Made by a program: the position numbers and the translations under genes
Assembly: GCA_963664435.2 (NCBI GenBank)
Contig: CAXXKM010000003.1
Coordinates: 1,248,001-1,312,000 of the forward strand
DNA from: Longimicrobiales bacterium
GTDB lineage: Bacteria; Gemmatimonadota; Gemmatimonadetes; Longimicrobiales; Gaopeijiaceae
DNA length: 64,000 nt
Direction: 5' to 3'
The notes under the pieces: model-generated
Told to the model about the DNA's origin: nothing
Databases searched by the model: none
What the model saw: the letters and a program-made list of their open reading frames with translations, nothing else
In this document: positions 1-64,000 of the stretch, in pieces
How the letters are laid out: each line of letters begins with the position of its first letter
Numbering within the stretch: the first letter of the stretch is position 1

Positions 1-835
1 CTTCACGCTCCGGCCGTCGGGCACCGACAGTTCGATCTCCTCGGCGCGCATCCGCGTGGCGCTGCGGAATTCCTCGGCCAGCGGGAGTTGATCGAGGGCG
101 AACTCCCGCCCGTCGGCGAAACGGCAGGTCAGAACGTCGAGCAGATCCTCCGGCCGCTGGGTCGAAGCTCGCAGACCATCCACGATCCAGTTGCGCCTCG
201 CGGTTGAACGACACCGGACGACCGGACTTTGCATCGAAGACCGCCACGCCCACCGGCGAAGTGTCGACCAGCGCCTCCAGGTTGGCCCGGGCTCGCTGCT
301 CGTCACGGTAGGATCTGGCATTGGCAATGGCCACCGCCGCCTGGGACGCGAGCAGCACCAGGGTCTCTTCGTCCTCGTCGGTGAACTCCGGATCGCCTTC
401 GTGCTTGCTGAGGTAGAAGTTGCCGACCTGCACGTCCCGGTGGTACATCGGAGTCGCTTGCAGGATGCTTGAGTTCCAGGTGTGTGCGGAGAGGCCCAGC
501 GTCTTCAGGTAACTCGCCATGTCCGCCACCCGCAGCGGCCTGGCCAGGTCTCGAAGGTGTTCGTAGAACTGCGGTCCCCCGGGCCATTCGAGCATCCGCT
601 GGAGTTCGTCGGGAGGAAGACCGGAGGAGACGAGGTCCCGGACCTGTCCCCGGTCGCCCATGGTCGTGATCACGCCGTAACGGGCACCCGTGAGGGCGCG
701 GGCGCTGTCCACGATCTCCTGCAGGACGGTGTCGAGGTCCAGGCTCGCGCTGACGCGCAGGATCGCCGCCGTCAACCTGGAGATACGTTCCTCCAGCGCT
801 TCGTTCCTGCGCCTGAGTTCGTGGATGCCGTTCAA
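1..835 (-). CDS. GAF/PAS sensor protein (probable sensor histidine kinase), 5' part only, with an apparent 1-nt frameshift near 187-195
   Basis: Manual translation from TTG at 835 (GGAGG RBS upstream): MNGIHELRRRNEALEERISRLTAAILRVSASLDLDTVLQEIVDSARALTGARYGVITT...FTDEDEETLVLLASQAAVAIANA (GAF), then LEALVDTSPVGVAVFDA (PAS start). The protein-like continuation IVDGLR...EEIELSVPDGRSVK is in a different frame. Runs off the window. Confidence 0.75.
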   Translation of the reverse strand, partial: MNGIHELRRRNEALEERISRLTAAILRVSASLDLDTVLQEIVDSARALTGARYGVITTMGDRGQVRDLVSSGLPPDELQRMLEWPGGPQFYEHLRDLARPLRVADMASYLKTLGLSAHTWNSSILQATPMYHRDVQVGNFYLSKHEGDPEFTDEDEETLVLLASQAAVAIANARSYRDEQRARANLEALVDTSPVGVAVFDAKSGRPVSFNREAQLDRGWSASFDPAAGGSARRSDLPFRRRAGVRPRSTPAGRGIPQRHADARRGDRTVGARRPERE

Positions 836-2064
836 GGGTCCTCCCTGGGCGACTCACTCAGGCAAGGTGACGGGTGTGCCCACAGGTCCGCAACGTCAAA
901 AACAGACGGCACTACGACATTATCAGACACCTAAACCTGTAGGAATCAGAACTTCAATCTCCTGCGCAGGAGTCGTAACCCATGCGGCGCTCGCCGGTTT
1001 CGCGCTTTCTCCCTGTCATGCGGAGCGCTCTTGACATACCAGCTGATTGTCGGTCTCATTACCAATCTTTCTCTGTAATTGCCTGCTTGCCAGCGCAGAC
1101 ACTCAGGCTCATATATCAACCATATCAGGCTCATACTCCCTGCCCATAGGCGTCCACACCCATGCCCATCTCCCCCGTCATCGTCATTCCCGGGATCACC
1201 GCTTCGGACCTCCACGACGAGTACGAGCTGCCGCCCGAAGCGGTATGGACGACGGTCCTCAGGCGCCGCTACGACCGCGTCACGCTGCACCCGGAGGACC
1301 AGCGCTACGAACTGCGCGAGCCGGCCCGGGTCATGCCGCGCGGCCCCTTTCCGCTCATCTACGAGGACCTGATCGAGGAGCTGCGCGACGGGCTCTCCGA
1401 GGACCAGCCGGGTCCCGTGCCCGTGTTTCCCTTCGGCTACGACTGGCGCATGCCGCTGGACTGGACCGAGCAACGCCTGGCCGCGTTCGTGCGCGAAGTC
1501 ATCGACCGGACGCTGCTCATGCGGCACTACCGGGACGACGAGGCGTTTCGGAACAACCCCACTGTTTCCCTCATCGGCCACTCGATGGGAGGGCTGATCA
1601 TCGCCGGGTACGTCGAGAGTCTTGTCGCCGGGCGCATCCGGAGTCCCACGGGCAGCGGCGCCCTCGTCGACAAGGTCGTGACGCTGGGGACGCCCTTCCG
1701 GGGCTCGTACGAGGCGATCCTCAAGGTGGCCACGGGGACCAGCGAGCTCGGGGACGACTCGGGCAGGGCCCGGGAGCGGCGCATGGCGCGGATGACGCCC
1801 GCCCTCTACCACCTGCTCCCCGGGTCGGCGGGGCCGGTCGCGTCGCACGGCGGCATGGCGGTGAACTTCTTCCGGCCGGATGCGTGGCAGCCGAACGTGG
1901 TTCAGACCATCGAGCATCAGGTCCGCGAATGGGACGTGACCGGGGCGGAGCTGTTCCGGAAGATGCTGGACGAGGCGCGGGCGCACCGCGAGCGGATCTC
2001 GGGGTTGCGGCTACTGAATGGCGGGACGCCTGACGCGGCTGGGGCGTCGGATGACGGAGGGTCG

Positions 2065-2190
2065 GGAGATACGGGACCGTTAGGAGATACGGGACCGCCC
2101 GGAGATGCCGGACCGTTGGGAGATACGGCACCGCCAGGAGATACGGGACCGCCCGGAGATGCCGAAGCCCCCGGAGATGCGGGACCGCCA
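2065..2190 (+). repeat. 7 x 18-bp in-frame tandem repeat (GGAGATACGGGACCGCCC-like) encoding G-D-T/A-G-P-P/L
   Basis: Units start at 2065, 2083, 2101, 2119, 2137, 2155 and 2173. Confidence 0.95.
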
Positions 2191-2521
2191 GCCGTCGCCG
2201 TCCGCTCGGACGACTGGCTCGCCATCGCGGGGGTCGACTCGAAGACCCGCGTGAGCCTCAGGGTGGTGCGCGACGAGAACGGCTTTGCGCGATTCGACCT
2301 TCGGGGCGCGGAGCGACGCAACGAGTGGGACTCCGACATCGAGGGCAACCGGCGCGACACAGGCGACGGAACGGTCCCGCTGGAGGGCGCGATTCCGCCC
2401 TTCCTGGACGAGGCGCGCGTGGTGTGCGTCACACCCGGCGACTTCGGCTACTGGGAGATTCGCGACCGGGCGCTGACCGCCGCCGCGGGTTTTCACGGGC
2501 TGCTGCCCCGGATGAACATGC

Positions 2522-2530
2522 TGCACCGGC
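2522..2530 (+). repeat. attL core TGCACCGGC
   Basis: Identical 9-mer at 16387-16395; marks the point where lipase-like coding stops. Confidence 0.85.
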
Positions 2531-3019
2531 CGAATGGCAAATGCCGCAATCCCGGCGGGAAATCGTATAAAGTCATACAGGACTGCACGATCTGCGTTTC
2601 CTGCCGTTGGGCTCGACCCTGCTGGACCGTACCCCGAAAGCGGGAAAACGGGTTTGAATGGCGGGACTCCCGCCCGCCGCCTCTTCGCCGCCAGAGGTCA
2701 GTGGGGCGCCCTCGCTCGCCTTCTCGAAAAGCAAGATGGTTCAGGCGAATCACCGGTCGGTACTACCGAATCGTCGCTCCGGCAAGGCTCGCCACCGGGG
2801 TCACATCAACCCAGCAGGCGTGGGGCCGACTAGGAGGTAGACCGCCACGGTCCCGGACTACCGACCGGTGCGGAAGCGCCCTCCCGACCCCGGCTTGAAC
2901 CAAACCTCCGTCTTCCCGTCGGGACCCGCGCCCGATGGGAAGGCGGAGGGAACCGGCGCGGCGATCCCGCCACGCTCGCAGGCGTCGTGGCGCCGGGGGT
3001 TGCGCCCTGGGAACCCTCG

Positions 3020-3130
3020 CCCCCCGTCAGCGCCAGGTTCTCCGCGCCCGCGCCCCTTCGGCCGGTAGTGCCGCGACGAGCGGCTTAGCCCCACCAGCAC
3101 GCACAAGCGGGGCTTCATGGAAAGCAAGAT
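3020..3130 (-). pseudogene. Degenerate IS3-family transposase (OrfB N-terminus) fragment
   Basis: LSMKPRLCVLVGLSRSSRHYRPKG followed in a shifted frame by ENLAL resembles the typical IS3 'C.LLGLSRSS.YYRPKGES.ENLALM' segment. Confidence 0.45.
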
Positions 3131-3156
3131 AGCCTCCGCGAGAGCGCGCGTAAGAC

Positions 3157-4029
3157 TTAGTACACCCAAATACGAACACTCCAAGGGGCGTTCTGTGTGC
3201 CATCCGTGACATTCAGTCTCAGGTCGATCAAACCTGAGACCGGAGGCACGGAAATACGTATGTGGGGATCGAAGGGTGGGTCTGGATTCCAAGCCTGAAA
3301 CCGGCCATGGGGACGTGCCTCTGAGCCTTGAATGACACCGGATTCCTCCAGAAACCGCACGTCTGCGCCGCCACCTGTTGTCACTAGCGACTCTTTGCCC
3401 ATGCCCCACCCGTGGCTGATATGTACACGGCCTTCCTTCTCAACAACCAAAAATTTGCAGTGCGCAACGAACGAAACAGGCATTTCGATTTCCCGTGCTG
3501 GCCCAACTTGCGTCCAGTCACCATCCGCTTGCATATGCGAATAGTCGGGAAGGGGAATCGACACCGTAACAGATGTCGTAAGTGTGTCGCCAACATTATC
3601 CACGATGGTTACGGGCAGATCGTAAAGACCTGGAGTGGCCCAAGACAGTGTTCGTATTACAACGGGACTCCATGTCGGAGGCCATGTGCCACCGGAACCG
3701 CCCCATTGATAGCTAATCCTGCCATCGTCAACGAAACCAGATCCAAACGTAACATATGGCGGCGACCCCCCATACACCAGGGGGAGGGAAGTATGCAATC
3801 CCCAATTGGGTTTGTTCTCAGCTCCTTGGATGGTTGTACATGCTGGCGATAGAGGAAATCCGCCATTTGGGGTTGGTAGAAAGGAGCCCGTCGCGGACGA
3901 AACAAAGGTCAGGTCTTGCTGACGAGCTGACGAAAGGACCATCGTGGGCGCGGTGATGGTTTCCCCGGGTATGGGGTCGTTGGCGCAGGCGGCAACGACG
4001 AGAAGGGCGATGGCGACGCGCTGTAACAT
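3157..4029 (-). CDS. Hypothetical lipoprotein (element cargo)
   Basis: 290-aa ORF with an AAGGAGG RBS and a lipobox-like MLQRVAIALLVVAAC. Visibly less GC-rich than the flanking genes. Confidence 0.65.
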   Translation of the reverse strand: MLQRVAIALLVVAACANDPIPGETITAPTMVLSSARQQDLTFVSSATGSFLPTPNGGFPLSPACTTIQGAENKPNWGLHTSLPLVYGGSPPYVTFGSGFVDDGRISYQWGGSGGTWPPTWSPVVIRTLSWATPGLYDLPVTIVDNVGDTLTTSVTVSIPLPDYSHMQADGDWTQVGPAREIEMPVSFVAHCKFLVVEKEGRVHISHGWGMGKESLVTTGGGADVRFLEESGVIQGSEARPHGRFQAWNPDPPFDPHIRISVPPVSGLIDLRLNVTDGTQNAPWSVRIWVY

Positions 4030-4368
4030 TTTTCTTGGTGGCCTCCTTTTCGTCCGTTCCGAGGCTGGGCTGCAAGCTCACGGCTCGCCCTCGTTCTCGT
4101 CTTGGTCTGCGTTTCCCGCCGAATCGGGCTAGAGATTGCGGGCCGTGGCGGATGTACGCAAGTAGCTGGCAGGCGGTGCTGCGCGAGGCAGCCAACTCCC
4201 GGGGAATGCGAATGCGTCTCAGCCACGCTCTTGGCCCCATGCCGCGATTTGGTTCCGGCGCCCGCAGAACGCAGCAGTGTTCCGATGCCTGCGCGTCATT
4301 GCATGGCGGTGTCATTCCCAATGTGCTGTTGCCAAGCCCTGCGAGACTTGCTTGTTCCCGGGCTGCTC

Positions 4369-7300
4369 TCACCTCCTCCACGCGTAACCGTCCGGAATGC
4401 CCCGGCTGAACAGCGTTTCCAACCTCTGCCCGGCGGCCTGTCCCACCGCATCCGCCGCCGCCTGGGTCGCCGGAGCCGGATCCCGCAGGAATCCGCGCAC
4501 TTCTCCGGTTTGCGCGTCGCGAAGGATGGCCATCGGCTGGTCCGTGGTTTCGTCCAGCACGGCTGAGCCTCCGGGGCCGGATAGCGTGATGCTTGCCAGT
4601 TTGTCCCCCCAGCCCGGTCGGACAGGCAAGGCGAATACAAAGCTGGTCTCCTCACCCTCGGCGTCTCCGATGTGCGGCATATCGAAGGCAAACGAGAAGA
4701 CGGGTGTGCCATCAACGGTCGCACCCTCGATGGTATACTCCCCCCCGGCGACTGGAAGAGAGGGCACGGCGTCAACGACGAACGCGGGATCGAGGTACGG
4801 AACACCATCCTGATCCCGTCCACCCCAGATCAGAAGCGAACGAACGGGCACCGCCTCTGCGGCCATGGCCGCAGAGGCGGTGCCGCCGTTCGCAAGACGG
4901 TGGCTAAGTGCCTTGTTGAAAAAGAAATCGCTGGTCCAGTAGATCCCATGTGTGCAGTAGGACATGACGTCGGCGGCGTGCGGCGTCACCAACGCGTTCC
5001 GTCCGAAGTCGTACCCCCAGGCCCCGATGCTTCCGCCAAAATGCGGGAACCAGGGGTCGACCGTGCGGGGATTGCCACACGGTGCGTGCTTGAGCGAGAG
5101 GTTGTGCCCCAATTCATGGGCGATCGTGGAAGGGTTGCGCGTCGACATGCTCGCCCAGCCAGCGAGGCGGGCGACTCCCGTCGCCGCTGGGCTAGACGAG
5201 AATTCGTTACTATAGTTGGGTTGCCATACGCCCATCCAGTATCCCGAACCGCCCTCCATCACGCGCATCGCGTCTACCTGAGCCAATCTCCTGGAGATGT
5301 CCTGGGTCGATGTGATGACGGGTTGGCGCGCCGAGACAGCGAGTTCCGCTATCGGAAGTAGCATCCGCACGTCGCGGAGCAACTCGTGCCCGTCCGGATC
5401 CGCCGCCATTGCGGAAACGGACTCCACAACGGACGAGTCGGGCTCGGTTTCCCAGAGAAACGGGATAAGGGTCAGGCGCAAGGGCTGCACGGACCGGACG
5501 TCGATTGCCATGCGTCCTTCTTCGGGAATCCGCTTCGTGACTCCAAGCGCGGAGTCCAGCGTCCCTTCAGGATCGACTTCAATCACCATCTCCAAGCCTG
5601 GCACGATGACCCAGTCGGGAATCTCGGCGTTCGCCGACAGCGCAAGATCTCCTTCCATGACCTCTGAGGGGATGAGCCGGGTCGTCGCCGCGATATCGAC
5701 TGAGTGCCGTTCGGCCCCATCGACGAAGAAGGTGGCGCGGACATCGGGCATCGTCGCCGTGCCGGCCTGGGCCGCGGTCACGAAAACGCGCAGCAGCGCC
5801 GGCTTTCCGGCCAGGAGCGGCACGGGATCGTCCCATGACTGCACGCTCTGCGTCAGATACGCCGCCGCCCCACCGTCGCAACGTACCAGGTGGCGGTCGG
5901 CAATGCCCCGGAACCATGCGGCCCAAGCGGCATCCGGCGGCCAGCAGAGCCCGGTGCCTCCCGCCATGAGACGTTCGAGTCCTCCAATGGCCAGAATCTC
6001 GGAAGGCATCGGCCCGGCGAGGTCGGAGTTGTCCGCCAGAATCAGTTGATCTAGCAGGGTGAGGCTGCCGAATTCTGGAGGAACGGGACCGTTCAGCGCG
6101 TTGGATCGCAGGTCGAGATGCTCCAGGTTGGTGGCGCGCCCGAGTTCAGCGGGCAGAGCCCCGGAGAGTGCATTGTTGCCCAGATCCAGCGTGACCAGGC
6201 TGCCGAGACGGCCCAACTCACTCGGAATCGATCCAGAGAGTTGATTGTCGGAGAGCTCCAGCGCCCAAAGGTCGCCAGATCGCCCCAAGTCAGAAGGGAT
6301 CGATCCGGAGATCTCGTTGCCGGAGAGCCGGAGCTCCTGGAGACCGGCGAGGCCGCCGAGTGCCGAAGGAATGCTCCCGCTCAGTCGATTGCGGGAAAAG
6401 TCCACGGCGGACAGGCGGTCTAGCGTGCCAAGCTCGGGCGGAATGCGGCCCGTCAGTTGGTTATCAGCGAGCCGGATGGATATGAGCGCTGAGATCCTGC
6501 CGAGTTCCGAAGGAATGCTCCCGCTCAGTTGGTTGCCGACGAGTTCGAGCCGCTCGAGACGACTCAGATTGCCCAATGCGGCCGGAATGGAGCCTGAGAG
6601 GAAGTTCCATTTGAGGTCCAGCCTGGCGAGATCGGCGAGGTTGGCCAGTTCTTCTGGGATTTCGCCTGTGAGTTCATTATCCCTAAGACTGAGCTGCCGC
6701 AAAGGGACCAAGTCACCCAGCTCCGGCGGGATCGTCCCCGATATCCGGTTTCTGAAGAGGTCAAGTCCTCTCAACTCCGACAACCCGCCAAGCTCCGAAG
6801 GAATGCCGCCGTAGAGCTGGTTCCCCGCAAGGTCAAGCCACTCAAGATGGTCCAATTCACCCAACTCGATTGGGATCCGGCCGGACAACCCGTTGAACGG
6901 TAGCCGCAGTACGACGACCCGGCCGGCGGCATCGGTCTCCACACCGTGCCATTCGGCCAACGGTGCATCGGTGAGCCACCCCGTATTCTCGTTCCAGTTT
7001 CGGCCATCCGCATTCCGGTACAACAGCTCGAGAATGTCACGGTTCGTAAGAGGGGGACACGGCACTCCTGTCCCGGTGTGGCGCGGGATGCCGTTCAGCC
7101 AATCTTGGAAGCCGGCATCGTCCGCCACGCACAGGGACGTGCCCCGGTAGTCGAGCTCCTCCAGTTGCACCTCGGTCAGCGACAGAGGCAACCGGCCGGA
7201 CAAGGCGTTGTCCCCGATCCGCAGCTCCGTGAGGCTGGCCAGCAGGCCAAGCGCCTCCGGAACGTGGCCCGACAACGCGTTGCCGCTCAGATCGAGACCC

Positions 7301-9297
7301 GAGACCCGACCGATCGAATCCGTCCGCACGCCATGCCACCGGTCCAGGTTCTCGTCCTCCAGCCAGCCATCGGACCGCGTCCAGCCGGATCCGTTCGTGG
7401 CCTCGTGGAGGCTCTCCAGCGCGTCGGCATCGATCTCGTCGCAGAATGCGATATCCACCGCCCACTCGATGTTCCCGCGAGCCTCCACCTGCCGCGCCCA
7501 CTCCCTGAACTCGTCCGTCGCGGGCAGGCATACCCCCTCGGTTCGCCGGCAACCTATCGTCTGAAGTCTGTTCAGACCGATAAAACTCAACGGGAGGGAG
7601 CCCGTCAGGAGGTTGTCGGTCAAAGTAAGTCCTTCCAATGCAGCGAGGCTTCCGAGTTCCGTCGGCACCGCGCCCGTCAGTTCATTGTTGTTCAAATTCA
7701 GATTGCGCAGATGGGTCAGTTTCCCCAGCTCCGGCGGGATCGGACCTGTCAGTGCGTTACTCGACAGTGACAGGCTGGTCAGATTGGCAAGACCGCCCAG
7801 CTCCGGTGGGATCGGGCCCGTCAGACCGTTGTCATAGAGCCATAACCACCACAATCCCTCGATGTTGGCCAACTCTGGCGGAATCCGGCCTGTGAGGTTG
7901 TTCCCGTCAAGCAGCAGCCACCGCAGGTTGGCAAGGTTGGCCAGCTCCGGCGGGATCGGGCCCGCCAGATCGTTTTGCCGCAAGTTCAGATCGCGAAGTC
8001 CGGCAAGTCCGCCTAGCGATGGCGGAATCGTACCCGTCAGATTGTTCCATCCCAAATCAAGGTCTGACAACCGCACCAGATCGGCCAACTCCGGTGGGAT
8101 TGGGCCCGTCAGCTCGTTGTCGCGCAAACTAAGCACGCGCAGGTTGGAGAGGTCCCCGAGCTCTTGGGGAATTGTGCCGGTCAGGACGTTCCCTCGGAGG
8201 GAAAGTGTTTCGAGATTCGCAATTCCGCCGAACTCCGGCGGAATAACACCGAACAGTCGGTTCAAACCGAGGTTGAGATGCCGCAAGTTCGCAAGATTCC
8301 CCAGCTCCGAAGGAATGGTGCCCGTGACGGCGTTGATCCGGAGGCTGAGCACCTCCAGGGACGTGAGGCGCCCGAGTTCGGGCGGAATCGGACCCAGGAG
8401 GCCATGAGGCACTTGTTCCCGTCCTTCCCACACGCCGTCTAGACGAATGCCCACCACCCGCCCCGACGCGTCGGTCTCCACCCCGTACCACTCCCCCAAC
8501 GGCGCGTCGGTCAGCCAGTTGGTGTTGTCGATCCAATTCGGACCGTCGGTGGCCTCGTAGAGGGCTACCAGGGCGGTTCGGTCGGTATTCTCCACCGTTG
8601 TGACCTCGGCAGTGCCCGAGTATTCGCTCGCCGTCGCCGTGATCGTAGCCGTTCCTTCGTCCACTCCGGTCACCAACCCCGAGTCGTCCACCCGGGCCAC
8701 GAGCGTGTCGCTCGAAGACCAAACGAATTCCGTCACCGCCGCCACGCCGTGACCGTTCGCGTCGGTCGCCTCGGCCACCAGACGCACCGTGTCCCCGAAC
8801 GCCACCAGGGTGTCCGCCGCGGGCGACAAAACGACTGCGATCACCACCTGGGCCACGGTCACTGCCGCCGTGCCGGAGCCCGAGCCCGCCGTCGCGGTGA
8901 TCGTTGCGGTCCCGTTCCCCGCTGACGTCGCCAGCCCCGTCGCGTCCACCGACGCGACCGAAGCGTTGCTGCTCGCCCACGCGACGGCGGTTCCCGCCAT
9001 CACCTGCCCGTTCTGGTCGCGTACCTCGGCCGTGAACCGGGCCGTCTCTGCGAGGGCGCTCAGTGCGGCAGAACCTGGGCTGACCGCCACCGTGGTGGCC
9101 ACGGGAGTCGGTGGAGGAGCAGGCTCGACGGCGCCATCGCCGCAGGACAGGACCAGCACCGCGGTCGCGGCGATGGCCGAGATCGCGAAGCGCGCGCTCA
9201 AGCGTCCCGGTCGACCATCGCCCCGCCTCCGGCGAATGTGCCAACGGTGCATCCCTGCCCGACCATCTTCGGAAAGCCCTCTCGATTGCATGTCCAT
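4369..9297 (-). CDS. Large lipoprotein: Ig-like (Big_2) domains, plant-type leucine-rich repeat blocks and a C-terminal M66-like zinc metalloprotease
   Basis: LVLSCGDG lipobox; VAWASSNASVASVDATGL and WSSSDTLVARVDDSGLVT Ig repeats; many LxLxxNxLTGxIPPELGxL repeats with three cap motifs (ALYEATDGPNW...WYGV); HELGHNLSLKH and DVMSY. Start chosen from the AGGAG RBS; the ORF is open to 9342. Confidence 0.9.
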   Translation of the reverse strand: MDMQSRGLSEDGRAGMHRWHIRRRRGDGRPGRLSARFAISAIAATAVLVLSCGDGAVEPAPPPTPVATTVAVSPGSAALSALAETARFTAEVRDQNGQVMAGTAVAWASSNASVASVDATGLATSAGNGTATITATAGSGSGTAAVTVAQVVIAVVLSPAADTLVAFGDTVRLVAEATDANGHGVAAVTEFVWSSSDTLVARVDDSGLVTGVDEGTATITATASEYSGTAEVTTVENTDRTALVALYEATDGPNWIDNTNWLTDAPLGEWYGVETDASGRVVGIRLDGVWEGREQVPHGLLGPIPPELGRLTSLEVLSLRINAVTGTIPSELGNLANLRHLNLGLNRLFGVIPPEFGGIANLETLSLRGNVLTGTIPQELGDLSNLRVLSLRDNELTGPIPPELADLVRLSDLDLGWNNLTGTIPPSLGGLAGLRDLNLRQNDLAGPIPPELANLANLRWLLLDGNNLTGRIPPELANIEGLWWLWLYDNGLTGPIPPELGGLANLTSLSLSSNALTGPIPPELGKLTHLRNLNLNNNELTGAVPTELGSLAALEGLTLTDNLLTGSLPLSFIGLNRLQTIGCRRTEGVCLPATDEFREWARQVEARGNIEWAVDIAFCDEIDADALESLHEATNGSGWTRSDGWLEDENLDRWHGVRTDSIGRVSGLDLSGNALSGHVPEALGLLASLTELRIGDNALSGRLPLSLTEVQLEELDYRGTSLCVADDAGFQDWLNGIPRHTGTGVPCPPLTNRDILELLYRNADGRNWNENTGWLTDAPLAEWHGVETDAAGRVVVLRLPFNGLSGRIPIELGELDHLEWLDLAGNQLYGGIPSELGGLSELRGLDLFRNRISGTIPPELGDLVPLRQLSLRDNELTGEIPEELANLADLARLDLKWNFLSGSIPAALGNLSRLERLELVGNQLSGSIPSELGRISALISIRLADNQLTGRIPPELGTLDRLSAVDFSRNRLSGSIPSALGGLAGLQELRLSGNEISGSIPSDLGRSGDLWALELSDNQLSGSIPSELGRLGSLVTLDLGNNALSGALPAELGRATNLEHLDLRSNALNGPVPPEFGSLTLLDQLILADNSDLAGPMPSEILAIGGLERLMAGGTGLCWPPDAAWAAWFRGIADRHLVRCDGGAAAYLTQSVQSWDDPVPLLAGKPALLRVFVTAAQAGTATMPDVRATFFVDGAERHSVDIAATTRLIPSEVMEGDLALSANAEIPDWVIVPGLEMVIEVDPEGTLDSALGVTKRIPEEGRMAIDVRSVQPLRLTLIPFLWETEPDSSVVESVSAMAADPDGHELLRDVRMLLPIAELAVSARQPVITSTQDISRRLAQVDAMRVMEGGSGYWMGVWQPNYSNEFSSSPAATGVARLAGWASMSTRNPSTIAHELGHNLSLKHAPCGNPRTVDPWFPHFGGSIGAWGYDFGRNALVTPHAADVMSYCTHGIYWTSDFFFNKALSHRLANGGTASAAMAAEAVPVRSLLIWGGRDQDGVPYLDPAFVVDAVPSLPVAGGEYTIEGATVDGTPVFSFAFDMPHIGDAEGEETSFVFALPVRPGWGDKLASITLSGPGGSAVLDETTDQPMAILRDAQTGEVRGFLRDPAPATQAAADAVGQAAGQRLETLFSRGIPDGYAWRR

Positions 9298-10416
9298 CTC
9301 TCCTCGCCCTGCCCGCTTCGGTGTTCGGGCTTCCTGTCGCATCGGCCGCGCGCCGGACGTATCACGAGTTATTTAACAATCGTGATCATTGCGCGAGCTA
9401 TCGGCTCGTACGCATGAGATTACCGTGGCCGGAGAACAGCTGGCAAGGACGACCTACCGGTCACCAAGTTGCGTTCAATTCCCTAGCGAGCCTTCAGGGA
9501 GCGGGATGGGGCGTTCTTGCGAGCCGCTGGCGGCGGGGTCCAGCCGTTCGCGTGCCTTCTCGGACTACATCGGCCACGGCGGACAACAGGACGTTCCCCA
9601 CGGGTTGACGTCCTTGCGAACGGCTTTGCAGCGTTCCGGTTATGGAGACACTGAAGCAGCAGTTTCAATCGCACGCGAGCGAAGCCGCGGCCCACCTGCG
9701 CGGGCGGGTGTGGGCGCTCGGTGCCGAGGACAGCCGCCACCGGATCGGGAAGAATAGGGGCTCTGGGCGGCGCTTAGGCGACGGCGTGCGCGAGGGAACC
9801 CCAAGCCGGGATCCCCTCGTTGAAGACGCCGATGCGACGCGTTCAGCCGGAGCTTCCGCGGCCGCTCCGGACTGGCTTGTCGGACGCCGCTAACTAAGGA
9901 CGGGGAGCCAGCCGGACCCGCGCAAACCGGACGGCCATCCCGAAACCGCTCCACCACGGAGACTCCACGGGGGTCGCTCGGCAAGCCGCTGGCGGCGGCG
10001 TCCTTCGGCTGCTTTACGTTATCGAACATCCTCGAACGTTATCGGACAATAGGCGATTATCCGCGAGTTGACTCGTCTGCCAGCGACCCTTCACCGTTCG
10101 GGGATGGAGACGCTGGAACACTCGTTCAACGTGCCGATTAGGGCGCTCCTCGGGCGGGATGGAGAACCCGCGTCGCGCCTCCACTGGCGACGGGTGGCCG
10201 AACCCGAATCCGGCAACCCGTTGCCCCGTCGAGATGTGGGAAATGGCCTATTTCCCACTCGCTTGCGCGGCTTGCCGACACCGTGTTCGGGTTGATGTGC
10301 ATGGAGATCGTGACCAAACAGTTGGAGACCCCGCCGAGGAGCGTCCTCCGGTGTCGATTCGTTCCCCGTCCCAGCGGCTCCGCGAGCCGAGAAGGCTCGG
10401 AAGAGGGGGACCTGCG

Positions 10417-11352
10417 ATGATCGCCCACCTGAAGGGACGGGAACAGGCGCTGGAACCCTTGGGCCTGACCGGCCGCCGGGCCGAATGGATCGCGCTGGCG
10501 AGCCTGCACGGCGGCGTGTTCACCCGCGCGCAGCTTTCGGACTGGCTCGGGGCCAGCCGCTTCAAGGTGCTCCGGCTCATTCAGGCCCTGACGGAGCGAA
10601 GGCTGGTGACCGAGGAGACGGTCGGAGGTCTCAAGGTCTGCCGGGTCTGCGCGCGCGGCATCTACCGGGCGCTCGCTGCCGAGGACATCCGCCACCGAAG
10701 GATTACCTCGACCGAGGTGGTCATTCGCCGCCTGCTCTCTTTCGACTACGTGATCGAGCATCCGGACCTGCCCTGGCTCCCGACCGAGTCGGAGAAGGTG
10801 GGTGCGTGCGAGGCGCTCGGCATCGACCGCTCGCTCATGCCCGTCCGGGTCTATCGGGGCGCGGTCGGCGGTGCGCGGCGCTACTTCCCGCGCGGGATGC
10901 CCGTGGCGCTGGACTCTTGCCGCGCCGTGTTCGTCCACGCCGATCCCGGCTACGACACCTCGACCGCGCTCCACTCGTGGCGGGACCGGCACCGGAGGCT
11001 CTGGGAGGCGCTTAGAGAGGACGGCTTGTCGGTCGAGGCCATCGGGGTCGCAGGCGGCCGGAGGGAACTCGTTCGAGCGCGGACGATCCTCGGGAACTGG
11101 ACCAATGCGGACACGGCCCAACGTTCCGTGCATCCGCCTGGGACCGTCGCCGCGGCCCGGCGCGAGGCCGCACGGGTCGAGAACGCCATCCGGGGCATGG
11201 ACGACGCGACGGTCGAGGAACTGGGCGGTCTCAACGGCTGCCTTCGCCGCCTCGTCGAGATGAGGGAACTGCTCCGTTCGGCCCGTCCCGAAGGCACGAT
11301 CGACGGCCATTCGGTATGGCGGTCGAGCCGTCTTTCCGGAGTCCGAATTTGA
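10417..11352 (+). CDS. Element-associated protein of unknown function with an N-terminal winged-HTH-like region; candidate relaxase/replication protein
   Basis: GAGGGGG RBS then MIAHLKGREQALEPLGLTGRRAEWIALASLHGGVFTRAQL...RRLLSFDYVIEHP...LPTESEKV. Co-oriented upstream of the T4CP and integrase. Function is inferred from context only. Confidence 0.6.
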   Translation: MIAHLKGREQALEPLGLTGRRAEWIALASLHGGVFTRAQLSDWLGASRFKVLRLIQALTERRLVTEETVGGLKVCRVCARGIYRALAAEDIRHRRITSTEVVIRRLLSFDYVIEHPDLPWLPTESEKVGACEALGIDRSLMPVRVYRGAVGGARRYFPRGMPVALDSCRAVFVHADPGYDTSTALHSWRDRHRRLWEALREDGLSVEAIGVAGGRRELVRARTILGNWTNADTAQRSVHPPGTVAAARREAARVENAIRGMDDATVEELGGLNGCLRRLVEMRELLRSARPEGTIDGHSVWRSSRLSGVRI

Positions 11353-11527
11353 GTGCCGTTCGGGGGAGCCCGTTGCCGATCCGGAGGTGTGAAATCGACA
11401 TCGGGGTGCTTGTGCACGGAAATGCCGCTGTGTTGTGCGGAACGTGGGTTCCGCAAGTCTCCGGACGGCTTGGGGTTGGGCCACGGCCCGCGGATCGCCG
11501 GTGCCGATCCGGGTCTCCGGGCCGTGG

Positions 11528-11543
11528 ACGGGAGCGACCCGGC
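11528..11543 (-). repeat. Unoccupied inverted copy of the IS110 target site
   Basis: ACGGGAGCGACCCGGC is the exact reverse complement of the reconstructed empty site GCCGGGTCGCT|CCCGT (11608-11618 + 12973-12977). Confidence 0.9.
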
Positions 11544-11639
11544 CCTTCGGGATGCCTGGTGCGGCATCGGGGCGGTTCGGCATGTGCAGGCCCATGCCGC
11601 CCTCCCCGCCGGGTCGCTTGTCTCTTCCATTCTTGGAGA

Positions 11640-11866
11640 TCCCTGCTTGATTTGCAGGTCCGGGTCACGGGGATGGCCCGGTGTGCTGGATGCCCGCAGA
11701 GGCGAGCGGAGCGAGCCGGAGCGGGCATCCAGCACAGACGGTGGTCGGGCCGTCGGGTCGCTGGCCGCAAGGGCCGTACGGGAGTTTGGTCGCCACCGTC
11801 TTTCCCACGTCCTGAATGGATACTTGAGCATCGAGGCTCGCACGACAAGCACAGGAGAAAGGGAAA
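11640..11866 (+). ncRNA. IS110 bridge RNA (5' hairpins, target-binding loop and donor-binding loop); ends approximate
   Basis: Target-loop stem 11737-11744/11793-11800 encloses LTG CGGGTCGCT (11754-11762) and RTG GTACGGGAG (11776-11784). Donor-loop stem TTTCCC..TCCTG/CAGGA..GGGAAA encloses LDG ATGGATACT (11816-11824) and RDG GACAAG (11844-11849). Confidence 0.88.
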
Positions 11867-11870
11867 GCAC

Positions 11871-12872
11871 ATGAGCACCAGCCGTCGCACCGTCGGGATC
11901 GACATCTCCAAGGACTGGCTCGACGCCTTCGCGGCGCCCGAGGGGAGAGCGTCCCGGTTCTCGAACGACAGGGCCGGCTTCCGGAAACTGATCGCTTGGA
12001 TCGGCTCCGGGATCGACCGGATCGCGTACGAACCCTCCGGAGCCTTCCACCGCGACCTCGAGGACACCCTCCTGAAGGCCGGACTCCCCATGTATGCGAT
12101 CAACCCCTTCCAAGTCCGGTCCTTCGCCCGGTCCCTCGGCCAGCGAGCCAAGACCGATGCCGTGGACGCCCGGATGCTGGCCATCATGGCGTCGGCCATC
12201 GAAGACCTACGCCCGGCGCAGGCGAAGTCCGAGGGGCAGCGCGACCTTGCCGAGCTCCAGCAGATCCGCGACGCGCTGCGCAAGGACCGGACCGCCACCT
12301 CCAACCGCGGCAGGCACTTGCGCACTCCCGTGGGCAAGCGGGTCACCAGGCAGAGGCTGAGGCAGATCGAGCGCCAGCTGAAGCTCATCGACGCAGAGAT
12401 CCGGCAACGGGTGGAGGAGGAGAAGGCGCTGGAGCGCCGGGCCGAGATCCTGACCTCGATCCCGGGCATCTCGGACATCACCGCCGCGGGACTGATCGTC
12501 CACTTGCCGGAGCTCGGCACCCTCACCGGCCCCCGCGCCGCCAGCCTCGCCGGACTGGCCCCGGTCACCCGGGAGTCCGGACACTGGAAGGGACGCAGCT
12601 TCATCCAGGGCGGCAGGCGCCGGGTGCGCCAGTTGCTGTACATGCCCGCAGTGGCTGCGGTCCAGCACAATCCCGACCTCGGGCGCAAGTACGAAGCGCT
12701 CGTGGCTCGGGGCAAGCCGCCCAAGGTCGCCCTGACGGCCGTGATGCGGAAGCTCCTCATCCTCGCCAACGCCCTGGTGCAGCAGGACCGCACTTGGACG
12801 GCGCACCCGCCGCGGGAATACTCCTGCCCGGCCTTCCCGACGCCCAGCCCGGCGGGGAGCGTTCACGGATGA
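11871..12872 (+). CDS. IS110-family recombinase/transposase (333 aa)
   Basis: VGIDISKDWLD, AYEPSG and KTDAVDA (DEDD RuvC-like); SIPGI, AGLAPVTRESG (catalytic Ser context) and GKPPKVALTAVMRKL. Confidence 0.95.
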   Translation: MSTSRRTVGIDISKDWLDAFAAPEGRASRFSNDRAGFRKLIAWIGSGIDRIAYEPSGAFHRDLEDTLLKAGLPMYAINPFQVRSFARSLGQRAKTDAVDARMLAIMASAIEDLRPAQAKSEGQRDLAELQQIRDALRKDRTATSNRGRHLRTPVGKRVTRQRLRQIERQLKLIDAEIRQRVEEEKALERRAEILTSIPGISDITAAGLIVHLPELGTLTGPRAASLAGLAPVTRESGHWKGRSFIQGGRRRVRQLLYMPAVAAVQHNPDLGRKYEALVARGKPPKVALTAVMRKLLILANALVQQDRTWTAHPPREYSCPAFPTPSPAGSVHG

Positions 12873-12958
12873 TCGAGCCGGGCAAGAACGGGCACCGCAA
12901 CGGAAGCATCGCGAGGGGCGCTGCGAGACACGTCGCTCCAAGAAAATCGGGCATCCGC

Positions 12959-12964
12959 TTGACA
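12959..12964 (+). promoter_or_regulatory. -35 box (TTGACA) in the IS110 right end; pairs with -10 CATTCT (11628-11633) only in the circular form
   Basis: The junction reads TTGACA-TGGATACT-TGTCTCTTC-CATTCT, a 17-bp spacer. Confidence 0.8.
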
Positions 12965-13010
12965 TGGATACTCCCGTACCAACGATCCCTCCGGGAAGGG
13001 GGCTTTGCCG

Positions 13011-15032
13011 ATGAGGAACTCGACGGTCGCCGTCATCGGTGCCGCCATCGGAACGGCGGGCGCGCACGCGCTCGAACTGCCGTTCCCTGCCATCGGCGAC
13101 AACCCCTATCTCGACCTGATCGCCCACAACGATCCGGGCATCCACGCCGCCATCCGCATCTGGTACTACGCCTCGCCCGGCGTCGCGGTCATCCTCGCGG
13201 GCGCGCTCGTCCTCTCGGTCTGGCGGGTCTGGTTGCAGCCCCTCTTCAGGTTCCGGCGCAAGGGCAAGTTGCCCAGGTGGCCCACCTCGCCGAACGACGA
13301 CGCACCCTCTCTGGTAATCGGCGAGACGCACCACCCGACCGTGCCGCGCGAGAGCGAGCGGCCCTCGTGGCTCGTCGTCCCCGAAAAAGGGCTCTACACG
13401 GGCGTGCTCGTCGTCGGGGCCGTCGGCACCGGCAAGACCACGGCCTGCATGTACCCGTTCGCCAGGCAGCTTCTCTCCTGGCGCGCGGATGATCACCGCA
13501 AGCGCGCGGGCGCGCTTGTGCTGGAAGTCAAAGGAGACTTCTGCCATCAGGTTCGGAGCATCCTTGGCGAGGCCAGACGAGAGGAGGACTACCTCGAAAT
13601 CGGGCTCGGCGGCTCGTGGCAGTGGAACCCGCTGGACGATCCGCTCCTCGACTCCTACTCGGCGGCCTACGGCGTCGCGTCGCTCATCAACCAACTCTTC
13701 GGCAAGAGTAGGGAACCGTTCTGGCAACAGGCGTACACGAACCTGGTGCGGTGGATCATCGAGGTCCACCGCATCCTGCCGGGCGGCTGGGTCACGCTCC
13801 GGGACATCTACCGCTGCACCGTGGACGCGGAACTCCTGGGGCGGAGGATCGGCGAGGCCCGGAGGCTTGCGGACCGGCTCCGTCCGAAGCGCGCCGTCAT
13901 CTCGCACGAGGACATGATCGCCCACCCGCAGGCGCTGGAGGAGTGGGCGTGGGAGCGCGTGCCCGGCACCGGCAGCGTGGGGTGCCGTCTCGACCCGGAA
14001 CTGGGATCGCGGCTCGACGAACTTGGCGTCGCCTTCGAAACCGAAGAGGCCGACGGAGGCGCGGGCCGGGAGATCGCCGAACAGGTCGAGGCCATCGAGC
14101 GATGGTACTCCCATGACTGGATGGCGCTGGACGCAAAGCTCCGCACCTCGATCGTCGAGGGCATCAGCGTCTTCCTCTCGCTCTTCGACCTGCCGGACGT
14201 GGCCGGGGTGTTCTGCCCGCCGCCACCCACCGAGACTCCGTCCGCCGAGAGCAACGAAACCAATAGCAACAGCCATCCCGTGCCGGGACTTCGCCGGAGG
14301 CTGCCGCCGCTCGCGCAGCTGATCGACGAAGGCAAGGTCCTCGCCCTGAACATGCCCGCCGGAGCGAACCCGGCGCTCGCACGCGCCATCGGCGTGCTGC
14401 TCAAGAATGCCTGGATGCAGGCGCTGCTCCGGCGTCCGGCCGAGGCCGCCCGCCGTCCCGATCGCTACATGCGGCCCGCCGTGTTCATCTGCGATGAGTA
14501 CCAAGCGTTTGCGACCGTCGGACAGGACGATCCGTCCGGCGACGAGAAGGCGTTCGCGCTCACGCGGCAGTGCCGCTGCATCCCGATCGTCGCCACGCAG
14601 TCGATCTCGTCGCTCCGCTCCGTGCTTCCCTCAGGCGAGGCGTGGCGCACGCTCGTCCAGACGCTCCGCACCCGGATCTTCCTGTCGCTGTCCGACGAGG
14701 CGTCGGCCCGGATCGCGTCCGAGATGTGCGGCTCCGTCATGAAGACGCGGGCCTCACACACGTTCACCGAGACCACGGGCAGGCCCGAGTTCTCGCTCCT
14801 CTCCGGTCGCGCCGGAGGGGGACGGGGCACCATCGGCGCGAGCAAGTCGTTCCGGCAGCAGAGGGAGCCGGTGTTCACGCCGCGCGAGTTCGGGCTGCTC
14901 GCCAACTACCAGGCGATCTGCCTCCCCTACGATGGCGTGAAATCGCTTCCGGCCCGCCGCGTCTACCTGAAGCCCCACTACCTGCCGAGGGAGACGGGCT
15001 ACTGGCGGCTTCGCGAGAAGGGGCGGATATGA
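13011..15032 (+). CDS. Type IV coupling protein (VirD4/TraD family)
   Basis: N-terminal TM segments, Walker A GAVGTGKT, LVLEVKGDF, WNPL, EPFWQQA, Walker B FICDEYQ and IVATQSIS. Confidence 0.88.
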   Translation: MRNSTVAVIGAAIGTAGAHALELPFPAIGDNPYLDLIAHNDPGIHAAIRIWYYASPGVAVILAGALVLSVWRVWLQPLFRFRRKGKLPRWPTSPNDDAPSLVIGETHHPTVPRESERPSWLVVPEKGLYTGVLVVGAVGTGKTTACMYPFARQLLSWRADDHRKRAGALVLEVKGDFCHQVRSILGEARREEDYLEIGLGGSWQWNPLDDPLLDSYSAAYGVASLINQLFGKSREPFWQQAYTNLVRWIIEVHRILPGGWVTLRDIYRCTVDAELLGRRIGEARRLADRLRPKRAVISHEDMIAHPQALEEWAWERVPGTGSVGCRLDPELGSRLDELGVAFETEEADGGAGREIAEQVEAIERWYSHDWMALDAKLRTSIVEGISVFLSLFDLPDVAGVFCPPPPTETPSAESNETNSNSHPVPGLRRRLPPLAQLIDEGKVLALNMPAGANPALARAIGVLLKNAWMQALLRRPAEAARRPDRYMRPAVFICDEYQAFATVGQDDPSGDEKAFALTRQCRCIPIVATQSISSLRSVLPSGEAWRTLVQTLRTRIFLSLSDEASARIASEMCGSVMKTRASHTFTETTGRPEFSLLSGRAGGGRGTIGASKSFRQQREPVFTPREFGLLANYQAICLPYDGVKSLPARRVYLKPHYLPRETGYWRLREKGRI

Positions 15033-15130
15033 AGCGCGAGGCACGAGCCGATCACGCAACTGGCGGACAAGCCGCTTCCCCGCGAGCTTTCGGGCAGGCA
15101 GATCGTGCAGTCCATCTTCGGAGGAATCGA

Positions 15131-16294
15131 ATGATGGCACGCACGAAACGAGGTCGGCGCAGCTACAGCGCCGGAGAATGGGGCCGGAACCGGGTCCGGG
15201 TGTTTCCGGATCCGAAAACCGGCCTGCTCCAGATCGAGTGGCGGGAGAACGGTCGCAGGCTGAGCCGGTCGCTGAAACACCGCGATTGGGCTCGCGCGAA
15301 ACGGCAGGCGGATGAAGCCGCCGCGGGCTTCGCGATGTACGAGCCCAACGGCAAGGCCGAAGCCGAGCCCGAGCCGCTCACCCTGGAGAAGCTTTTTGAC
15401 ATCTACCGGGAAGAGGTGACGCCCACCAAGGGTGAGCCCACCCAGTGGCACGACAAGGCCGCGATGCGGATGTTTCTCGGGTTCTTCGGAATAAGCCGAA
15501 ACCCGGCGACGCTGTCGCAACGGGATTGGGATCGGTTCATCCGGGCGCGGCGGTCGGGTAGGATCGGACCGAGCGGAAAGCCGGTGTCCGACCGGACCAT
15601 CGAACACGACCTGAAGTTCCTGATCGCCGTCTTCAATTGGGCGGCCAAGTCGAGGGACGAGCAGGGTCGTTTGCTCCTTGAGTCGAACCCACTCAAAGGG
15701 CTGAAGGCGCCGACGGAGAAGAACCCCACCCGGGTCGTGATGTCCGACGAGGACTATCAGGCGCTTCTTGAAGTATCTCGGCAGGTCGATTGGCGGTTCC
15801 ACGTCGCGCTCGTGCTCGCACACGAGACCGGACACCGCATCGGTGCCATCCGCCACCTGCGGTGGTCTGACATTAGTCTTGAGGTAGGGACTATCCGATG
15901 GCGTGCTGAGCACGAGAAGACCGGTTACGAGCACCGAACGCCGGTGACCGCAGAGGCGCTTGCCGTGTTGGAAGAAGCCGCGAGACGCAGACCGGGAGTC
16001 GAAGATGCTCCGGTGTTGCCCACGCCTACGGATAGCTCAAGATGCTTGAGCCGCTCGCTGAGCTACGCTTGGTGGAACAGGGCGCAGGAACTCGCACGGC
16101 TGGAGCCGAAACCTGGCAGGGGCTGGCACTCGCTGAGGCGCAAGTTTGCTTCGGACCTCATGAACCAGCCCCTCAAGGTGCTGTGTGAACTCGGAGGCTG
16201 GAAGACGGCCCACACCGTGCTCCGGTGCTATCAGAGGGCGGACGAGGCACAGCTGAGGGAGGCGCTCGACAGTCGTCGCCGAATTCGGGCCTGA
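15131..16294 (+). CDS. Tyrosine recombinase/integrase
   Basis: HETGHRIGAI (Arg), EKTG (Lys), WHSLRRKFAS (HxxR) and LGGWKTAHTVLRCYQ (Trp, Tyr); N-terminal arm-binding-like region; GGAGG RBS. Confidence 0.93.
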   Translation: MMARTKRGRRSYSAGEWGRNRVRVFPDPKTGLLQIEWRENGRRLSRSLKHRDWARAKRQADEAAAGFAMYEPNGKAEAEPEPLTLEKLFDIYREEVTPTKGEPTQWHDKAAMRMFLGFFGISRNPATLSQRDWDRFIRARRSGRIGPSGKPVSDRTIEHDLKFLIAVFNWAAKSRDEQGRLLLESNPLKGLKAPTEKNPTRVVMSDEDYQALLEVSRQVDWRFHVALVLAHETGHRIGAIRHLRWSDISLEVGTIRWRAEHEKTGYEHRTPVTAEALAVLEEAARRRPGVEDAPVLPTPTDSSRCLSRSLSYAWWNRAQELARLEPKPGRGWHSLRRKFASDLMNQPLKVLCELGGWKTAHTVLRCYQRADEAQLREALDSRRRIRA

Positions 16295-16386
16295 GCCCAT
16301 TTGGCGGGAATGGAATAGCGGGAGTCCGGTCGGTTGCACTCGCTAGTCTAGTATTAGCAACGGGATATGAACTTGTGTGTATCTGT

Positions 16387-16508
16387 TGCACCGGCTCATC
16401 CTCCGCTTCCTGCTGGACCGGGGCGATCCCTACGGCAACACCTGGGGGCGGCGCCTGCCGGGGGTGATGCGGTGGAATCCCCCGCTGGAGCTGGCGGAGA
16501 AGGGCTGA
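16387..16508 (+). pseudogene. Displaced C-terminus of the lipase gene (LHRLILRFLLDRGDPYGNTWGRRLPGVMRWNPPLELAEKG*), beginning with the attR core
   Basis: Starts with TGCACCGGC, has GC-rich codon usage, and joins 1162-2530 in frame to give a 493-aa protein. Confidence 0.85.
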
Positions 16509-16733
16509 AGTCGACCCGACCCCTGCGCCGGACCGCGCTCCCCTCAACCAAGTGCACCCGAAAATGACCGAGGAGTGAGCGTTAATGGCTGATCCGTCCT
16601 CGGCGTGACGCTAAGTCCATCAGGAAACGTGCTTTGCCACGCATGGCATCCTGATTTGACATGGTTTCGGGCGGGGGATACCGTCACTTGTCGGGTTGTC
16701 GTCCCCGGCCCCCCCTCGAACCCCCGTGCGCTC

Positions 16734-17708
16734 ATGATCGCGTTGTACTATGACACACGTGATTTGCGGGACCGGATCGAAGGGTTGCTGGCCGACGCGG
16801 AGCTGTATTCCACGCTGGACCGCGACGAGTTTCAATCGCTCATCGCCGTGACGGACGTCGGCATCGCCGGATTGCAGCGCTGTTCGAGTGCCGATGTCGC
16901 CTGGCTTCGAGGGGCGTTCGGCCAGGGGTTCGCCAGGCCTTCCTGCGTCGTGGTGACGCCGCTGTCGCTGGCTCGCCTCCAGCGGCTCCGCTCGGTCGAG
17001 TCGCACCGGTTTCAGGTCGTGTGGGAAGAGGAAGCGCACGATCATCTCAGGCCGACGCTGGGCCGGGTCAACCTCCTCCACCGGGATCCGCTGCGGCTTC
17101 TCGGCCGTCGCATGCTCTGGGCCGGTGCACTCCACTGGTCCATGGTGAAGGCGGTCGAGCGCATCTGCAGGGTCTCGGACGAGTGGCGATCCGGCCCCCC
17201 GGCGAAATCGGTCCGGGATCTCGCGGAGGACATCGAATTACCCCCCGAGACCTTCCGCCGTTACTGGAAGGAGTACATGCCGCTTCGGTGCGGTCCCAAG
17301 CAGCTCCTCAGCTGGGCGCTGCTCATATGGGCCCTTGGCGAGCGGCCGAAGACTCGATGGGACGCGATCGCCGGCCGGGCCCGTGTGCGCCGCCGCACCC
17401 TGGAGCGACACAGTGTGCGCCTGGTGGGGTGCACGCTCTCGACTGCGGCCCGCGAACCGGCCCTGGTTCGGCGCCGCTTCCGGCGGTGGGTCTCGGAGGT
17501 GTCGTACGTGAGCCCGCCTGTCGTCCCCCCGCTCCTGTCGTCCATGCCGCGTCCGCGCGACACCCGCATCCAGCGTCAACGGGACGACGTCGTCGGCTCG
17601 TCCGGTCTCTTTGCCGCCGGCCGGCGCTGGTCGGTGCTGCCGGGTTCACCGGGCCGCCGGAACATGCCGGCGGATTTCGTTGCCCAGGCCATGATGGCCG
17701 GGCAGTAG
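16734..17708 (+). CDS. Hypothetical protein with a possible AraC-like HTH
   Basis: Long ORF; SVRDLAEDIELPPETFRRYW and WDAIAGRARVRRRTLER resemble two HTH segments. Confidence 0.5.
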   Translation: MIALYYDTRDLRDRIEGLLADAELYSTLDRDEFQSLIAVTDVGIAGLQRCSSADVAWLRGAFGQGFARPSCVVVTPLSLARLQRLRSVESHRFQVVWEEEAHDHLRPTLGRVNLLHRDPLRLLGRRMLWAGALHWSMVKAVERICRVSDEWRSGPPAKSVRDLAEDIELPPETFRRYWKEYMPLRCGPKQLLSWALLIWALGERPKTRWDAIAGRARVRRRTLERHSVRLVGCTLSTAAREPALVRRRFRRWVSEVSYVSPPVVPPLLSSMPRPRDTRIQRQRDDVVGSSGLFAAGRRWSVLPGSPGRRNMPADFVAQAMMAGQ

Positions 17709-17739
17709 CTGTCGGACCCCCTCCAGAGAGGTGATGTCA

Positions 17740-18888
17740 ATGAAGATCGAGCGCACGGGTTGGACCCTTCTGGTGGCGGTCGGGGTGGCCCTGCTGCCCG
17801 CCTGCGCGGCCGAGGATTCGGGTAGCGGGATGGCAGCCGGATCGGCAGCGTCGGGGCCGGTGGTCAAGGGGGGCGATGATCGCACGGGCGAGTACGACGC
17901 CGTCCCGGGCTGGTGGAAGCCGGCCCCGGACCACGTGGAGCCCTGGGGCTGGGGCCAGGTATCCGGGGTGGCGGTGGACAACCCGGACCGCGTCATCGTC
18001 GGGATCTGGGGAGACCGGGACGCCCAGGGGAACGAGCGGGAAGGCAGCACCAACTACGTGGTCGCAGTCGACCGGGACGGCAACATCACCGAGAACTGGT
18101 CCCAGTGGGACTCGATCTTCAACAAGCCCCACCAGCTCTACATCAGCCCCTACGACCCCGAGCGCCACGTGTGGATCGTGGAGCGGGGCGGGGGCAAGAA
18201 CGTCAACATGCAGGTATTCAAGTTCACCAACGACGGCAGCGAGCTGGTGATGCGGCTGGTCGATCCGGATCATCCGACCACCCGCGCGGAGGCGCGCGCC
18301 AACCCGCACCCGGACCCGTTCGAGTACGGTGACCCGTCGGTGATGGCCTTCCTCCCCAACGGCGATTTCCTGCTCGGCGACGGCTACTGGCACTCGCGCA
18401 TCATCAAGTACAACGCCGAGGGCGAGTACCTGATGGAATGGGGCGAGCTGGGGAGCGGGCCGGGGCAGTTCGACCTGATTCACGGGCTCGCGGTGGACCG
18501 CAACCGCCGCGTCTACGTGGGCGACCGCACGAACAACCGCATCCAGATCTTCACCGAGGACGGCGAGTACATCGACGAGTGGCCCGACATCACCGACCCG
18601 GTGGGCGTGTTCGCGGACGAGAACGATGCCATCTGGGTCATCTCGGCCGCACTCAACCGGATCCTCAAGTACAACGTGGACGGCGAACTCCAGTACTACC
18701 TCGGCGCGTACGGGGGCACGCGGGGAGGGTTCTCGGGCGGCCTGTCGCGTCCGCACCAGATGGACGTGGATCAGGAGGGCAACCTCTACATCGCCAGCTG
18801 GGACGGTGGATGGATGGACAAGTACATCCCCAGGCCGGACGCTGACCCGAGCAAGCTGGTGGGGAGGAAGCTGGTTCTGGACGAATAA
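17740..18888 (+). CDS. NHL-repeat lipoprotein (peptidyl-alpha-hydroxyglycine lyase-like beta-propeller)
   Basis: LLPAC lipobox; GDGYWHSRIIKY and WGELGSGPGQFDLIHGLAVD...VYVGDRTNNRIQIF. Confidence 0.85.
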   Translation: MKIERTGWTLLVAVGVALLPACAAEDSGSGMAAGSAASGPVVKGGDDRTGEYDAVPGWWKPAPDHVEPWGWGQVSGVAVDNPDRVIVGIWGDRDAQGNEREGSTNYVVAVDRDGNITENWSQWDSIFNKPHQLYISPYDPERHVWIVERGGGKNVNMQVFKFTNDGSELVMRLVDPDHPTTRAEARANPHPDPFEYGDPSVMAFLPNGDFLLGDGYWHSRIIKYNAEGEYLMEWGELGSGPGQFDLIHGLAVDRNRRVYVGDRTNNRIQIFTEDGEYIDEWPDITDPVGVFADENDAIWVISAALNRILKYNVDGELQYYLGAYGGTRGGFSGGLSRPHQMDVDQEGNLYIASWDGGWMDKYIPRPDADPSKLVGRKLVLDE

Positions 18889-18911
18889 GGGGCGCTTGAC
18901 GGGCAACCCTT

Positions 18912-18947
18912 GGTCATGGATGTTGTATTTAACCAACATACATGACC
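18912..18947. promoter_or_regulatory. Inverted-repeat operator upstream of the hipBA-like operon
   Basis: GGTCATGGATGTTG-N8-CAACATACATGACC (13/14 match) in an AT-rich stretch, with TAAAAT just before the ATG at 18969. Confidence 0.6.
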
Positions 18948-18968
18948 TTTGAGCAGGGTAAAATATAC

Positions 18969-19310
18969 ATGCCTGTCGGACGCAGGACTGCATCGTCCCC
19001 GCCAGCCGCAGTCGACGGGGCCCTGAGACGGCTGGGGCGCAACATCCGCATCGCTCGCTTGCGCCGGCAGCTGCGCATCCAGGACCTGGCCGAGCGCATG
19101 GGGGTTTCGCGGTTCACGGTCGCCGACCTGGAGAAGGGCAAACCGGGCACGTCGGCAAGCGCCTACTTCGGTGCGCTCTGGGCCCTCGGCCTGCTCGGCG
19201 ACGCGGAGGCCCTCGCCGATCCGGATCACGACGAGGAAGGCCGAGTCCTGGAGAGTGCCCGCGCCCCCCGGCGCGCCGCCCGTCCCGGACGCCTCGACAA
19301 TGACTTCTGA
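18969..19310 (+). CDS. XRE-family HTH antitoxin (HipB-like)
   Basis: LGRNIRIARLRRQLRIQDLAERMGVSRFTVADLEKG; overlaps the HipA start. Confidence 0.85.
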   Translation: MPVGRRTASSPPAAVDGALRRLGRNIRIARLRRQLRIQDLAERMGVSRFTVADLEKGKPGTSASAYFGALWALGLLGDAEALADPDHDEEGRVLESARAPRRAARPGRLDNDF

Positions 19311-20562
19311 GCGCGCGTGCTACGTCTTCGTCGTTCTGCCGGGGAAGACGGCGTTCACCGTTGCAGGCAGGTTCCGCGTCTCGGAAACCCGCTCGGGATC
19401 TCTGCTGGGCGAATTCGTCTATGGCCGGAGCTATCTCGGTCGCCCTGATGCCGTCGAACTCGATCCCGTGGAGCTGCGGCTCGCCGAGCGCGTGTACCGG
19501 ACGGGGCGCATGGGAGGTTTCTTCGGCGTCATTCGGGACTCCATGCCGGACCACTGGGGACGCCTGCTCATCGAGAGGCGCACCGGCAGGACGATCCTGG
19601 AGGAATTCGACTACTTGATGGCGGGGCCGGACGACCGCGCGGGCGCGCTCGGGTTCGGCAGGCAGCTGGAGCCTCCCAGGCCCCGGCGGCGCTTCAACGC
19701 GGTGGTCGACCTGTCGCGGCTTCAGGCCGCCGCACACGCCCTCCTGGCCGACAAGTTCGAAGTGACCGGGGCCGTGGCCGACCGCGCCCGCGAGCTTCTT
19801 CTCGCAGGCACATCGATGGGCGGAGCGCGCCCCAAGGCCGTGGTCGAATCCGAGGGCGCGCTGTGGATGGCCAAGTTCGGCCAGGAAACGGAGCGCTGGA
19901 ACCTGCCCCGGGTCGAGCATGGCCTGCTCCGGCTCGCGCGGCGATGCGGGCTGGACGCGGTCGAGAGCCGGGTCGAACGTGTCGGCAATCGCGACGCGCT
20001 GCTCCTGCGCCGCTTCGACCGGAAGTGGGCCGGCGACGGCTATCTGCGCCATCGCATGGCGAGCGCCCTCACCCTGCTGCGTGCCGACGACTCGCCGACC
20101 GGCCGCGGGCGTTGGTCCTACCTCGCGCTCGCGGACGAAGTGAGGCGGGCCAGCGCGGCGCCCCGGGAGGACCTGCGCGAGCTGTTTGGCCGGATGTGCT
20201 TCAACGCCGCGGTCTCCAACCTGGACGATCACCCGCGCAACCACGCGATGCTGGCCCGGGACCGCAGCTGGCGCCTGAGCCCGGCCTACGATCTGGAGCC
20301 GATGCCGGTGGTGGCGGTCGAGCGGCGTGATCTGGCCATGGTCTGCGGGCCGCTGGGCCGCTGGGCCAACAGGTCCAACCTGCTCGGAGCTGCCGGGCGA
20401 TTTCTGCTGGGGCGCGATGAGGCCCGGGACATCTTCAATCGAGTCACGGAGACGATTCGGGGATCCTGGCGCGAAACCATGCGTCGGGCCGGGGTGAGCG
20501 AACGAGACCGCGAACGCATTCGGGACGCGTTTCTCTACGACGGCCTGTTTCTGGATGCGTGA
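19300..20562 (+). CDS. hipA: HipA-family kinase toxin
   Basis: DSMPDHWGR, DRAGAL, GTSMGGARPK, LLRRFDR, SNLDDHPRNH and LSPAYDL. Confidence 0.92.
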   Translation: MTSERACYVFVVLPGKTAFTVAGRFRVSETRSGSLLGEFVYGRSYLGRPDAVELDPVELRLAERVYRTGRMGGFFGVIRDSMPDHWGRLLIERRTGRTILEEFDYLMAGPDDRAGALGFGRQLEPPRPRRRFNAVVDLSRLQAAAHALLADKFEVTGAVADRARELLLAGTSMGGARPKAVVESEGALWMAKFGQETERWNLPRVEHGLLRLARRCGLDAVESRVERVGNRDALLLRRFDRKWAGDGYLRHRMASALTLLRADDSPTGRGRWSYLALADEVRRASAAPREDLRELFGRMCFNAAVSNLDDHPRNHAMLARDRSWRLSPAYDLEPMPVVAVERRDLAMVCGPLGRWANRSNLLGAAGRFLLGRDEARDIFNRVTETIRGSWRETMRRAGVSERDRERIRDAFLYDGLFLDA

Positions 20563-20667
20563 AGAGAGCGGGAATGCCGCGGGCGGCCGATACCCGGATT
20601 TGTTCGCGCTGAAGTGGATACCTATCATGTCCTCCCCGGGTTCGACCCATTTGCCGGAGTGCATGCC

Positions 20668-21729
20668 ATGACCCGCCGAGCATCAGTCGCAGTGCCCAGT
20701 TTCGTTGCCGTGTTGGTCGTCGGGCTCACCCTCGCGCCCGCGCAACAGCTCGACGCCCAGACTTCAGGCCCGGTCGCCCCTCCAGGCGTGGTGCTGGACG
20801 AGAACGGAGAGGAGATCGTCGCCACCTTCTCGATCGTCGCGCGCGATCCCGCCACGGATGAGCTGGGGATCGCGGTGCAGTCGCGGGCGTTCCGGGCGGG
20901 CGCGATCGTCTCGTACGCCAAGGCGGGGGTGGGGGCCATCGCCACCCAGGCGGCGGCCAACCAGACCTACGGGCCGCGCGGGCTGGAGCTCCTGGAGCTG
21001 GGGCTGTCGCCGGACGAGGTCGTGGAACACCTGACCGGGGCGGATCCGGGGCGCGACCGCCGGCAGTTGGCCGTGATCGACGCCGAGGGACGGGTGCGGG
21101 CGTACACGGGATCGAGCACCAGCGCCTGGGCCGGGCACATCGAGGGCGAGGACTTCTCGGCGCAGGGCAACATCCTCGCCGGGGAGGCAGTGGTGCAGGC
21201 CATGGCGGAGGCGTTCGAATCGTCGAGCGGCCCGCTCGCACTCCGCCTGATGGACGCCCTCGATGCCGGTGAGGCCGCCGGGGGTGACGCGCGCGGCAAG
21301 CAGGCCGGCGGGGTGCTGGTGGTGAAGCCCATCGGCGACTCGGGACGGACCACCGACCGCTGGGTGGACGTGCGCGTCGACGACCACGCCGAGCCGTTCA
21401 AGGAGCTGCGTCGCCTGGTGAACATGTCGGTATCGCGCATCCACTCGCGGGAGGCGCGCGAGCTGGCCACGGCAGGCCGGTTCGACGAAGCCATCGCGGC
21501 GCAGCAGGACGCGATCGCGATCGTCCCCGGGGAGGATCAGCTCATTTACGGGCTGGCGCGGCTCTACGCCCGTGCCGGCAACGCTGCCAACGCAGTCGCG
21601 ACGCTCGAGGAAGCCATCGGCATCGACGCGCGCTGGCGCGGGCTGGCCGCGTCCCAGGCCGACTTCGACAACATCCGCGACAACGCGGAGTTCCAGAGAC
21701 TCATCGGGGGCGACTCCGGAGGACAATGA
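20668..21729 (+). CDS. DUF1028 (Ntn-hydrolase-like) protein with a C-terminal TPR
   Basis: TFSIVARDP, GAIATQA, AQGNILAG, GGDARGKQ and DVRVDDHAEP; helical TPR-like tail. Confidence 0.85.
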   Translation: MTRRASVAVPSFVAVLVVGLTLAPAQQLDAQTSGPVAPPGVVLDENGEEIVATFSIVARDPATDELGIAVQSRAFRAGAIVSYAKAGVGAIATQAAANQTYGPRGLELLELGLSPDEVVEHLTGADPGRDRRQLAVIDAEGRVRAYTGSSTSAWAGHIEGEDFSAQGNILAGEAVVQAMAEAFESSSGPLALRLMDALDAGEAAGGDARGKQAGGVLVVKPIGDSGRTTDRWVDVRVDDHAEPFKELRRLVNMSVSRIHSREARELATAGRFDEAIAAQQDAIAIVPGEDQLIYGLARLYARAGNAANAVATLEEAIGIDARWRGLAASQADFDNIRDNAEFQRLIGGDSGGQ

Positions 21730-21863
21730 CCATGAGATTCCAGAGGACAATGACCATGAGCGTTCGCGCATTCTCCCATTTCCGTGCATCCGCCGTGCTC
21801 CGCGCACCCTCCGTGCTCCGTACACCCTGCGCGCTCCGTGCATCCTCCGTGCTCCGCGCCTCC
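21719..21863 (+). repeat. Duplicated RBS+start (GAGGACAATGACCATGAG at 21719 and 21743) followed by about 4.5 x 18-bp repeats
   Basis: Direct reading; the repeats encode FRASAV/LRAPSV/LRTPCA/LRASSV/LRAS. Confidence 0.85.
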
Positions 21864-22322
21864 TTCACTTTCATCGTCCTCGCCATGCTCCCTGCCTGTG
21901 CGGGCGACGTGACGCTGGACGTAAGCGCCGACGGAGCCCTGCGGGAGCGGAGCTACGTGAACGCGCGCTCGGCGTCCGATCCCGACGTGCCGCCCTTCAG
22001 CGCCGGCGTGATGGTGGGCAACACCTTCCACGTATCGGGGACGCTGGGGCTGGGACCGAACCAGACGGTGCCCGAGACCGCCCAGGAAGAGGCCCGCAAC
22101 GTCCTCACCAACGTGCAGAACACGCTCGAAGCCGCCGGGCTCACCATGGACGACCTGGTGTCGGTGCAGGTGTACGCCTCGGATGTCGCCGACTACGACG
22201 CGTTCAACGAAGTGTACCGCACGTTCTTCACCCAGGAATATCCGGCGCGCGCGTTCCTGGGCTCGGGCCCGCTGCTCTTCGGGGCACGCTTCGAGGTGCT
22301 GGGGTTCGCGGTCGCGCGGTAG
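21726..22322 (+). CDS. RidA/YjgF family protein with an N-terminal extension (start uncertain)
   Basis: PFSAGVMVGNTFHVSG...NVQNTLEAAG...FNEVYRTFF...PARAFLG...ARFEV. Confidence 0.85.
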   Translation: MTMRFQRTMTMSVRAFSHFRASAVLRAPSVLRTPCALRASSVLRASFTFIVLAMLPACAGDVTLDVSADGALRERSYVNARSASDPDVPPFSAGVMVGNTFHVSGTLGLGPNQTVPETAQEEARNVLTNVQNTLEAAGLTMDDLVSVQVYASDVADYDAFNEVYRTFFTQEYPARAFLGSGPLLFGARFEVLGFAVAR

Positions 22323-22450
22323 CCGCGAGACAGTCCCGATAGGTCCGAAGCAGTCCCGGTCCGCCCACCGCGCGTCCGCCACACGATAGCCGACGACGCT
22401 GGACCGGGACCGGGGTGGCCGGATCCGCCGCCGATCACCGGGGGCCGCCC

Positions 22451-23464
22451 TCAGAACGTGCTCACCAACTCCCGCATTCGGCCCTTGGTCGCCTCGTCCG
22501 GCAGTCGCCCCAGCGCCGAGTGCATGTTCTCTACGAGATGCACCGGGTTCGACGTCTCGGTGAGCGCGCAGGTCACCGCCGGGTGCGACAGCACGTACTT
22601 GAGCGAGAACTGCGCCCAGCTCTCGCAGTCGAAGTCCGCCGCCCACTCCGGCAGCGTGTGGGGCGCGACCCGCCCGAAGTAGCTCCCGTTCATGAAGGGC
22701 CGGTTGGTGAGCACGGCCATCCCAAGATCCTGCGCCAGCGGCAGGATTCTCTCCTCTGCCAGCGGCTCCATCACTGAGTAGTTCACGTGCACGAAGTCAA
22801 ACGACTCGCTGCGCATGAAGGCCTCCAGCCGGTCGAAGTTGCGGTACGCGGAGACGGTCACGCCGATGTAGCGGGCCTCGCCGCTGTCCTTCCAGGCGCG
22901 CACGTTCGGCCAGTGCACGTCGAGGTCGCGAAGGCTCTCGACCTGCAGCAGATCGAGCGTGGGGCGTCCGAAGAGCCGCTGCGACTGGCGCATCTGGGCG
23001 ATGCCGGCCTCCTCGCCTTCGGTGTTGACCTTGGCGGCGAGGAAGAGGCTGTCCCGGAACCGGGGTTGCGTGAGGACCTGGCCGAACTCGCGGTCGATCT
23101 CCTCGGTGCGGGGCGAGGTGTCGACCACCCGGCCACCCTGTTCGAGGAGAGTGGCGAGGACCGCTTCCAGCGGCTCCGTGCCCTCGGTGGGGATCTCGAG
23201 AACCGGCTTCGAGGAGCCGAAGCCGACGATGGGCAGGCGCTCGCCGGTGCCCGGGATTTCGCGCGCGGGTAAGGCTTCCTGGATGGAGTGGGTGTTCGCG
23301 GGGGTCGAGGGCGCGCCGGGCGCGGGGTGTGTCCGGTGGGCCGCGGCCGCCTTGCCGGTGAGCTCCCCTCCCCCGTCAACCAGGCTACGCGGCAGGGTTA
23401 GCGCAGCACCCAGGCCGGCGACGCGGGTCAGGAATTCTCGGCGGTTGGTGTCGTTGGATTTCAT
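22451..23464 (-). CDS. Aldo/keto reductase with a Tat-like signal
   Basis: NRREFL; REIPGTGERLPIVGFG, VVDTSP, LDLLQV, GEARYIGV and WAQFSLKYVLSHPAV. Confidence 0.88.
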   Translation of the reverse strand: MKSNDTNRREFLTRVAGLGAALTLPRSLVDGGGELTGKAAAAHRTHPAPGAPSTPANTHSIQEALPAREIPGTGERLPIVGFGSSKPVLEIPTEGTEPLEAVLATLLEQGGRVVDTSPRTEEIDREFGQVLTQPRFRDSLFLAAKVNTEGEEAGIAQMRQSQRLFGRPTLDLLQVESLRDLDVHWPNVRAWKDSGEARYIGVTVSAYRNFDRLEAFMRSESFDFVHVNYSVMEPLAEERILPLAQDLGMAVLTNRPFMNGSYFGRVAPHTLPEWAADFDCESWAQFSLKYVLSHPAVTCALTETSNPVHLVENMHSALGRLPDEATKGRMRELVSTF

Positions 23465-23645
23465 CTCGCTTCCTCTCTCGGGTCCACCAGGTTCGGTTGC
23501 TGAGGGCAGGTCCACTGGAAGAATGCGCTCAAACATCACCGGCCGCCACCGGCCGACCCTCTCCGCGTCACCTCGTCCAGGGCTTCCCGCGCGGCGGCCT
23601 CGATGGCCCAGGGGAATTACGGCTAGCGCGGAAGGAGGCGGCCCA

Positions 23646-25286
23646 TCACAAGACGGCCGACAGCCGCAGATGGCCGCCGCCGAACGGCTCCCGCACGAAG
23701 TGGTCCAGGTCCCAGCGGAGCCCGGCCGTCACCTCGAAGCCCGACCGGAACCGGTGGCCCGCTTCCGTGATCAGTCGCTGATTCTGCGAGGTGAGCCAAG
23801 GCGCCAGGGAGCCCGCATCGCGGTCCAGAAGGGCGTAGGCCAGGCGGCCCGTCCATCCCGCCTCCGGGTACCGGACGAGGGCCGCCCGGGCGAAAACCTC
23901 ACGATCACGGTGCTCGCCGAGAGCGCCCCCTCCCGGCGAGCGCCATTCGGGTCGCTGCACCCGCGCCAACTCCGTCTCGAGCGCCCACGGCGGGTTCAGG
24001 CGGGTCCGTGCGCGGGCGCCCACGGTCACCGTCTGCTCGCGCAGAGTGAAGCCGAGCCCGCTCGCGGGCGCCCGCCGCTCGGTGTCCGCCCTCGCCCAGG
24101 TGCCGTACGCCGCTAACGTCACGCGCTCAAGCGGTGTGACCTGGAGGAGTGCTCCCAGGAACGCGACCTGTTCGAGCTGGGTGAACGGAGCCCGACCGGT
24201 TGCCGGAAAGGTCACCTGGACCTCGCTTCTTCGGCTCGATCCCGCGTGCAGCTCCGCTCGCCAGCGTGACGCCGCGGCCCTCAGGGTCGTGCGAGCGGCG
24301 AGGGGAGCCCCCGCATAGTCGTAGTGGGCGTCAACCTCGTCCGCCCTCACTCCCAGCCCCTGGAAGATCGCTTCGTTGAAGGCGTCGAGAGCTGCGAGGC
24401 GCACCTCCAGCGTCCAGTTCCGCTCTTCCCTGCCCCTCCAGGAGCGTGCCAGCGCGACCTCCACGTCTGCGGACGGCTTGAAGAAGTGGACGCCGAGCCC
24501 CACCTGCACGGTCCATGGCGTCCCGAGCACGTCGCGCCAGCGCATGCCGACCCTCGGGTAGTCGCGACGTGCCGTGAGCGATCGCTCTCGGCGGTAGCGT
24601 GCCATCAGGTCCACGGGGCCGGAGACGTGGATCTCCTGGCGCCAGTCCACGACGTTGAGGATGTGCGGATGGCTGATCGAGGCCCCAGCAATCCGAATGC
24701 CGCTGGGCAGCTCGGCCCAGCGTGCGTCTTCACTGGGATCGAAGAGGGTCGAGCGGACATCCAGCTCGTACTCGTGGTCCATTTTAGGGTTGAGCCGCTG
24801 GAAGGTGCCCTCCTCTGCCAGACGGCCGTAGTAGGCACCGTCACGGTCGAGCAAGGACAGCCACACCTGATCCGCCCACACCGCGAGAGTCGCGAGAGCC
24901 GCCGAGTCGGTCTCGCCCGTAGGGAAAGTCGCGGATCGCTCTGCGCCCGACTTGACGCGGAGCGACGGCACGGCGAGGAGGGAAACTCCGGCCAGTACGG
25001 CGGCCAGACCCACCGCCTCCCAACCACCCAATCCCGGAGGAGGGCCTGCGTCCCTGGCGTCGCCGCGGGGGCCCGTGCCGACTCCTCCAAGCTTCCGGAC
25101 GAATCCTCCCTCCGGGTTCACGACGACGATCCGCGCGCCCTGGGTGCCCACCACCTCCTCAAAGTCCGCGTCGAGGAGGCGGTCCTCCGCGGGCAGTTCG
25201 ACGACTTGCTGCGCGGCAAGCGGGGACGCGATCAGGGAAAAAGCCACCGTGAGAATCGTGCCTACGATGGCCGTCCGGCATCTCAT
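23646..25286 (-). CDS. Hypothetical exported/outer-membrane protein with an apparently chimeric N-terminus
   Basis: 546-aa ORF; signal peptide plus a short propeller-family-like segment, followed by a beta-strand-rich region. Confidence 0.55.
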   Translation of the reverse strand: MRCRTAIVGTILTVAFSLIASPLAAQQVVELPAEDRLLDADFEEVVGTQGARIVVVNPEGGFVRKLGGVGTGPRGDARDAGPPPGLGGWEAVGLAAVLAGVSLLAVPSLRVKSGAERSATFPTGETDSAALATLAVWADQVWLSLLDRDGAYYGRLAEEGTFQRLNPKMDHEYELDVRSTLFDPSEDARWAELPSGIRIAGASISHPHILNVVDWRQEIHVSGPVDLMARYRRERSLTARRDYPRVGMRWRDVLGTPWTVQVGLGVHFFKPSADVEVALARSWRGREERNWTLEVRLAALDAFNEAIFQGLGVRADEVDAHYDYAGAPLAARTTLRAAASRWRAELHAGSSRRSEVQVTFPATGRAPFTQLEQVAFLGALLQVTPLERVTLAAYGTWARADTERRAPASGLGFTLREQTVTVGARARTRLNPPWALETELARVQRPEWRSPGGGALGEHRDREVFARAALVRYPEAGWTGRLAYALLDRDAGSLAPWLTSQNQRLITEAGHRFRSGFEVTAGLRWDLDHFVREPFGGGHLRLSAVL

Positions 25287-25829
25287 GACACCTCATCTCC
25301 TTACCGAGGGAAATATCTTCTTTGCGAAGTCATCGACCCGGTTCGAGCTTCTCTGCGGGCAATGGTGAAATCTAGTCTTTCGCGACAGACGCGGAAAATG
25401 CGAATCCCGCGCTCGACGGAACGATGTGGTCAACGGGGAGGACGGCCCAGCGGCCGCAACTTCCGGGAGACACAGCCATCGCGGCAAACCCGTAGCCCGC
25501 GGTTTTGCGCGCATCGGGGCGTGCGTTTTCAGGGGGATCGAAGGGGGCGACAGCCACCCTCGCAAGCCCGTTTGTACCCACGAACCTGCAGCTGCGCGTG
25601 TGGATCATGGAGGCGCGGTCGCGGCGCCGGATCGCGGACGAGATCACCGAGAAGGCGATGGTGGCGTTCGGCTGGGCCGGGGACAGCGGGCTAACGAAGC
25701 CGAGATCTCGGACCCTGCTGGATCGCGAACTCCAAGTTCGTCAATGGCAGAATGGGACTCCGCCATGTGAATTCGGGACGGCCTCCGCCGCGCGGAACGC
25801 GGGGACAGCTCCGAAGCCCCCAGCCCCCC

Positions 25830-27242
25830 TCACGGCTCGTCGGACGCGAGCCTCGTGCGCTCCTGCAGCAACCGCTGGTAGTCGTCGTCGCTCAGATACG
25901 TGATCCCCACCCAGGCGTGCGACATCTCGTCCACGCCGCGGGCGCCGAACAGCACCCACTGGTCCGGATCGGGATTGATGGGATTGTTGGCGGTATTGTC
26001 GAACTGTGAGTGGAAGAGGAGCACGGTGCCTCTGGGCAGCAGCGGCTGCACATCGTCTTCGTACATGTAGGCGATCTGCCAGTTGTGGTTGTACTGGTCC
26101 ACGCGGCTGAGCATCTCGCGGCGACCATCGGGATAGATGGCCTCCATGGACATCGCGGTGCCCCGCATGTGCATGTGGGGCCGGAAACTCTGAAGGAGCG
26201 CCGGCTGGTCGAGCACGTAGGCGTGCTCCAGGGTGAGATAGCCGTGCGGCGGGATGATCAGGTCGCGGGCGCGCGGGCCGGTCCTGAAGGTGCCGTCGAT
26301 GAGGTGCCGCTGCTCCCCCGAGGACGACAGTTCGGGCTCGTAGCCCGGCGGATAGAGCCAGACGCCGGCCTCGACCACGTCATCCGGCACCGGGGTGCCG
26401 ATCGGGAAATAGTGGAGCCCCCAGGAGATCCGCGCGGGTCCGGGAAGCAGGAGCTTGCCCACGCCGTCGGGCAGCTTGTCCCAGCGCTTGCCGACGCCCA
26501 TGCCGACCAGCTCCATGCGGTAGCCGTCCTGCACGAAGCGTACGTGCCCGTGGTGCACGACCTTGACGCCCAGCGGATATGAGGGCTTGAACTCCGCCGC
26601 CCGGATCCAGCGGCGCTCCGGGAGCCCCTCGAAGTCGACCGTGTGGTCCCACCACTGGTCCTGGCCGTTGGCGACGACCGTGAAGGGCTCCGAGCGCACC
26701 ACGAAGTCGGGCGGGCCCAGCTCACCCTCGAGCTCCCACTCGTACGCGGGCGGGAAGTCGATGGGCGCCGGCATGTCGGCAGGGTCGCCCTCGGGCGCGC
26801 CGGCGTCGGCCCATTGCACGATGGTGGCGATCTCGTCGTCGCTGAGGGAGATGTCGTTCTCGTACTCCTGGATGCCAACCGTCTTGTCGAGGTGCCAGGG
26901 CGGCATGATGCGCTGTTGCACCCGGTAGCGGATGAGCGGCGCGAAGGGCACCGTCTGCTCGTAGGTGAGGAGCGGCATGGGGCCGATGCCGTCCGGCCGG
27001 TGGCACTGCTGGCAGGAGCGCTGGATGATGGGCGCGACATCGCGTGCGAAGGTCGGCACGTCGTCGTGCACGGAGCCGGCGCCGTTCGGGTTGGCCGCAA
27101 CATCCTCCGCATTCTGGGCGGTGAGGGGCGTCCCCCATGCAAGCCCGAGGAACAGCGGGAGGGCCGCGAGGGCAGGATGCCTGCCCTGCCCGAGCGCCCG
27201 GGAAGCGAAATGGCCGGCGGTGCGCTTCCTGTCGTTCATCAT
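25830..27242 (-). CDS. Cytochrome c + copper type II monooxygenase-like (PHM/DBH-like) protein
   Basis: PTFARDVAPII, CQQCH heme motif, MPPW, VVHHGH, PHMHMRG and DEMSHAW. Confidence 0.8.
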   Translation of the reverse strand: MMNDRKRTAGHFASRALGQGRHPALAALPLFLGLAWGTPLTAQNAEDVAANPNGAGSVHDDVPTFARDVAPIIQRSCQQCHRPDGIGPMPLLTYEQTVPFAPLIRYRVQQRIMPPWHLDKTVGIQEYENDISLSDDEIATIVQWADAGAPEGDPADMPAPIDFPPAYEWELEGELGPPDFVVRSEPFTVVANGQDQWWDHTVDFEGLPERRWIRAAEFKPSYPLGVKVVHHGHVRFVQDGYRMELVGMGVGKRWDKLPDGVGKLLLPGPARISWGLHYFPIGTPVPDDVVEAGVWLYPPGYEPELSSSGEQRHLIDGTFRTGPRARDLIIPPHGYLTLEHAYVLDQPALLQSFRPHMHMRGTAMSMEAIYPDGRREMLSRVDQYNHNWQIAYMYEDDVQPLLPRGTVLLFHSQFDNTANNPINPDPDQWVLFGARGVDEMSHAWVGITYLSDDDYQRLLQERTRLASDEP

Positions 27243-27300
27243 GCTCTCTCCAACCGTTGGTGAGACTGCCCGGGCGCCGTGTCGGTCCAGAAGCCGCGGG

Positions 27301-28350
27301 TCATCGCCCGACCTCCACATGCAGGTATCCATTGGTCCAGCAACACTGGAATTCGAACTCGGGGATGCGGTTGTACGCAAGTACGCGCACGACGTAGCTG
27401 CCCGGCTCGCTGAAGGTCGCGTCCGTGATCACCGCCGCGCCGCCCTCCGCGCTCCACGCCTCATGGGGGACCTCGGCCTCCGGCTCGCCGAACGTTACGC
27501 GGCCGGGGCCGCGGTGCTTGAACCACCTGAGGTGGATCGGGCGCAGGTCATCGGGGAAAACGCCGTCCCGGTGGGCCCACGCCACCAGGCGCACGGGCTC
27601 ACCCGCTTTCGCGCTCACCGGCCCCGCCGAGATGCCGGCAGGACCCTGGGCCCCGGTGCCATCGCGCTCCAGCCGCAGCACCGGCGAGGAACTCTCCCTT
27701 CCCGGGAAAACCCACCCGTTGATCTGGTAGTGCGGGCTCCGGATCCGTCCCGGAACGGAATAGGTGCGCCCGTCGTGGCGCAGGCTCCAGACCACGTCTC
27801 CGTCCCCGAAGTCGGAGGGGACCGTGACTGTAAAGACCCCCCAATGACGGCGGTCTCCCTCCGGCACCGGGAGGAAGTGCGTGGGTTGGACGCCGTCGTA
27901 GACGCTCGGCTCGAGGAAGTTGTCCTCCCCCAGCGGAATATCGAGGATCTCCTCGGTGTTTACGTTGAAGTAGCCGAAGGAGAGGGCGTATGAGCCGTCC
28001 GGCAACCGGTACCAGCCCTCGAAGATGGGGATGACCGGGCCGCCCGAGGGGCGCAGGAAGTCGAGGTTGAACTGGGTTTCGCCGGGTTCCGCGACGCGCT
28101 GCTGGGAGGCGCGGGGGACCTGGGCTTCGAGGGGCGCCGAGAGGCAGGCGGCAGCCGCGGAGACGGCCAGCGCAGGCGCGAGCGCGAGACGGCGCGTCCA
28201 TCGCCCGATGCGGCGACCGCCGCCAGCGACGAGTGCCGCCGTCATGCGGCGCGGCCTCCGCTCGCGATGATGGCTATTGAGCGCGCGGCGTCCTGCAGGA
28301 AACGCATCGATCGGCACGGTGGACGCGCCAGTCGTAACCCGGGGTCTCAT
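27301..28350 (-). CDS. Conserved hypothetical exported protein (alternative start 28245)
   Basis: PVIPIFEGWY...FGYFNVN...QPTHFLP...GVFTVTVP...W.KHRGPG.V.F; lies between the PQQ dehydrogenase and monooxygenase genes. Confidence 0.7.
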   Translation of the reverse strand: MRPRVTTGASTVPIDAFPAGRRALNSHHRERRPRRMTAALVAGGGRRIGRWTRRLALAPALAVSAAAACLSAPLEAQVPRASQQRVAEPGETQFNLDFLRPSGGPVIPIFEGWYRLPDGSYALSFGYFNVNTEEILDIPLGEDNFLEPSVYDGVQPTHFLPVPEGDRRHWGVFTVTVPSDFGDGDVVWSLRHDGRTYSVPGRIRSPHYQINGWVFPGRESSSPVLRLERDGTGAQGPAGISAGPVSAKAGEPVRLVAWAHRDGVFPDDLRPIHLRWFKHRGPGRVTFGEPEAEVPHEAWSAEGGAAVITDATFSEPGSYVVRVLAYNRIPEFEFQCCWTNGYLHVEVGR

Positions 28351-28358
28351 TCGCTTCC

Positions 28359-30617
28359 TCAGGGCTCGCTCAACTTGAAGACGTACAGGGCGTTGTGCCC
28401 CTCGGGACTCACCAGCTCCGGGGTCAGGAAGGTGGGGATGCGCCAGGGGCTGCCTCCGCCGCGCGCGGTCGCCACCGCCACGTACTGCACGCCGTCGACC
28501 TCGTAGGCAATCGGGTATCCCATCACCGAGGTGCCCAGGCGGCTCCGCCACAGCACCTCGCCGGTGCGCACGTCGTAGGCGCGGATCCAGCGGTCGAAGT
28601 CGCCGACGAAGACGAGGCCTCCCGCCGTGGTCAGCGCCGCGGTCAGGAAGGGTGCATGCTGCTCGATGCTCCACACTTCGTCGAGGGTGGCCACGTCATA
28701 GGCCGCCAGCTTGCCGAAGTTGCCGTCCGTGCCGGGCATCTCCATCCACGCGCGGTCGCCCTGGTTGCCGCCGGAGCCTGGCTCCAGCACCGTCTCCCGT
28801 CCGGCGATCTCCATGCAGCTCTGGCTCAGCGGCGTGACCAGGAGGCCGGACTGCGGATGGTATCCGCTCGCCGGCCAGTTGTGGCCGCCGGCGGTCGAGG
28901 GGCAGACCGAGAGCCACTCGTCGATCTTGGCGTTGGCAATATCATCTCTATATTGAACGGCGCCTGTATTATAATCTATATTCAATATGTTCTGATATAC
29001 GGTCTCCGTAAGTCCCAGGAACGCGCCGTCGCGTCGGTCCAGCTTCCACAGGATGCCGTGCTTGCCGATGGAGATGACCGTGGGTTCGCCGTTCACGTCC
29101 AGCAGCACGCGCTCGAGCGCCTCGTCCATGTCCAGCGATTCGCCCGGGACGTGGGTGTAGTACCAGGCGATGCTTCCGTCCTCGACGCGGAGGGCGAGGG
29201 TGGAGTTGGCGTAGGCGGTGGAATCGGCCGTGGTGAGGCCTCGGCTCGCCGCCACCCACGGCTTTGCCTGAGCGGTGCCGAAGTAGACCAGCCCGAGCTC
29301 CGGATCCCAGCTGCCGGTCATCCAGACGTCGGCCCCGCCGCGCAGCTCGAAGGGCAGGTCGCCCCAGGTGTCGCCGCCGGGCTCGCCGGGGCGGGCCACG
29401 GTGTAGGTGCGCCAGAGTTGGCGGCCGGTGCGGGCGTCGTGGGCCGTGATGAAGCAGCTTTCCTCGTAGAAGCGGCCGCAGCCGTTGATCCCGTTGATGA
29501 CTCTGCCGTCGGCCACGATTGGACCCGTGCTGTTCGAGTAGCCCTTCTCCGGGTCGGCGATACGGGTCTCCCAGCGGACGGTCCCGGTGGCGGCATCGAG
29601 CGCCACCATGTGGGCGTCGGCGGTGGCCACGTAGAGGAGGTCCTCCCAGATGGCGAGGGTGCGCAGCTGCCCGCGCGGGCCGCCCTCGAAGCGGCGGCGG
29701 TATTCCCACAGCGGGGTGCCGTCGGCCGCATCCAGCGCCTGCACCACGTTGCCGGGATTGCTGAGGAAGAGAACCCCATCGCGAACCAGGGGCGCCTGCT
29801 GGCTGCGCCCGTCCTCCATCCCCCACGACCAGGCGAGCTGCAAGCGGTGGACGTTCGACGCGTCGACCTGGTCGAGCGGGCTGTACCCCCACGAGCCCGG
29901 GTTGCCGCGCCAGTGCAGCCAGTCGGCCGCGGGGGGATCGGCCAGGTCGGCGTCGGAGGCGGGGGCGGGGGCTGCGGGGCGCCAGGTGCGGGTCACGCCG
30001 GTCGGGGTCTCGGTGAACTCGCCGACCCCGCCCGGTGGCGGCCCGGTCAGCGCGTGCGGCGAGGGACCGGTGCCGGGCTGGCCGGGAACGGGGGGGACGA
30101 CGGGGGGCGCGGAGATGTCTTGTAGGGATGCGGGCGCATCTTCGGTCGCCTGGCCCGCAGCGGCCTCCGTACCGGCCGAGGCATCCCCGGGCTGCGATGG
30201 CGTGGCCGCCCCGGCCGGCTCGCCCCCGAGCGAGACCCCTCCCAAGCTTCCCCCGTTCTCCCTGATGATGTACGCCACCACGGCAGCGTACTCCGCGTCG
30301 CTCAGGGACTCGGGTGCGTCCTCCGGCATGGTCGACCGGATATTCTCGAGCAGCTCACCGATAGGCTCGCTCCCCCAGGCCCTGCGGAAGCTCCGGCCAG
30401 CGAGCTCCGGAGCCTCGAAGTCACCCCGCAGGTTGGCCAGGTGGCAGTCGGCGCAGGCGTCCCGATACACGCCCTCGCCTGCTTCCGCCTGCTCGTGGGT
30501 GTAGACCGGCACATCCGTTGCATCGGCTTGCAGGCCGACGACCGGAGACGGACGCGCGGCTGCAGTGACGGCCAGCGCCGGAACTATCAGAAGAAGAGGC
30601 CTCACATATCGCGCCAC
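28359..30617 (-). CDS. PQQ-dependent alcohol-type dehydrogenase with an N-terminal cytochrome c domain
   Basis: [32 protein letters not shown] repeats; [39 protein letters not shown]. Confidence 0.9.
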
Positions 30618-30770
30618 GACGCATCTCGCCTGCGACAGGATGGTGAACTCACATTCTCAGGATGCCGCCGCTCGACCAACCGGGCAAGACAGCGTGGCTG
30701 GCTTCGGCGGACGGCGGAACCGATGGTCCCGCGCGCTGTAAGGGACGCTCGGCCAGGGCCGAGTATCGAC

Positions 30771-32018
30771 TCACGGCTCGCCCCGCGTGAGCCGCAGCAC
30801 CTGGGGATGCTCGACATCCAGCTCGTCGTGCCAGACGCCGAGGACGGCGTCCAAGGTGATGTCTGTCAGACTGAAGCGATCCGGAGCCTTGACGGTCCCG
30901 TGCCAGATGCCGCCGATATCGAGCACCAGCCATTCCTGCGGCCTGTCCATTTCACTCAATCCCCGGTACAACTCCAGCCACACCGCTCCAGCCGGGTCCA
31001 CCAGCATTTGTACGAACGCGGGTCGGGTTGGGGGGGTGGGCAGCGCCTCGATGCTTCGACGGATGAGGGGGTGAAGCGTGACGCCCGGAGGAAGATCGAC
31101 GTCGAGATAGGCTTCGCGTTCGGCGGCGACCTCGGCACTGGCAAGGGCCAGGTCATAGCCGGGGACGCGAAGGATGCGAACGATGTTGCCCGCCAGATCC
31201 AATTCCTCGACCTGCATCAGATCCGAGGATCCGAAGAAGACCCGTGGTCCGAGAGTGGCGATTTCCGCGTCTCTTCCAAACAGGGGCGGCCTACTCCCGG
31301 AGTAGTCCTCAAAGGCGAAGGAGTAGAACTCGCGTCCCGGCCACTCGCCGATGCTGTCGATCCGGATGCCTTCCCGGTCGAACCGGCCAAGTACGATCGG
31401 GGGACGGATCATTCGGTTCGCGATCTCCACAGGTCCGCGATCCATGAGCGACTCGCCAAGCAGCGTCCCGTCACCCGGAGAATGGATTTCGTGGACGCTG
31501 AAGGGCAGCGTGAAGGTCCGGACCAGCTCCATATCGGGACCCACTACGGTCACCCGTCCCCCGGAGTCGAGTGCGAACACCGTGTCGGCGACGAATTCGA
31601 TCTGTTGGATGTCGCTGAACTCGCCAGGGCCCTCTCCTGGCCCACCCAGCGCCCCCAGGAACTCCCCTTCGGCCGAATAATGGCGTAGTTGCCGGGACGC
31701 TCGATCGGCAAGCAGGAGCGAGCCGTCCGGCCGCTGCCGGAGGCCGCGGACGCGGAAGAACTCGTGGGACGTGCCCGTGCCGGACACAGTCAGATCGACG
31801 AGCGGATCCGGATCGATGCTCCAGAGGCTCGACTCACCCCATAGCGGGCGCGTCGCCTCGATGATCTCTATGCCGGCGCTGTCGCGTTGGACGATCAGGG
31901 ACAGGCCGGAGTCCTGGGGCGAACAGGACACAATCCCACACAGCAGGAGGGCGGCAACCCGAAGATCGACGATCCAGGGTGAGGACATCGTTATTGCTGG
32001 CCCGTGGAGGTCGGGCAT
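30771..32018 (-). CDS. 6-bladed beta-propeller lipoprotein (array copy 4)
   Basis: VSC lipobox, RDSAGIEIIE, GGPGEGPGEF and DELDVEHPQVLRL. Confidence 0.85.
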   Translation of the reverse strand: MPDLHGPAITMSSPWIVDLRVAALLLCGIVSCSPQDSGLSLIVQRDSAGIEIIEATRPLWGESSLWSIDPDPLVDLTVSGTGTSHEFFRVRGLRQRPDGSLLLADRASRQLRHYSAEGEFLGALGGPGEGPGEFSDIQQIEFVADTVFALDSGGRVTVVGPDMELVRTFTLPFSVHEIHSPGDGTLLGESLMDRGPVEIANRMIRPPIVLGRFDREGIRIDSIGEWPGREFYSFAFEDYSGSRPPLFGRDAEIATLGPRVFFGSSDLMQVEELDLAGNIVRILRVPGYDLALASAEVAAEREAYLDVDLPPGVTLHPLIRRSIEALPTPPTRPAFVQMLVDPAGAVWLELYRGLSEMDRPQEWLVLDIGGIWHGTVKAPDRFSLTDITLDAVLGVWHDELDVEHPQVLRLTRGEP

Positions 32019-32019
32019 C

Positions 32020-33264
32020 TCAGTTACGCGTCAGCCGAAGAACCTGCGGATGCTCGACATCCATTTCATCGCGCCAAACGCCGAGTACGGCGTCCACGGT
32101 GATGTCCGTCACCCTGAAGCGATCGGGAACTTCGACGGTTCCGAGCCAGGTTCCATCGGCGTCCAGAATGAGCCATTCCTGCGGGCGGTCCTGTTCGCTT
32201 CTTCCGCGGTACAGCTCGAGCCAGACCGCGGCCGACGGGTCCACGAGCATTTCTGCGTAGGCGGGCCGGGCAACCGGCGAGGGCAATGCCGCGTTAATCC
32301 GCCGGATGAACGGAGGAAGCGTCATGCCGGGGGGAAGCTCGACGTCGAGGTGGGCATCCCGTTCCGCCGCGACCTGGGCATCGGTCAAGGCCAGGGGATA
32401 GTCGGGAATGCGAAGGATGCGCACAACAGTTCCGGTCATGCCCAACTCGTCCACCTGCATCAAATCGGAAGAACCCCGGAAGATGCGCCGGCCCAGGACC
32501 GCGATGTGGGATCTCCTCGCGAAGAGGGACGCCGCGTCCGCCCATTGTTCCTCGTCACGATACACGTAGCTTTCGGACCCGCGCGTCTCGCCGATGCTGT
32601 CGATCCGGACCCCATTCAGGTCGAAGAGCATGAGAGCCTCCGGGGGCCGAACCAGTTCGTTGGCGACATCCTCCCACGCTGCCGGCGAGTATGACTCCGT
32701 CAGGATGGCGCCGGCGCCGAGGTAGTACAGATCGGTCGTCGAGTGAGGAAGGGTAAGGGTGCGAAGCACTGCCAGATCGGAGGCGACCACGGTGACGCGT
32801 CCGTCATAGTCCAGGGCCAGCAGGGTGTCGCCGGCGTGCTTGATGCGCTGGAGGTTGCTGAATTCTCCGGGGCCCTGGCCGGGCCCGCCGAAGGATCCCA
32901 GGTGCTCGCCGGATCCCGTGAACACCCGCACTTCCTGCGAGTTGCGGTCGATCACCGCGATGGACCCGTCGGGACGACGCATTACGGTGCCGACGCGGAA
33001 GAACTCGTGGGCGGGGCTGGAACCGGAAAGGGTCAGATCGAGGACGGGTTCCGGATCGATGCTCCAGAGGCTCGAATCGCCCCAGAGCGGCCGCATCGCC
33101 TCGACGACCTGGATGCCGGCGCTGTCCCGCTGAACGACCAGGGGCGGGCCGGCATCCCCGGGAGAGCAGGAGACCATGCCGAAGACCACGAGGAATGCGG
33201 CCCTCCTGAGACGGACAGCCGATTGTGAAGCCATTGTCATTCCTCGCCCGGGGGTATCGGACAT
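32020..33264 (-). CDS. 6-bladed beta-propeller lipoprotein (array copy 3)
   Basis: Same motifs as its neighbours: RDSAGIQVVE, GGPGQGPGEF and DEMDVEHPQVLRLTRN. Confidence 0.85.
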   Translation of the reverse strand: MSDTPGRGMTMASQSAVRLRRAAFLVVFGMVSCSPGDAGPPLVVQRDSAGIQVVEAMRPLWGDSSLWSIDPEPVLDLTLSGSSPAHEFFRVGTVMRRPDGSIAVIDRNSQEVRVFTGSGEHLGSFGGPGQGPGEFSNLQRIKHAGDTLLALDYDGRVTVVASDLAVLRTLTLPHSTTDLYYLGAGAILTESYSPAAWEDVANELVRPPEALMLFDLNGVRIDSIGETRGSESYVYRDEEQWADAASLFARRSHIAVLGRRIFRGSSDLMQVDELGMTGTVVRILRIPDYPLALTDAQVAAERDAHLDVELPPGMTLPPFIRRINAALPSPVARPAYAEMLVDPSAAVWLELYRGRSEQDRPQEWLILDADGTWLGTVEVPDRFRVTDITVDAVLGVWRDEMDVEHPQVLRLTRN

Positions 33265-33266
33265 CT

Positions 33267-34481
33267 TCAGTTGCGCGTCAGCCGCAGCACCTGCGGATGG
33301 TCGACATCCAGTTCGTCGTCCCAGACACCGAGTACGGCATCCATGGTGATGTCCGACACGCTGAAGCGGTCCGGGATCTCGACTGTCCCGAGCCAGGTCC
33401 CATCAGCGTCCAGAACCAGCCATTCCTCCGGCTGGTCCTGCTCGCTCGCTCCGCGGTAGAGTTCGAGCCAGACCGCCCCCGAGGGGTCGACCAGGATGTC
33501 GTTGTAGGCAGGGCGTGTATCCGACGCGGGCGCGTCTTCGAACCCCTGCCGAAAGGGAGAGCCGGGCGGACTTCGGTCGAGAAAGAAATCCCGCTCTGCG
33601 GCGATCTGGGCGTCGCTCAGGTCGAGGGGGTAGCCGGGAATGCGCAGGATGCGCACGGGATTCCCGGAAACATCCAGCTCCTCCACCTGCATGATGTCGT
33701 TGGCGCCATTGAAGATGCGCTGTCCCATGGCCGCGATGTGAGATGATTTGCCGAAGAATACGCCGACCGTCCCGCCGTATACATAAAGCTCGGGTCCTCG
33801 TGTCTCGCCGATGCTGTCGATCTGCTCTCCTTCCAGATCGAAGAGGACGAGCGGATCAGGCCGCCGAGTCCTCCCGGCGACACCGGCCTGGGGCAACACC
33901 AGCGCCCGCGGCTCAGGGAGGATCGCTCCGCCGTCCACGTAGTGCAGGTCCAGCGTCAAGGGAGCGATGTTGAAGGTCCGGACCACAGTCAGGTCTGGGG
34001 CAACCACCGCGACGCGTCCATCGGAATCCATGGCCAGCAAGGTGTCTCCGGCATTCTCGATCACATACAGGCTCCTGAATTCGCCTGGTCCGTCTCCACT
34101 CCCGCCGAACGACCCCTGGAACTCGCCGGTCGCGGAGTACACCCGCACCTCCTCCGAGCCCGTGTTGGCAATCATGAGAGAGCCGTCCGGACGCTGCTTC
34201 ATGCTGCGGGCCTGATAGAACTCATGCTGCGGGCCGCTACCGGTAAGCGTGAGGTCCACGACCGGTTCCGGATCGATGCTCCAGAGGCTCGAATCGCCCC
34301 AGAGCGGCCGCATCGCCTCGATGATCTGGATGCCGGCGCTGTCCCGCTGGACGACCAGGGGCGGGCCGGCATCCCCGGGAGAGCAGGATGCCATGCCGAA
34401 GACCACGAGTAATGCGGCCCTCCTGAGACGGACAGCCGATTGTGAAGCCATTGTCATTCCTCGCCCAGGGGTATCGGACAT
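33267..34481 (-). CDS. 6-bladed beta-propeller lipoprotein (array copy 2)
   Basis: N-terminus nearly identical to copy 3; GGSGDGPGEF. Confidence 0.85.
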   Translation of the reverse strand: MSDTPGRGMTMASQSAVRLRRAALLVVFGMASCSPGDAGPPLVVQRDSAGIQIIEAMRPLWGDSSLWSIDPEPVVDLTLTGSGPQHEFYQARSMKQRPDGSLMIANTGSEEVRVYSATGEFQGSFGGSGDGPGEFRSLYVIENAGDTLLAMDSDGRVAVVAPDLTVVRTFNIAPLTLDLHYVDGGAILPEPRALVLPQAGVAGRTRRPDPLVLFDLEGEQIDSIGETRGPELYVYGGTVGVFFGKSSHIAAMGQRIFNGANDIMQVEELDVSGNPVRILRIPGYPLDLSDAQIAAERDFFLDRSPPGSPFRQGFEDAPASDTRPAYNDILVDPSGAVWLELYRGASEQDQPEEWLVLDADGTWLGTVEIPDRFSVSDITMDAVLGVWDDELDVDHPQVLRLTRN

Positions 34482-34483
34482 CT

Positions 34484-35695
34484 TCAGTTGCGCGTCAGCC
34501 GCAGCACCTGCGGATGCTCGACATCCAGTTCATCTTCCCAGACACCGAGCACGGTCTCCATCGTGATGTCCATTACCGTGAAGCGCCGCGGGACCTCGAC
34601 AGTCCCGAGCCAGGTCCCCTCCGGGTCCAGCACCAGCCACGCCCGTGGCCGGTCCTGCTCGCTTTCTCCGCGGAAGAGTTCCAGCCAGACCGCACCGGAG
34701 GGATCCACAAGCAGCTCGGCGTAGGCTGGACGGGTCGCCGCGTCCGGCAGGTCTTCGGCCAACCGCCGGAAGACCGATGTCGACCCCGGCCGAAACGCCC
34801 CGAGACGGGCATCGCGCTCGGCCGCTACCTGGGCGTCGCTCAGGTCCAGCGGATAGCCGGGAATACGGAGAATGCGCACAAGACTGCCGGACATATCCAG
34901 CTCTTCCACCTGCATCGCGTCCGCCGAACCCCGGAAGATGCGCTGTCCCAGGACGGCGATGTGAGATGTCTTGCCAAAAAGGGGCGGGGCCCCCGCGACC
35001 ATTCCGTCTCGGACATACGCATAGCTTTCGATCCCGCGCGTCTCGCCGATGCTGTCGATCCGCTCCCCATCCAGATTGAAGAGAATCAGAGGCTCGGCAT
35101 GCCGATTCACTTCGTTGGGGGCATTCCCCTGAGGCCTCGGCGAGTAGCTCTCGGTCAAGATCGCGCCACCGCCCAGGTAATGCAGGTTGTTGGTGGAGGG
35201 AGCGAGGTTGAAGGTGCGAACCACCGCCAGATCGGGCGCGGCCACCGTGATGCGTCCCCTCCCGAGGGCGAGCAGGCTGTCGCCCGCGATCTCAATCGCC
35301 TGCAGGTTGCTGAATTCGCCGGGACCTTGTCCTCGACCGCCGAAGGACCCCAGGAACTCGCCGGTTGCGGAGAACACCCGCACCTCCTGGGAGCTCCCGT
35401 CGGCAATCATGAGAGAGCCGTCCGGGCGTTGCTTCATACTCCGGGCGCGGAAGAACTCGTGGGGCGGGCCGGTGCCGGAGAGCGAGAGGTCGACGGCCGG
35501 CTCCGTACCGACGCTCCAGAGGCTGGAATCGCCCCACAGCGGCCGCATCGCCTCGACGATCTGGATGCCGGCGCTATCGCGCTCGACCACAAGGGGCGGG
35601 CGGGAGTCCTGACCGGCGGTGAAGGAGGGCAACCCGCACAGCGGAAGAGCGACGAGGCAGCAGAGAATCGACTTGCGGTGAAACGGCTTCGTCAT
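34484..35695 (-). CDS. 6-bladed beta-propeller protein (array copy 1)
   Basis: RDSAGIQIVE, GGRGQGPGEF and DELDVEHPQVLRLTRN. Confidence 0.85.
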   Translation of the reverse strand: MTKPFHRKSILCCLVALPLCGLPSFTAGQDSRPPLVVERDSAGIQIVEAMRPLWGDSSLWSVGTEPAVDLSLSGTGPPHEFFRARSMKQRPDGSLMIADGSSQEVRVFSATGEFLGSFGGRGQGPGEFSNLQAIEIAGDSLLALGRGRITVAAPDLAVVRTFNLAPSTNNLHYLGGGAILTESYSPRPQGNAPNEVNRHAEPLILFNLDGERIDSIGETRGIESYAYVRDGMVAGAPPLFGKTSHIAVLGQRIFRGSADAMQVEELDMSGSLVRILRIPGYPLDLSDAQVAAERDARLGAFRPGSTSVFRRLAEDLPDAATRPAYAELLVDPSGAVWLELFRGESEQDRPRAWLVLDPEGTWLGTVEVPRRFTVMDITMETVLGVWEDELDVEHPQVLRLTRN

Positions 35696-35711
35696 CGTCG
35701 TCCGGCCGTCC

Positions 35712-37223
35712 TTACCAGCTCCACCCCGGATCCACGGCCTTCACCACCATGCCGAGCGCCTCGTACTCGCGGTCGGTGCGGTCGGGGGCGTGGGCAGCCG
35801 CCGAGCGGTGGCTCTGCACGACGATCACCAGGTCGCGCGAGGGGACGATGTAGGTCCGCTGATGCCCGGCCCCGGACGGGTTGTAGGCGTCCGGGGGAAG
35901 CTGGGGAACGCGCCCTCCCCTGCCCTCGGCGTCGGCGGTGTTGAGCCAGAAGAGGCCGCCGTAGTAGGGCTCATCCCAGGCAGGGGCAGGAGACCGCACG
36001 AAGTCAACGAACTCCTCGGTGAGGAGCCGTTCGCCGTTCCACATGCCGCGATTGAGGTAGAGCATCCCGAATCGCGCCCAGTTGCGGGCGGTGCCGTAGT
36101 TGTAGCCGGTGAGCAGAAAGTTGCCGTACGGATCCGTCTCCATGATGAAGCGGCGGATGCCGATCTTGTCGAAGAGGGCGCGCTGCGGCCAGCTCAGGTA
36201 CTCCTCGCCCAGCTCGTTCTCCACCGTGCGTTTGACAATGTAGCCCAGCGTCCAGGGGTCGGAGTTGCGATACCGGCCGACGGTGTTGGGCGGAAACTCG
36301 GCGTCGCGGCTGATGGAGAACTGGAAGGCGTCGATGGGCGCCACGTAGCCCATGCGGTGGTCCACCTGCCCCGGGACGAAGGACGCCGCCATCTGCTCCG
36401 GGCTGGCGTCCGTGTTGCTGAAGCGGAGACCGCTCGACATGCGCAGCAGGTCGGCGATGCGAATCTCGGCGCGCGGGTCGCCGGGCGAATTCTGCCACTC
36501 GGGCACGGGCGCGGGCTGCCAGATCTCCAGGTGCCCCATCTGGATGAGTCGGCCGATCAGGGTCGCGGTCATGCTCTTCGCCATCGACCAACTCTCGAGC
36601 TGCGTGTGCATGTGGATGCCGGGGCCGTAGTCCTCGGCGAGAATGCGCCCGCGATGGACGACCAGGAAGGCGGCCCGGTTGTCGCCCTCGGTGAAGAAGG
36701 TCTCGACGGCCTGGTCGAGCAGTTCGCCGTCCACGCCCTCCGGGAGGGGCTCGTCCGGGAGCATGTCGCCCATCGGCCAAGGGGTGGTTTCGGCGTCCGG
36801 GAGCGCGCTTGCCACCTCGCGCGGCGTGAAGAACACCCCGTCGGTGTCGGGCGGGAGGATCACGCAGCCCTGGTCGCCGAAGTGCCGCGCGCGCGCCGAG
36901 ACCCCGTTCTGCGAGACGGTGATGATGCGCCTGTCCTCGTCCACGTCGAAGACCAGGCTCCCGCCCTCGTAGTCGCGCACCTGCTCCTCGCTGTTCAGCA
37001 CGCTGCCATAGAGCGCCTCGGTGCGGTCACGCTCCGACACCCAGATGCCGGAGCAGTAGCGCTTGGCGGGCCCGCTGAGCAGGTAGTAGAGGGGCGGGCC
37101 GTTCGGGGCTGCGGCTGTCGCCGCGGGATCGGCGGAGGCTGCCGAGCCGGCATCGGCCTCGGTGCATGCGAGCAGGGGCAGGGCAACGACCACGATCGAA
37201 CTGATGACTGCGATCCTTCTCAT
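35712..37223 (-). CDS. Serine hydrolase, beta-lactamase/AmpC-like family lipoprotein
   Basis: SWSMAKS (SxxK), LLRMSSGL, YRNSD, TARNWARFGMLYL and YIVPSRDLVIV. Confidence 0.88.
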   Translation of the reverse strand: MRRIAVISSIVVVALPLLACTEADAGSAASADPAATAAAPNGPPLYYLLSGPAKRYCSGIWVSERDRTEALYGSVLNSEEQVRDYEGGSLVFDVDEDRRIITVSQNGVSARARHFGDQGCVILPPDTDGVFFTPREVASALPDAETTPWPMGDMLPDEPLPEGVDGELLDQAVETFFTEGDNRAAFLVVHRGRILAEDYGPGIHMHTQLESWSMAKSMTATLIGRLIQMGHLEIWQPAPVPEWQNSPGDPRAEIRIADLLRMSSGLRFSNTDASPEQMAASFVPGQVDHRMGYVAPIDAFQFSISRDAEFPPNTVGRYRNSDPWTLGYIVKRTVENELGEEYLSWPQRALFDKIGIRRFIMETDPYGNFLLTGYNYGTARNWARFGMLYLNRGMWNGERLLTEEFVDFVRSPAPAWDEPYYGGLFWLNTADAEGRGGRVPQLPPDAYNPSGAGHQRTYIVPSRDLVIVVQSHRSAAAHAPDRTDREYEALGMVVKAVDPGWSW

Positions 37224-37444
37224 GGTCCCTCTTCTCCCATCGTACCTGATGTGCCGCAGCAGAACGCTGTCGGCGATCGGGTTGCCGCATCACCGGGGCT
37301 CGAGTTGGTGATCGGCCGCAACCGTCATCCCGGCAACATTCCTCCGGGCGTCGGCAACACGCAAGGCATGGTTCGCGGGAGCATCCGACATTGCCCCTGC
37401 AGCGCGTCACCACACACGGCACCCCTGCCGAGTTTTCCTGCCCT

Positions 37445-37472
37445 TTGACAGGAACGAAACACCGAATACGTT
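37445..37472 (+). promoter_or_regulatory. Possible sigma70 promoter of the Xre-RES operon
   Basis: TTGACA-N16-TACGTT, about 55 bp upstream of the ATG at 37529. Confidence 0.4.
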
Positions 37473-37528
37473 CATATCGTCGTCAACTGACGTTCATTTG
37501 GACATTTCCGATCGCGAGAGGGAGCGCT

Positions 37529-38023
37529 ATGGCAGGCAAACCAACAAGCGGGACGATGCCAACGCCACACTACGACGGCGGTGACTCCTTCAGCCTCAAG
37601 GAACTCGCGGGACGCATGGTCCGCGAAACAAACCCCGTGTACGGGGACGGCTCCGGCCTGGAAGCGGTTCGCAAGGCGGTTGCCGACGGGCTTCCGGCTG
37701 AAGCGGTCAAGCAGCTCCAGGTCGAGCTCAAGCGTTTTGGCGTTCGACGCGCCTCGGACTATGTGAACGGTATCGTTCCCCGAGCCACCCTGCAGCGTAG
37801 GGAACATCTCAGGGAGGACGAAGGCGAGACGGTCCTGCGAGTGGCGTCGATCATCGCGCTGGCTGCCGATGTGTGGGGGAACGACGAGTGGGCTGCGGAA
37901 TGGCTCACCTGTCAGCACCCCATGCTGGGCGGTGCGCGCCCGATCGACCGGGCCTTGTCCGCTGTGGGTGCGCGACAGGTCGAGCACATTCTGTACTCTC
38001 TCGATCTCGGCCTGCCGGCCTGA
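37529..38023 (+). CDS. Xre/MbcA/ParS-type antitoxin
   Basis: VPRATLQRR...AADVWGNDEWAAEWLTCQHPMLGGARPID...GARQVEHIL; directly upstream of the RES gene. Confidence 0.85.
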   Translation: MAGKPTSGTMPTPHYDGGDSFSLKELAGRMVRETNPVYGDGSGLEAVRKAVADGLPAEAVKQLQVELKRFGVRRASDYVNGIVPRATLQRREHLREDEGETVLRVASIIALAADVWGNDEWAAEWLTCQHPMLGGARPIDRALSAVGARQVEHILYSLDLGLPA

Positions 38024-38026
38024 CGA

Positions 38027-38470
38027 TTGAACGTCTACAGAATCCATCGCCCGCGCTATCCGGCCCTCGATGGAATCGGTGCGGGCCTGGTCGGCGGACG
38101 TTGGAATCCGCGGGGCGTTCGCATGGTCTACGCATCACTGGCTTACGAGGGAGCAATGCTGGAGCAGTTGGCGCATACGACGACGGGCAGACTCCCCGTC
38201 ACACGCATCGCGTCCCGCATCGTGATCCCGGAGGACTGCCCTGTTCCTGTGGTTGGCGAGGCGGAACGTCCGGACTGGCGCAACGCGGCCCGATCGCGCG
38301 AGATCGGCGCGCAGTGGGTGGAGTCGGGCCGGTCCGTTGCGCTGAGGGTTCCCTCCTTCGTCGCGCAGCCCTGGGGCTGGAACGTGATCCTCAACCCGCT
38401 GCATCCGGACTTCGAGCGCGTGAGCGTGGCAGAGGCTGTCGACGTAGTTTGGGATGCACGCTTCCTGTGA
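38027..38470 (+). CDS. RES-domain toxin (NAD+ phosphorylase type)
   Basis: VYRI, GAGLVGGRWN, MVYAS...AMLE, LRVPS and NVILNPLHPDF. Confidence 0.9.
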   Translation: MNVYRIHRPRYPALDGIGAGLVGGRWNPRGVRMVYASLAYEGAMLEQLAHTTTGRLPVTRIASRIVIPEDCPVPVVGEAERPDWRNAARSREIGAQWVESGRSVALRVPSFVAQPWGWNVILNPLHPDFERVSVAEAVDVVWDARFL

Positions 38471-38495
38471 TGCGAGCTTCTTCCGGAGGACTTCG

Positions 38496-39917
38496 ATGCG
38501 CGTGATCCATCCCCGGCCCGAGTCCGGGCACAGCCTGACGATGATCTTCGCCGCCGCCCTGTTGCTCGCAGTCCCGCTCCCCGCAAGCGCCCAGACCCGC
38601 TCGCCCATCGACGCAGACACCCGCTGGACTCTGGCGGGGGCGGGCGACGTGATCATGAACCGCCGCGTGATGCAGTTCGATCATCCCGGGGATCCCGCCT
38701 TCGAGGAGTTGGTCGACGTCATCCAGGGGGCGGACGCCGCCTTCATGAACCTGGAGCAGTCGGTCTTCCGCCTGCAGGAGTTCACCGGATGGCCGGCGGC
38801 CGAGAACGGGGGCAACTACGAGGTGGGCTCGCCGGAGACGCTGAAGGACCTCGTCGACATGGGCTTCGACCTCTTCAACCGGGCCAACAACCACACCACC
38901 GACTACGGGGTGGAGGGCATGCGCCTTACCGGCCAGCTCATGGACGAATGGGGGCTGGTGCATGCCGGCGCGGGAGAAAACCTGGGATGGGCCAGCCGCC
39001 CGGGGTACCTGGAGACGCCCAAGGGGCGCATCGCGCTGATCGGGATGGCGTCGAGTCACACGCCGATGTCGCGCGCCGGCCGGGCCGGTCCCACCGTGCA
39101 GGGGCGCCCGGGGCTGAACGCGCTCCGGCTGAACACCCGCCACGAGGGATCACCCGCGACCATGGAAGCCCTGCGCGAGGTGGCTGGGGCGCAGGGTCTC
39201 GAAGTAGGGGACGACGAGGGGGTGCCGGTGCGGGCCTTCGGGATCACCGTGTATCCCGGAGACGAAGACCGCACCATCGTCACGCTGAACGACGTCGACC
39301 GCGAGCGGGTGCTGCACGAGGTGCGCAACGCCACCGATCAGGGCGACTACGTGGTCGCCAACAGCCATTCACACGAGCCCGGCAACGCCTTCATGACGCC
39401 GCCGGACTGGATGGTCGAGTTCGCGCGCCAGGTCATCGACGCCGGGGCCGCCACCTTCATCATCCATGGTCCGCACCAGCTGCGCGGCGTGGAGATCCAC
39501 AACGGCCGGCCCATCTTCTATTCGCTGGGCGACTTCATCTTCCAGAACGAAACCATCGACCCGATGCCGTCCGACCAGCGCGACCGCTACGGCCTCCCGC
39601 TGGACCGGCTTGCCTCGGAGATCTACGACACCCGCTTCCGGGTCGACGAGAACGGTAACCCGACGACCGGCTTTCCGACCGATTCACGCTGGTACGAGAG
39701 CGTGGTGCCGGTGGTGACCTTCGAGGGAAGCGAAGCGGTGGAAATCGTCTTCCACCCGATCGAGCTGGGCTGGAAGGCGCCCCGGTCGCAGCGGGGCACG
39801 CCGCGCATCGCCCCGGAGGAGCTGGGGCGCAGGATCATCGAGCACCTGGCGGAGCTGTCGCGCCCCTTCGGGACGGAGATCGTCTACGAGAACGGGGTGG
39901 GGGTGTGGAGGCGGTAA
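38496..39917 (+). CDS. CapA (PGA_cap) family metallophosphoesterase-like protein
   Basis: AGDVIM, FMNLE, ANNHTTDYG, HAGAGENL, SHSHE, IHGPH and IFYSLGDF. Confidence 0.88.
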   Translation: MRVIHPRPESGHSLTMIFAAALLLAVPLPASAQTRSPIDADTRWTLAGAGDVIMNRRVMQFDHPGDPAFEELVDVIQGADAAFMNLEQSVFRLQEFTGWPAAENGGNYEVGSPETLKDLVDMGFDLFNRANNHTTDYGVEGMRLTGQLMDEWGLVHAGAGENLGWASRPGYLETPKGRIALIGMASSHTPMSRAGRAGPTVQGRPGLNALRLNTRHEGSPATMEALREVAGAQGLEVGDDEGVPVRAFGITVYPGDEDRTIVTLNDVDRERVLHEVRNATDQGDYVVANSHSHEPGNAFMTPPDWMVEFARQVIDAGAATFIIHGPHQLRGVEIHNGRPIFYSLGDFIFQNETIDPMPSDQRDRYGLPLDRLASEIYDTRFRVDENGNPTTGFPTDSRWYESVVPVVTFEGSEAVEIVFHPIELGWKAPRSQRGTPRIAPEELGRRIIEHLAELSRPFGTEIVYENGVGVWRR

Positions 39918-41163
39918 ACCGGCTCACCACGAGCGTCGGCACATCGAGTTCGTCGCGTTCGAGGTGGACCGCGAGACCATCGGGCCCGAAAGCGGCGGGC
40001 ATCCCCGGGTCGCCGGCAGGCAGCGTGCCGAGGTACTCGCGATCCGCGTTGAAGACATCGATCGGGCCTTCGTCGTCCCATGGATCCTCGCCGCGGCGCT
40101 GGATCCAAAGCCCGCCGTCCCAAGTGGCCTTCAACCCTCGCACCACGGGGATTTCGTGGTAGAACCCGCGCTCGCGAATCCTCCGCCGGCGCCCCTCCGG
40201 ATCCGACGCCATGAAAGGCAGACCTGTCGAGGGAGCGTTCTCGTACCGCTCCTCGAGGCGTTCGAGGTGGTAGGCGATCGTTGCCCGCCGGATGCGCTGG
40301 GAAAGCGCTTGCGGCGAGAGCGCCCGTCTCAGTACGTGAGTGACCGATCCATCGGGAGAGGCGAGCTTGATGGCGTACGCCGAGGAGTCGGAGTAGGCGA
40401 TGGCGCCGCCGGGCAGCACATCCCAATGAAATCCCGGCTCGAAGTAACGGTCTTCCATCGACGCGACCACCTTCCCCCAATCCTCTTCGTCGGCGGGTGA
40501 CAGCCGGGGTTCCGCGCGAGGAGCCCTCCATCCCTGCAGGATCGGCGTTGATACCACCACGTCGCCGGAGAAGTCCAGTGTCTCGAGTGCCCGGTCGTCG
40601 ACCCCCGGCGAAGCCTGGTTGTCCTGGTGCCCCATGAGCCGGTTCATGCGGTTCACCATCTCGACCAGCACGCCCCCGACGCCTTGAGCGATGATCCTCT
40701 CGCCCCGCTGATCGGCCCGAATCTCTTCGTGAGAGAGGGCGCTGGATAGAGGTTTGTCCTCGTCGTCCATCCTGACGAACCGCTCGAGGTAGCCTTCCGG
40801 ACTGAACACCTGGATCGCGGCATGGCGGAGGTCGGGCACGGCGATGCGGCCGTCGCGCCACACCGCGAGGGCCATTAATTGCCGGAACTCGCCGGGCCCC
40901 TCGCCCTTGCGGCCGACGGCACGCACAAGTCGGCCGTCGGGTCCGATGACGACGACCCGATTGTCCAGGACATCCAGCACCACCAGGTTGCCGGCACCGT
41001 CGAAGCTCATCCGCAAGCCAGGCCCGAAGAACGCCCATTCCTCCTGCGCGTCCACACCGCCAACACGGTATACCTCGGTCATGTCCAAGGTCATCGTATG
41101 GTCCTGCGCGACGGCCGGGGCGGCGAGAAGGGTCGCCAGGATCTGGCAGGCGATTCGTTTCAT
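39835..41163 (-). CDS. 6-bladed beta-propeller protein (3' end overlaps the CapA gene)
   Basis: EVYRVGG, GRKGEGPGEF, PAAFGPDGL and RDELDVPTLVV. Confidence 0.85.
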   Translation of the reverse strand: MKRIACQILATLLAAPAVAQDHTMTLDMTEVYRVGGVDAQEEWAFFGPGLRMSFDGAGNLVVLDVLDNRVVVIGPDGRLVRAVGRKGEGPGEFRQLMALAVWRDGRIAVPDLRHAAIQVFSPEGYLERFVRMDDEDKPLSSALSHEEIRADQRGERIIAQGVGGVLVEMVNRMNRLMGHQDNQASPGVDDRALETLDFSGDVVVSTPILQGWRAPRAEPRLSPADEEDWGKVVASMEDRYFEPGFHWDVLPGGAIAYSDSSAYAIKLASPDGSVTHVLRRALSPQALSQRIRRATIAYHLERLEERYENAPSTGLPFMASDPEGRRRRIRERGFYHEIPVVRGLKATWDGGLWIQRRGEDPWDDEGPIDVFNADREYLGTLPAGDPGMPAAFGPDGLAVHLERDELDVPTLVVSRFTASTPPPRSRRRSPSRRGATAPPGAR

Positions 41164-41222
41164 CGGGCCCTCATCGCAACGTTGGGTGCCTCGTGCCGGA
41201 CTTCAGGGCGTTTCTGGTTACT

Positions 41223-42466
41223 TCAGGGCGCTGCTGGTTCAAGCCTGCTCACCACGGCCCGCGGAACGTCCAGTTCGTCCTCGCGGCGCAGCAGTACGAC
41301 ATCCCCTCTCGCGTCCAGCAGCTCTTCGTCGGCCGCCAGCTTCACCTGGAACAGCGGCGCGAACCGCTCCATGTCCCACACCCGCCAGGTCACGCTGTCC
41401 TGGTCGGCGAAGTGGTAGTCGCGCACCCAGAGCCTCTCGTCGAAATCGACGAACAGCTGATCGATCGGCGGTGCCGGTTCGTTCACCGGCCAGTCGTCGT
41501 AATCGAGACGTAGGTTACGGGGGTCGGCGAAATGCTCTCGCAGTTGGGCCGGCACTCCGGCCGAGGGCCTGCTCAGCACCTCCGCTGCTCTCGACGGCCA
41601 ATCAGCCCTGTACTCGCGTACCGCATGCACTTGGTCTCTGGACGGCCGAATGGCCGGCGGCATGGGAATGCGGCCGACTTCGCCTCCATCCCATCCGAAC
41701 ACCTGGATCGCTTCCTGGTCGGTCTCGGCGATGGCGACGCGATCCGGGGAGGCCGCCATCAGAGTGGAATGCCCGAAGATCACGCTGCCATTCTGTCTCG
41801 CCTCGTAGTGATACTCGGAGCCCTTGGCCTGGGCGACGACTTCGACTTCGCCTGCGCTGTCCACTGCAAGGTACTCGATCGCGTCCCATGTACGTCCCCG
41901 GTAACTCCGGGGATCCTTGCCTTCCCTGTCACGGAAGACGATGCGACCATCCGGATGAACCGCCACCGGGAGCGCGTCCATGAGGCTGCCCTTGAACGGG
42001 ACCGTGTCATATCGCGTGTCGCCCACGTACTCGCCGCTGTTGTCGAGGAACACTACGCGAACCCGGTAGTTGTCCTGGAGCGCGATGCCCTGCGGGCTAC
42101 GCAGGGCACGGTGGATGCGGCGGAAACTCGTGCGGCCCGCCACCCTCCCGGCCGAACCCCGTGGTTTCCCCGGACGCCATGTTGACGAAGTAGACTTCGG
42201 TACGTTCGACCAGAACCATTCCGGAGTCGGGAAGGAAGAACCCCCCGACGATGACCGAGAATACGTGGGTGAGTTGTGGAAGCTCCGATGAGTCGAATGT
42301 CGAAGGTCCGGGGACGAGGGAGCGGTCCGCTTCCGGTCCCGAGAGCGGGGGCGACGGACTGCGAGCCGAAATCGATTCGCGTGCCGAGGGCGATCCACAC
42401 AATCACAACCGGGGTGATCCACGCTACCCAGAAACGCAGCCAACCGGGCTTTCTCGCAGCACTCAT
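41223..42466 (-). pseudogene. 6-bladed beta-propeller gene split over three frames
   Basis: Signal peptide in the frame of 42466, FGREGGGPHEF in the frame of 42402, and FRRIHR...DELDVPRAVV in the frame of 42443. Confidence 0.7.
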
Positions 42467-42554
42467 AAGGGCTTGCTCTCGTCAGAAATCAACCCATGGG
42501 CCAACTCCCCGCGCCGTCGGAGTCGCCACCGGCTGGACAGACCGGAGGCCTGCC

Positions 42555-43559
42555 CTACCGCACCCGCACGTACTTGCGCAGCATGCGCGGCCCCACCTCC
42601 GCGCCGTAGACGTTGCCGAAGGCGTCCGCCGCCACCCCTTCCGCCCCGGTGGTGCCCCGCACGTACACATGCCAGTCGGGGTCCGGGATGAAGGAGGTGA
42701 CCAGCCCGTCCACCACGCTGCCGACGCGGATCCCGCGCACCCAGCCGGCGTTGGGGATGCCGCCGCCGGTGGAGGACTCGGAGTCGGCCGAGTAGAGCAC
42801 GTCGTTGGCGTCGATGAAGAGCCCGCTGGGCCGCCCGAACTGGGTCCAGGTGTCCAGGTGGTTGCCGTCTTGATCGAAGATCTGCAGGCGGTTGTTCTTG
42901 CGGTCGCCGACGAAGAGCCGGCCACGGGAATCCATGGCCAGCGCGTGAGGGTCCCGGAATTCGCCGTTCTCGGCGCCCGTGCTGCCCCACTCCATGATGA
43001 AGTCGCCGCCGCTGGTGAACTTGACGATGCGGTTGTTGCCGCCCGTGCCGTGGCCGTCGGCCACGAAGATGTCGCCGTTTGGCGCCACGAGGACGTCGGA
43101 GGGCTGGTCGAAGGTGTCGGGTCCGTCGCCGGCGACTCCGGCCTGGCCGAGGCTCATCATAAGCTCGCCCTCGGGGGTGAACTTGTGCACCTGGTGGCCG
43201 CGCCGCTCGCCCCCGCGCGCGTCGGTGACCCAGAGGTTGCCGTCGGGATCGACATGGATGCCGTGCGGCCACTCGAACATCCCGGCGCCGAAGCTGCGCA
43301 GCAGGTTGCCGTCGACATCGAAGAGCAGGATGGGATCGAGGTCGTCGTGCCCCACGCAGGTGTTCTCGCCGCAGCGCTCCGCGACCCAGATGTTGCCGTC
43401 GGCGGCAGGATAGATGGCGCTGGTGGAGCCCCAGGTGCGGCCCTCGGGCAGCTGGCCCCACACATCCGGTACGGCGCGGTAGGGGTTGGGCGCGTGGTTC
43501 TGGGCGAGGACGGGGATCGCGAAGGTGAGGGACAGGGCGAGGAGGAGCGGCTTCTTCAT
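42555..43559 (-). CDS. NHL-repeat protein (peptidyl-alpha-hydroxyglycine lyase-like)
   Basis: PHGIHVDPDGNLWVTD, FDQPSDV, FVADGH..NNRIVKF and GEFRDPHAL...VGDRKNNRLQIF. Confidence 0.88.
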   Translation of the reverse strand: MKKPLLLALSLTFAIPVLAQNHAPNPYRAVPDVWGQLPEGRTWGSTSAIYPAADGNIWVAERCGENTCVGHDDLDPILLFDVDGNLLRSFGAGMFEWPHGIHVDPDGNLWVTDARGGERRGHQVHKFTPEGELMMSLGQAGVAGDGPDTFDQPSDVLVAPNGDIFVADGHGTGGNNRIVKFTSGGDFIMEWGSTGAENGEFRDPHALAMDSRGRLFVGDRKNNRLQIFDQDGNHLDTWTQFGRPSGLFIDANDVLYSADSESSTGGGIPNAGWVRGIRVGSVVDGLVTSFIPDPDWHVYVRGTTGAEGVAADAFGNVYGAEVGPRMLRKYVRVR

Positions 43560-43731
43560 CGTCTCATCTCCGATCGGGACATGCAGGAAAGGCTCAGGCG
43601 AGTCGGGGAAAGGGCAATGTGGTGGATGAGCGCGTGGCCCGAAAGCGGTCCCCACCGACGGTTGCCGCCGCCCGGTGACGCCGATGTGCCGCGTCTTCGT
43701 CCGCGCCACCCGGGTTGTGGGTGGATCTCGC

Positions 43732-45519
43732 TCAGGGAAACCCGCGAGGCGGCACCCGCCGGCGCGTGGCCTGCTCGAACGCGTACGCCAGCTCGATCAG
43801 TCGGGGCTCGCTGCAGTTGGCCCCGGTGAACCCGACGCCGAAGGGCGCGGGGCGGGCATCGAACCCTTCCGGGAAGGGCGTTGCCGGCTCGTTGGGCACG
43901 AAACCGAAGGGCACTACGACGATCGGAGTGCCGGAGCGGGCGGCAAGGCCGGCCCCCCGGCTGCCCGGCGTGAAGATCGCGTCCAGTTCGTGTTCCGCGA
44001 GCACTGCGTCGATGCCGCGGGTGCGGCTGAGCAGCTCGTCGCGCGCCATGTCGGCCTCGTTGCGGGCGCGGTCGGCCTCCACGTCCATCTCGTCCGAGAT
44101 GTCGAAGCGCGACTGGCCGTACCTGGCCGCGCCGGCGTTCGCGTGGTCGAGGTTCCACTGGCGGAGTTCGGTCAGCGTCGTCACGGGCGCATCCGGGCCC
44201 AGGCTCTCCAGCCACGCGTTGAAATCACGCTTGGCGCCGTACTTGAAGTTCACCGAGCAGTTCTGGTCGGAGCCCTTCGCCTGGTGGGCGCCCGCGCAGA
44301 AGCCCCAGGCGGCGAAGTTCGAGTCCGGGTCGGGGTGGGCGTAGCTGGGCACGTCGGCGGGATCCACGACCACCGCGCCACTGGCCTCCAGCACCGCGAT
44401 CGCCTCCGCCATGAGTGCTGCCTGCGCCTCGGTGAGCCCGCCCCGGGTTCCCTCGTCTCCGTCCAGCTGGACGGCATCGTAGTAGAAGGCGCGCGGGATG
44501 CCGATGCGGGCGCCCTCGAGGCCGTCGGGGTTCAGGAACTGCGTGTAGTCCCGCCCCGGAGGCGGCTCGCAGATGCCGGTGGCCGGGTCGTTGGGGTCGG
44601 GCGCCGGGCTCTCCATCCCGCCCAGCAGGATCGCCGCGTCGGCCACCGTGCGAGTCATGGGGCCGGCCATGTCGTGGTCGAGGGTGACCGGCGCGATGCC
44701 CCAGCGGCTGATGCGCCCCAGCGTCGGCCGGATCCCCACCAGCATGTTGGCGTTGGACGGGCTGATCACCGAGCCCCCGGTGTCGGTCCCGACGTTTCCG
44801 GCCCAGAAGCTCGCGGCGGTGCCGACCCCCGAGCTGGAGCCGCCGGTGCTGAGCGCGGGGCGCCCGTCGCTGGTGGCCGGTCGCGGGTCGCGGCGCGGGT
44901 CGTACGGGTTGTAGGCGAACCCGGTGAGGGCGTTGTAGTTGCCCGGCATCTGCCGGGGCGGGCCCGCCATCCAGTTGGCGAACTCGGTGAGACCGGCCTT
45001 GGCGATGACGATCGCGCCGGCTTCCCGGAGGTTGGTGGTCAGGGTGGCCTCGTACGGCGGCACGTACCCTTCGAACGCGAGGGCGCCCCCGGTGGTGGGG
45101 AGATGGGTGGTGTGGATGTTGTCCTTGAGCGCCACCGGAATCCCGTGCAGCGGCCCGCGCACCTCGCCCCGCGCCCGCTCGGCGTCCAGAGCCTCCGCCT
45201 CCGCCAGCGCGTTCGGGTTGATGGAGACGGCCGCGTTCAGCCGATCCTCATACAGCCCGATGCGGACCAGGTACTCCGCGACCAGCTGGCGCGAGCTGAG
45301 CTCCCCGCGCTCCATCGCCGCCTGCAACTCCGGGATGCCGGCTTCGACCACGGAGAAACCTGCCGCTTCCGGGCGCCGCGCGTCGCATCCCGCCGAGGCG
45401 AGCAGGAGGAGGACGGGGGCTGCACGGAGGAGCGAGCTGGCAACGGTGTCAAGGAGAGAGCGGGGGTTGCGGACGGGGGCCGGAATCATCCTCGGGACCA
45501 GGTGTCGGAGGCTCCGCAT
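43732..45519 (-). CDS. Amidase signature family enzyme
   Basis: GPLHGIPVALKDNI, GGSSSG, GTDTGGSVISPS and GPMTRTVAD. Confidence 0.92.
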   Translation of the reverse strand: MRSLRHLVPRMIPAPVRNPRSLLDTVASSLLRAAPVLLLLASAGCDARRPEAAGFSVVEAGIPELQAAMERGELSSRQLVAEYLVRIGLYEDRLNAAVSINPNALAEAEALDAERARGEVRGPLHGIPVALKDNIHTTHLPTTGGALAFEGYVPPYEATLTTNLREAGAIVIAKAGLTEFANWMAGPPRQMPGNYNALTGFAYNPYDPRRDPRPATSDGRPALSTGGSSSGVGTAASFWAGNVGTDTGGSVISPSNANMLVGIRPTLGRISRWGIAPVTLDHDMAGPMTRTVADAAILLGGMESPAPDPNDPATGICEPPPGRDYTQFLNPDGLEGARIGIPRAFYYDAVQLDGDEGTRGGLTEAQAALMAEAIAVLEASGAVVVDPADVPSYAHPDPDSNFAAWGFCAGAHQAKGSDQNCSVNFKYGAKRDFNAWLESLGPDAPVTTLTELRQWNLDHANAGAARYGQSRFDISDEMDVEADRARNEADMARDELLSRTRGIDAVLAEHELDAIFTPGSRGAGLAARSGTPIVVVPFGFVPNEPATPFPEGFDARPAPFGVGFTGANCSEPRLIELAYAFEQATRRRVPPRGFP

Positions 45520-45532
45520 TGCTTGCCGCCCT

Positions 45533-47458
45533 TCAAAATCCGAGCGACGCCGTCTCACGCCGCACGTCGCCCGCCGCGATCATCACCCCGGTCTCCGGGT
45601 CGCGCCAGGTCACCGTGGGCGCGCACGCGCGCCAGTTCCACAGGCCCCAGGACTGCACGTCGTGCCCCATTGCGCGCAGCGCTTCCGCCGTCTCGGCGGG
45701 GATGCGGTCCTCCATGCGGAGCAGCGCGGGACTGCCGTTCACCTCGCTCCCGCTGCCCGGGAAGTTGTAGCTGCCGAAGCGGGGCTGGTCGACGGCCTGT
45801 TCGGGCGACATCCCCCACACCACCACGTTCAGGAAGACCTGCAGGAGCGACTGCAGCTGCTGATCGCCGCCGGGGGTGGAGAGTCCCATGAACGGCTGCC
45901 CATCCTTCATCACCAGGAGGGGCGAGTTGGTGTTGCGCGGGCGCTTGCCGGGCGCCATGACGTTGGCCAGCTCCGGGTCCAGGTTGAACTGGCCCATGCG
46001 GTTGCCCAGCCCGAAGCCCCATCCCGGGATCATGGGCGTGAAGGTGTGGCCGTCGCTCTCGGTGAGCGAGAACAGGTTGCCTTCGCCGTCCATGACGTTG
46101 AGGGAGGAGGTGTCGATGGAGCGGGCCGAGGGTTCGTCGTCCGCGGCGGCGGCAGCCCCGGACGCGACGAAGCTCACCGGGGCGCCGTCCGCCACCGCCG
46201 CCATCGCTGCCGGATCTCCCCACGGCGGCATATCCTGGAACGCGCTCTTCGCGTCGATGAGCCCGATGCGCTCGCGCGCGTATTCCTTCCCGTACAGTCC
46301 CTCCGGCGCGGGCGCGAAATCCGGATCCCCCACGTACTTGTGGGTGTCCGCCATCGCCAGGTTGATGACCTGGGACAGGAGGTGGATGTACTCCGGCGTG
46401 TTGTAGCCGAGCGCGCGGAGGTCGTAGTTCTCGAGCATGTTGAGCATCAGCACGATGCGCGGCCCCTGGCTCCATCCGTCGCCCGTGTAGACGTCGTAGC
46501 CGTTGAAGCTCGTGCCCAGGGGCTCCTCCCAGCGGCTCTCGTACCCCGCCATGTCGTCGTAGCGCACGATCCCCCCGTGCTCGCGGAAGAAGCGGTCCAC
46601 GTCGCGCGCCGGATCGCCCTTGTAGAAGGCGTCGCGGGCAGCGCGGATGCCCTCCGAACGGCTTCCGCCCGCGGCCAGTGCCTGCTGCTCGGCCTCCATC
46701 ATGTAGCGGATGAGCCGCCCGAGATCGGCGTTCACCATGAGGTCGCCGAGTTCCTGTGCGCCGACCCCGTGCTGAAACCAGAAGTCGCGGTTGTAGGGGA
46801 AGTCGAGGATCCCCTCCATCTGATCCTCGATCATCCACTTCTGCATCTTGTAGAGATGGTAGCCCTCCTCCGCGATCCGGAGCGTGGGCTGCGCGGCCTC
46901 GCTGAAGCCGAGCGTTCCGAAGCGGTCGAGCGCGGCCAGCCAGACGTCCACGTCCGCGGGGATCAACGCGTTGTTGATGGGCGACTTGCCGTGCTCGACG
47001 AAGTAGTCGAGGGTGGCGAGCGCAGGGGACTTCCCGGCCCCGACCCGGGTGATCACGCGGTCCTCGGCTGCGCTGTAGAGGATGAGCGGCGCGACCCCGG
47101 TCCACCCCGCGTAGTCCATCTTGAGCGCCTTGAGCGCCATGCCGGCCGTCACCCCGGCGTCGAAGGCGTTGCCCCCGGCCTTGAGCACGTCGTATCCGGC
47201 CTGCGTGGCCAGGTAGTGCCCGGAGGAGATCACCCCGTGGGTGCCCATGACGCGCGGCCGCATGGCCTCGACGTTGTCGGCGTCGTGGACGTGGCCGTAG
47301 CTGTTGAAGGGAGCGATGGTGGCGAAGACGCTCCCTTCTGCTGCGGGCGTGGCTTCCTCCGCGGCGGAGGCAGCCTCTTCCGCCGCCCCCATCCCCGATC
47401 CGCGCCACGCGACGAGTGCCATGGCCGCGACGGCGACCAACCATGTCAAGTGCTTCAT
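45533..47458 (-). CDS. ggt: Gamma-glutamyltransferase family protein
   Basis: GGNAFDAG, FYKGD, KYVGDP, DTSSLNVMDGEGN (Thr nucleophile), PGKRPR and TPGGDQQ. Confidence 0.88.
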   Translation of the reverse strand: MKHLTWLVAVAAMALVAWRGSGMGAAEEAASAAEEATPAAEGSVFATIAPFNSYGHVHDADNVEAMRPRVMGTHGVISSGHYLATQAGYDVLKAGGNAFDAGVTAGMALKALKMDYAGWTGVAPLILYSAAEDRVITRVGAGKSPALATLDYFVEHGKSPINNALIPADVDVWLAALDRFGTLGFSEAAQPTLRIAEEGYHLYKMQKWMIEDQMEGILDFPYNRDFWFQHGVGAQELGDLMVNADLGRLIRYMMEAEQQALAAGGSRSEGIRAARDAFYKGDPARDVDRFFREHGGIVRYDDMAGYESRWEEPLGTSFNGYDVYTGDGWSQGPRIVLMLNMLENYDLRALGYNTPEYIHLLSQVINLAMADTHKYVGDPDFAPAPEGLYGKEYARERIGLIDAKSAFQDMPPWGDPAAMAAVADGAPVSFVASGAAAAADDEPSARSIDTSSLNVMDGEGNLFSLTESDGHTFTPMIPGWGFGLGNRMGQFNLDPELANVMAPGKRPRNTNSPLLVMKDGQPFMGLSTPGGDQQLQSLLQVFLNVVVWGMSPEQAVDQPRFGSYNFPGSGSEVNGSPALLRMEDRIPAETAEALRAMGHDVQSWGLWNWRACAPTVTWRDPETGVMIAAGDVRRETASLGF

Positions 47459-47631
47459 CGCGTCATCCTCCTGTTTCTGCCGGAGATGCAGACGCGGCCA
47501 ACTTCCGTTCGCCGCCTGCAATCCTGAAGCTACTTCCGGGGTGCGTCCGGGCAACCACGCGGCCGATACGCGTTATCTTCCCTCCTCAACCCGCGGTTCC
47601 CCGAAGGCCCTCGGCCGACAACGACGATCGC

Positions 47632-48306
47632 ATGCAGACCAGATCCGCCATACACCCCGCCGTCGCGGACGCCCGCGCCGTCCTTTTCGACTTCGATTTT
47701 ACGCTCGCGGACTCATCCGGGGCCGTCATGGTCTGCATGAATCACGCATTGTCCCGCCTGGGGCTTCCGCCTGCCCCGGAGAACGAGATCCGCCGGACCA
47801 TCGGCCTCGACCTCGTCACGGCGCTCGGGCGTCTCGCCGGCGAGGAGTGGAAGCCACGGGGGCAGGAGTTCCTCGGGCACTTCACGAGGAAGGCGGACGA
47901 GGTGATGGTCGCCGGCACCGTCTTTCTGCCCGGCGCGCGCCGGGTGCTCGAGAGGCTTCACGGCGCCGGATACCGCCTCGGTGTGGTGTCGACCAAGTAC
48001 CGGCGCCGGGTCGAGGAGGCCCTGGAGCGGGATGGATTGCGGGCATTGGTCGATGTGGTCGTCGGCAGTGACGACGTGCCCCGGCCCAAACCCGCCCCCG
48101 ACGGCCTGCTGAGAGCGGGCGGGGCATTGGGCATCGCGACCGGTGACTGCGTCTTCGTGGGTGATTCGGAGGTGGACGCGAAGGCCGCGCGGGACGCGGG
48201 CATGGGATTCGTCGCGGTTCTGACGGGGACGACGCCGGCGGAGGAGTTCGCCGTGTATGCGCCGCGGGCCGTATTCGAAGGGGTCGGGGAGATCGTTCCG
48301 GGGTAG
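47632..48306 (+). CDS. HAD-superfamily hydrolase (phosphoglycolate phosphatase-like)
   Basis: FDFDFTLADS, VVSTK, KPAPD and VGDSEVD. Confidence 0.88.
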   Translation: MQTRSAIHPAVADARAVLFDFDFTLADSSGAVMVCMNHALSRLGLPPAPENEIRRTIGLDLVTALGRLAGEEWKPRGQEFLGHFTRKADEVMVAGTVFLPGARRVLERLHGAGYRLGVVSTKYRRRVEEALERDGLRALVDVVVGSDDVPRPKPAPDGLLRAGGALGIATGDCVFVGDSEVDAKAARDAGMGFVAVLTGTTPAEEFAVYAPRAVFEGVGEIVPG

Positions 48307-48398
48307 CCGCCGGGCCAGCGGCCGGCGCTCTCTGGCGGTCGCGCGTCAGGCTCGGCTATCGTGTCCCCCAACGCCGACCCGCCGTCCCGGAGGACGCC

Positions 48399-49880
48399 AT
48401 GACCCGCCTGCTGAGCCTCCCCACCCGCATCCGCGCCCTGTTTTCGCCCGGAATGCTTCTCCCCGCCGCCTGGTCGGCCGGCCTGTTGGCGGCGGGACCG
48501 CTCGCGTCCGGCCTTGCCGCGCAGGAAATCCTCATCAGCGGGGGCACGGTGGTCACCTCGGAGGGGCGGTTCGACGCGGACGTGCGGGTGCGGGACGGGA
48601 CCATCGTGGAGATCGGCAGCGGGCTGGCCGAGGGGGCGGGCGCACGCACGATCGACGCCACCGGGCTGCTCATCATGCCGGGCGGGGTGGACCCGCACGT
48701 CCACCTGGGCGGCAGCCGCCGCGACGACTACCGCACCGGGTCGCAGGCGGCCCTGGCGGGGGGCATCACCACTATCTCCAACTTCGCCTTCCCGGCCGAG
48801 GGGCGGACGCTCGCCCAGGCCGTCGAGCGCGAGGCGGCGCTCATCCGCGAACAGGCGATTGCGGACGTCATCCTGCACGCGGGCATCAACGACCCCGCCA
48901 CCCAGGAAGGCCAGGTGACCACCCTGGCCGCCGAAACCGGCCAGACCAGCACCAAGATCTTCATGGTGCGGGCCAACTTCGACGCCGAGGTGCGCGGCTA
49001 CATGGCGACCATGGACGCGGCGGGGCGCGCCGGCATCCTGACCATGGTGCACTGCGAGGACGGGCCCATCCTCGCGCGAGCGGTCGCCGAACTCACCGCC
49101 GCGGGACGCACCTCGCTCGAGTACTTTCCGGACAGCCGGCCCGTGGTCGGCGAGGTGGTGGCCACCCAGCGCGCGGTCGCCATGGCCGAGGCCACCGGGG
49201 CGCCCATCTACGCGGTCCACGTTTCCTCCGAAGGCGCGCTGCGGGTGCTGCAGGCTGCCCAGGATCGGGGGCTCAGCGTCTTCGTCGAGACCCGCCCCAT
49301 ATACCTCCATTTCACACGAGCGCGCTTCGCGGGCCCCGACCGCGGGCTCTACGTGGGGCAGCCGCCGCTTCGCGGGCAGCGCGATCAGGACGCGCTGTGG
49401 GCGGGCATCGCCAGCGGATCCGTGCACGTGCTCGGCACCGACCACGTCGCCTATCGGCGTGACGAGAAGATGGATCCGTCGCAGACCATCAGCCGGCACC
49501 GGGCCGGCCTGAACAACCTCCAGGTGGTGCGGCCCATGCTCTATTCCGAGGGCGTGGTCCAGGGACGCATCTCCGAGGAGCGCTTCGTGGCCGTAACCTC
49601 GACCAACGCCGCCAAGCTCTTCGGGCTCTATCCGCGCAAGGGCACGATCGCCGTGGGCTCGGATGCCGACATCGTCCTCTGGGATCCGGACGAGACGCGC
49701 ACCATACGCGACGAGGACATGTTCTCCGGGACCGGCTTCTCGGTGTACGCCGGGACGGAGGTCACGGGGTGGCCCGTGATGACGCTGCGCCGGGGCGAGG
49801 TCGTGTACGAGGGCGGAGAGATTCTGGCCGGGGCGGGCAGCGGGGAACTTCTGCGCCGCGGCAGATGGCAGGCGCCGTAG
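48399..49880 (+). CDS. Dihydropyrimidinase/hydantoinase-like amidohydrolase
   Basis: PGGVDPHVH, GGITT, VHCED, VHVS, PPLR, GTDH and KGTIAVGSDADIVLWDP. Confidence 0.88.
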   Translation: MTRLLSLPTRIRALFSPGMLLPAAWSAGLLAAGPLASGLAAQEILISGGTVVTSEGRFDADVRVRDGTIVEIGSGLAEGAGARTIDATGLLIMPGGVDPHVHLGGSRRDDYRTGSQAALAGGITTISNFAFPAEGRTLAQAVEREAALIREQAIADVILHAGINDPATQEGQVTTLAAETGQTSTKIFMVRANFDAEVRGYMATMDAAGRAGILTMVHCEDGPILARAVAELTAAGRTSLEYFPDSRPVVGEVVATQRAVAMAEATGAPIYAVHVSSEGALRVLQAAQDRGLSVFVETRPIYLHFTRARFAGPDRGLYVGQPPLRGQRDQDALWAGIASGSVHVLGTDHVAYRRDEKMDPSQTISRHRAGLNNLQVVRPMLYSEGVVQGRISEERFVAVTSTNAAKLFGLYPRKGTIAVGSDADIVLWDPDETRTIRDEDMFSGTGFSVYAGTEVTGWPVMTLRRGEVVYEGGEILAGAGSGELLRRGRWQAP

Positions 49881-49883
49881 CTT

Positions 49884-50111
49884 CTACTGGACGCCGGGGG
49901 TGCGGAGCGGCGAGTCCGGACGCATCGTCAGCCCTTCGAGCAGTCCCTCGATCCGGGAAACCCGCGCCTCGATTCGCGATACCCGCTCGGACAAATCGTC
50001 GATCCGGATGGACAACCGCTCAACATCGTGCCGAAGCGAAAGCATCAAGGTCAGAAGCATCACCGCCAGACCCGTGAATCCGCCGATCATCGTCCACTGG
50101 TTTCGGTCCAA
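49884..50111 (-). CDS. Small membrane-anchored coiled-coil protein
   Basis: One TM segment followed by heptad repeats (RVSRIEARVSRIEG). Confidence 0.6.
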   Translation of the reverse strand: MDRNQWTMIGGFTGLAVMLLTLMLSLRHDVERLSIRIDDLSERVSRIEARVSRIEGLLEGLTMRPDSPLRTPGVQ

Positions 50112-50297
50112 GAACGCGCTCCCGGGCTGCAGGTGAGATTAACCCTAGCCCAGGCGCCCAGCCGAGGGCAATGGTGAAATCGGTCATCTGGTGGTGAAAT
50201 CAGAGACGCCCCTCCGATTCGCGCCGCTGGCTCGGCGTCACTCCCCGCCGTATCATCGTGGTTCCCGCAACGACCCGATCCACAGGAGGTTCGACCC

Positions 50298-50948
50298 ATG
50301 CCCAAGGGAATACTCGCGTCGACCATCGCCGTCTTTCTGATCGCCGTCGGCGCCTGCGCCCAGTCCGGCGATGAGGCCGCACAGGAGGCTGCGGAAGCCG
50401 GAGAGGACACTCAGGAGTCCGCTCAGACCGGCATGGTGCGGGTCGTCATTTCCACCGAGTTCGGCGACATCGAGGTGGACATCGACACCGAGAACGCGCC
50501 CGGCACCTCCGCCAACTTCCTGCGCTACGTGGACGCCGGCCACTATGATGGCGGCCAGTTCCATCGCACGGTCACGATGGACAACCAGCCCAACGACACC
50601 GTCCGCATCGAGGTGATTCAGGCGAGCGTGAACGAGGAGTTCGGCGAGCAGGGCTTCGATCCGATCCCCATGGAGCGCACCTCGGTCACCGGGCTGCGCC
50701 ACGTCGACGGCGCCATCTCGATGGCGCGCGGACAACCCGACAGCGCCACCTCCAGCTTCTTCTTCTGCATCAACGATCAGCCGTCGCTGGACTTCGGCGG
50801 CAACCGCAACCCCGACCTCCAGGGATTCGCGGCGTTCGGACAGGTGGTGAGCGGAATGGACGTGGTGCGCGCGATCCAGATGCAGCCCTATGAGGAACAG
50901 GCTCTTACGCCGCCCGTGAGGATCACATCCGTGCGTCGGGACGACTGA
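50298..50948 (+). CDS. Cyclophilin-type peptidyl-prolyl isomerase (lipoprotein)
   Basis: APGTSANFLRYV, FHR, GAISMAR, SATSSFF and FGQVVSGMDVV. Confidence 0.92.
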   Translation: MPKGILASTIAVFLIAVGACAQSGDEAAQEAAEAGEDTQESAQTGMVRVVISTEFGDIEVDIDTENAPGTSANFLRYVDAGHYDGGQFHRTVTMDNQPNDTVRIEVIQASVNEEFGEQGFDPIPMERTSVTGLRHVDGAISMARGQPDSATSSFFFCINDQPSLDFGGNRNPDLQGFAAFGQVVSGMDVVRAIQMQPYEEQALTPPVRITSVRRDD

Positions 50949-51032
50949 CGGGAGCGCTTGGGCGACGGCTCACTCCGTCCGCGGGAAGGCAGCAGGCGGC
51001 GAGCCGTTCCGGCGCCCGGGTCCCACTACGCC

Positions 51033-52868
51033 CTACCCGTCCACGATCAGGCGGGTCGTGACATCGATCGGGGTCCGCCCGGGCAACTGCACGGTCAGGA
51101 TCAGGTCGTACTCGCCGGGTTCGACCTCCGGGAGCGTAAGCTGGATGGCGCGGAAGACCGTGCCCAGCTGGTCCGGTCCGGCTTCCTCCCAGCTCAACTC
51201 GAGCGGTGCTTCCGGGGTGGTGAGGCGCAGAAACTGCGTCGCCCGTTCGAGCAGGCCCGGGTTCGCGTCCTGCATGGTGATGCCGACGATCGCGCTCTCG
51301 CCGGTCTGGAGCCCGTAGACCTCCCAGCCCGCCACGAACGCCTCTCCCGAGCGCACGCGGGTTGACCCCAGCACCCGGGGCAGCGCTTCGTCCAGGCTTT
51401 CCGGCAGATCGCCGTCCGGGTCGAGCAGCACCACGTCGGATATGGCCGCGAGCCCGAACGGCAGATCCTCCTGGCGCACCCCGCCTCGCACCCGCCAACC
51501 GCGGTCGTCGGCGTCTTCCAGGACCTCCAGGCCGAAGATGTAGCCGCCGTTGGGAACCCGTGCGGTGACCACGCCCTCGCGCGCGGTGCCACGCTGGTCG
51601 ACGACCCGCTCGCCTTCCGGAGTCAGCACGAACACCCCCGATTCCACGGCGCCGGCCCTCACGGGGGGCGGGGGCGGGGGGGCGGCAAAGGCCGCGAAGG
51701 GATCGGCCCCGGGAGCGGTTTCGCGCACCGTCGGCCGGGGAGCCTCCTCCGGCCGCGGGGGAGGCTGGTAGCCCGCCACCACCAGGAGGGAGTCGCCCCG
51801 GCGGAAGCGCGCCACCTGCGCGTCCATGGTGGTGATGATGGGCGCGTACCAGGCGGCGTATCCGGTCCACGGAGCCCGGTCCTCGATCTCCCATGCGCGT
51901 ACGGGGACTCCGGTCGGATCCTGCAGGAACGTTCCCGCGGGCATGAACTCGCGCCCGTGCGGATGGTGACGCCCGATGATGAAACGGTTGTCCTGCAGAA
52001 TGGCCGAGGGGGGCGCCGCCTTTCCGCGCTCCCATCCCACCTCGCCTCCGTAGCGGGCGACCAGCTCCTCCAGGTCCTTCTCCCAGGGGAGGTCGAAGGC
52101 GTTCTCCGCCGCTTCCCGGATGCGAATCAGCGTGCGGCGGGCGTACTGCTCCGCCTCGCGGTCGTTGCCCTCCACCAGGTAGAGGGGATCCGCGAGCAGC
52201 CAGAGTTGTTCGCGGAGCGCCGCCTGCTCCTCGGCATCCGCATCCTCGAAGAGCTCGCGCGCTTCCTCGTCCAGGAGATAGTCGAGCGCCAGCCATCGTT
52301 CCCGCTCCTCCTCGGGCATCCGCGGGATGGCGTCGCGGAAGACGGCTTCCGCTTCGATGCTCCTTCCCTGCGACTGAAGCAGGTACCCCTTGAGCGCCAG
52401 GCACCACCACTCGTCGTCGGGGTGGCAGCGCCCCGTCAGGGCTTCGGCCCGGAGAAACTCTCCCTGTTCCCGCAGGTAGTAGACGCGCTGTCCCAGCACC
52501 CACCTGTCGCGCGGGATGCGCGAAGCGATGCGGCCGAGCGTCCGGAGCATATCCATGCGCGCCATCTCGACCTCGAGCGGAGCGGGCTCCACCGGGGGCG
52601 CTTCCCCGTCCCCGTGCCGGAGGCAAAGCCGGCCGACGAGCGCATCGCACTGGCCTCCGAAACCGCTCCATTCAGGAGGAAGCCGCTGCTCCCGATGGCG
52701 CTCGAATTCCTTCTGTACCTGCTTCGCCTCCTCGAGCAGCGCGATCGAATCGGCTTCGGGGCTTGCCGCCTCTTCCTGGGCGGCGCGGGCCGGCAGCGGC
52801 GTGGCGAGGCAGATGAGGACGGCGGCAAGACCGATGCCTCTCGCGAGGCCGGTTGGGCACTGAGTCAT
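51033..52868 (-). CDS. Hypothetical exported protein
   Basis: Long ORF with GC-rich codon usage and a signal peptide; LWLLADPLYL...NDREAE segment. Confidence 0.7.
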   Translation of the reverse strand: MTQCPTGLARGIGLAAVLICLATPLPARAAQEEAASPEADSIALLEEAKQVQKEFERHREQRLPPEWSGFGGQCDALVGRLCLRHGDGEAPPVEPAPLEVEMARMDMLRTLGRIASRIPRDRWVLGQRVYYLREQGEFLRAEALTGRCHPDDEWWCLALKGYLLQSQGRSIEAEAVFRDAIPRMPEEERERWLALDYLLDEEARELFEDADAEEQAALREQLWLLADPLYLVEGNDREAEQYARRTLIRIREAAENAFDLPWEKDLEELVARYGGEVGWERGKAAPPSAILQDNRFIIGRHHPHGREFMPAGTFLQDPTGVPVRAWEIEDRAPWTGYAAWYAPIITTMDAQVARFRRGDSLLVVAGYQPPPRPEEAPRPTVRETAPGADPFAAFAAPPPPPPVRAGAVESGVFVLTPEGERVVDQRGTAREGVVTARVPNGGYIFGLEVLEDADDRGWRVRGGVRQEDLPFGLAAISDVVLLDPDGDLPESLDEALPRVLGSTRVRSGEAFVAGWEVYGLQTGESAIVGITMQDANPGLLERATQFLRLTTPEAPLELSWEEAGPDQLGTVFRAIQLTLPEVEPGEYDLILTVQLPGRTPIDVTTRLIVDG

Positions 52869-53148
52869 GGGCAATGGCTCTCCGGGAACGTGGCTGTCCC
52901 TTCCAGGACGCGCGGCCGGGACGAAAGGTTGACGGGACGTCCATTGTGCGGCGTATCGGATCGTCCTGTTACCCTGCGTGCGGGCCGCATGTTCGACCTG
53001 GGCGGCACAGCGCGCCAATTCTCATTCGGTGCGCGGCCGTGTGAAGGGGCCCATGGAGTATCGCCCTGGGCCTCGTGCATCGCCGCAGGCGGAGTTGCGG
53101 AGCTATACTCAGGATGTCGGTTCGCCCCCCCTCATCCCCGAGCCTCTC

Positions 53149-54375
53149 ATGATTTCGCTGGCCGCGCTTTCCCTGCTGCCCCTGCTGGCTGCGCCCCAGC
53201 AGCTGCCCGAACCCTTCGAGACCCCCTGGAACCGGGCCATCCCGAGCATCGTGGAGCGTCCGGAAGGGGCGACGCTCTCGGTTCCCGACGGCTTTCGCGT
53301 CAACGTCTTCGCCGAGGAGCTCACCGGCCCGCGGCGTCTTGCGCTGGCGCCCAACGGCGATGTCTTCGTGGCGGAGAGCCGCATCGGTGCGATCACGCTG
53401 CTGCGCGACGGCGACGGCGACGGCGTGGCCGAACACCGGGAGACCTTCGCCGGGGAACTGTTGCGGCCGTCCGGGATCGCCTTCCACGAAGGCTACCTGT
53501 ACGTGGGCAACAACGACGCGGTGGTGCGTTTTCGCTACACGCCGGGCCAGACCCGCGCTGAGGGCCCGCCCGAACACGTCGTCGATCTGCCGGTCAGCAG
53601 CGACGCCCTCGACTACGACACCGCCGAGCGCCTGGGCATCGACGTCAGCCGCACCATCGGTTTCAACCACTGGACCCGCAACGTGATCTTCGCCCCGGGC
53701 GGCGAGCGGATGTTCGTGGCCGTCGGCTCGGCCACCAACGCCATGCCGGGCTCGGACCCGCGCCGGGCCGCCATCAACGAGTACCGGCCGGACGGCTCGG
53801 GACATCGGGTGTTCGCGGGCGGGCTGCGCAATCCGGTTGCGCTCGCGTTCCATCCCGTCACCGGTGAACTCTGGACGGCGGTGCACGAGCGGGATCACCT
53901 GGGCGACGACCTGGCGCCGGACTACGTCACTTCGGTGGAGGAGGGCGGCTTCTACGGATGGCCGTACGCGTACATCGGACCCAACCCGGAGCCGATCCTG
54001 AACGGGGCACGGCCGGACCTGGTGGCGCAGACCCTCGTGCCCGACGTCCTGCTCCCGGCCCACGCGGCCCCGCTGGGGATGGTATTCCACACCGGGGAGG
54101 GGTTTCCCACGGAGTACCGCCACGACGCCTTCGTGGCGCTGCACGGATCCATCAACCGGCTCGATCTGAGGGGCTATTCGGTGGTGCGCATCCCATTCGA
54201 GGACGGACGCCCTTCCGGTCCGCCGGAGGACTTCCTGACCGGATTCATCGTCCGCGACGACGAAGAGACGGAAGTCTGGGGCCGCCCCGTGGACGTGCTG
54301 CAGGCGCCGGACGGCGCGCTGCTCGTCTCCGACGACGCGGGCAACCGCATTTTCCGCATCCGCTTCGCGGGATAG
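53149..54375 (+). CDS. Glucose/sorbosone dehydrogenase family (PQQ-dependent beta-propeller)
   Basis: VPDGFRVNVFA, NHWTRN, GGLRNPV, ERDHLGDD..PD, GFYGWP, ALHGS, GRPVDV and LLVSDD. Confidence 0.9.
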   Translation: MISLAALSLLPLLAAPQQLPEPFETPWNRAIPSIVERPEGATLSVPDGFRVNVFAEELTGPRRLALAPNGDVFVAESRIGAITLLRDGDGDGVAEHRETFAGELLRPSGIAFHEGYLYVGNNDAVVRFRYTPGQTRAEGPPEHVVDLPVSSDALDYDTAERLGIDVSRTIGFNHWTRNVIFAPGGERMFVAVGSATNAMPGSDPRRAAINEYRPDGSGHRVFAGGLRNPVALAFHPVTGELWTAVHERDHLGDDLAPDYVTSVEEGGFYGWPYAYIGPNPEPILNGARPDLVAQTLVPDVLLPAHAAPLGMVFHTGEGFPTEYRHDAFVALHGSINRLDLRGYSVVRIPFEDGRPSGPPEDFLTGFIVRDDEETEVWGRPVDVLQAPDGALLVSDDAGNRIFRIRFAG

Positions 54376-54378
54376 GAT

Positions 54379-55209
54379 TCAGGGCAGGCGCAGGGCCCGC
54401 GCCAGGGCCCGGCCGGCGCTGCCCCCGGCCTCCCGGTTCTCCGTGCGCCTTGGGCCCGCCCGCGCGATGGCTTCCCGCAGGCCGGCTCCGTCCACTCCCT
54501 TGCGGAGCATCCCCCCGCTCGCCACCGAAACCCGGCCCGACTCCTCGCTGACCACCACCACCACCGCGTCGGTCTCCTCGCTGAGCCCGATGGCCGCGCG
54601 ATGCCGGGTGCCCAGCGTCCGGTCCGGAACCGGTGCGCGATTGAGCGGCAGAATCGCCCCCGCCGCCTTGATGGTGTCGCCCGAGATGATCGCGGCCCCG
54701 TCGTGGAGGGGCGAATTGGGGGTGAAGATGGCGCCGAGGATCTCGCGGGAGACCCGCGCCTGCAGGCGGCTGCCGCTCTGGGCGTATTCGTCGAGCCCGA
54801 CCTCTCCCTCGACGGCGAGCAGCGCGCCGATCTTCATGTCCGAAAGGCGCTCGACCGCGCCCGCGATCTCCTCCACCACCTGGCTTTCCTCGAGCCGGCT
54901 GAACAGCTGCAGCATGCGCGCCTGACCCAGCCGGGCGAGGGTGGAGCGAATCTCCGGCTGGAAGACGACCAGCGCGGCGATGGCGCCGTACTGGAAGACC
55001 GCCTCCATGATCGACCGCATGAGGTCGAGTCCCAGCAGGCGCGCGAGGGCGTAGATGCCGGCGATCAGAAGCCCGCCCAGCAGGATCTGCATGGCCCGGG
55101 TGCGCTGGATGAACAGCAGGATGCGGTACAGCAGCGCGGCGACGATGAGGATCTCGAGGATATCGAGCCAGCCGGGCGCGAACAGCGCGAACAGGTCCCC
55201 GATGCTCAT
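54379..55209 (-). CDS. cdaA: Diadenylate cyclase CdaA/DacA
   Basis: 3 TM helices, VVFQPEIR, SPLHDGA, GTRHRAAIG and VSEESG. Confidence 0.95.
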   Translation of the reverse strand: MSIGDLFALFAPGWLDILEILIVAALLYRILLFIQRTRAMQILLGGLLIAGIYALARLLGLDLMRSIMEAVFQYGAIAALVVFQPEIRSTLARLGQARMLQLFSRLEESQVVEEIAGAVERLSDMKIGALLAVEGEVGLDEYAQSGSRLQARVSREILGAIFTPNSPLHDGAAIISGDTIKAAGAILPLNRAPVPDRTLGTRHRAAIGLSEETDAVVVVVSEESGRVSVASGGMLRKGVDGAGLREAIARAGPRRTENREAGGSAGRALARALRLP

Positions 55210-55273
55210 GTCGTCTCAGACGCGTAAGCGAACCAGGATTGCATTCGGGCGGGCGGGTGCCGCCTCCCGCCGG

Positions 55274-57352
55274 TCAAGGCGCGTTCGTGTGCGAGCCCCT
55301 CGTTCGGGCCGTGGGGCCGTCGACGCGCGCGGAGGAAACCGGAACGGCCTCCTCCGGCTCGCGGAGGGGATCCGGACTGCTCCCGGATACCGGCGCCGCC
55401 GCGCCGTCGCGCTGGTCGCCGGTTTCGGGCGGCTCGCTTCCGTTTTCCCCACCCGGAATCGGCGGCTCCTCGCGCGACATGGGCGGCAGCGGCTCCCCCT
55501 GGTCGAGCAGCTCGATTTCGCCGCGACCCAGGGTTTCGCGTTCGAGCAGCGCATCGGCGATGGTCTCGAGCAGGTCCTTGTGCTCCTCAAGCAGCACGCG
55601 GGCGCGATCGTGCGCGCTGTCCAGAAGCCGCTTTACCTCGCTGTCGACCAGCTCCGCGGTGTGTTCCGACACCTCGCGGCGCTGGACCAGCTCACGCCCC
55701 AGGAAGATCTCCTGTTCCGAGTCCCCGACCGCCATCAGGCCCACCCGCTCGGACATGCCGAAGCGGGTCACCATGCGGCGGGCCATGGTGGTGGCGCGCT
55801 CGATGTCGTTGCCGGCCCCCGTCGTCACTTTGGTCGGGCCGAAGCGCATCTCTTCGGCCACGCGTCCCCCGAACAGCATCACCAGCTGCCCTTCCAGCCA
55901 ATCCTTCGTGTAGGAGTGCCGGTCCTCCTCGGGCAGGCTCGCGGTTAGTCCGAGGGCGCGCCCGCGGGGGACGATCGTGACCTTGTGCACGGGGTCGAGG
56001 CCGGGGATGCGCAGCCCCAGCACGGCATGGCCCGCCTCGTGCCAGGCGGTCAGTACGCGCTCGGATTCGGTCAGCACCAGGCTCTTGCGCTCCGCCCCCA
56101 GCATGACCTTGTCCTTGGCCTTCTCGAAGTGGACCATGGCGACCCGGTCGGCGCCCTCGCGCGCGGCGACGAGGGCCGCCTCGTTGCAGACGTTGGCCAG
56201 ATCCGCGCCCGACAGTCCGGGGGTGCCCCGGGCGATGACGGACAGATCCACATCTTCGGCGAGCGGCAGCTTGCGCGCGTGAACGCCCAGGATGCCCTCC
56301 CGGCCCTTGATGTCCGGAGAGTCCACCACGACCTGCCGGTCGAAGCGGCCGGGGCGAAGCAGCGCGGGGTCGAGCACGTCCGGCCGGTTGGTGGCCGCCA
56401 GCAGGATCACTCCGTCGTTGGACTCGAAGCCGTCCATCTCCACCAGCAGCGCGTTCAGCGTCTGCTCGCGCTCGTCGTGTCCGCCGCCCAGGCCTGCGCC
56501 CCTGTGACGGCCCACCGCATCGATCTCGTCCACGAAGATGATGCAGGGCGCGTGCGACTTCCCCTGCTCGAAGAGATCGCGTACGCGCGAGGCGCCCACG
56601 CCCACGAACATCTCGACGAAATCGGAGCCCGACATCTGAAAGAAGGGACGCGCGGCCTCGCCCGCCACCGCCCGCGCCAGAAGCGTCTTGCCGGTGCCCG
56701 GGGGGCCCACAAGGAGCACGCCCTTGGGAAGACGGCCGCCGAGGCGCACGAAGCGCTGGGGATCCTTCAGAAACTCGATGACCTCCTGAAGCTCGTCCTT
56801 GGCCTCGTCCGCGCCCGCGACATCCTCGAACGTCACCTTGGGGGTATCGGGAGAGATGAGCTTGGCCTTGGAGCGGCCGAACTGGAAGGCCCGGTTGCCC
56901 CCACTCTGGAGGCTGCGCACGAACCAGATCCAGATGCCCGCCATGAGGATCCATGGGAGAAACGCGAACACCCGCTCCATGACCGGGACCCTCGCGGGCC
57001 TCGCCCGAATGACGACGTTGCGCGCCTGAAGCTCCTCGAGCAGCCCGTCCGTGACCTCGCCCGGAAGCATGGAGACGAAGCGGCTCATGTCTTCGCCGTC
57101 ACGGTTCACCGGGGTGCGCAGCTCGCCCTCGACGCTGCGCGAATCGACGATCGTCACCTCGCGAATGTTCCCGGACGCAAGCTGCTCGCGAAACTCGGTG
57201 TAGGTGAACTCGACGCCCGCGTTGCCGCCCGATCCGAAGAGCTGTATGAAGAGGAGCGGCACGAGCGCCAGCAGAATCCAGAACGAGGCGGTGCGCGAAA
57301 GCCGGGAGAACCTGCTGCCGGAATCGGGTCGGTTCTGTTCGGAATCAGACAT
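55274..57352 (-). CDS. ftsH: ATP-dependent zinc metalloprotease FtsH
   Basis: [24 protein letters not shown] and HEAGH. Confidence 0.98.
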
Positions 57353-57387
57353 TATTCAGAGTACTCTGGGACCACCGGCCCATGCCC

Positions 57388-57939
57388 TCAGATGCTTGCG
57401 ATGTAGGGAAGATGCCGGAAGTTCTCGCTGTAATCGAGGCCGTAGCCCACCACGAACTCCGGAGGGGCGTCGAAGCCGACCCATCTGGGCTCATGCGCGA
57501 TGCCGTCCCGGCGCTTGTGAAGAAAGGTACACGATTCGAGGCTGGCCGGTCCGCGCGCCTGGATGATGGGCACCAGGGATGCCATGGTCTTGCCGCTGTC
57601 GATGATGTCGTCCACGAGGATGACATGGCGCCCCCCGAGCGAGACTTCCGGATCGTAGAGGAGCCGCACGTTCCCCGATGATACCATACCCGTCCCGTAG
57701 CTCGAAGTCACGATGAAGTCGACCTGCACGGGGTGATGGATGCAGCGCACCAGGTCGGCCAGGAACATGAACGAGCCCTTCAGCAGGCCAAGCACGAGCA
57801 GTTCCTCGCGCGGGTCGTAGCAGGCCGATATCTCGTCGCCCAGCTCCCGTACCCTGAGCGCAATCTGTTCGCGCGTGAAGATGATGCGGCGCACGCGGCC
57901 ACTGCCGGCGCGGCGGACAACGTCAGTCGGTGGCGACAT
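57388..57939 (-). CDS. hpt: Hypoxanthine phosphoribosyltransferase
   Basis: LLKGSFMFLADL, SSYG, LVDDIIDSGKT and FVVGYGLDY. Confidence 0.95.
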   Translation of the reverse strand: MSPPTDVVRRAGSGRVRRIIFTREQIALRVRELGDEISACYDPREELLVLGLLKGSFMFLADLVRCIHHPVQVDFIVTSSYGTGMVSSGNVRLLYDPEVSLGGRHVILVDDIIDSGKTMASLVPIIQARGPASLESCTFLHKRRDGIAHEPRWVGFDAPPEFVVGYGLDYSENFRHLPYIASI

Positions 57940-59308
57940 CGAGATCCACTCCCACGTAAAGGATTGCGTCGTGCGCCGCGGGCCGCGCCTCGACCGATCG
58001 CGCCACCCCCGGCACCCAGAGGATGCGCCCTCCCGAATCCGCCACCACCGGGCGGCGCGCGCGGGCCGGCCGCGGAACCCGCGCTTCCCCGAATACCTTC
58101 TTGAGCTTGCGGGTGCCGGCGGCGAGGCGAATCCGGTCTCCGGGCCGCCAGCCGCGAAAGAGGATGGGGAAGCGCAGCGCCGGGATGGAGAGCCCCTCTC
58201 CTCCCACGGGGCCTCGCGTCGACCAGCGGGCAAGGAAGGTGGCCCCTCCCGAACGGCCCTCGGCCGCGCCTTCGCCCGGGACCGGAACCGCCACGTAGCG
58301 GGCGTGGTCGGGGGCAGACGTCCCGTCGATGGCGGTGGCGGGGCGCGAGACGATCAGGCGCTCAAAGGCGCGGGACAGAACCACCCGGCCGGCCAGGTCG
58401 ATGGACCGCCCGCTCCGGCCGGAGCGGGCGAACGCCGAGGCCAGGTCGGTGGCGCGGGCATCCAGATGGGCGCCGGCCTCCGCCGCCAGCGTCCGGATCA
58501 GCCTGGCCCGCACCAGGGGATCGCACTGCAGGAACGCGTCGCGGCTGAAGGAGACGTCCTCTTCGGTGCGACGCACCACGAGACCCGCGAGCAGCGTCGG
58601 CATCACGGCGCGCCAGAGGCGGCGCTCCTCCCCCGCCAGGCGGGCCAGACGCAGGAGCGCCCGGCGGGCGCCCGGTGCGACGCGCTCCTCGGCGAGAGGC
58701 AGCAGCTCCCGGCGCACCACGTTGCGCGGGACGTCGGGCGACCGATTGCTGGGATCGGTCCGGTAGCGGAGGCGGGAGGCCGAGGCGTAGTGGGCGAGTT
58801 CCCGCTTCCAGAAGGGCAGCAGCGGCCGGTACAGTCCCGGCTCGCGGGTGCGGGGAATCCCGGCCAGGCCGGCGAGGCCGGTGCCCCGCAGCATCCGGTA
58901 GGCGACCGTTTCGGCCTGGTCGTCCGCGTGATGGGCGGTCACCACCCAGTCGCAGCCGGTTTCGCCGCGCGCCTCCTCCAGAAAGCGATAACGGGCCCGG
59001 CGCGCCTCCGTCTCGTTGGCGGGAGGACGGCCGACCGCGCGCGACACCAGCGGCACCTCCCACGCGTGCGCGAGCCCCTTGACCCAGTGGGCGTCGTCGG
59101 CGCTCCCGGGACGCATGCGGTGATCGAGGTGGGCGGCGTGCACCTCGAGCGGCGGGAGGCCCGGCGTGAAGCGCAGCAGGTGAAGCAGGACGGTGGAATC
59201 CGGGCCGCCCGAGAGCGACACCAGGACCCGCCCGCCACCGGTAATGACCCCGTCATCGGTCAGCGCCGCGCGGAAGCGGGCGGCCAGCGGCCGAGCCGGT
59301 CCGCTCAC
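57923..59308 (-). CDS. tilS: tRNA(Ile)-lysidine synthetase
   Basis: SLSGGPDS, HLDHRMR, ARRARY, AHHADDQAET, RPLL, DPSN and RNVVR; GTG start overlaps the upstream stop. Confidence 0.95.
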   Translation of the reverse strand: MSGPARPLAARFRAALTDDGVITGGGRVLVSLSGGPDSTVLLHLLRFTPGLPPLEVHAAHLDHRMRPGSADDAHWVKGLAHAWEVPLVSRAVGRPPANETEARRARYRFLEEARGETGCDWVVTAHHADDQAETVAYRMLRGTGLAGLAGIPRTREPGLYRPLLPFWKRELAHYASASRLRYRTDPSNRSPDVPRNVVRRELLPLAEERVAPGARRALLRLARLAGEERRLWRAVMPTLLAGLVVRRTEEDVSFSRDAFLQCDPLVRARLIRTLAAEAGAHLDARATDLASAFARSGRSGRSIDLAGRVVLSRAFERLIVSRPATAIDGTSAPDHARYVAVPVPGEGAAEGRSGGATFLARWSTRGPVGGEGLSIPALRFPILFRGWRPGDRIRLAAGTRKLKKVFGEARVPRPARARRPVVADSGGRILWVPGVARSVEARPAAHDAILYVGVDLDVATD

Positions 59309-60204
59309 GGCGCCACCTCGCCGCTCGCCGGGGCGGCACCCGCCCCGGCGGCGGTCAGCGCGGGCGGCGGCGGCCTGCCGGTTTCCTCCACGAGCACCCG
59401 GGCCAGCCGGTCGAGGCGGTCGGACTGGATGCCGTCCACCCCCCACGAGAGCAGCCGGCGCATGTCCGCGGGCTCGTCGATCGTCCAGACGTGGACGGGA
59501 ATGTTGCGGCGGTGAGCCTCGCGCACGAAGCGCGGCGTGACCACCCGCCTGCCCATCCACGCATCCGGGACCTGGAGGGCGTCCGCGCGCGGCGTATACA
59601 GGAACCCGAGCGGCCGGTGGTGCAGCAGATAGAACAGCCGGATCTGGCGGCGGGACGCGCCGTGCGGGCCCGGATAGCCGTGCCGCGAGGGCCGCGCGCC
59701 CTCCAGTTCCGCGGCCATCAGCACACGGTCGTGCGCAGCGTGGCGGCGGATGGCTTCGACCAGCAATGGCGCGACCTCGGGCACCTTGGCCTCCACGTTC
59801 ATTCGCGTGGCCGGGAAGGTCTCGAGCACCTCGTCCAGCAGCGGAATGCGCACGCCCCGGCCGCGGAAGGCGAGTTCGCCCGCCGGGCCGCGGAAGCGAT
59901 ACCCGGCGTCCAGCGACCGCACCTCGCTCCAGGGAAGCTCGCGCACGGCGCCGGTGCCCTCGCAGGTGCGGTCCACGGTGGCGTCGTGAATCACCACCAC
60001 CCTGCCGTCCGCGGTGCGGCGCACGTCCAGCTCCAGCACATCGGCGTCCCATCGCTCCACGGCGGCGGTGAAGGCCGCCATGGTGTTCTCGGGGGCCAGC
60101 GCCGCGCCCCCCCTGTGAGCGATGAAGAGGGGGGCGCCCGCCAAGTACGGATGACCGGGCCGGCGGGCGGGCAGCCCGCTCCATCCCCGCCAGGGCACAC
60201 GCAT
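59305..60204 (-). CDS. Glycerophosphodiester phosphodiesterase
   Basis: IAHRGG..PENT, ELDV, VIHD, VHVWTID and GVDGIQSD. Confidence 0.92.
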   Translation of the reverse strand: MRVPWRGWSGLPARRPGHPYLAGAPLFIAHRGGAALAPENTMAAFTAAVERWDADVLELDVRRTADGRVVVIHDATVDRTCEGTGAVRELPWSEVRSLDAGYRFRGPAGELAFRGRGVRIPLLDEVLETFPATRMNVEAKVPEVAPLLVEAIRRHAAHDRVLMAAELEGARPSRHGYPGPHGASRRQIRLFYLLHHRPLGFLYTPRADALQVPDAWMGRRVVTPRFVREAHRRNIPVHVWTIDEPADMRRLLSWGVDGIQSDRLDRLARVLVEETGRPPPPALTAAGAGAAPASGEVAP

Positions 60205-60227
60205 GGAACGCCGACGTGCCGGCGTCG

Positions 60228-60740
60228 TCAATCCGCCGCGGCCCGTTCCAGCCGCACCCGCTCGGCCGGGGTGACCTCGTACAACAGCGCGAGCACCAGA
60301 TCGATGAGCGGCTCGGTCATGGACAGTTCGCGCGTGCTCTGCTCCACGTCCCACTCGGGATCCTGCTCGCGCAGTTCGGTCCGGAGCGTCACGACCCTGC
60401 CCGCCAGGAAGTTCAGGATCTCCTCCACGATGGCGGGATGCGGTTCCGCGGGCGTTCCCTGCTCGTCGATGGATTCGCGCAACAGCAATCCGCGCACGAA
60501 GGCCAGAAAACCGGGGAAGGCCAGCTCGGTGAAGGGGCCGTCGTCGAGACGCTCCTCGCCGGTGATGTTCTCCCACTCCAGCTCGTTCCAGTACAGCTCT
60601 CGAGCCTCGTCCAGGAAATAGGCGCGCCGGTCCGGCGACAGGGGAGCAACATCCCCGTCCCGGATCCGCAGCGGTCGCTCAAGTACGCGAGCCATCCACG
60701 CCTTGCGCCGGCTCAGCTCACGCTCGATCAGATCGGTCAT
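60228..60740 (-). CDS. Conserved hypothetical protein
   Basis: MTDLIERELSRR...LYWNELEWENIT...; coding-like codon usage, in line with the downstream operon. Confidence 0.7.
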   Translation of the reverse strand: MTDLIERELSRRKAWMARVLERPLRIRDGDVAPLSPDRRAYFLDEARELYWNELEWENITGEERLDDGPFTELAFPGFLAFVRGLLLRESIDEQGTPAEPHPAIVEEILNFLAGRVVTLRTELREQDPEWDVEQSTRELSMTEPLIDLVLALLYEVTPAERVRLERAAAD

Positions 60741-60944
60741 CGTCCTGCTCGTCGCTTTCGGGTGCTCCCACTGTGCCACGAGGGAGGGTCGCCCGGCCAA
60801 GATATCCGCCCGTGCGAACGGCGGCAAAGGTCGGCCGGCGGCAGCGGTCACCCGTCCGGGACCGGCGGGAGTTCGGCCCTGAACGCGACACGGCTGGCCG
60901 GCCGGATGCCTCGGACGCGCGGGCTTTTCGCACGTGGCACGGAC

Positions 60945-60983
60945 AAATGTAAACCCCGCCGGGACCGTCAGGTCCCTGCGGGG
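60945..60983 (-). terminator. Rho-independent terminator after tRNA-Met
   Basis: Minus strand reads CCCCGCAGGGACC-TGAC-GGTCCCGGCGGGG-TTTACATTT. Confidence 0.7.
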
Positions 60984-60998
60984 CAGGAAGGAAAGCGA

Positions 60999-61072
60999 TG
61001 CCGGAGGAGGGACTCGAACCCCCGACACGCGGATTATGATTCCGCTGCTCTGACCAGCTGAGCTACTCCGGC
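60999..61072 (-). tRNA. tRNA-Met (CAT), probably elongator; CCA not encoded
   Basis: GCCGGAGTAGCTCAGCTGGTCAGAGCAGCGGAATCATAATCCGCGTGTCGGGGGTTCGAGTCCCTCCTCCGGCA folds as a cloverleaf. Confidence 0.95.
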
Positions 61073-61219
61073 GGGGACATCGCGAAAACGCTAGTTTTGA
61101 GACGATAGCGTGTCAAGCGGTACCGTCAGGGACCGCGGATTATCCTGAACCAGCAAGAGGACTCCCGGCGGCAGCGGGCCTGCCCGGCGTTCGCGGAGTT
61201 CCGAGGGAGAGCGACCCGA

Positions 61220-62116
61220 ATGGACATCCCGATGATCGTTGGCGTCGTCATCGCCGCCACCGGCCTCCTCACCAGCTTTCGCGTCCTCTGGGAATACGAG
61301 CGGGGCGTCGTGTTCCGACTCGGCAAGCTGACCCGCGCCAAGGGGCCAGGCCTCATTTTTCTGGTGCCCTACGGGCTGGAACGCATGAAGAGGATGGACC
61401 TGCGCATCGTGGCGCTGGACATCGCTCCCCAGGACACCATCACCAAGGACAACGTGAGCGTCACGGTCAACGCCGTGGTGTACTTCCGGGTGACCAACCC
61501 CGCGAAGGCCGTGGTCGAGATCGAGGACTATTACTTCGCCACCTCCCAGCTGGCACAGACGACGCTCCGCAGCGTCATCGGCCAGTCGGAGCTGGATCAA
61601 CTGCTCGCCGAGCGCGAGCGCATCAACGAAATCGTGCGCGACATCATCGACGAGGGAACCGATCCCTGGGGCATCGAGGTCACCGGCGTCGAGATCAAGG
61701 ACATCGACCTGCCCAAGGAGATGAAGCGCGCGATGGCGAAGCAGGCGGAGGCCGAACGCGAGCGCCGCGGCAAGGTGATCGCGGCGGAAGGCGAGTTCCA
61801 GGCCTCGCGCAAACTGGCCGACGCGGCGGCCATCATTCAGGAATACCCCATGGCGTTGCAGCTTCGCTACCTGCAGACGGCCGTCGAGATCGCCGCGGAG
61901 AACAACTCCACCACCGTCTTTCCCATCCCCATGGAGCTCATGTCGGCGGGAACCACCAGCACGGGGAAGGCGGTCGCGCAGGCGGCGGCAGAGGGGATGC
62001 CCGCGCTCCTCCCGGAAGGGACCTCGGGGCAGTTGCTCGCGGACGCGGTTCGCAGAATCGCCGATTCCGCGACGGAAGCGAAGGAGGCAGCCGGGTCGGA
62101 GCAGGATTCGGCCTGA
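61220..62116 (+). CDS. SPFH/stomatin (slipin) family protein
   Basis: [30 protein letters not shown] and [13 protein letters not shown]. Confidence 0.95.
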
Positions 62117-62154
62117 GCGCCCGACCGTCCGGGAAACCGAAGGGCCCGGACCGG

Positions 62155-64000
<1,846 letters not shown>

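Follow-up and report, generated by a model that had tools for sequence, protein, structure and literature searches.

We describe a 13,865-bp island with its own tyrosine integrase, inserted at codons 454–456 of a gene for an LCAT/lysosomal phospholipase A2-like hydrolase within the window (the whole 64-kb stretch of DNA that was analysed), in a bacterium that is likely sponge-dwelling. The same codon is the site of the same integrase clade in three other genomes, and we think it probable that the enzyme is inactivated as a tolerated side effect and that the island is not a regulated switch. The features are given in Table 1.

Table 1. Features of the island and of the gene that it splits (positions within the window)
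Feature	Positions	Strand	Basis
5' part of the LCAT/LPLA2-like hydrolase gene, codons 1–456	1162..2528	+	Pfam LCAT PF02450, E 2e-7; fold match to lysosomal PLA2
attL, probable 7-bp overlap TGCACCG	2522..2528	+	Visible repeat to 2530; 52 nt ahead of conserved left-end motif, as in other family members
122 element-derived codons fused onto the truncated gene	2529..2898	+	Not conserved; tails of 3 residues in G012, P0004, P0049, P0112
Conserved left end: motif GACTGCACGATCTGC (2581–2595) within an inverted repeat, and GCGGGA arm-like repeat pair (2639–2667)	2529..2667	+	Consensus of 136 left ends
290-aa cargo ORF without a family	3157..4029	-	ORF list and Pfam
Cargo, 1657-aa Ig-like/leucine-rich-repeat protein	4369..9342	-	Pfam Big_2, LRR_8, LRR_14
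Conserved 397-aa ORF	10159..11352	+	Weak winged-helix match; all Pfam matches below cut-off
IS110-family insertion sequence (transposase 11871–12872)	11617..12970	+	Pfam; tblastn/blastn; contig joint 11616–12971
VirD4/TraD-like coupling protein	13005..15032	+	Pfam TraG-D_C, TrwB_AAD_bind
Inverted copy of left-end motif, just ahead of integrase start	15098..15112	-	Motif comparison
Predicted lambda-type (arm-binding) tyrosine integrase, 386 aa	15134..16294	+	Pfam PF00589, E 2e-16
Right-end pair of GCGGGA arm-like direct repeats	16303..16325	+	Overlap begins 70 nt past start of second
attR, probable 7-bp overlap TGCACCG	16387..16393	+	Visible repeat to 16395
Displaced 3' end of hydrolase gene, last 37 codons and stop, frame kept	16394..16508	+	Junction translation, homologue comparison

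Boundaries of the island and its empty site

The 9-bp direct repeat TGCACCGGC is found on the + strand of the window at 2522 and 16387 exclusively, the two copies being spaced by 13,865 bp, and can be extended in neither direction. The genome holds 92 copies of this 9-mer, which taken alone is therefore weak evidence for a boundary; the boundaries are nevertheless confirmed by three independent lines: by metagenome contigs that carry the empty site, by an intact homologue and by the intact integrase near the right copy. Specifically, in runs X7, X9 and X13, which come from three studies, contigs pass from position 2521 directly to 16387 with exactly 13,865 bases absent (the short side measuring 255 letters), homologue P0001 is an intact 493-aa protein with 97% identity to the N-terminal part and the C-terminal end LILRFLLDRGDPYGNTWGRRLPGVGDWNPPLELAEKG, and the integrase gene ends 92 bp short of the right repeat copy. 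Strand exchange most likely takes place across the 7-mer TGCACCG, the final GC of the repeat being common to the element end and the host. Misassembly was ruled out by contigs of X1, X3 and X6 that bridge the att sites, those of X1 and X3 being continuous across both.

The first-pass annotation had placed the repeat at 2522–2530 and 16387–16395 and had joined its two sides into a 493-aa frame; both points hold, and this frame is that of the natural empty site. Of the two junctions by which it expected excision to be recognized, the attB join is present in the contigs of X7, X9 and X13, whereas neither the empty site nor the circle junction occurs among the joints listed for X1, X3, X5 and X6, contigs in which rare variants are dropped. 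It was also right that the island lies in a protein-coding gene rather than a tRNA gene, that it supplies no replacement 3' end, that the last 37 residues are exchanged for 122 element codons with the Ser, Asp and His motifs left upstream, and that precise excision would restore the gene exactly.

The hydrolase and the effect of the insertion

The joined and integrated frames encode 493 and 578 aa, respectively, of which 456 aa are common. The protein scores above the Pfam cut-off for LCAT, its model matches lysosomal PLA2 (4x97) with Z 20.5 and rmsd 3.7 over 290 aligned residues, and it is an LCAT/lysosomal phospholipase A2-like α/β hydrolase; the earlier label 'lipase' is refined accordingly. 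Residues Ser141 (1582–1584), Asp402 (2365–2367) and His445 (2494–2496), which we take to be catalytic from LCAT-type motifs, are invariant among 94 aligned homologues and all lie 5' of the insertion. The lost tail holds invariant F461, D467, W473, G474, P486 and L489, and a tail of this kind is retained by 112 of the 120 homologues listed. The cut lies inside predicted helix 453–463, and the core aligned to lysosomal PLA2 extends to residue 465. Since the cut thus falls within the predicted last core helix of the LCAT/LPLA2 fold, the insertion probably inactivates the hydrolase although the triad survives.

The hydrolase is dispensable, given that neither part of its gene is matched in three of 18 relatives (G004, G006 and G015, G006 being 100% complete), that the gene carries a nonsense codon in G007, and that another element of the family is inserted at codon ~122 in G011, alone among 19 genomes. 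The tree does not establish that the G011 integrase arose separately (AU p 0.156). Homologues P0112, P0116 and P0129 likewise begin at the codon ~122 Met, where contig ends are possible.

Contents of the island

The 1657-aa cargo protein has, in addition, a marginal match to Peptidase_M66 (20.8 bits against a cut-off of 20.6), and the IS110-family insertion sequence has two identical copies elsewhere in the genome (tblastn/blastn). The 397-aa ORF, which gave sub-threshold winged-helix matches and matches to unnamed Atlas clusters, always adjoins the coupling-protein gene in sibling elements and may possibly encode a mobilisation protein. Two intergenic stretches inspected for an excisionase gave no convincing small ORF; no relaxase was recognised in the element, no mating-pore genes accompany the coupling protein, and no sigma-70 promoter was found at either element end. 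No RNA data set was among the listed holders of the sequence.

Recurrence at the same codon

An attR at this codon is present in three of 19 genomes of the genus and an attL in two of 19, and both element ends are found in one of 53 genomes of a second genus (G316); the codon is thus occupied in G012 and G017, of the same genus as the present genome (G000), and in G316. Element-like tails take over at the same codon in four of 120 homologue clusters. The four integrases form one clade (96/90), whose sister (100/99) is the integrase of G009, 86% identical, which targets a DUF222 gene with overlap TCCTGAG. Because the ends lie on different contigs in G012 and G316, and no attL was found in G017, these elements are not demonstrated to be whole.

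The overlap in G316 is TCCACCG and its right flank CATGATC, as against GCTCATC, so that the five sites have in common no more than about CRTG (left) and T.RTC (right), and flank reading appears to be loose. In G000 the overlap TGCACCG occurs 786 times by itself and twice with the flank GCTC(A/G)TC, the second such site (TGCACCG.GCTCGTC) being unoccupied; eight of 13 same-genus loci read at the codon carry the exact overlap, yet are empty. Pattern scans for occupied attR gave two matches in metagenomes, both by chance, and eight in the genome collection, comprising two occupied sites already counted, three intact genes and three chance matches. Among 301 genomes of the order, the attL pattern gave three matches besides G000, two of them intact genes and none established as an insertion.

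The integrase and its family

Residues R235, K262, H332, R335, W356 and Y366 are invariant in an alignment of 48 integrases and are presumably the R-K-H-R-H/W-Y residues of the active site. The structural model, with predicted strands at 11–49, a helix at 52–63 and four helices at 84–172, shows an N-terminal arm-binding domain (beta sheet plus helix) followed by a four-helix core-binding domain, and among known folds it comes closest to full-length lambda Int (E 4e-9), the model itself being mediocre (pTM 0.47). Identity to solved integrases is 14–18%, and sequence searches of PDB, phages and plasmids gave no match. Together with the 7-bp overlap common to attL and attR and the arm-like repeats at fixed distances, sequence and model point to a lambda-type heterobivalent tyrosine integrase. 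Its most variable stretches include 306–312 and 100–106, at the starts of predicted helices 307–320 and 101–118, and residue 158, within helix 153–172; two others (283–289 and 66–72) lie outside the predicted DNA-contact helices, in which variation otherwise appears to cluster. By analogy, the variable helices may be equivalent to helices B and D and the J–K loop of Cre, where candidate specificity residues lie (PMC6486577).

The family has 28 integrases in G000, for six coupling-protein copies, and its elements, 4–60 kb in size, carry variable cargo. When offsets of 40–90 were searched in G000, nearly all paired elements had a shared 7-mer 69–72 nt past the second arm; across six genomes, 47 of 58 end pairs stand at exact offsets; the pairs show 32 overlaps, and 13 of the 58 share 7 bp and no more. 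A partner was lacking for 53 of 111 right ends, and nesting of elements may have led to mistaken pairs in some cases. An open-frame test over 58 empty sites was uninformative at 68% GC and is not counted. The family has dozens of targets, and these follow integrase clades (tree versus overlaps). Near-identical integrases with overlap TGCGGTA nevertheless have unlike flanks in G000 and G005, and some clades therefore seem loose. We found no description of the family in Gemmatimonadota or sponge symbionts in a literature search that most subscription papers lay outside, and these islands may be mapped already in the TIGER/Islander tables; a survey with subgroups IntTn916, IntSXT, IntP2 and others does not mention Gemmatimonad- (PMC8138268).

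Alternative explanations

The first-pass annotation left a choice between low-specificity integration and a reversible excision switch on the lipase. Under the latter, excision controlled by the host or the island would turn the hydrolase on in some cells or conditions, like skin for sigK. According to PMC10111431, regulated gene integrity usually explains why a clade of integrases keeps returning to a single protein gene for which it brings no replacement end, and here a site-specific clade repeatedly targets the hydrolase gene in two genera with no replacement end, the in-frame join equals the natural empty site (precise restoration being predicted), each of the four occupied genomes retains an intact displaced tail and the integrase is intact in G000, G012 and G017. 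However, occupancy is patchy (three of 19 genomes, while the same 90% cluster has five more full-length members, all intact), cargo varies among G000, G012 and G017, in X1 and X3 the contigs continue across both att sites and in X5 they show no joint, a nested element interrupts the G316 integrase, relatives have lost the gene or carry it broken in other ways, and siblings split many other genes alike. Nothing tested supports the switch, and we regard it as unlikely. Low specificity, whereby the family would enter nearly anywhere with a matching 7-mer and hit the hydrolase by chance, would accommodate the 32 overlaps that the 58 pairs show, the 28 members that a single genome contains, the unlike flanks of the TGCGGTA integrases and the differing flank of G316; yet with 786 overlap copies in G000, all four clade integrases sit at one codon in two genera, and this recurrence in G012, G017 and G316 contradicts it, making it very unlikely.

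That the site persists as a harmless landing pad, the truncated enzyme keeping useful activity, would agree with a triad wholly upstream and with a loss of about nine aligned-core residues only. We judge this quite improbable, given that most of the predicted last core helix is lost together with a tail holding six invariant residues, and that the replacement tails are unrelated (3 or 122 residues). Finally, an element-encoded RNA or DNA segment could pair with the target flanks, as near-identical integrases with very different targets might suggest; a right-end ATGAAC-like stretch resembles the host left flank, and the left end may fold as RNA. The guide-like matches CCTGCTGGACCG (left end) and ATGAAC (right end) are, however, motifs of the family, which elements directed to other targets carry as well. 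In 32 permutation tests over 31 target classes, covering the element ends and 120 nt ahead of the integrase, no element end matched its own flank (best p 0.014, uncorrected), the ends have no Rfam match, and we hold such guidance to be extremely unlikely.

Mechanism and relation to known systems

Our preferred reading, a site-specific island whose damage to the hydrolase is tolerated, would work as follows. The lambda-type integrase, bound to the GCGGGA arm repeats, would exchange strands over a 7-bp overlap matching the target, while its own variable helices would read a few flanking bases. The DNA coding the conserved motif NM(L/V)HR(L/M)I would offer a target near-constant across species, much like a tRNA gene, with an overlap that can change when the host is new, as with TCCACCG in G316, or when the gene is, as with TCCTGAG at the DUF222 gene in G009. 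The circle might then be mobilised via the coupling protein and a helper conjugation system. Exact restoration on excision would be a property of this chemistry rather than demonstrated regulation.

The integrase resembles lambda Int, HK022 Int and mv4 Int in its arm-binding, core-binding and catalytic domains, and the family shares with mv4 Int a 7-bp overlap with degenerate flanks; for mv4 Int any overlap works if attP and attB match (bioRxiv 10.1101/2023.11.06.565760). Unlike these, the element is non-phage, with about 28 paralogues per genome, each clade having its own target, and often without identity beyond 7 bp. Integrative mobilizable elements (IMEs) likewise combine an integrase and a VirD4-like coupling protein with variable cargo over 4–60 kb and no mating-pore genes, but the island has no recognised relaxase, and in G000 coupling proteins are far fewer than integrases. 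A protein gene as target in place of a tRNA gene is not unusual, since 43.4% of TIGER/Islander islands lie in coding sequence (PMC12424338). Staphylococcus aureus phage L54a, too, inserts site-specifically into a lipase gene, geh, giving a lipase-negative cell (negative lysogenic conversion; PMC12540744); the present case differs in being a non-phage island with a coupling protein, in lipase family and phylum, and in that loss of activity is predicted. As with skin in sigK, comK prophages and helper-embedded PICIs, one integrase clade interrupts a single protein gene again and again, and attP offers no replacement sequence (PMC10111431), but the island lacks evidence of regulated excision, a developmental context or fixation in a species.

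Taken singly, the insertion is an ordinary one: many islands lie in coding genes, and a phage that splits a lipase gene is long familiar. The case contributes a clean example of an integrase that holds on to a protein-coding target from one genus to another even as its overlap changes, together with a sister enzyme, 86% identical, now found at a different gene; the dozens of integrase/target pairs make the question of how tyrosine integrases change target directly testable. More tentatively, and we would sooner doubt than assert it, the family may be a natural library of reprogrammed integrases (hundreds, 70–87% identical, in one bacterial family), its clades retargeted through three short DNA-contact patches (~100–106, 158 and 306–315) and a rewritable 7-bp overlap, away from the anticodon loops of tRNAs and towards conserved protein motifs, the hydrolase active-site helix among them. 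In its boldest form, the hydrolase-targeting clade would also act, in a sponge symbiont, as an excision switch for an enzyme that modifies host lipids; were regulated excision demonstrated, an uncultured symbiont would provide a new switch of the gene-integrity kind. If the library reading is true, a protein-to-target code would be readable from genomes and usable to aim integrases.

Boundaries and contents of the island

We show that the LCAT/lysosomal phospholipase A2-like hydrolase gene (the 'lipase' of the first-pass annotation) is split by a real, precisely bounded and site-specific tyrosine-integrase island. The repeat TGCACCGGC occurs on the forward strand of the window only at 2522 (attL) and 16387 (attR), 13,865 bp apart. 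Joining its copies gives a frame of 493 aa against 578 aa when integrated (456 aa in common, tails of 37 and 122 aa), so that the exact in-frame join and the exchange of the last 37 residues for 122 element-derived codons, both annotated earlier, are borne out, the former also by a natural empty site. The attB junction and intact homologues that the annotation proposed to look for were found: 2521 is joined to 16387 in contigs of three metagenome runs from three studies (X7, X9 and X13), the natural allele P0001 is intact (493 aa, 97% identical), and, of 120 listed homologues, 112 retain the tail, four stop at the island's codon, one stops 19 residues later and three are frameshifted. Since single contigs of runs X1 and X3 span attL (to 2589) and attR (16133-17200) with no differing letters, and contigs of X6 likewise bridge both, assembly error is ruled out as the source of the occupied form. 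The named hydrolase homologues are Gemmatimonadota/Longimicrobiales records and many runs containing the sequence are labelled sponge metagenome; the host is therefore probably a sponge-associated Gemmatimonadota.

The cargo has a GC content of 63%, against 68-70% in the flanks. Neither an excisionase nor a relaxase was recognised in the island, where two intergenic stretches were inspected for small ORFs and the 397-aa ORF was profile-searched. In the predicted integrase model (pTM only 0.47) an N-terminal sheet and helix precede four core-binding helices, after which comes a catalytic domain, the domain scheme being given in PMC8138268; the model's best match is full-length lambda Int (E 4e-9).

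Features of the island, its surroundings and related loci (window coordinates unless a genome is named; G000 is the source genome)
Feature	Position	Remark
Collagen-like G-D-T/A-G-P-P repeat	2040-2195	within hydrolase; length varies between strains; predicted disordered
Left-end motif and inverted repeat	2546-2615	inverted copy of motif directly before integrase start (15098-15112), in most family members
ORF, 290 aa		inside island; no family
Ig/LRR protein, 1657 aa		inside island
Conserved ORF, 397 aa		inside island
IS110 copy	11617-12970	inside island, between conserved ORF and coupling-protein gene; identical copy in sibling element (G000:C2), nearby spot, opposite orientation
VirD4-like coupling protein		inside island
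Tyrosine integrase, 386 aa		inside island; ends 92 bp before attR
Displaced tail versus X13 empty allele	16466-16471	1-base deletion and 1-base insertion, five bases apart; frame kept (MR for GD)
ORF without family	16605-17708	adjoins hydrolase gene; three paralogues in source genome, one ~4 kb before window start
HTH and HipA-like pair	18942-20562	HipBA-type toxin-antitoxin module, outside island
17 tRNA genes	G000:C2:689401-692178	array in 2.8 kb
Second hydrolase-splitting element (L022, L023)	G011:C9:228903-249495	20.6 kb; overlap CGCATGA
Insertion among family members	G000:C2:112768-129337	
Insertion among family members (L242)	G316:C61	

Consequence for the hydrolase

The island likely inactivates the hydrolase, as judged from its predicted structure, which resembles lysosomal phospholipase A2 and LCAT (Z 20.5, residues 2-465 on 3-379). 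The cut, after Arg456, lies inside a helix predicted at 453-463, which follows His445 and is the last of the core. The protein thereby loses six invariant residues, and its new tail begins with proline. Of 18 same-genus relatives, G004, G006 and G015 (the last 67% complete) gave no match to the gene, G007 has it with a nonsense codon, and in G011 a different family member, in opposite orientation, interrupts it at about codon 122; we therefore consider the gene dispensable. A second copy in G011 is frameshifted. Disruption of this kind has precedent: PMC12540744 describes lipase-negative S. aureus after L54a insertion in geh, PMC12424338 places 43.4% of TIGER/Islander islands within coding sequence, and PMC12884075 places many attB sites in protein genes.

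Site choice and the question of a switch

Low-specificity integration, one of two earlier proposals, was not supported, given that clade mates of the integrase occupy the same codon in G012, G017 and G316, as the suggested comparison of related insertion sites revealed. With the source genome, three of 19 same-genus genomes are occupied there (attL being seen only in the source genome and G012), as is one of 53 second-genus genomes, G316 (all genomes counted, not gene carriers). In a tree built on residues from 47 on, with a row for every target class and one for G316 (70 in all), the four integrases form one clade (support 96/90). Its sister (100/99), from G009, has TCCTGAG as its site within a DUF222 gene, and the flank there is GCTCGTC. 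Both ends in G316 carry the overlap (the 7-bp strand-exchange region) TCCACCG, in agreement with the codons of the host there, and the right flank is CATGATC; thus the flanks are read loosely and the overlap adapts. The source genome has 786 copies of TGCACCG, 15 with GCTC and two with GCTC(A/G)TC, the other such site being empty.

The second proposal, a regulated switch in which excision turns the hydrolase on, would accommodate an integrase clade faithful to one gene, intact displaced tails and the confirmed lack of a replacement 3' end, and according to PMC10111431 regulated gene integrity is usually a fitting reading of such gene-splitting cases. We nevertheless regard it as improbable: occupancy is patchy, cargo differs, the allele is intact in five further full-length members of the hydrolase's 90% cluster, 8 of 13 same-genus sites have the exact overlap and are empty, the G316 integrase is interrupted, and among the joints listed carrier contigs, which miss rare forms, contain neither empty site nor circle junction.

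An integrase family with changing targets

Integrase matches (70-87% identical) number 28 in the source genome and 278 across the 19 same-genus genomes, 18 of which are positive. The family's ends are conserved: the right end has two GCGGGA repeats (arms) 3' of the integrase, and the left end an inverted repeat that encloses GACTGCACGATCTGC, with a second pair of GCGGGA-type repeats behind it. In the source genome, 7-mers shared with an upstream left end were sought within 40-90 nt after the second arm; they lay 69-72 nt after it, apart from one at 64 that reflects a misplaced arm call. When loci of G005, G009, G010, G011 and G014 were included, 111 right ends yielded 58 pairs, 47 of them at exact offsets, with 32 overlaps. 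Of these pairs, 13 share no more than 7 bp and 46 share 12 bp or less; 7-bp identity was among the pairing criteria, and elements that nest may have been mispaired. Fixed offsets and 7-bp repeats across the family therefore make TGCACCG, rather than the whole 9-mer, the most likely crossover region here. Mismatches in the left-end inverted repeat (G-T 111 versus A-C 30 of 1088 cells; one covarying pair) hint weakly at a hairpin formed by RNA, which might pair with the leader of the integrase gene; binding sites for protein are an equally good reading.

Targets include tRNA anticodon loops, a palindromic repeat, protein genes and the family's own integrase gene. Nested and tandem arrays arise where members insert into one another's integrase genes (~codons 45-58) and into the integrase leader. 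With 31 of 94 integrases, the largest clade (source genome, G005, G009, G010, G014 and others) targets the palindrome AACCCTGA-CGT(A/T)ACG-TCAGGGTT, whose shape is recombinase-site-like. Target classes track clades in a 94-row quick tree, some clades combining one right flank with varied overlaps. When each overlap was represented by one integrase (46 in all), variability over stretches of 7 residues peaked at 306-312, 283-289, 100-106 and 66-72; among single residues it was highest at 312, 315 and 158. A guide-like match between element ends and their own target flanks was tested and not found. We found no paper describing the family in literature on Gemmatimonadota or sponge symbionts, most subscription papers lying outside the search. 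The value of these findings lies mostly in the family, as a system for studying how integrases change target.

What the first reader, a model, noticed from the sequence alone, without database searches (positions are those of the whole stretch)
11528..12979. The IS110 target is one arm of a perfect 16-bp inverted repeat, and the other arm is an empty near-cognate target
Seen: with the IS removed, GCCGGGTCGCTCCCGT pairs perfectly with ACGGGAGCGACCCGGC at 11528-11543. This independently confirms the IS ends. The free arm matches LTG 9/9 and RTG 8/9 (CTCCCGTCC vs CTCCCGTAC). Known: IS621 targets palindromic REP repeats. Inference: this IS is programmed against a conserved palindrome of a mobilizable element and hitch-hikes on it. 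The occupied and empty arms form a natural test of distal-RTG mismatch discrimination.
Basis: partly seen in the sequence, partly recalled or inferred. Interest (0 to 1): 0.72.

Follow-up and report, generated by a model that had tools for sequence, protein, structure and literature searches.

The report
IS110 element targeting a conjugation-locus palindrome
A bridge-RNA-guided IS110 insertion sequence sits in one arm of a conserved, foldable palindrome upstream of a conjugation coupling-protein gene, and identical or related copies elsewhere use the other arm just as often, so the empty arm is not protected by its single guide mismatch.

Summary
Removing the 1354-bp IS (window 11619-12972, CT core) restores a perfect 16-bp inverted repeat with a 64-nt spacer. 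The free arm matches the bridge-RNA left guide 9/9 and right guide 8/9. Public sponge-metagenome contigs carry the exact empty site.

The palindrome is real and conserved. 58 of 65 T4CP loci from Longimicrobiales-type genomes have it IS-free. Its inner 7 bp are invariant and its outer 4 bp covary strongly. Six loci carry the exact 16-nt cognate target.

The proposed "natural test" is already answered in this genome. A 100%-identical IS copy on contig C2 sits in the near-cognate (8/9) arm of a paralogous palindrome, and there the perfect arm is empty. Across 16 distinct palindrome-type insertion sites, 7 are in the T4CP-proximal arm, 7 in the distal arm and 2 are unassigned. Right-target matches range from 3 to 7 of 7.

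So the distal right-guide mismatch does not discriminate. The left guide plus core reads the invariant inner stem. The right guide reads the variable outer stem and differs between IS variants that sit in different palindrome variants.

Hitch-hiking on a transferable element is plausible but unproven. The palindrome's own function (oriT-like, att-like or RNA leader) is unresolved.

This is a new member of a known kind of IS.

The parts
10417..11352 (+). Conserved ~310-aa gene directly upstream of the palindrome. It has an N-terminal winged helix; the C-terminal domain is unassigned.
   Evidence: It is 56% identical to the gene in the same position of an IS-free ICE-like copy. 61 full-length homologues were found in the locus set L028-L113 (59 with intact T4CP-linked palindromes, L029 beside an IS-split one, L069 beside a variant one; L078 and L109 without a palindrome). 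There is no Pfam or NCBIfam family. The AF2 model has pLDDT 85.8, with a MarR-like wHTH at Z about 8 and a weak SdaI-like C-terminal match at Z 7.3.
11528..11543 (.). Free (T4CP-distal) arm of the 16-bp palindrome. On the minus strand it is an empty near-cognate target.
   Evidence: It is one of only two exact 14-mer target matches left in the genome.
11544..11607 (.). 64-nt spacer with two internal hairpins. Together with the arms it forms a predicted three-way junction.
   Evidence: 49 of 61 unique relatives fold as an outer stem plus two hairpins under DNA parameters. Mean z is -3.1 against spacer shuffles, and spacer identity is only 59%.
11608..11618 (+). Inner part of the occupied (T4CP-proximal) arm: the left target plus the CT core.
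   Evidence: It matches the left guide at 11754-11762.
11619..12972 (+). IS110-family insertion sequence, 1354 bp including one CT core copy at 12971-12972.
   Evidence: Three 100%-identical copies are in the genome. Contigs with the empty site skip exactly 1354 bp.
11619..11870 (+). [quoted passage not shown] Donor-binding loop: left donor guide 11816-11824 and right donor guide core 11844-11849.
   Evidence: The MFE is -118.2 kcal/mol with z -4.55, and the fold has two internal-loop modules. In 22 IS relatives the scaffold is nearly invariant and variation is concentrated in the two target-guide segments.
11871..12872 (+). IS110 recombinase gene (333 aa).
   Evidence: PF01548 at 7.9e-22 and PF02371 at 3.5e-18. 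NF033542 'IS110 family RNA-guided transposase' at 209.5 bits against a cut-off of 140.
12959..12964 (+). TTGACA in the right end. It is a candidate -35 box of the promoter that would be rebuilt across the RE-LE junction of the circular form.
   Evidence: The hexamer is read directly from the sequence. Its role is inferred from IS621 (PMC11208160, passages read).
12973..12979 (+). Right target, 7/7 to the right guide. Bases 12973-12977 complete the palindrome arm.
12986..12996 (+). Conserved 4-bp hairpin with a 3-nt loop that overlaps the Shine-Dalgarno-like GGAAGG.
   Evidence: The pair at alignment columns 120/124 changes on both sides in 26 of 63 sequences, and 99.2% of cells are paired.
13011..15032 (+). 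Type IV coupling protein (VirD4/TraG-like) gene.
   Evidence: PF12696 and PF10412. There are 6 paralogues in the genome and at least 497 relatives in genome contigs.

Best explanation
The element at 11619-12972 is an active-looking IS110-family insertion sequence that chooses its target with a bridge RNA.

Its left target guide plus CT core pairs with the invariant inner stem of a conserved palindrome (GGGTCG-CT). Its right target guide pairs with the variable outer stem (CCCGT) plus two flanking bases.

The palindrome is about 96 nt long: a 13-16-bp outer stem enclosing two hairpins. It lies between a winged-helix gene and the T4CP gene of ICE-like elements in Longimicrobiales (Gemmatimonadota), and also beside tyrosine-integrase genes.

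Because the site is a palindrome, each arm read on its own strand offers the same left target, core and first five right-target bases. The IS can therefore enter either arm, always reading outward from the spacer. Natural copies show that both arms are used equally and that mismatches in right-target positions 4-7 are tolerated.

The empty arm in the window is therefore a competent target. It is most likely empty for one of two reasons:
- a second insertion would create two inverted 1.35-kb copies 64 bp apart, an unstable arrangement;
- the first insertion separates the arms and abolishes a stem that may help target recognition.

Shown here: the IS family, its ends, the guides, conservation and covariation of the palindrome, and use of both arms. 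Inferred: the reason the second arm stays empty, and the biological role of the palindrome.
For: IS family and ends
- assign the recombinase to IS110.
- fix the ends: the 1354-bp skip with a 2-nt CT ambiguity was seen in 4 of 4 runs.

Guides
- locate the guide segments.

Palindrome conservation
- 58 of 65 T4CP loci with the gene start in view have an intact palindrome. 2 more have variant arms, 1 is split by a related IS, 2 carry another insertion and 2 have none.
- On 63 aligned sequences 99.6% of cells are paired.
- 82 cells have changes on both sides, against a shuffled mean of 23.4 (0 of 500 shuffles as high).
- The inner 7 bp are invariant.

Cognate targets
- 6 of 63 proximal arms match the 16-nt guide-specified target 16/16, and the same 6 loci have distal arms at 15/16.

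Both arms are used
- C2:901458-902811 is 100% identical to the window IS and sits in the distal arm. The proximal 16/16 arm there is empty.
- Of 16 distinct palindrome-type insertion sites, 7 are proximal, 7 distal and 2 unassigned.
- None of the 14 assigned sites has both arms occupied.

Guide matches at 13 of the 16 sites (both ends read for 12 and for L155)
- Left-target matches are 5-7 of 7.
- Right-target matches are 3-7 of 7, and only 2 of the 13 are 7/7.

Right guides differ with the palindrome variant
- GTAC-, GTGC- and GTCT-GGGAG right guides go with CCCGTAC, CCCGCAC and CCCAGAC proximal arms.
Against: - Nothing here shows transposition experimentally.
- The survey scored only 2 candidates per genome, and the loci were chosen by similarity, so the 7:7 tally is a small, non-random sample.
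- Related genomes are not independent. I counted identical flanks once.
- One identical copy (C2:851557-852910) lies in a half-palindrome with no partner arm and matches the right guide only 4/7. One metagenome site (L156) has no palindrome. The palindrome partner is therefore not strictly required, or it was lost later.
- The reason for the empty arm is untested. With so few cases, the absence of double occupancy is also what chance would give.
Confidence: 0.8

Rival explanations
1. The free arm is empty because the single mismatch at right-target position 6 (C for A) prevents bridge-RNA-guided insertion. On this reading the two arms are a natural discrimination test.
For: - IS621 shows low tolerance of single mismatches in a plasmid screen, and extended right guides improve specificity (PMC11208160, passages read).
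- The window IS sits in the 9/9 arm.
Against: - An identical IS copy occupies that same near-cognate sequence on C2, while the perfect arm there is empty.
- 5 further relatives sit in arms with 1-2 right-target mismatches, and the range is 3-7 of 7.
- The only two exact 14-mer targets left in the genome are the arms opposite existing IS copies.
Confidence: 0.05
2. The palindrome is a selfish or independent repeated module, REP-like or MITE-like or a recombination (att-type) site of the abundant tyrosine-integrase elements. On this reading it is not a functional part of a conjugative element, and the IS is simply a repeat-targeting IS110 as in other bacteria.
For: - In this genome only 6 of the 19 palindromes adjoin the wHTH and T4CP genes.
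- Several others lie 240-1800 bp from divergent integrase paralogues (31 tblastn hits to the window's integrase in the genome; hits, not a gene count).
- Two pairs face each other 170-200 bp apart.
- Different sequences follow directly after the GGAAGG hairpin in different loci, as at a recombination junction.
- A sister IS group targets a short REP-like hairpin.
Against: - The copy number is about 20, not hundreds.
- The unit is a 96-nt three-way junction, not a 20-40-nt hairpin.
- In relatives it is found at a fixed distance before the T4CP start in 58 of 65 loci.
- No integrase-site experiment or crossover sequence was identified.
Confidence: 0.2
3. The palindrome acts as RNA. It would be a structured 5' leader of the T4CP mRNA that controls translation through the SD-overlapping hairpin, and the IS merely exploits its sequence.
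For: - It sits about 45 nt before the T4CP start on the coding strand.
- The small hairpin overlapping GGAAGG covaries.
- The fold is conserved while the sequence is only 59% identical.
Against: - G-U pairs are rare and equally frequent on both strands: 47 of 2185 pairs on plus and 60 of 2224 on minus.
- The palindrome with its GGAAGG hairpin also occurs where no T4CP gene follows.
- There is no Rfam family, and no promoter-like or terminator-like site.
- No RNA data were available.
Confidence: 0.15

Closest known systems
IS621 and other IS110-family bridge-RNA recombinases that insert into REP palindromes (PMC11208160: passages read)
   Same: - DEDD plus Ser-domain recombinase.
- A long 5' non-coding end encoding a two-loop RNA.
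- A CT core.
- The left and right target guides flank a small hairpin.
- The donor guides match the IS ends.
- A -35 box lies in the right end.
- The natural targets are palindromic repeats.
   Different: - The target is not a REP. It is a 96-nt three-way-junction palindrome with about 20 copies per genome, linked to a T4CP gene and to integrase genes.
- The right guide appears to be long: 7 non-core bases match in 2 of the 13 palindrome-type copies with both ends read, and also in a sister-group copy (L125).
- The host is a sponge-associated Gemmatimonadota lineage.
ISPpu10 of Pseudomonas putida: REP target whose stem-loop acts as a second specificity determinant (bioRxiv 10.64898/2026.03.19.712850: abstract and section 7 read)
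   Same: The left target lies inside a stem, and targets often occur as convergent pairs less than 200 bp apart. The idea that the target's structure gates insertion would explain why a split palindrome is not hit twice.
   Different: - In ISPpu10 the stem is a local ~5-bp hairpin directly 5' of the target. Here the complement of the left target is the other arm, 64 nt away.
- No structure dependence was tested here, and one identical copy sits in a half-palindrome.
IS1111-family elements that target functional sites of other mobile elements: IS4321/IS5075 (Tn21 terminal inverted repeats) and the attC-targeting group. I saw these only as reference-list entries in PMC11187229 and PMC11208160; the biology is recalled.
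   Same: An IS of the DEDD superfamily is specialised on a conserved, repeated, palindromic site carried by another mobile element, so it can spread with that element.
   Different: - Those are IS1111-type, with the RNA downstream and subterminal inverted repeats. This one is IS110-type.
- The host site here is an uncharacterised palindrome in ICE-like elements.
Natural retargeting of seekRNA/bridge RNA between close relatives, ISEc11 versus ISXne4 (PMC11187229, passages read)
   Same: IS copies 82-98% identical in DNA carry different guide segments on a constant scaffold and sit in correspondingly different targets.
   Different: Here the switch is between variants of one palindrome family, and between that palindrome and a short REP-like hairpin, all within one bacterial order.

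Membership tests
IS110 family (bridge-RNA-guided recombinase IS) | N-terminal DEDD/RuvC-like domain and C-terminal Transposase_20 domain | tested here: met
   PF01548 at 7.9e-22 and PF02371 at 3.5e-18. NF033542 at 209.5 bits against a cut-off of 140.
IS110 family (bridge-RNA-guided recombinase IS) | Long non-coding end upstream of the recombinase gene (IS110 type rather than IS1111 type), with no terminal inverted repeats and a 2-bp core repeated at both junctions | tested here: met
   The left end is 252 nt and the right end 100 nt, with CT at both junctions. Empty-site contigs skip 1354 bp with a 2-nt ambiguity.
IS110 family (bridge-RNA-guided recombinase IS) | An RNA with two internal loops: target guides complementary to the two target flanks, and donor guides complementary to the IS ends | tested here: met
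   - The predicted fold has both modules.
- The left guide matches 9/9 and the right guide 9/9 to the window flanks.
- The left donor guide matches the right end 9/9, and the right donor guide matches 6 contiguous bases of the left end.
- The scaffold is conserved and the guide loops are variable in 22 relatives.
- This rests on prediction and sequence only; there are no RNA data.
IS110 family (bridge-RNA-guided recombinase IS) | Match to a curated RNA family for the bridge RNA | tested here: inconclusive
   No Rfam 15 match at E up to 1 in 10500-14000. I do not know whether Rfam holds a bridge-RNA family.
IS110 family (bridge-RNA-guided recombinase IS) | Excision to a circle and RNA-guided insertion | not testable with these tools
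   Three identical copies and empty sites in public contigs suggest recent mobility. Contigs cannot show circles.
REP (repetitive extragenic palindromic) element as the target | A short (about 20-40 nt) imperfect palindrome present in very many extragenic copies | tested here: not met
   - The unit is about 96 nt with a 64-nt structured spacer.
- The arm-spacer-arm pattern gave 21 hits in 4.5 Mb, 19 of which I kept as palindromes.
- The sister IS group does target a short hairpin of that kind.
oriT of a conjugative element | An inverted repeat next to a nic site that is cut by the element's relaxase and is required in cis for transfer | not testable with these tools
   - For: it lies between a DNA-binding-type gene and the T4CP gene, and the fold is conserved.
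- Against: the full ICE-like copy has a NikA/MobC gene and a PF03432 relaxase 7 kb away that may have their own oriT.
- No nic motif was identified.
MOBC-type (restriction-endonuclease-like) relaxase, for the upstream 310-aa protein | PD-(D/E)XK nuclease fold with catalytic residues, next to an HTH domain | tested here: inconclusive
   - The N-terminal wHTH is clear (Z about 8).
- The C-terminal part matches SdaI only at Z 7.3 over 121 residues. FokI and VC1899 appear among weak Foldseek rows with E above 0.003.
- No catalytic motif was located.
- The family description is partly recalled. [quoted passage not shown]

The most novel reading that the evidence does not exclude
The palindrome is a cis-acting site that works as folded single-stranded DNA, an oriT-like or att-like three-way junction of ICE and integrase elements. 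This IS110 lineage recognises it by sequence plus structure. Insertion would then be favoured when the locus is extruded or single-stranded, for example during conjugative transfer. The first insertion would immunise the partner arm by destroying the stem. That would couple an RNA-guided transposon to the transfer cycle of its carrier, and would give a natural case of structure-gated bridge recombination over a 64-nt distance.
Probability: 0.12. Interest if true: 0.75.

Novelty: new member of a known kind. Interest (0 to 1): 0.45.

Why it matters
IS110 bridge recombinases are being developed as programmable genome editors, so natural evidence on what their guides tolerate is useful. This locus offers three things.

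- A clean natural series. Identical and near-identical elements sit in both arms of one palindrome family. The left target and core are always matched, while up to four of seven right-target bases are mismatched. The right guides differ between IS variants that sit in different variants of the target's variable outer stem.
- An undescribed conserved structure. A strongly covarying DNA or RNA structure lies upstream of T4CP genes in hundreds of Gemmatimonadota elements. Its role in transfer, integration or regulation could be tested.
- A defined assay. It would ask whether target secondary structure, recently reported for ISPpu10, also gates insertion when the pairing partner is 64 nt away.

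Tried and rejected
- **Rfam.** No match on the window region. On an intact palindrome there were only chance-level rows with E above 1.
- **Promoter and terminator scan** around an intact palindrome: 0 and 0.
- **Strand test for an RNA versus DNA role.** The minus strand folds about 5.7 kcal/mol better in 57 of 61 sequences. The same holds for mirrored structures, and G-U pairs are equally rare on both strands. The asymmetry comes from loop terms, so the test is uninformative.
- **Upstream 310-aa protein.**
  - No Pfam or NCBIfam family.
  - Only weak PDB sequence matches: an E 4e-4 hit to plant pTAC3 over 110 residues that I could not interpret.
  - Foldseek found nothing at E <= 0.001.
  - The protein atlas returned only unnamed clusters.
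- **VirB4 family PF03135**: not found in the 96%-complete genome.
- **Earlier notes of this scan**: none for this genome.
- **Genes downstream of an integrase-linked palindrome** (L035): no informative Pfam hits.
- **Metagenome scan** with the left junction pattern: only 6 loci, 4 distinct sites.
- **Public runs.** All were held as contigs, so no circle junctions, read depth or RNA evidence could be obtained.
- **PMC3746933** (TraX/MOBC) is not held, so the pAD1 parallel (relaxase, large inverted-repeat oriT, T4CP) remains a recollection.
- **Literature search** for IS110 + bridge RNA + conjugative + oriT: 0 papers.
- **Considered and rejected: that the C2 arrangement arose by inversion between the arms.** The spacer has the same orientation relative to the flanks in both loci, and the IS orientation fits guided insertion in each arm.
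Full report
**Observation**

The sequence is as described.
- The free arm occupies 11528-11543.
- The other arm is split into 11608-11618, which ends in CT, and 12973-12977.
- Removing 11619-12972 in memory restores a perfect 16-bp inverted repeat with a 64-nt spacer.
- 0 of 300 first-order Markov simulations of the region reached 16 bp; the maximum was 13.

**The insertion sequence**

The inserted 1354 bp encode a 333-aa protein.
- It matches PF01548 and PF02371.
- It matches the NCBIfam model 'IS110 family RNA-guided transposase' at 209.5 bits against a cut-off of 140.

The 252-nt left end folds well (-118.2 kcal/mol, z -4.55). After a long perfect hairpin, the fold has two internal-loop modules.
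- The first module carries a 9-nt left guide (11754-11762) identical to the left flank plus CT. It also carries a 9-nt right guide (11776-11784) complementary to CT plus the seven bases of the right flank.
- The second module carries a segment identical to the last nine bases of the IS and a segment complementary to its first six.

In 22 related copies the scaffold is nearly invariant, and variation is concentrated in the two target-guide segments. A TTGACA hexamer lies 8 nt from the right end. For IS621, a promoter is rebuilt across the junction of the circular form at this position (PMC11208160, passages read).

The ends are confirmed independently. In 4 of 4 public sponge-associated runs, a contig joins 11616 to 12971, skipping 1354 bases with a 2-base ambiguity. 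Six orthologous loci carry the uninterrupted site.

**The palindrome**

The host is a member of the Longimicrobiales (Gemmatimonadota), judged from the titles of the closest records. A search with the T4CP protein found at least 497 relatives, of which 78 loci were kept.

Of the 65 loci that include the start of the gene:
- 58 have an intact palindrome about 45 nt before the start codon;
- 2 have variant arms;
- 1 (L077) is split by a related IS110;
- 2 (L063, L066) carry an unrelated AT-rich insertion;
- 2, the most distant, have none.

I aligned 63 sequences: 59 from these 58 loci and 4 from the window's genome.
- The inner seven pairs never vary.
- The outer four pairs change on both sides in 27, 8, 8 and 13 sequences.
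- 99.6% of cells are paired.
- 82 cells have changes on both sides, against a shuffled mean of 23.4 (0 of 500 shuffles as high).
- Sliding the partner by one to three columns drops pairing to 39-53%.

The spacer is only 59% identical on average. Even so, 49 of 61 unique sequences fold as an outer stem plus two hairpins, with mean z -3.1 against shuffles of the spacer alone. A 4-bp hairpin overlapping the GGAAGG before the start codon also covaries (26 of 63 sequences).

The palindrome is always preceded by a conserved 310-aa gene.
- Its product has a MarR-like winged helix and no known family.
- Its C-terminal part resembles restriction endonuclease SdaI only weakly, at Z 7.3.

An IS-free full copy in the same genome (L028) has this order:
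- NikA/MobC, a PF03432 relaxase, MbeD-like, PadR and an integrase;
- then VirB6, VirB8, the 310-aa gene and the palindrome;
- then T4CP, VirB11 and ArdC.

**The natural test is already answered**

The genome holds three 100%-identical copies of the IS.
- The window copy sits in the T4CP-proximal arm, and its right target matches the guide 7/7.
- The copy at C2:901458-902811 sits in the distal arm of a paralogous module (T4CP 94% identical).
  - Its target is identical to the window's empty arm for at least 14 nt to the left and 19 nt to the right of the core, so it carries the same single mismatch.
  - The perfectly matching proximal arm there is empty.
- The third copy (C2:851557-852910) lies in a proximal-type half-site with no partner arm and matches the right guide only 4/7.

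The only two exact matches to the 14-base target left in the genome are the arms opposite the two palindrome-borne copies. Hits with one mismatch are at chance level: 16, against 14 for the reversed control pattern.

A search of 301 genomes of the order found the IS or relatives in 42 of them, counting the window's own genome; only two candidates were scored per genome. Together with one metagenome scan this gave 16 distinct insertion sites of copies whose left guide ends in GGTCGCT.
- 13 have the partner arm 80-87 nt away, 1 has it at 107 nt, and 2 have none.
- 7 are proximal, 7 are distal and 2 are unassigned.
- None of the 14 assigned sites has both arms occupied.
- For the 13 sites where both ends were read, left-target matches are 5-7 of 7 and right-target matches are 3-7 of 7. 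Only two sites are 7/7.

Another IS type, whose guides do not match the palindrome, also sits in a distal arm (L134, the same site as L077).

**Guides track the target**

The left guide plus core covers the invariant part of the stem. The right guide covers the covarying outer part.

IS variants differ accordingly.
- The window IS is tuned to CCCGTAC. That sequence is the proximal arm of exactly the T4CP subfamily found in the window (6 of 63 arms at 16/16).
- A 98%-identical variant carries a guide for CCCGCAC and sits in such an arm (L143).
- An 87%-identical variant carries a guide for CCCAGAC, which is the proximal arm of the palindrome it occupies on the distal side (L005).

A midpoint-rooted FastTree of 30 distinct IS sequences places the palindrome-type copies in several basal lineages. 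A large group nests among them whose left guide reads GCTGGC. That group sits in the 5' arm of a short REP-like hairpin. Support values were not examined.

**What the palindrome is**

This remains open. In this genome the arm-spacer-arm pattern gave 21 hits, 19 of which I kept as palindromes. Only 6 of the 19 adjoin the 310-aa and T4CP genes.
- Several others lie 240-1800 bp from divergent tyrosine-integrase paralogues (31 tblastn hits to the window's integrase in the genome).
- Two pairs face each other 170-200 bp apart.
- Different sequences follow directly after the GGAAGG hairpin in different loci.

Several points argue for a DNA-level cis site (oriT-like or att-like) rather than only an mRNA leader:
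- the conserved three-way fold;
- the near absence of G-U pairs on either strand;
- the occurrence of the palindrome without a downstream T4CP gene.

Against an oriT role, the ICE has a canonical NikA-relaxase pair elsewhere. No test available here decides the question.

**Why the second arm stays empty**

Mismatch discrimination is excluded by the C2 copy. Two explanations remain, and both are inferred.
- Two inverted 1.35-kb copies separated by 64 bp would be an unstable long palindrome.
- The first insertion separates the arms, so the stem containing the left target can no longer form. A preprint on ISPpu10 reports that a target stem-loop is a second specificity determinant (10.64898/2026.03.19.712850, abstract and section 7 read).

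With 14 cases, the absence of double occupancy is also compatible with chance.

**Comparison and novelty**

Several related behaviours are already described:
- IS110 elements that insert into palindromic repeats;
- tolerance of one or two mismatches at off-target sites;
- extended right guides in some orthologues;
- natural retargeting (PMC11208160 and PMC11187229, passages read).

Relatives specialised on functional sites of other mobile elements are also known. I saw those only in reference lists.

This case is a new member of that kind with a new type of target. It comes with a well-populated natural series and an undescribed conserved structure. My one search for IS110 + bridge RNA + conjugative + oriT returned no paper; this is one search, not proof of absence.

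**Limits**
- The loci were chosen by similarity, and related genomes are not independent.
- The contigs come from mixed communities.
- No RNA or functional data were available.
- bioRxiv supplements are closed, so details of the ISPpu10 target rules could not be checked.

Noticed in passing
window 15100-16294; genome-wide: A tyrosine-recombinase gene directly follows the T4CP gene. tblastn with it gave 31 hits in the genome (about 70-100% amino-acid identity; hits, not a gene count), and blastn showed about 20 loci at about 75-96% nucleotide identity. Several lie 240-1800 bp from a palindrome and point away from it. It looks like a family of small integrase elements.
   Followed up: partly
G000 C1:1455302-1455637 and C3:429319-429686: Two palindromes lie in opposite orientation with their GGAAGG-hairpin sides facing each other, 170-200 bp apart. 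They could be ends of an element or a recombination product.
   Followed up: no
loci L116, L118, L119, L122-L126, L129, L144-L151: Sister IS copies, 85-89% identical, have a left guide reading GCTGGC and sit in the 5' arm of a short REP-like hairpin (GCTGGCT ... AGCCAGC). This is natural retargeting between a REP-like repeat and the ICE palindrome.
   Followed up: partly
L063 1-126 and L066 about 3740-4009: In two T4CP loci the palindrome is replaced up to the right-arm position by AT-rich sequence. This is a different insertion at the same hotspot.
   Followed up: no
window 11544/11608 (table 5): One contig of run X15 joins 11544 to 11608 on opposite strands, exactly at the inner edges of the two arms. 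It is either an inverted spacer variant or an assembly artefact at the inverted repeat.
   Followed up: no
G000 C3:10333-11688 (L004); same flanks in L117 and L130: An 88%-identical IS has a REP-type left guide and a palindrome-type right guide. It sits at a site that matches neither guide well, but the site is followed by the CCACGGCC motif typical of distal-arm flanks.
   Followed up: partly
window 4369-9342 (-); L029 4279-9771 (-): Very large surface-type proteins flank the two IS-bearing modules. One is 1657 aa with LRR and Big_2 domains; the other is 1830 aa with cadherin and fn3 domains. Such eukaryote-like repeat proteins are typical of sponge symbionts (recalled).
   Followed up: no
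window 19171-20562: A HipA-like kinase gene (HipA_C, E 2e-43) lies downstream of the integrase. A DUF1028-TPR protein and an L-PSP endoribonuclease-family protein follow it.
   Followed up: no
G000 C3:574797, C3:1159515, C1:728954: Three ICE-like copies in the genome have nearly identical sequence over the 330 nt upstream of the T4CP gene. The element is multi-copy in this genome.
   Followed up: no

Follow-up and report, generated by a model that had tools for sequence, protein, structure and literature searches.

The 64,000-nucleotide stretch of Longimicrobiales DNA analysed here (the window) very probably carries, at positions 11619-12972, an intact insertion sequence of the IS110 group that moves by the published bridge-RNA mechanism. 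The evidence at the level of sequence consists of the anatomy of the element, its intact catalytic residues, its recent multiplication, the single CT on each side that marks a precise insertion, guides that track their flanks among relatives, and a fold that is conserved while the guide positions change fast. For this element, transcription, the points at which the RNA begins and stops, its binding by the recombinase and the chemistry of recombination are inferred only, by analogy with IS621. It is very well supported that we are dealing with a new IS110-family example of the bridge-RNA class published in 2024, not with a new mechanism, and the analysis supports the presence of all testable sequence-level features of an IS621-type (IS110-group) bridge-RNA element. 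A preliminary description had assigned the element to a published system class, with which we agree, and had called it intact and probably an uncharacterised ortholog. The open reading frame is indeed intact and all five catalytic residues align with those of IS621, and a literature search found no paper with both IS110 and Gemmatimonadota in its title or abstract, so the label of an uncharacterised ortholog stands.

Anatomy of the element and its predicted left-end RNA

The element boundaries were set from the points at which the flanks of its copies diverge and from an empty paralogous site (C2:901379) that joins both window flanks with a single CT (Table 1). The CT core is present at both junctions (11617-11618 and 12971-12972) with no other duplication, and the same holds for all three identical copies in the genome. 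The left end measures 252 nt (11619-11870), the length previously given for the non-coding left end, and the right end 100 nt. The left end contains all four guides. The criterion that we take from Durrant et al. 2024 (PMC11208160) is that the non-coding left end exceeds the right end in length and that the guide RNA precedes the gene. A 4-bp CCAT/ATGG terminal pair was also noticed by eye.

The recombinase reading frame starts at 11871, not at 11872, and encodes a RuvC-like DEDD domain (residues 8-148; Pfam PF01548, DEDD_Tnp_IS110, 7.9e-22) and a Tnp domain (residues 191-274; Pfam PF02371, Transposase_20, 3.5e-18). The protein scores 209.5 bits against the NCBIfam model NF033542, 'IS110 family RNA-guided transposase' (cut-off 140), and its closest solved relatives are IS621 (chain 8wt6_A, E 1.3e-31) and then ISCro4 (E 3.5e-30). 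The catalytic residues D11/E54/D96/D99/S236-G237 align with D11/E60/D102/D105/S241-G242 of IS621 (the 8wt6_A chain numbering is offset by +2 in this alignment), with residue roles as reported for the IS621 recombinase by Hiraizumi et al. 2024 (PMC11208158). Membership of TIGR-Tas was considered and rejected: the model NF052498, whose cut-off is 100 bits, gives 23.6 bits and matches the coiled-coil region only, and no guide array is present.

The four guide strings of the preliminary description are all exact. The left target guide (LTG), CGGGTCGCT, is identical to the left flank plus core, and the right target guide (RTG), GTACGGGAG, is the reverse complement of CTCCCGTAC (12971-12979). On the donor side, the left guide (LDG), ATGGATACT, is identical to the right end of the element (12964-12972) and the right guide (RDG), GACAAG, is the reverse complement of CTTGTC (11617-11622), while ATGGATACTTG also matches across the join of the right and left ends (RE|LE). 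The donor match of 11 nt that had been described is present in the window copy but is not a family property: its positions 10-11 enter a hairpin stem, lying in the closing pair of the inner hairpin of the donor-binding loop, and position 10 is T in 3 of 34 distinct left ends and C paired to G in 30 of 34.

Folding of 11619-11871 yields -124.5 kcal/mol (z = -4.4), a value equalled by none of 200 shuffles, and puts both target strings in one internal loop, where a small hairpin separates them; a second loop holds the two donor strings in the same arrangement. The RNAalifold consensus of the 34 distinct left ends has the same layout. The two large internal loops that had been proposed are borne out by the single-sequence fold and by the consensus, and together with the exact guide strings these support the IS621-type target-loop/donor-loop architecture. 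Three 5' hairpins had also been described, among which the 16-bp stem (11682-11697/11721-11736) is 100% complementary, but the first hairpin is weakly supported. No match at E<=1 was returned by Rfam 15 for 11000-13500, a database that may hold no bridge-RNA family.

Table 1. Features of the insertion sequence and its surroundings, in window coordinates.
Feature	Position	Strand	Description
Second target copy, unoccupied	11528..11541	-	CGGGTCG-CT-CCCGT on the minus strand (C3:1259540)
Left target and core	11610..11618	+	CGGGTCG 11610-11616, CT core 11617-11618
Insertion sequence	11619..12972	+	1354 bp, right-hand CT counted as the last two bases
-10-like hexamer CATTCT	11628..11633	+	left-end half of a putative promoter, complete only on the excised circle
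Inferred bridge RNA	11640..11866	+	~227 nt; start estimated from the -10 hexamer, end taken as that of the last DBL stem
5' extension	11642..11736	+	hairpins 11642-11658 (weakly supported), 11660-11681 and 11682-11736 (long, 16-bp stem)
Target-binding loop (TBL)	11736..11801	+	outer stem 11736-11752/11787-11801, LTG 11754-11762, inner hairpin 11763-11775
Target-binding loop, 3' part	11776-11786	+	RTG 11776-11784, handshake dinucleotide UU 11785-11786
Donor-binding loop (DBL)	11802..11864	+	stems 11802-11806/11860-11864 and 11810-11814/11852-11856, LDG 11816-11824
Donor-binding loop, 3' part	11825-11851	+	inner hairpin 11825-11840, RDG 11844-11849, handshake dinucleotide CA 11850-11851
Recombinase gene	11871..12872	+	333 aa plus stop; DEDD+Ser recombinase
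Right end	12873..12972	+	100 nt; outward-facing TTGACA 12959-12964, left donor ATGGATA 12964-12970, core CT 12971-12972
Right target CCCGTAC	12973..12979	+	reverse complement of RTG positions 11776-11782

Guides, flanks and scaffold among relatives

Guide-flank covariation was examined among relatives with 71-99% amino-acid identity, which are close kin and whose insertion events are not fully independent. Of 88 loci, 77 could be parsed with a regular expression anchored to invariant parts of the scaffold; the 11 that it missed are all truncated before the left end. Across 59 unique events, guides and their own flanks match at 6.07 of 7 left-target positions, against 4.76±0.15 after permutation, and at 3.42 of 6 right-target positions, against 2.20±0.14, with neither value reached in 5000 permutations. 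Adding nine more distant loci gives 66 unique events (77 relatives) with 29 guide pairs, and a combined match of 9.12 of 12 against 6.18±0.23 permuted (0/5000). The covariation that had been put forward as a check on homologous left ends is thus present, with a right-target signal that is weak in class A alone, where 116 of 5000 permutations reach it. Individual loci illustrate the correspondence: the guide and the flank both read CCCAG in L005 and CTGGCTG/ACCAG in L093, and between L089 and L086 right-target position +3 differs in guide and flank alike.

Copies at sites unrelated to their guides had been named as an observation that would count against the reading. The three identical copies show no such mismatch, nor do 54 of the 66 unique events, but the other 12 do; these score at most 7/12 with their own guides and include L004 at 5/12 and L091/92 at 4/12. 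The reach of the right target guide likewise needs qualification. A match extending 7 nt past the core is true of the window copy but is not general, since among the first six right-target nucleotides the other three insertions that have these guides show only 5, 3 and 3 matches; the target positions read in nature run from -7 to -1, through the core, and from +1 to about +4.

The donor side is constant. Neither LDG and RDG nor the ends of the element vary across the 75-77 parsed members; the LDG 7-mer ATGGATA occurs in 75/75 parsed relatives and ACAAGCACAGG in all 34 left ends. Nowhere in the left end is variation greater than in the target-guide columns (0.92 vs 0.18 bits of entropy), which diverge 8-10 times faster than the scaffold in close pairs. 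The consensus structure comprises 62 pairs, with 99.8% of cells paired against 39-44% in slid controls. Double (compensatory) changes affect 8 pairs, against 2.6±1.2 in shuffles (0/500), within an alignment of limited diversity (mean column identity 89% over the 34 distinct left ends) in which stem covariation rests on few lineages. Six of these eight pairs lie in the long stem 11682-11736, and relatives that are 71-72% identical carry a 14-bp hairpin of unrelated sequence at the position of this long hairpin.

The handshake positions are constant as well. Hiraizumi et al. 2024 (PMC11208158) describe handshake guides that pair at position 7 of the non-cognate DNA, and the same pattern is seen here. 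The target-binding loop has U directly behind AG and the donor has A at position 7, both in 75/75, so pairing is possible; in the donor-binding loop CA is invariant (34/34) and 66/66 target flanks carry G at position 7, which would allow a C-G7 pair.

Target sites, proposed cycle and alternative explanations

The genome contains three copies that are 100% identical over 1-1354, together with two diverged ones (87-88%). The identical copies occupy CCGGGTCG-CT-CCC sites; they share the left flank CCGGGTCG-CT and have the right flanks CCCGTAC, CCCGTCC and CCCCGTC. The window element is recently active, a conclusion whose basis includes these three identical copies. The genome still has six exact CGGGTCGCTCCCG sites, which include a perfect 16-mer, and since the perfect 16-nt target at C2:901379 is still empty, activity is at most occasional. 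Beside the occupied site, about 67 nt away, lies its unoccupied inverted partner (11528-11541). In a paralogous module on contig C2, a copy (L002) sits in the arm equivalent to 11528-11541 and the other arm is empty. The natural targets are paired, inverted motif copies located between genes, in structured DNA of integrase/T4CP mobile modules that are themselves multi-copy. Left flanks fold at -7.5 kcal/mol, against -5.9 in distant controls (p = 4e-4, with non-independent sites), and a slight enrichment for folding is seen in the right flank as well (p = 0.018); this hairpin enrichment was left out as evidence because the sites repeat one another and the right flank is enriched too. We also considered whether the window site and the L017/L020 site are orthologous, which would amount to two guide/target co-changes at one locus. 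This was rejected: L017/L020 lie close to an integrase paralog and not to the T4CP gene, so the sites are paralogous variants and the co-change claim was dropped.

A putative promoter is split between the two ends. Across the RE|LE join, TTGACA (12959-12964) and CATTCT would be separated by a 17-nt spacer, although the window -10 matches at only 3 of 6 positions. A -35 in the right end and a -10 in the left end, 16-18 nt apart, occur in all 52 relatives with both ends, and a right-end tail longer by 2 nt is offset by a left-end head shorter by 2 nt, which keeps the -35/-10 spacing. A promoter/terminator scan of the linear (integrated) form over 11300-13100 found nothing. Public sequencing runs were examined as Logan contigs, which contained no RE-to-LE circle junction and were not counted as evidence for expression or habitat. 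One contig (run X1) joins 11616 to 12971 with three differences in the flank, and is probably the empty paralog on C2 rather than an excision product. Contigs from RNA libraries of a sponge (X16) and a coral (X17) are 90-95% alike and mostly cover the open reading frame; at this identity they derive from relatives, and they could be DNA carry-over. Run X19 yielded no aligned contig.

By analogy with IS621, the element would leave as a circle, bringing the right-end -35 up to the left-end -10, and the promoter so formed would drive the structured left-end RNA of about 227 nt. This RNA, bound by the DEDD+Ser recombinase, would pair through its donor loop with the circle junction ATGGATA-CT-TGTC and through its target loop with CGGGTCG-CT-CCCG(TAC), and the recombinase would exchange strands at the CT core.

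It is conceivable, though we advance it only as a tentative extension, that the family forms a shared, trans-compatible guide pool, in which the insertion sequence rides integrase/T4CP modules and retunes its guides to their sequence variants, both guide classes aiming at structured, repeated motifs of one multi-copy integrase/T4CP module family. Given invariant donor loops and ends, a fast-changing target loop and coexisting guide pairs (up to five in one genome), the circle of one paralog could be carried by the bridge RNA made by another, which would account for elements at sites that match the guides of a paralog instead of their own. With the best of the 29 guide pairs picked for each of the 12 low-scoring events, L091/92 reach 11/12 with a class-A guide pair, which is suggestive of trans-guidance by co-resident paralogs, whereas the signal in the other events is weak; L004, an intact but diverged co-resident paralog, reaches 8/12 with the co-resident L005-type pair.

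The element might instead be intact but immobile in its present host, through silencing or a missing host factor, with the matches recording past insertions. The integrated form without a detected promoter, the contigs without a circle junction, the unfilled CGGGTCGCTCCCG sites with their perfect 16-mer and the frameshift in paralog L005 are all compatible with immobility. We nevertheless consider it unlikely, as three copies identical over 1354 bp stand at three different sites, the reading frame and catalytic residues are intact, and low expression from integrated copies is described as the norm for IS621 (Hiraizumi 2026). The long-shot proposal that the folded left end is only an mRNA leader or translational regulator, with sites picked by the protein or by DNA-DNA repeat homology, arises because the last left-end stem overlaps the ribosome-binding site: the 3' strand of the donor-binding loop, CAGGAG (11852-11857), sits 14-19 nt before the ATG, and at the DNA level LTG directly repeats the flank and LDG the right end. 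RTG and RDG, however, are reverse complements that read the opposite strand, an arrangement also found in the solved IS621 complex, and the recombinase is homologous to enzymes shown to need RNA; against a mere leader, compensatory changes preserve the pairing of the stems and distant relatives keep the position of the hairpin with unrelated sequence.

Bridge-RNA-guided insertion also has to be set against chance, which is a concern in a genome of 68% GC with 302 occurrences of GGGTCGCT alone. Nevertheless, just 8 of 400,000 random genome sites find in the left end both their left 9-mer and their core plus 7 nt in reverse complement, as do 4 of 225,104 CT sites, counts in which some matches will be true empty targets. 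With the permutation result and a site common to three independent insertions, coincidence is barely credible. Assignment to the IS1111 group, with a seekRNA in the right end, has equally little to recommend it: that group shares the superfamily and the Pfam domains, but the right end here is short and free of guides, and among the 25 longest of 192 inverted pairs there is no subterminal inverted repeat of at least 7 nt between the termini.

Relation to known RNA-guided insertion sequences

IS621 of E. coli (Durrant 2024, PMC11208160; Hiraizumi 2024, PMC11208158; PDB 8WT6) is the closest described system. Both IS621 and the window element have a DEDD RuvC-like plus Ser Tnp recombinase, an RNA in the longer left end, a CT core, a target loop followed by a donor loop, a 9-nt LTG (7 nt plus core), core-containing RTG, LDG and RDG, a promoter rebuilt on the circle (putative here) and handshake pairing at position 7. 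The window recombinase is nonetheless distantly related to it, with an alignment of 113 bits that spans residues 7-304. Where IS621 is described with a single 5' stem-loop, two or three hairpins precede the target loop here, and the inferred RNA is about 227 nt long against 177 nt. Right-target pairing past the core extends over 2 nt in IS621, to about +4 in the window family and to +7 in the window copy; longer natural RTGs have already been reported by Durrant et al. 2024 (PMC11208160). The targets and hosts also differ, a REP element in IS621 as opposed to a mobile-module motif in a 68%-GC Longimicrobiales (Gemmatimonadota) genome.

Because the mechanism is already known, the value of the family lies in the material. 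It provides a natural series of guide reprogramming, with 29 target-guide pairs on a nearly constant scaffold and with filled and empty sites in the same genome, and the series reveals the pace of guide turnover in comparison with the remainder of the RNA. About one-fifth of the insertions misfit their own guide, which bears on the questions of off-target insertion and trans-guidance debated for bridge recombinases. Documented bridge-RNA elements are extended to a 68%-GC Gemmatimonadota lineage, and the family may interest groups seeking orthologs with longer natural right-target pairing.

ISCro4/IS622 (Perry et al. 2025, 10.1101/2025.05.14.653916; PDB 9T56; E 3.5e-30) has the same architecture and, unlike the window element, is an enterobacterial ortholog engineered for human cells; the same report describes a screen of 72 orthologs. 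ISPpu10 of Pseudomonas putida (Na et al. 2026, 10.64898/2026.03.19.712850) is reported to occupy multiple copies of one conserved intergenic target with a stem-loop on its 5' side. The left flanks of the window family also tend to fold, and the repeats here belong to integrase/T4CP modules. The IS1111 group with its seekRNA (Siddiquee et al. 2024, PMC11187229) belongs to the same recombinase superfamily and likewise chooses sites by RNA. In its members a long right end encodes the RNA, and there are subterminal inverted repeats of 7-17 bp (Durrant 2024, PMC11208160), whereas the window element has neither a long guide-bearing right end nor, among the 25 longest of 192 inverted pairs, terminal repeats. 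Within that group, IS4321/IS5075 are described as targeting transposon ends, and the window element, similarly specialised on motifs from other mobile elements, offers a further example of such an insertion sequence.

Guides, fold and recombinase of the element

The preliminary description read the element as an IS110 recombinase with a bridge RNA of IS621 type, and it conforms to this reading in every feature tested; on sequence grounds, the IS621-type identity is supported and the initial observation confirmed. All four guide strings lie at exactly the coordinates reported (Table), the claimed 16-bp stem pairs perfectly, and folding recovers the two large internal loops. The left-end fold (-124.5 kcal/mol, z = -4.4; 0/200 shuffles equally good) starts with several 5' hairpins and continues into two stem-loops, each opened by a large internal loop in which the two guides of a pair flank a small hairpin. 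In simulations, both target 9-mers were present anywhere in the left end for 8 of 400,000 random genome sites and for 4 of 225,104 genomic CT sites.

Features of the element and its surroundings (window coordinates)
Feature	Position	Description
ORF, 397 aa	10159-11349	no Pfam or NCBIfam match
Structured intergenic region		contains the IS target twice, in inverted orientation
Left arm of target pair	11528-11541 (minus strand)	empty
CATTCT	11628-11633	left end, 9 nt from tip
16-bp stem	11682-11697/11721-11736	5' hairpin
Left target guide (LTG)	11754-11762	CGGGTCGCT, identical to left flank + core (11610-11618)
Right target guide (RTG)	11776-11784	GTACGGGAG, reverse complement of core + right flank (12971-12979)
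Left donor guide (LDG)	11816-11824	ATGGATACT, identical to right end (12964-12972)
Right donor guide (RDG)	11844-11849	GACAAG, reverse complement of CTTGTC (11617-11622)
CAGGAG	11852-11857	3' strand of donor-loop stem
Recombinase ORF	start 11871	333 aa
TTGACA	12959-12964	outward, right end, 8 nt from tip
Coupling protein (T4CP)	13005-15029	VirD4/TraG-like
Integrase	about 15098-16291	tyrosine recombinase, after coupling protein

The recombinase carries the domains DEDD_Tnp_IS110 (7.9e-22) and Transposase_20 (3.5e-18), passes the NCBI model 'IS110 family RNA-guided transposase' (209.5 bits, cut-off 140) and would receive its name automatically from NCBI's pipeline. Its closest solved structures are IS621 (8WT6, E 1.3e-31) and ISCro4 (9T56, 3.5e-30), and D11, E54, D96, D99 and S236-G237 align with IS621 D11, E60, D102, D105 and S241-G242, described as essential in Hiraizumi et al. 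2024 (PMC11208158). CAGGAG coincides in part with the probable ribosome-binding site of this gene (region 11852-11873), so bridge-RNA folding could mask translation of a transcript that carries both. The left flank CTCCCCGCCGGG (11602-11613) also has a 12-nt perfect inverted match in the 3' end of the recombinase ORF (12848-12859), probably by chance, since it is absent from the flanks of the other two identical copies.

Copies, relatives and guide-flank covariation

The host genome (3 contigs, 4.51 Mb, 68% GC) contains three copies identical across the full 1354 bp, along with two full-length ones that have diverged (L004, 88%, intact ORF; L005, 87%, frameshifted at residue 102/103) and fragments. 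As all three identical copies have CCGGGTCG-CT on their left but different right flanks (CCCGTAC, CCCGTCC and CCCCGTC), the guides are not copied from each flank; the motif they are predicted to read comprises the core with 7 nt to its left and about 3-4 nt to its right. Insertion is precise, with CT on each side, as indicated by C2:901379 in a paralogous module: this site is unoccupied and joins the window's two flanks by a single CT.

Searching a single genome per species gave 103 relatives, and 74 loci were retained. Almost all come from Longimicrobiales/Gemmatimonadota MAGs (74-99% amino-acid identity), and many genomes carry 5-15 copies. In a phylum sample, 18 of 401 genomes had a match at E<=1e-100: 15/69 in the window's family, 2/30 in one other and 0 elsewhere. 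Nine more distant loci (71-80% identity) were added, including a shorter 1230-bp branch (L086-L090, one genome, 71-72%) with two 5' hairpins, not three, and with guides TTTCAGG and CATTTGC or CACTTGC, which the flanks follow at right-target position +3.

Across 34 distinct left ends (mean column identity 89%), the RNAalifold consensus has the architecture of the single-sequence fold, and its 62 pairs are paired in 99.8% of cells, against 39-44% with slid partners. Double-sided changes occur in 8 pairs (shuffles 2.6+-1.2; 0/500 reach); six of these pairs belong to the long 5' stem and the other two to the stem of the target loop. In the 71-72% relatives, a 14-bp hairpin of unrelated sequence replaces, at the same position, the long hairpin adjoining the target loop. 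Guide columns have an entropy of 0.92 bits (other columns 0.18) and diverge 8-10x more than the scaffold among pairs with a scaffold difference below 4%, a ratio somewhat inflated because only distinct sequences were aligned.

Anchors on the constant scaffold parsed 68 of 79 loci, the 11 misses being truncated before the left end; 62 of the 68 had both flanks, giving 59 unique events with 24 guide pairs. The proposed covariation of guides with flanks is borne out among the relatives (Table below), and the weak signal within class A reflects its small guide diversity.

Match of guides to left (LT) and right (RT) target flanks
Set	Flank	Own	Permuted	Permutations reaching own
59 events	LT of 7	6.07	4.76+-0.15	0/5000
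59 events	RT of 6	3.42	2.20+-0.14	0/5000
Class B (xxGCTGG), 42 events	RT of 6	3.10	2.06+-0.16	0/5000
Class A (window-like), 17 events	LT	6.82	6.46+-0.10	6/5000
Class A (window-like), 17 events	RT	4.24	3.96+-0.12	116/5000
66 events, 29 guide pairs, incl. distant loci	LT+RT of 12	9.12	6.18+-0.23	0/5000

The right-target match of 7 nt past the core holds at the window copy but is not general, since matching drops from 0.73, 0.68, 0.71 and 0.61 at +1 to +4 to 0.37 at +5 and 0.32 at +6; the four insertions that carry the window's guides have scores of 6, 5, 3 and 3 out of 6.

Copies at guide-unrelated sites had been named as evidence against guidance. The three identical copies share the guide-matched motif, whereas 12 of 66 events score <=7/12 with their own guides. 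L004 lies between ATCGTCG-CT and CTCAGGC with guides AGGCTGG/CCCGAC, L091/92 occupy a class-A-type site with guides CTGGCTG/ACCAGAC, and insertions with the RT guide ACCCAC agree with their flanks only on the left. Because the donor loop and element ends are invariant, it is plausible that such insertions were guided in trans by the RNA of a paralog. Half-match insertion, as in the preprint of Xie et al. 2026, is possible, as are a later exchange of target loops between copies and the decay of old flanks.

Element ends, core position and comparison with IS621

A scan of the integrated form of the element found no promoter. On a circle, TTGACA and CATTCT would be separated by a 17-nt spacer, although the window's -10 matches at only 3/6 positions. 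The split promoter-like pair occurs in 52/52 elements having both ends; variants with 2 nt more in the right tail (TTGTGA) have 2 nt fewer in the left head (CATAAT), and the spacer stays at 17 nt. This predicted promoter fits the published model of promoter rebuilding upon excision (Durrant 2024, PMC11208160). Contigs of public runs contained no circle junction; their RNA-library contigs derive from relatives and may be DNA. The dinucleotides following each 'AG' behave as handshake guides as defined by Hiraizumi 2024 (PMC11208158), with U in the target-binding loop opposite donor A7 in 75/75 elements and C in the donor-binding loop opposite target G7 in 66/66 events.

Compared with IS621, the element has additional 5' hairpins, its right-target pairing reaches about +4 (+7 at the window site), and its targets belong to mobile modules instead of REP elements; many relatives have A, not U, as the second core nucleotide of the left guides (CA in 39/77 LTG and 55/75 LDG; alignment columns about 154 and 221 for the two loops). 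Target and donor cores are CT throughout despite this, and both left guides of the window have CU (11762, 11824). These differences are a matter of degree. Durrant 2024 (PMC11208160) already describes varied bridge-RNA structures and natural RTGs of greater length, and the element adds to a known class. No publication with both IS110 and Gemmatimonadota in title or abstract was found.

The target motif and its mobile-module-like setting

The motif GGGTCGCTCCC occurs 32 times in the genome, against 14 expected by composition, many of them as inverted pairs with a spacing of about 70 bp. The window has such a pair, with the element in its right arm; the C2 paralog shows the opposite occupancy, with copy L002 on the left and an empty arm on the right. 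The insertion site lies between the 397-aa ORF, of no known family, and the T4CP gene, in a gene set (10159-16291) that resembles a mobile module. The ORF and T4CP pair has 6 copies in the host genome, and the integrase has 28 paralogs (70-80% aa). For a further 17 class-A loci, an ORF homolog lies within the flanks of 6 (only weak fragments at L005) and an integrase paralog within those of 4.

Class-B relatives target GTAGGCTGGCT, which immediately follows an 8-bp hairpin whose loop is 3 nt long. The pattern GT[AC][GT]GCTGGCT occurs 27 times in the host genome, about 18 times in hairpin context, and the copies compared lie near integrase paralogs; those at C1:1459175, C2:846598 and C3:1148867 are without an element. 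L004, the sole class-B-like copy in this genome, is located elsewhere. Five class-B insertions (L035, L042, L043, L051 and L072) lie in short (GCTT)n-like runs, e.g. between GGCTTGCTTGCT and TGCTTGCTTGCC; these runs resemble both the left target and the left tip of the element. Elsewhere in the window, the 1657-aa product of 4369-9342 (-) contains numerous leucine-rich repeats together with Big_2 domains and weakly matches Peptidase_M66, and 19171-20559 (+) is a HipA-like kinase gene.
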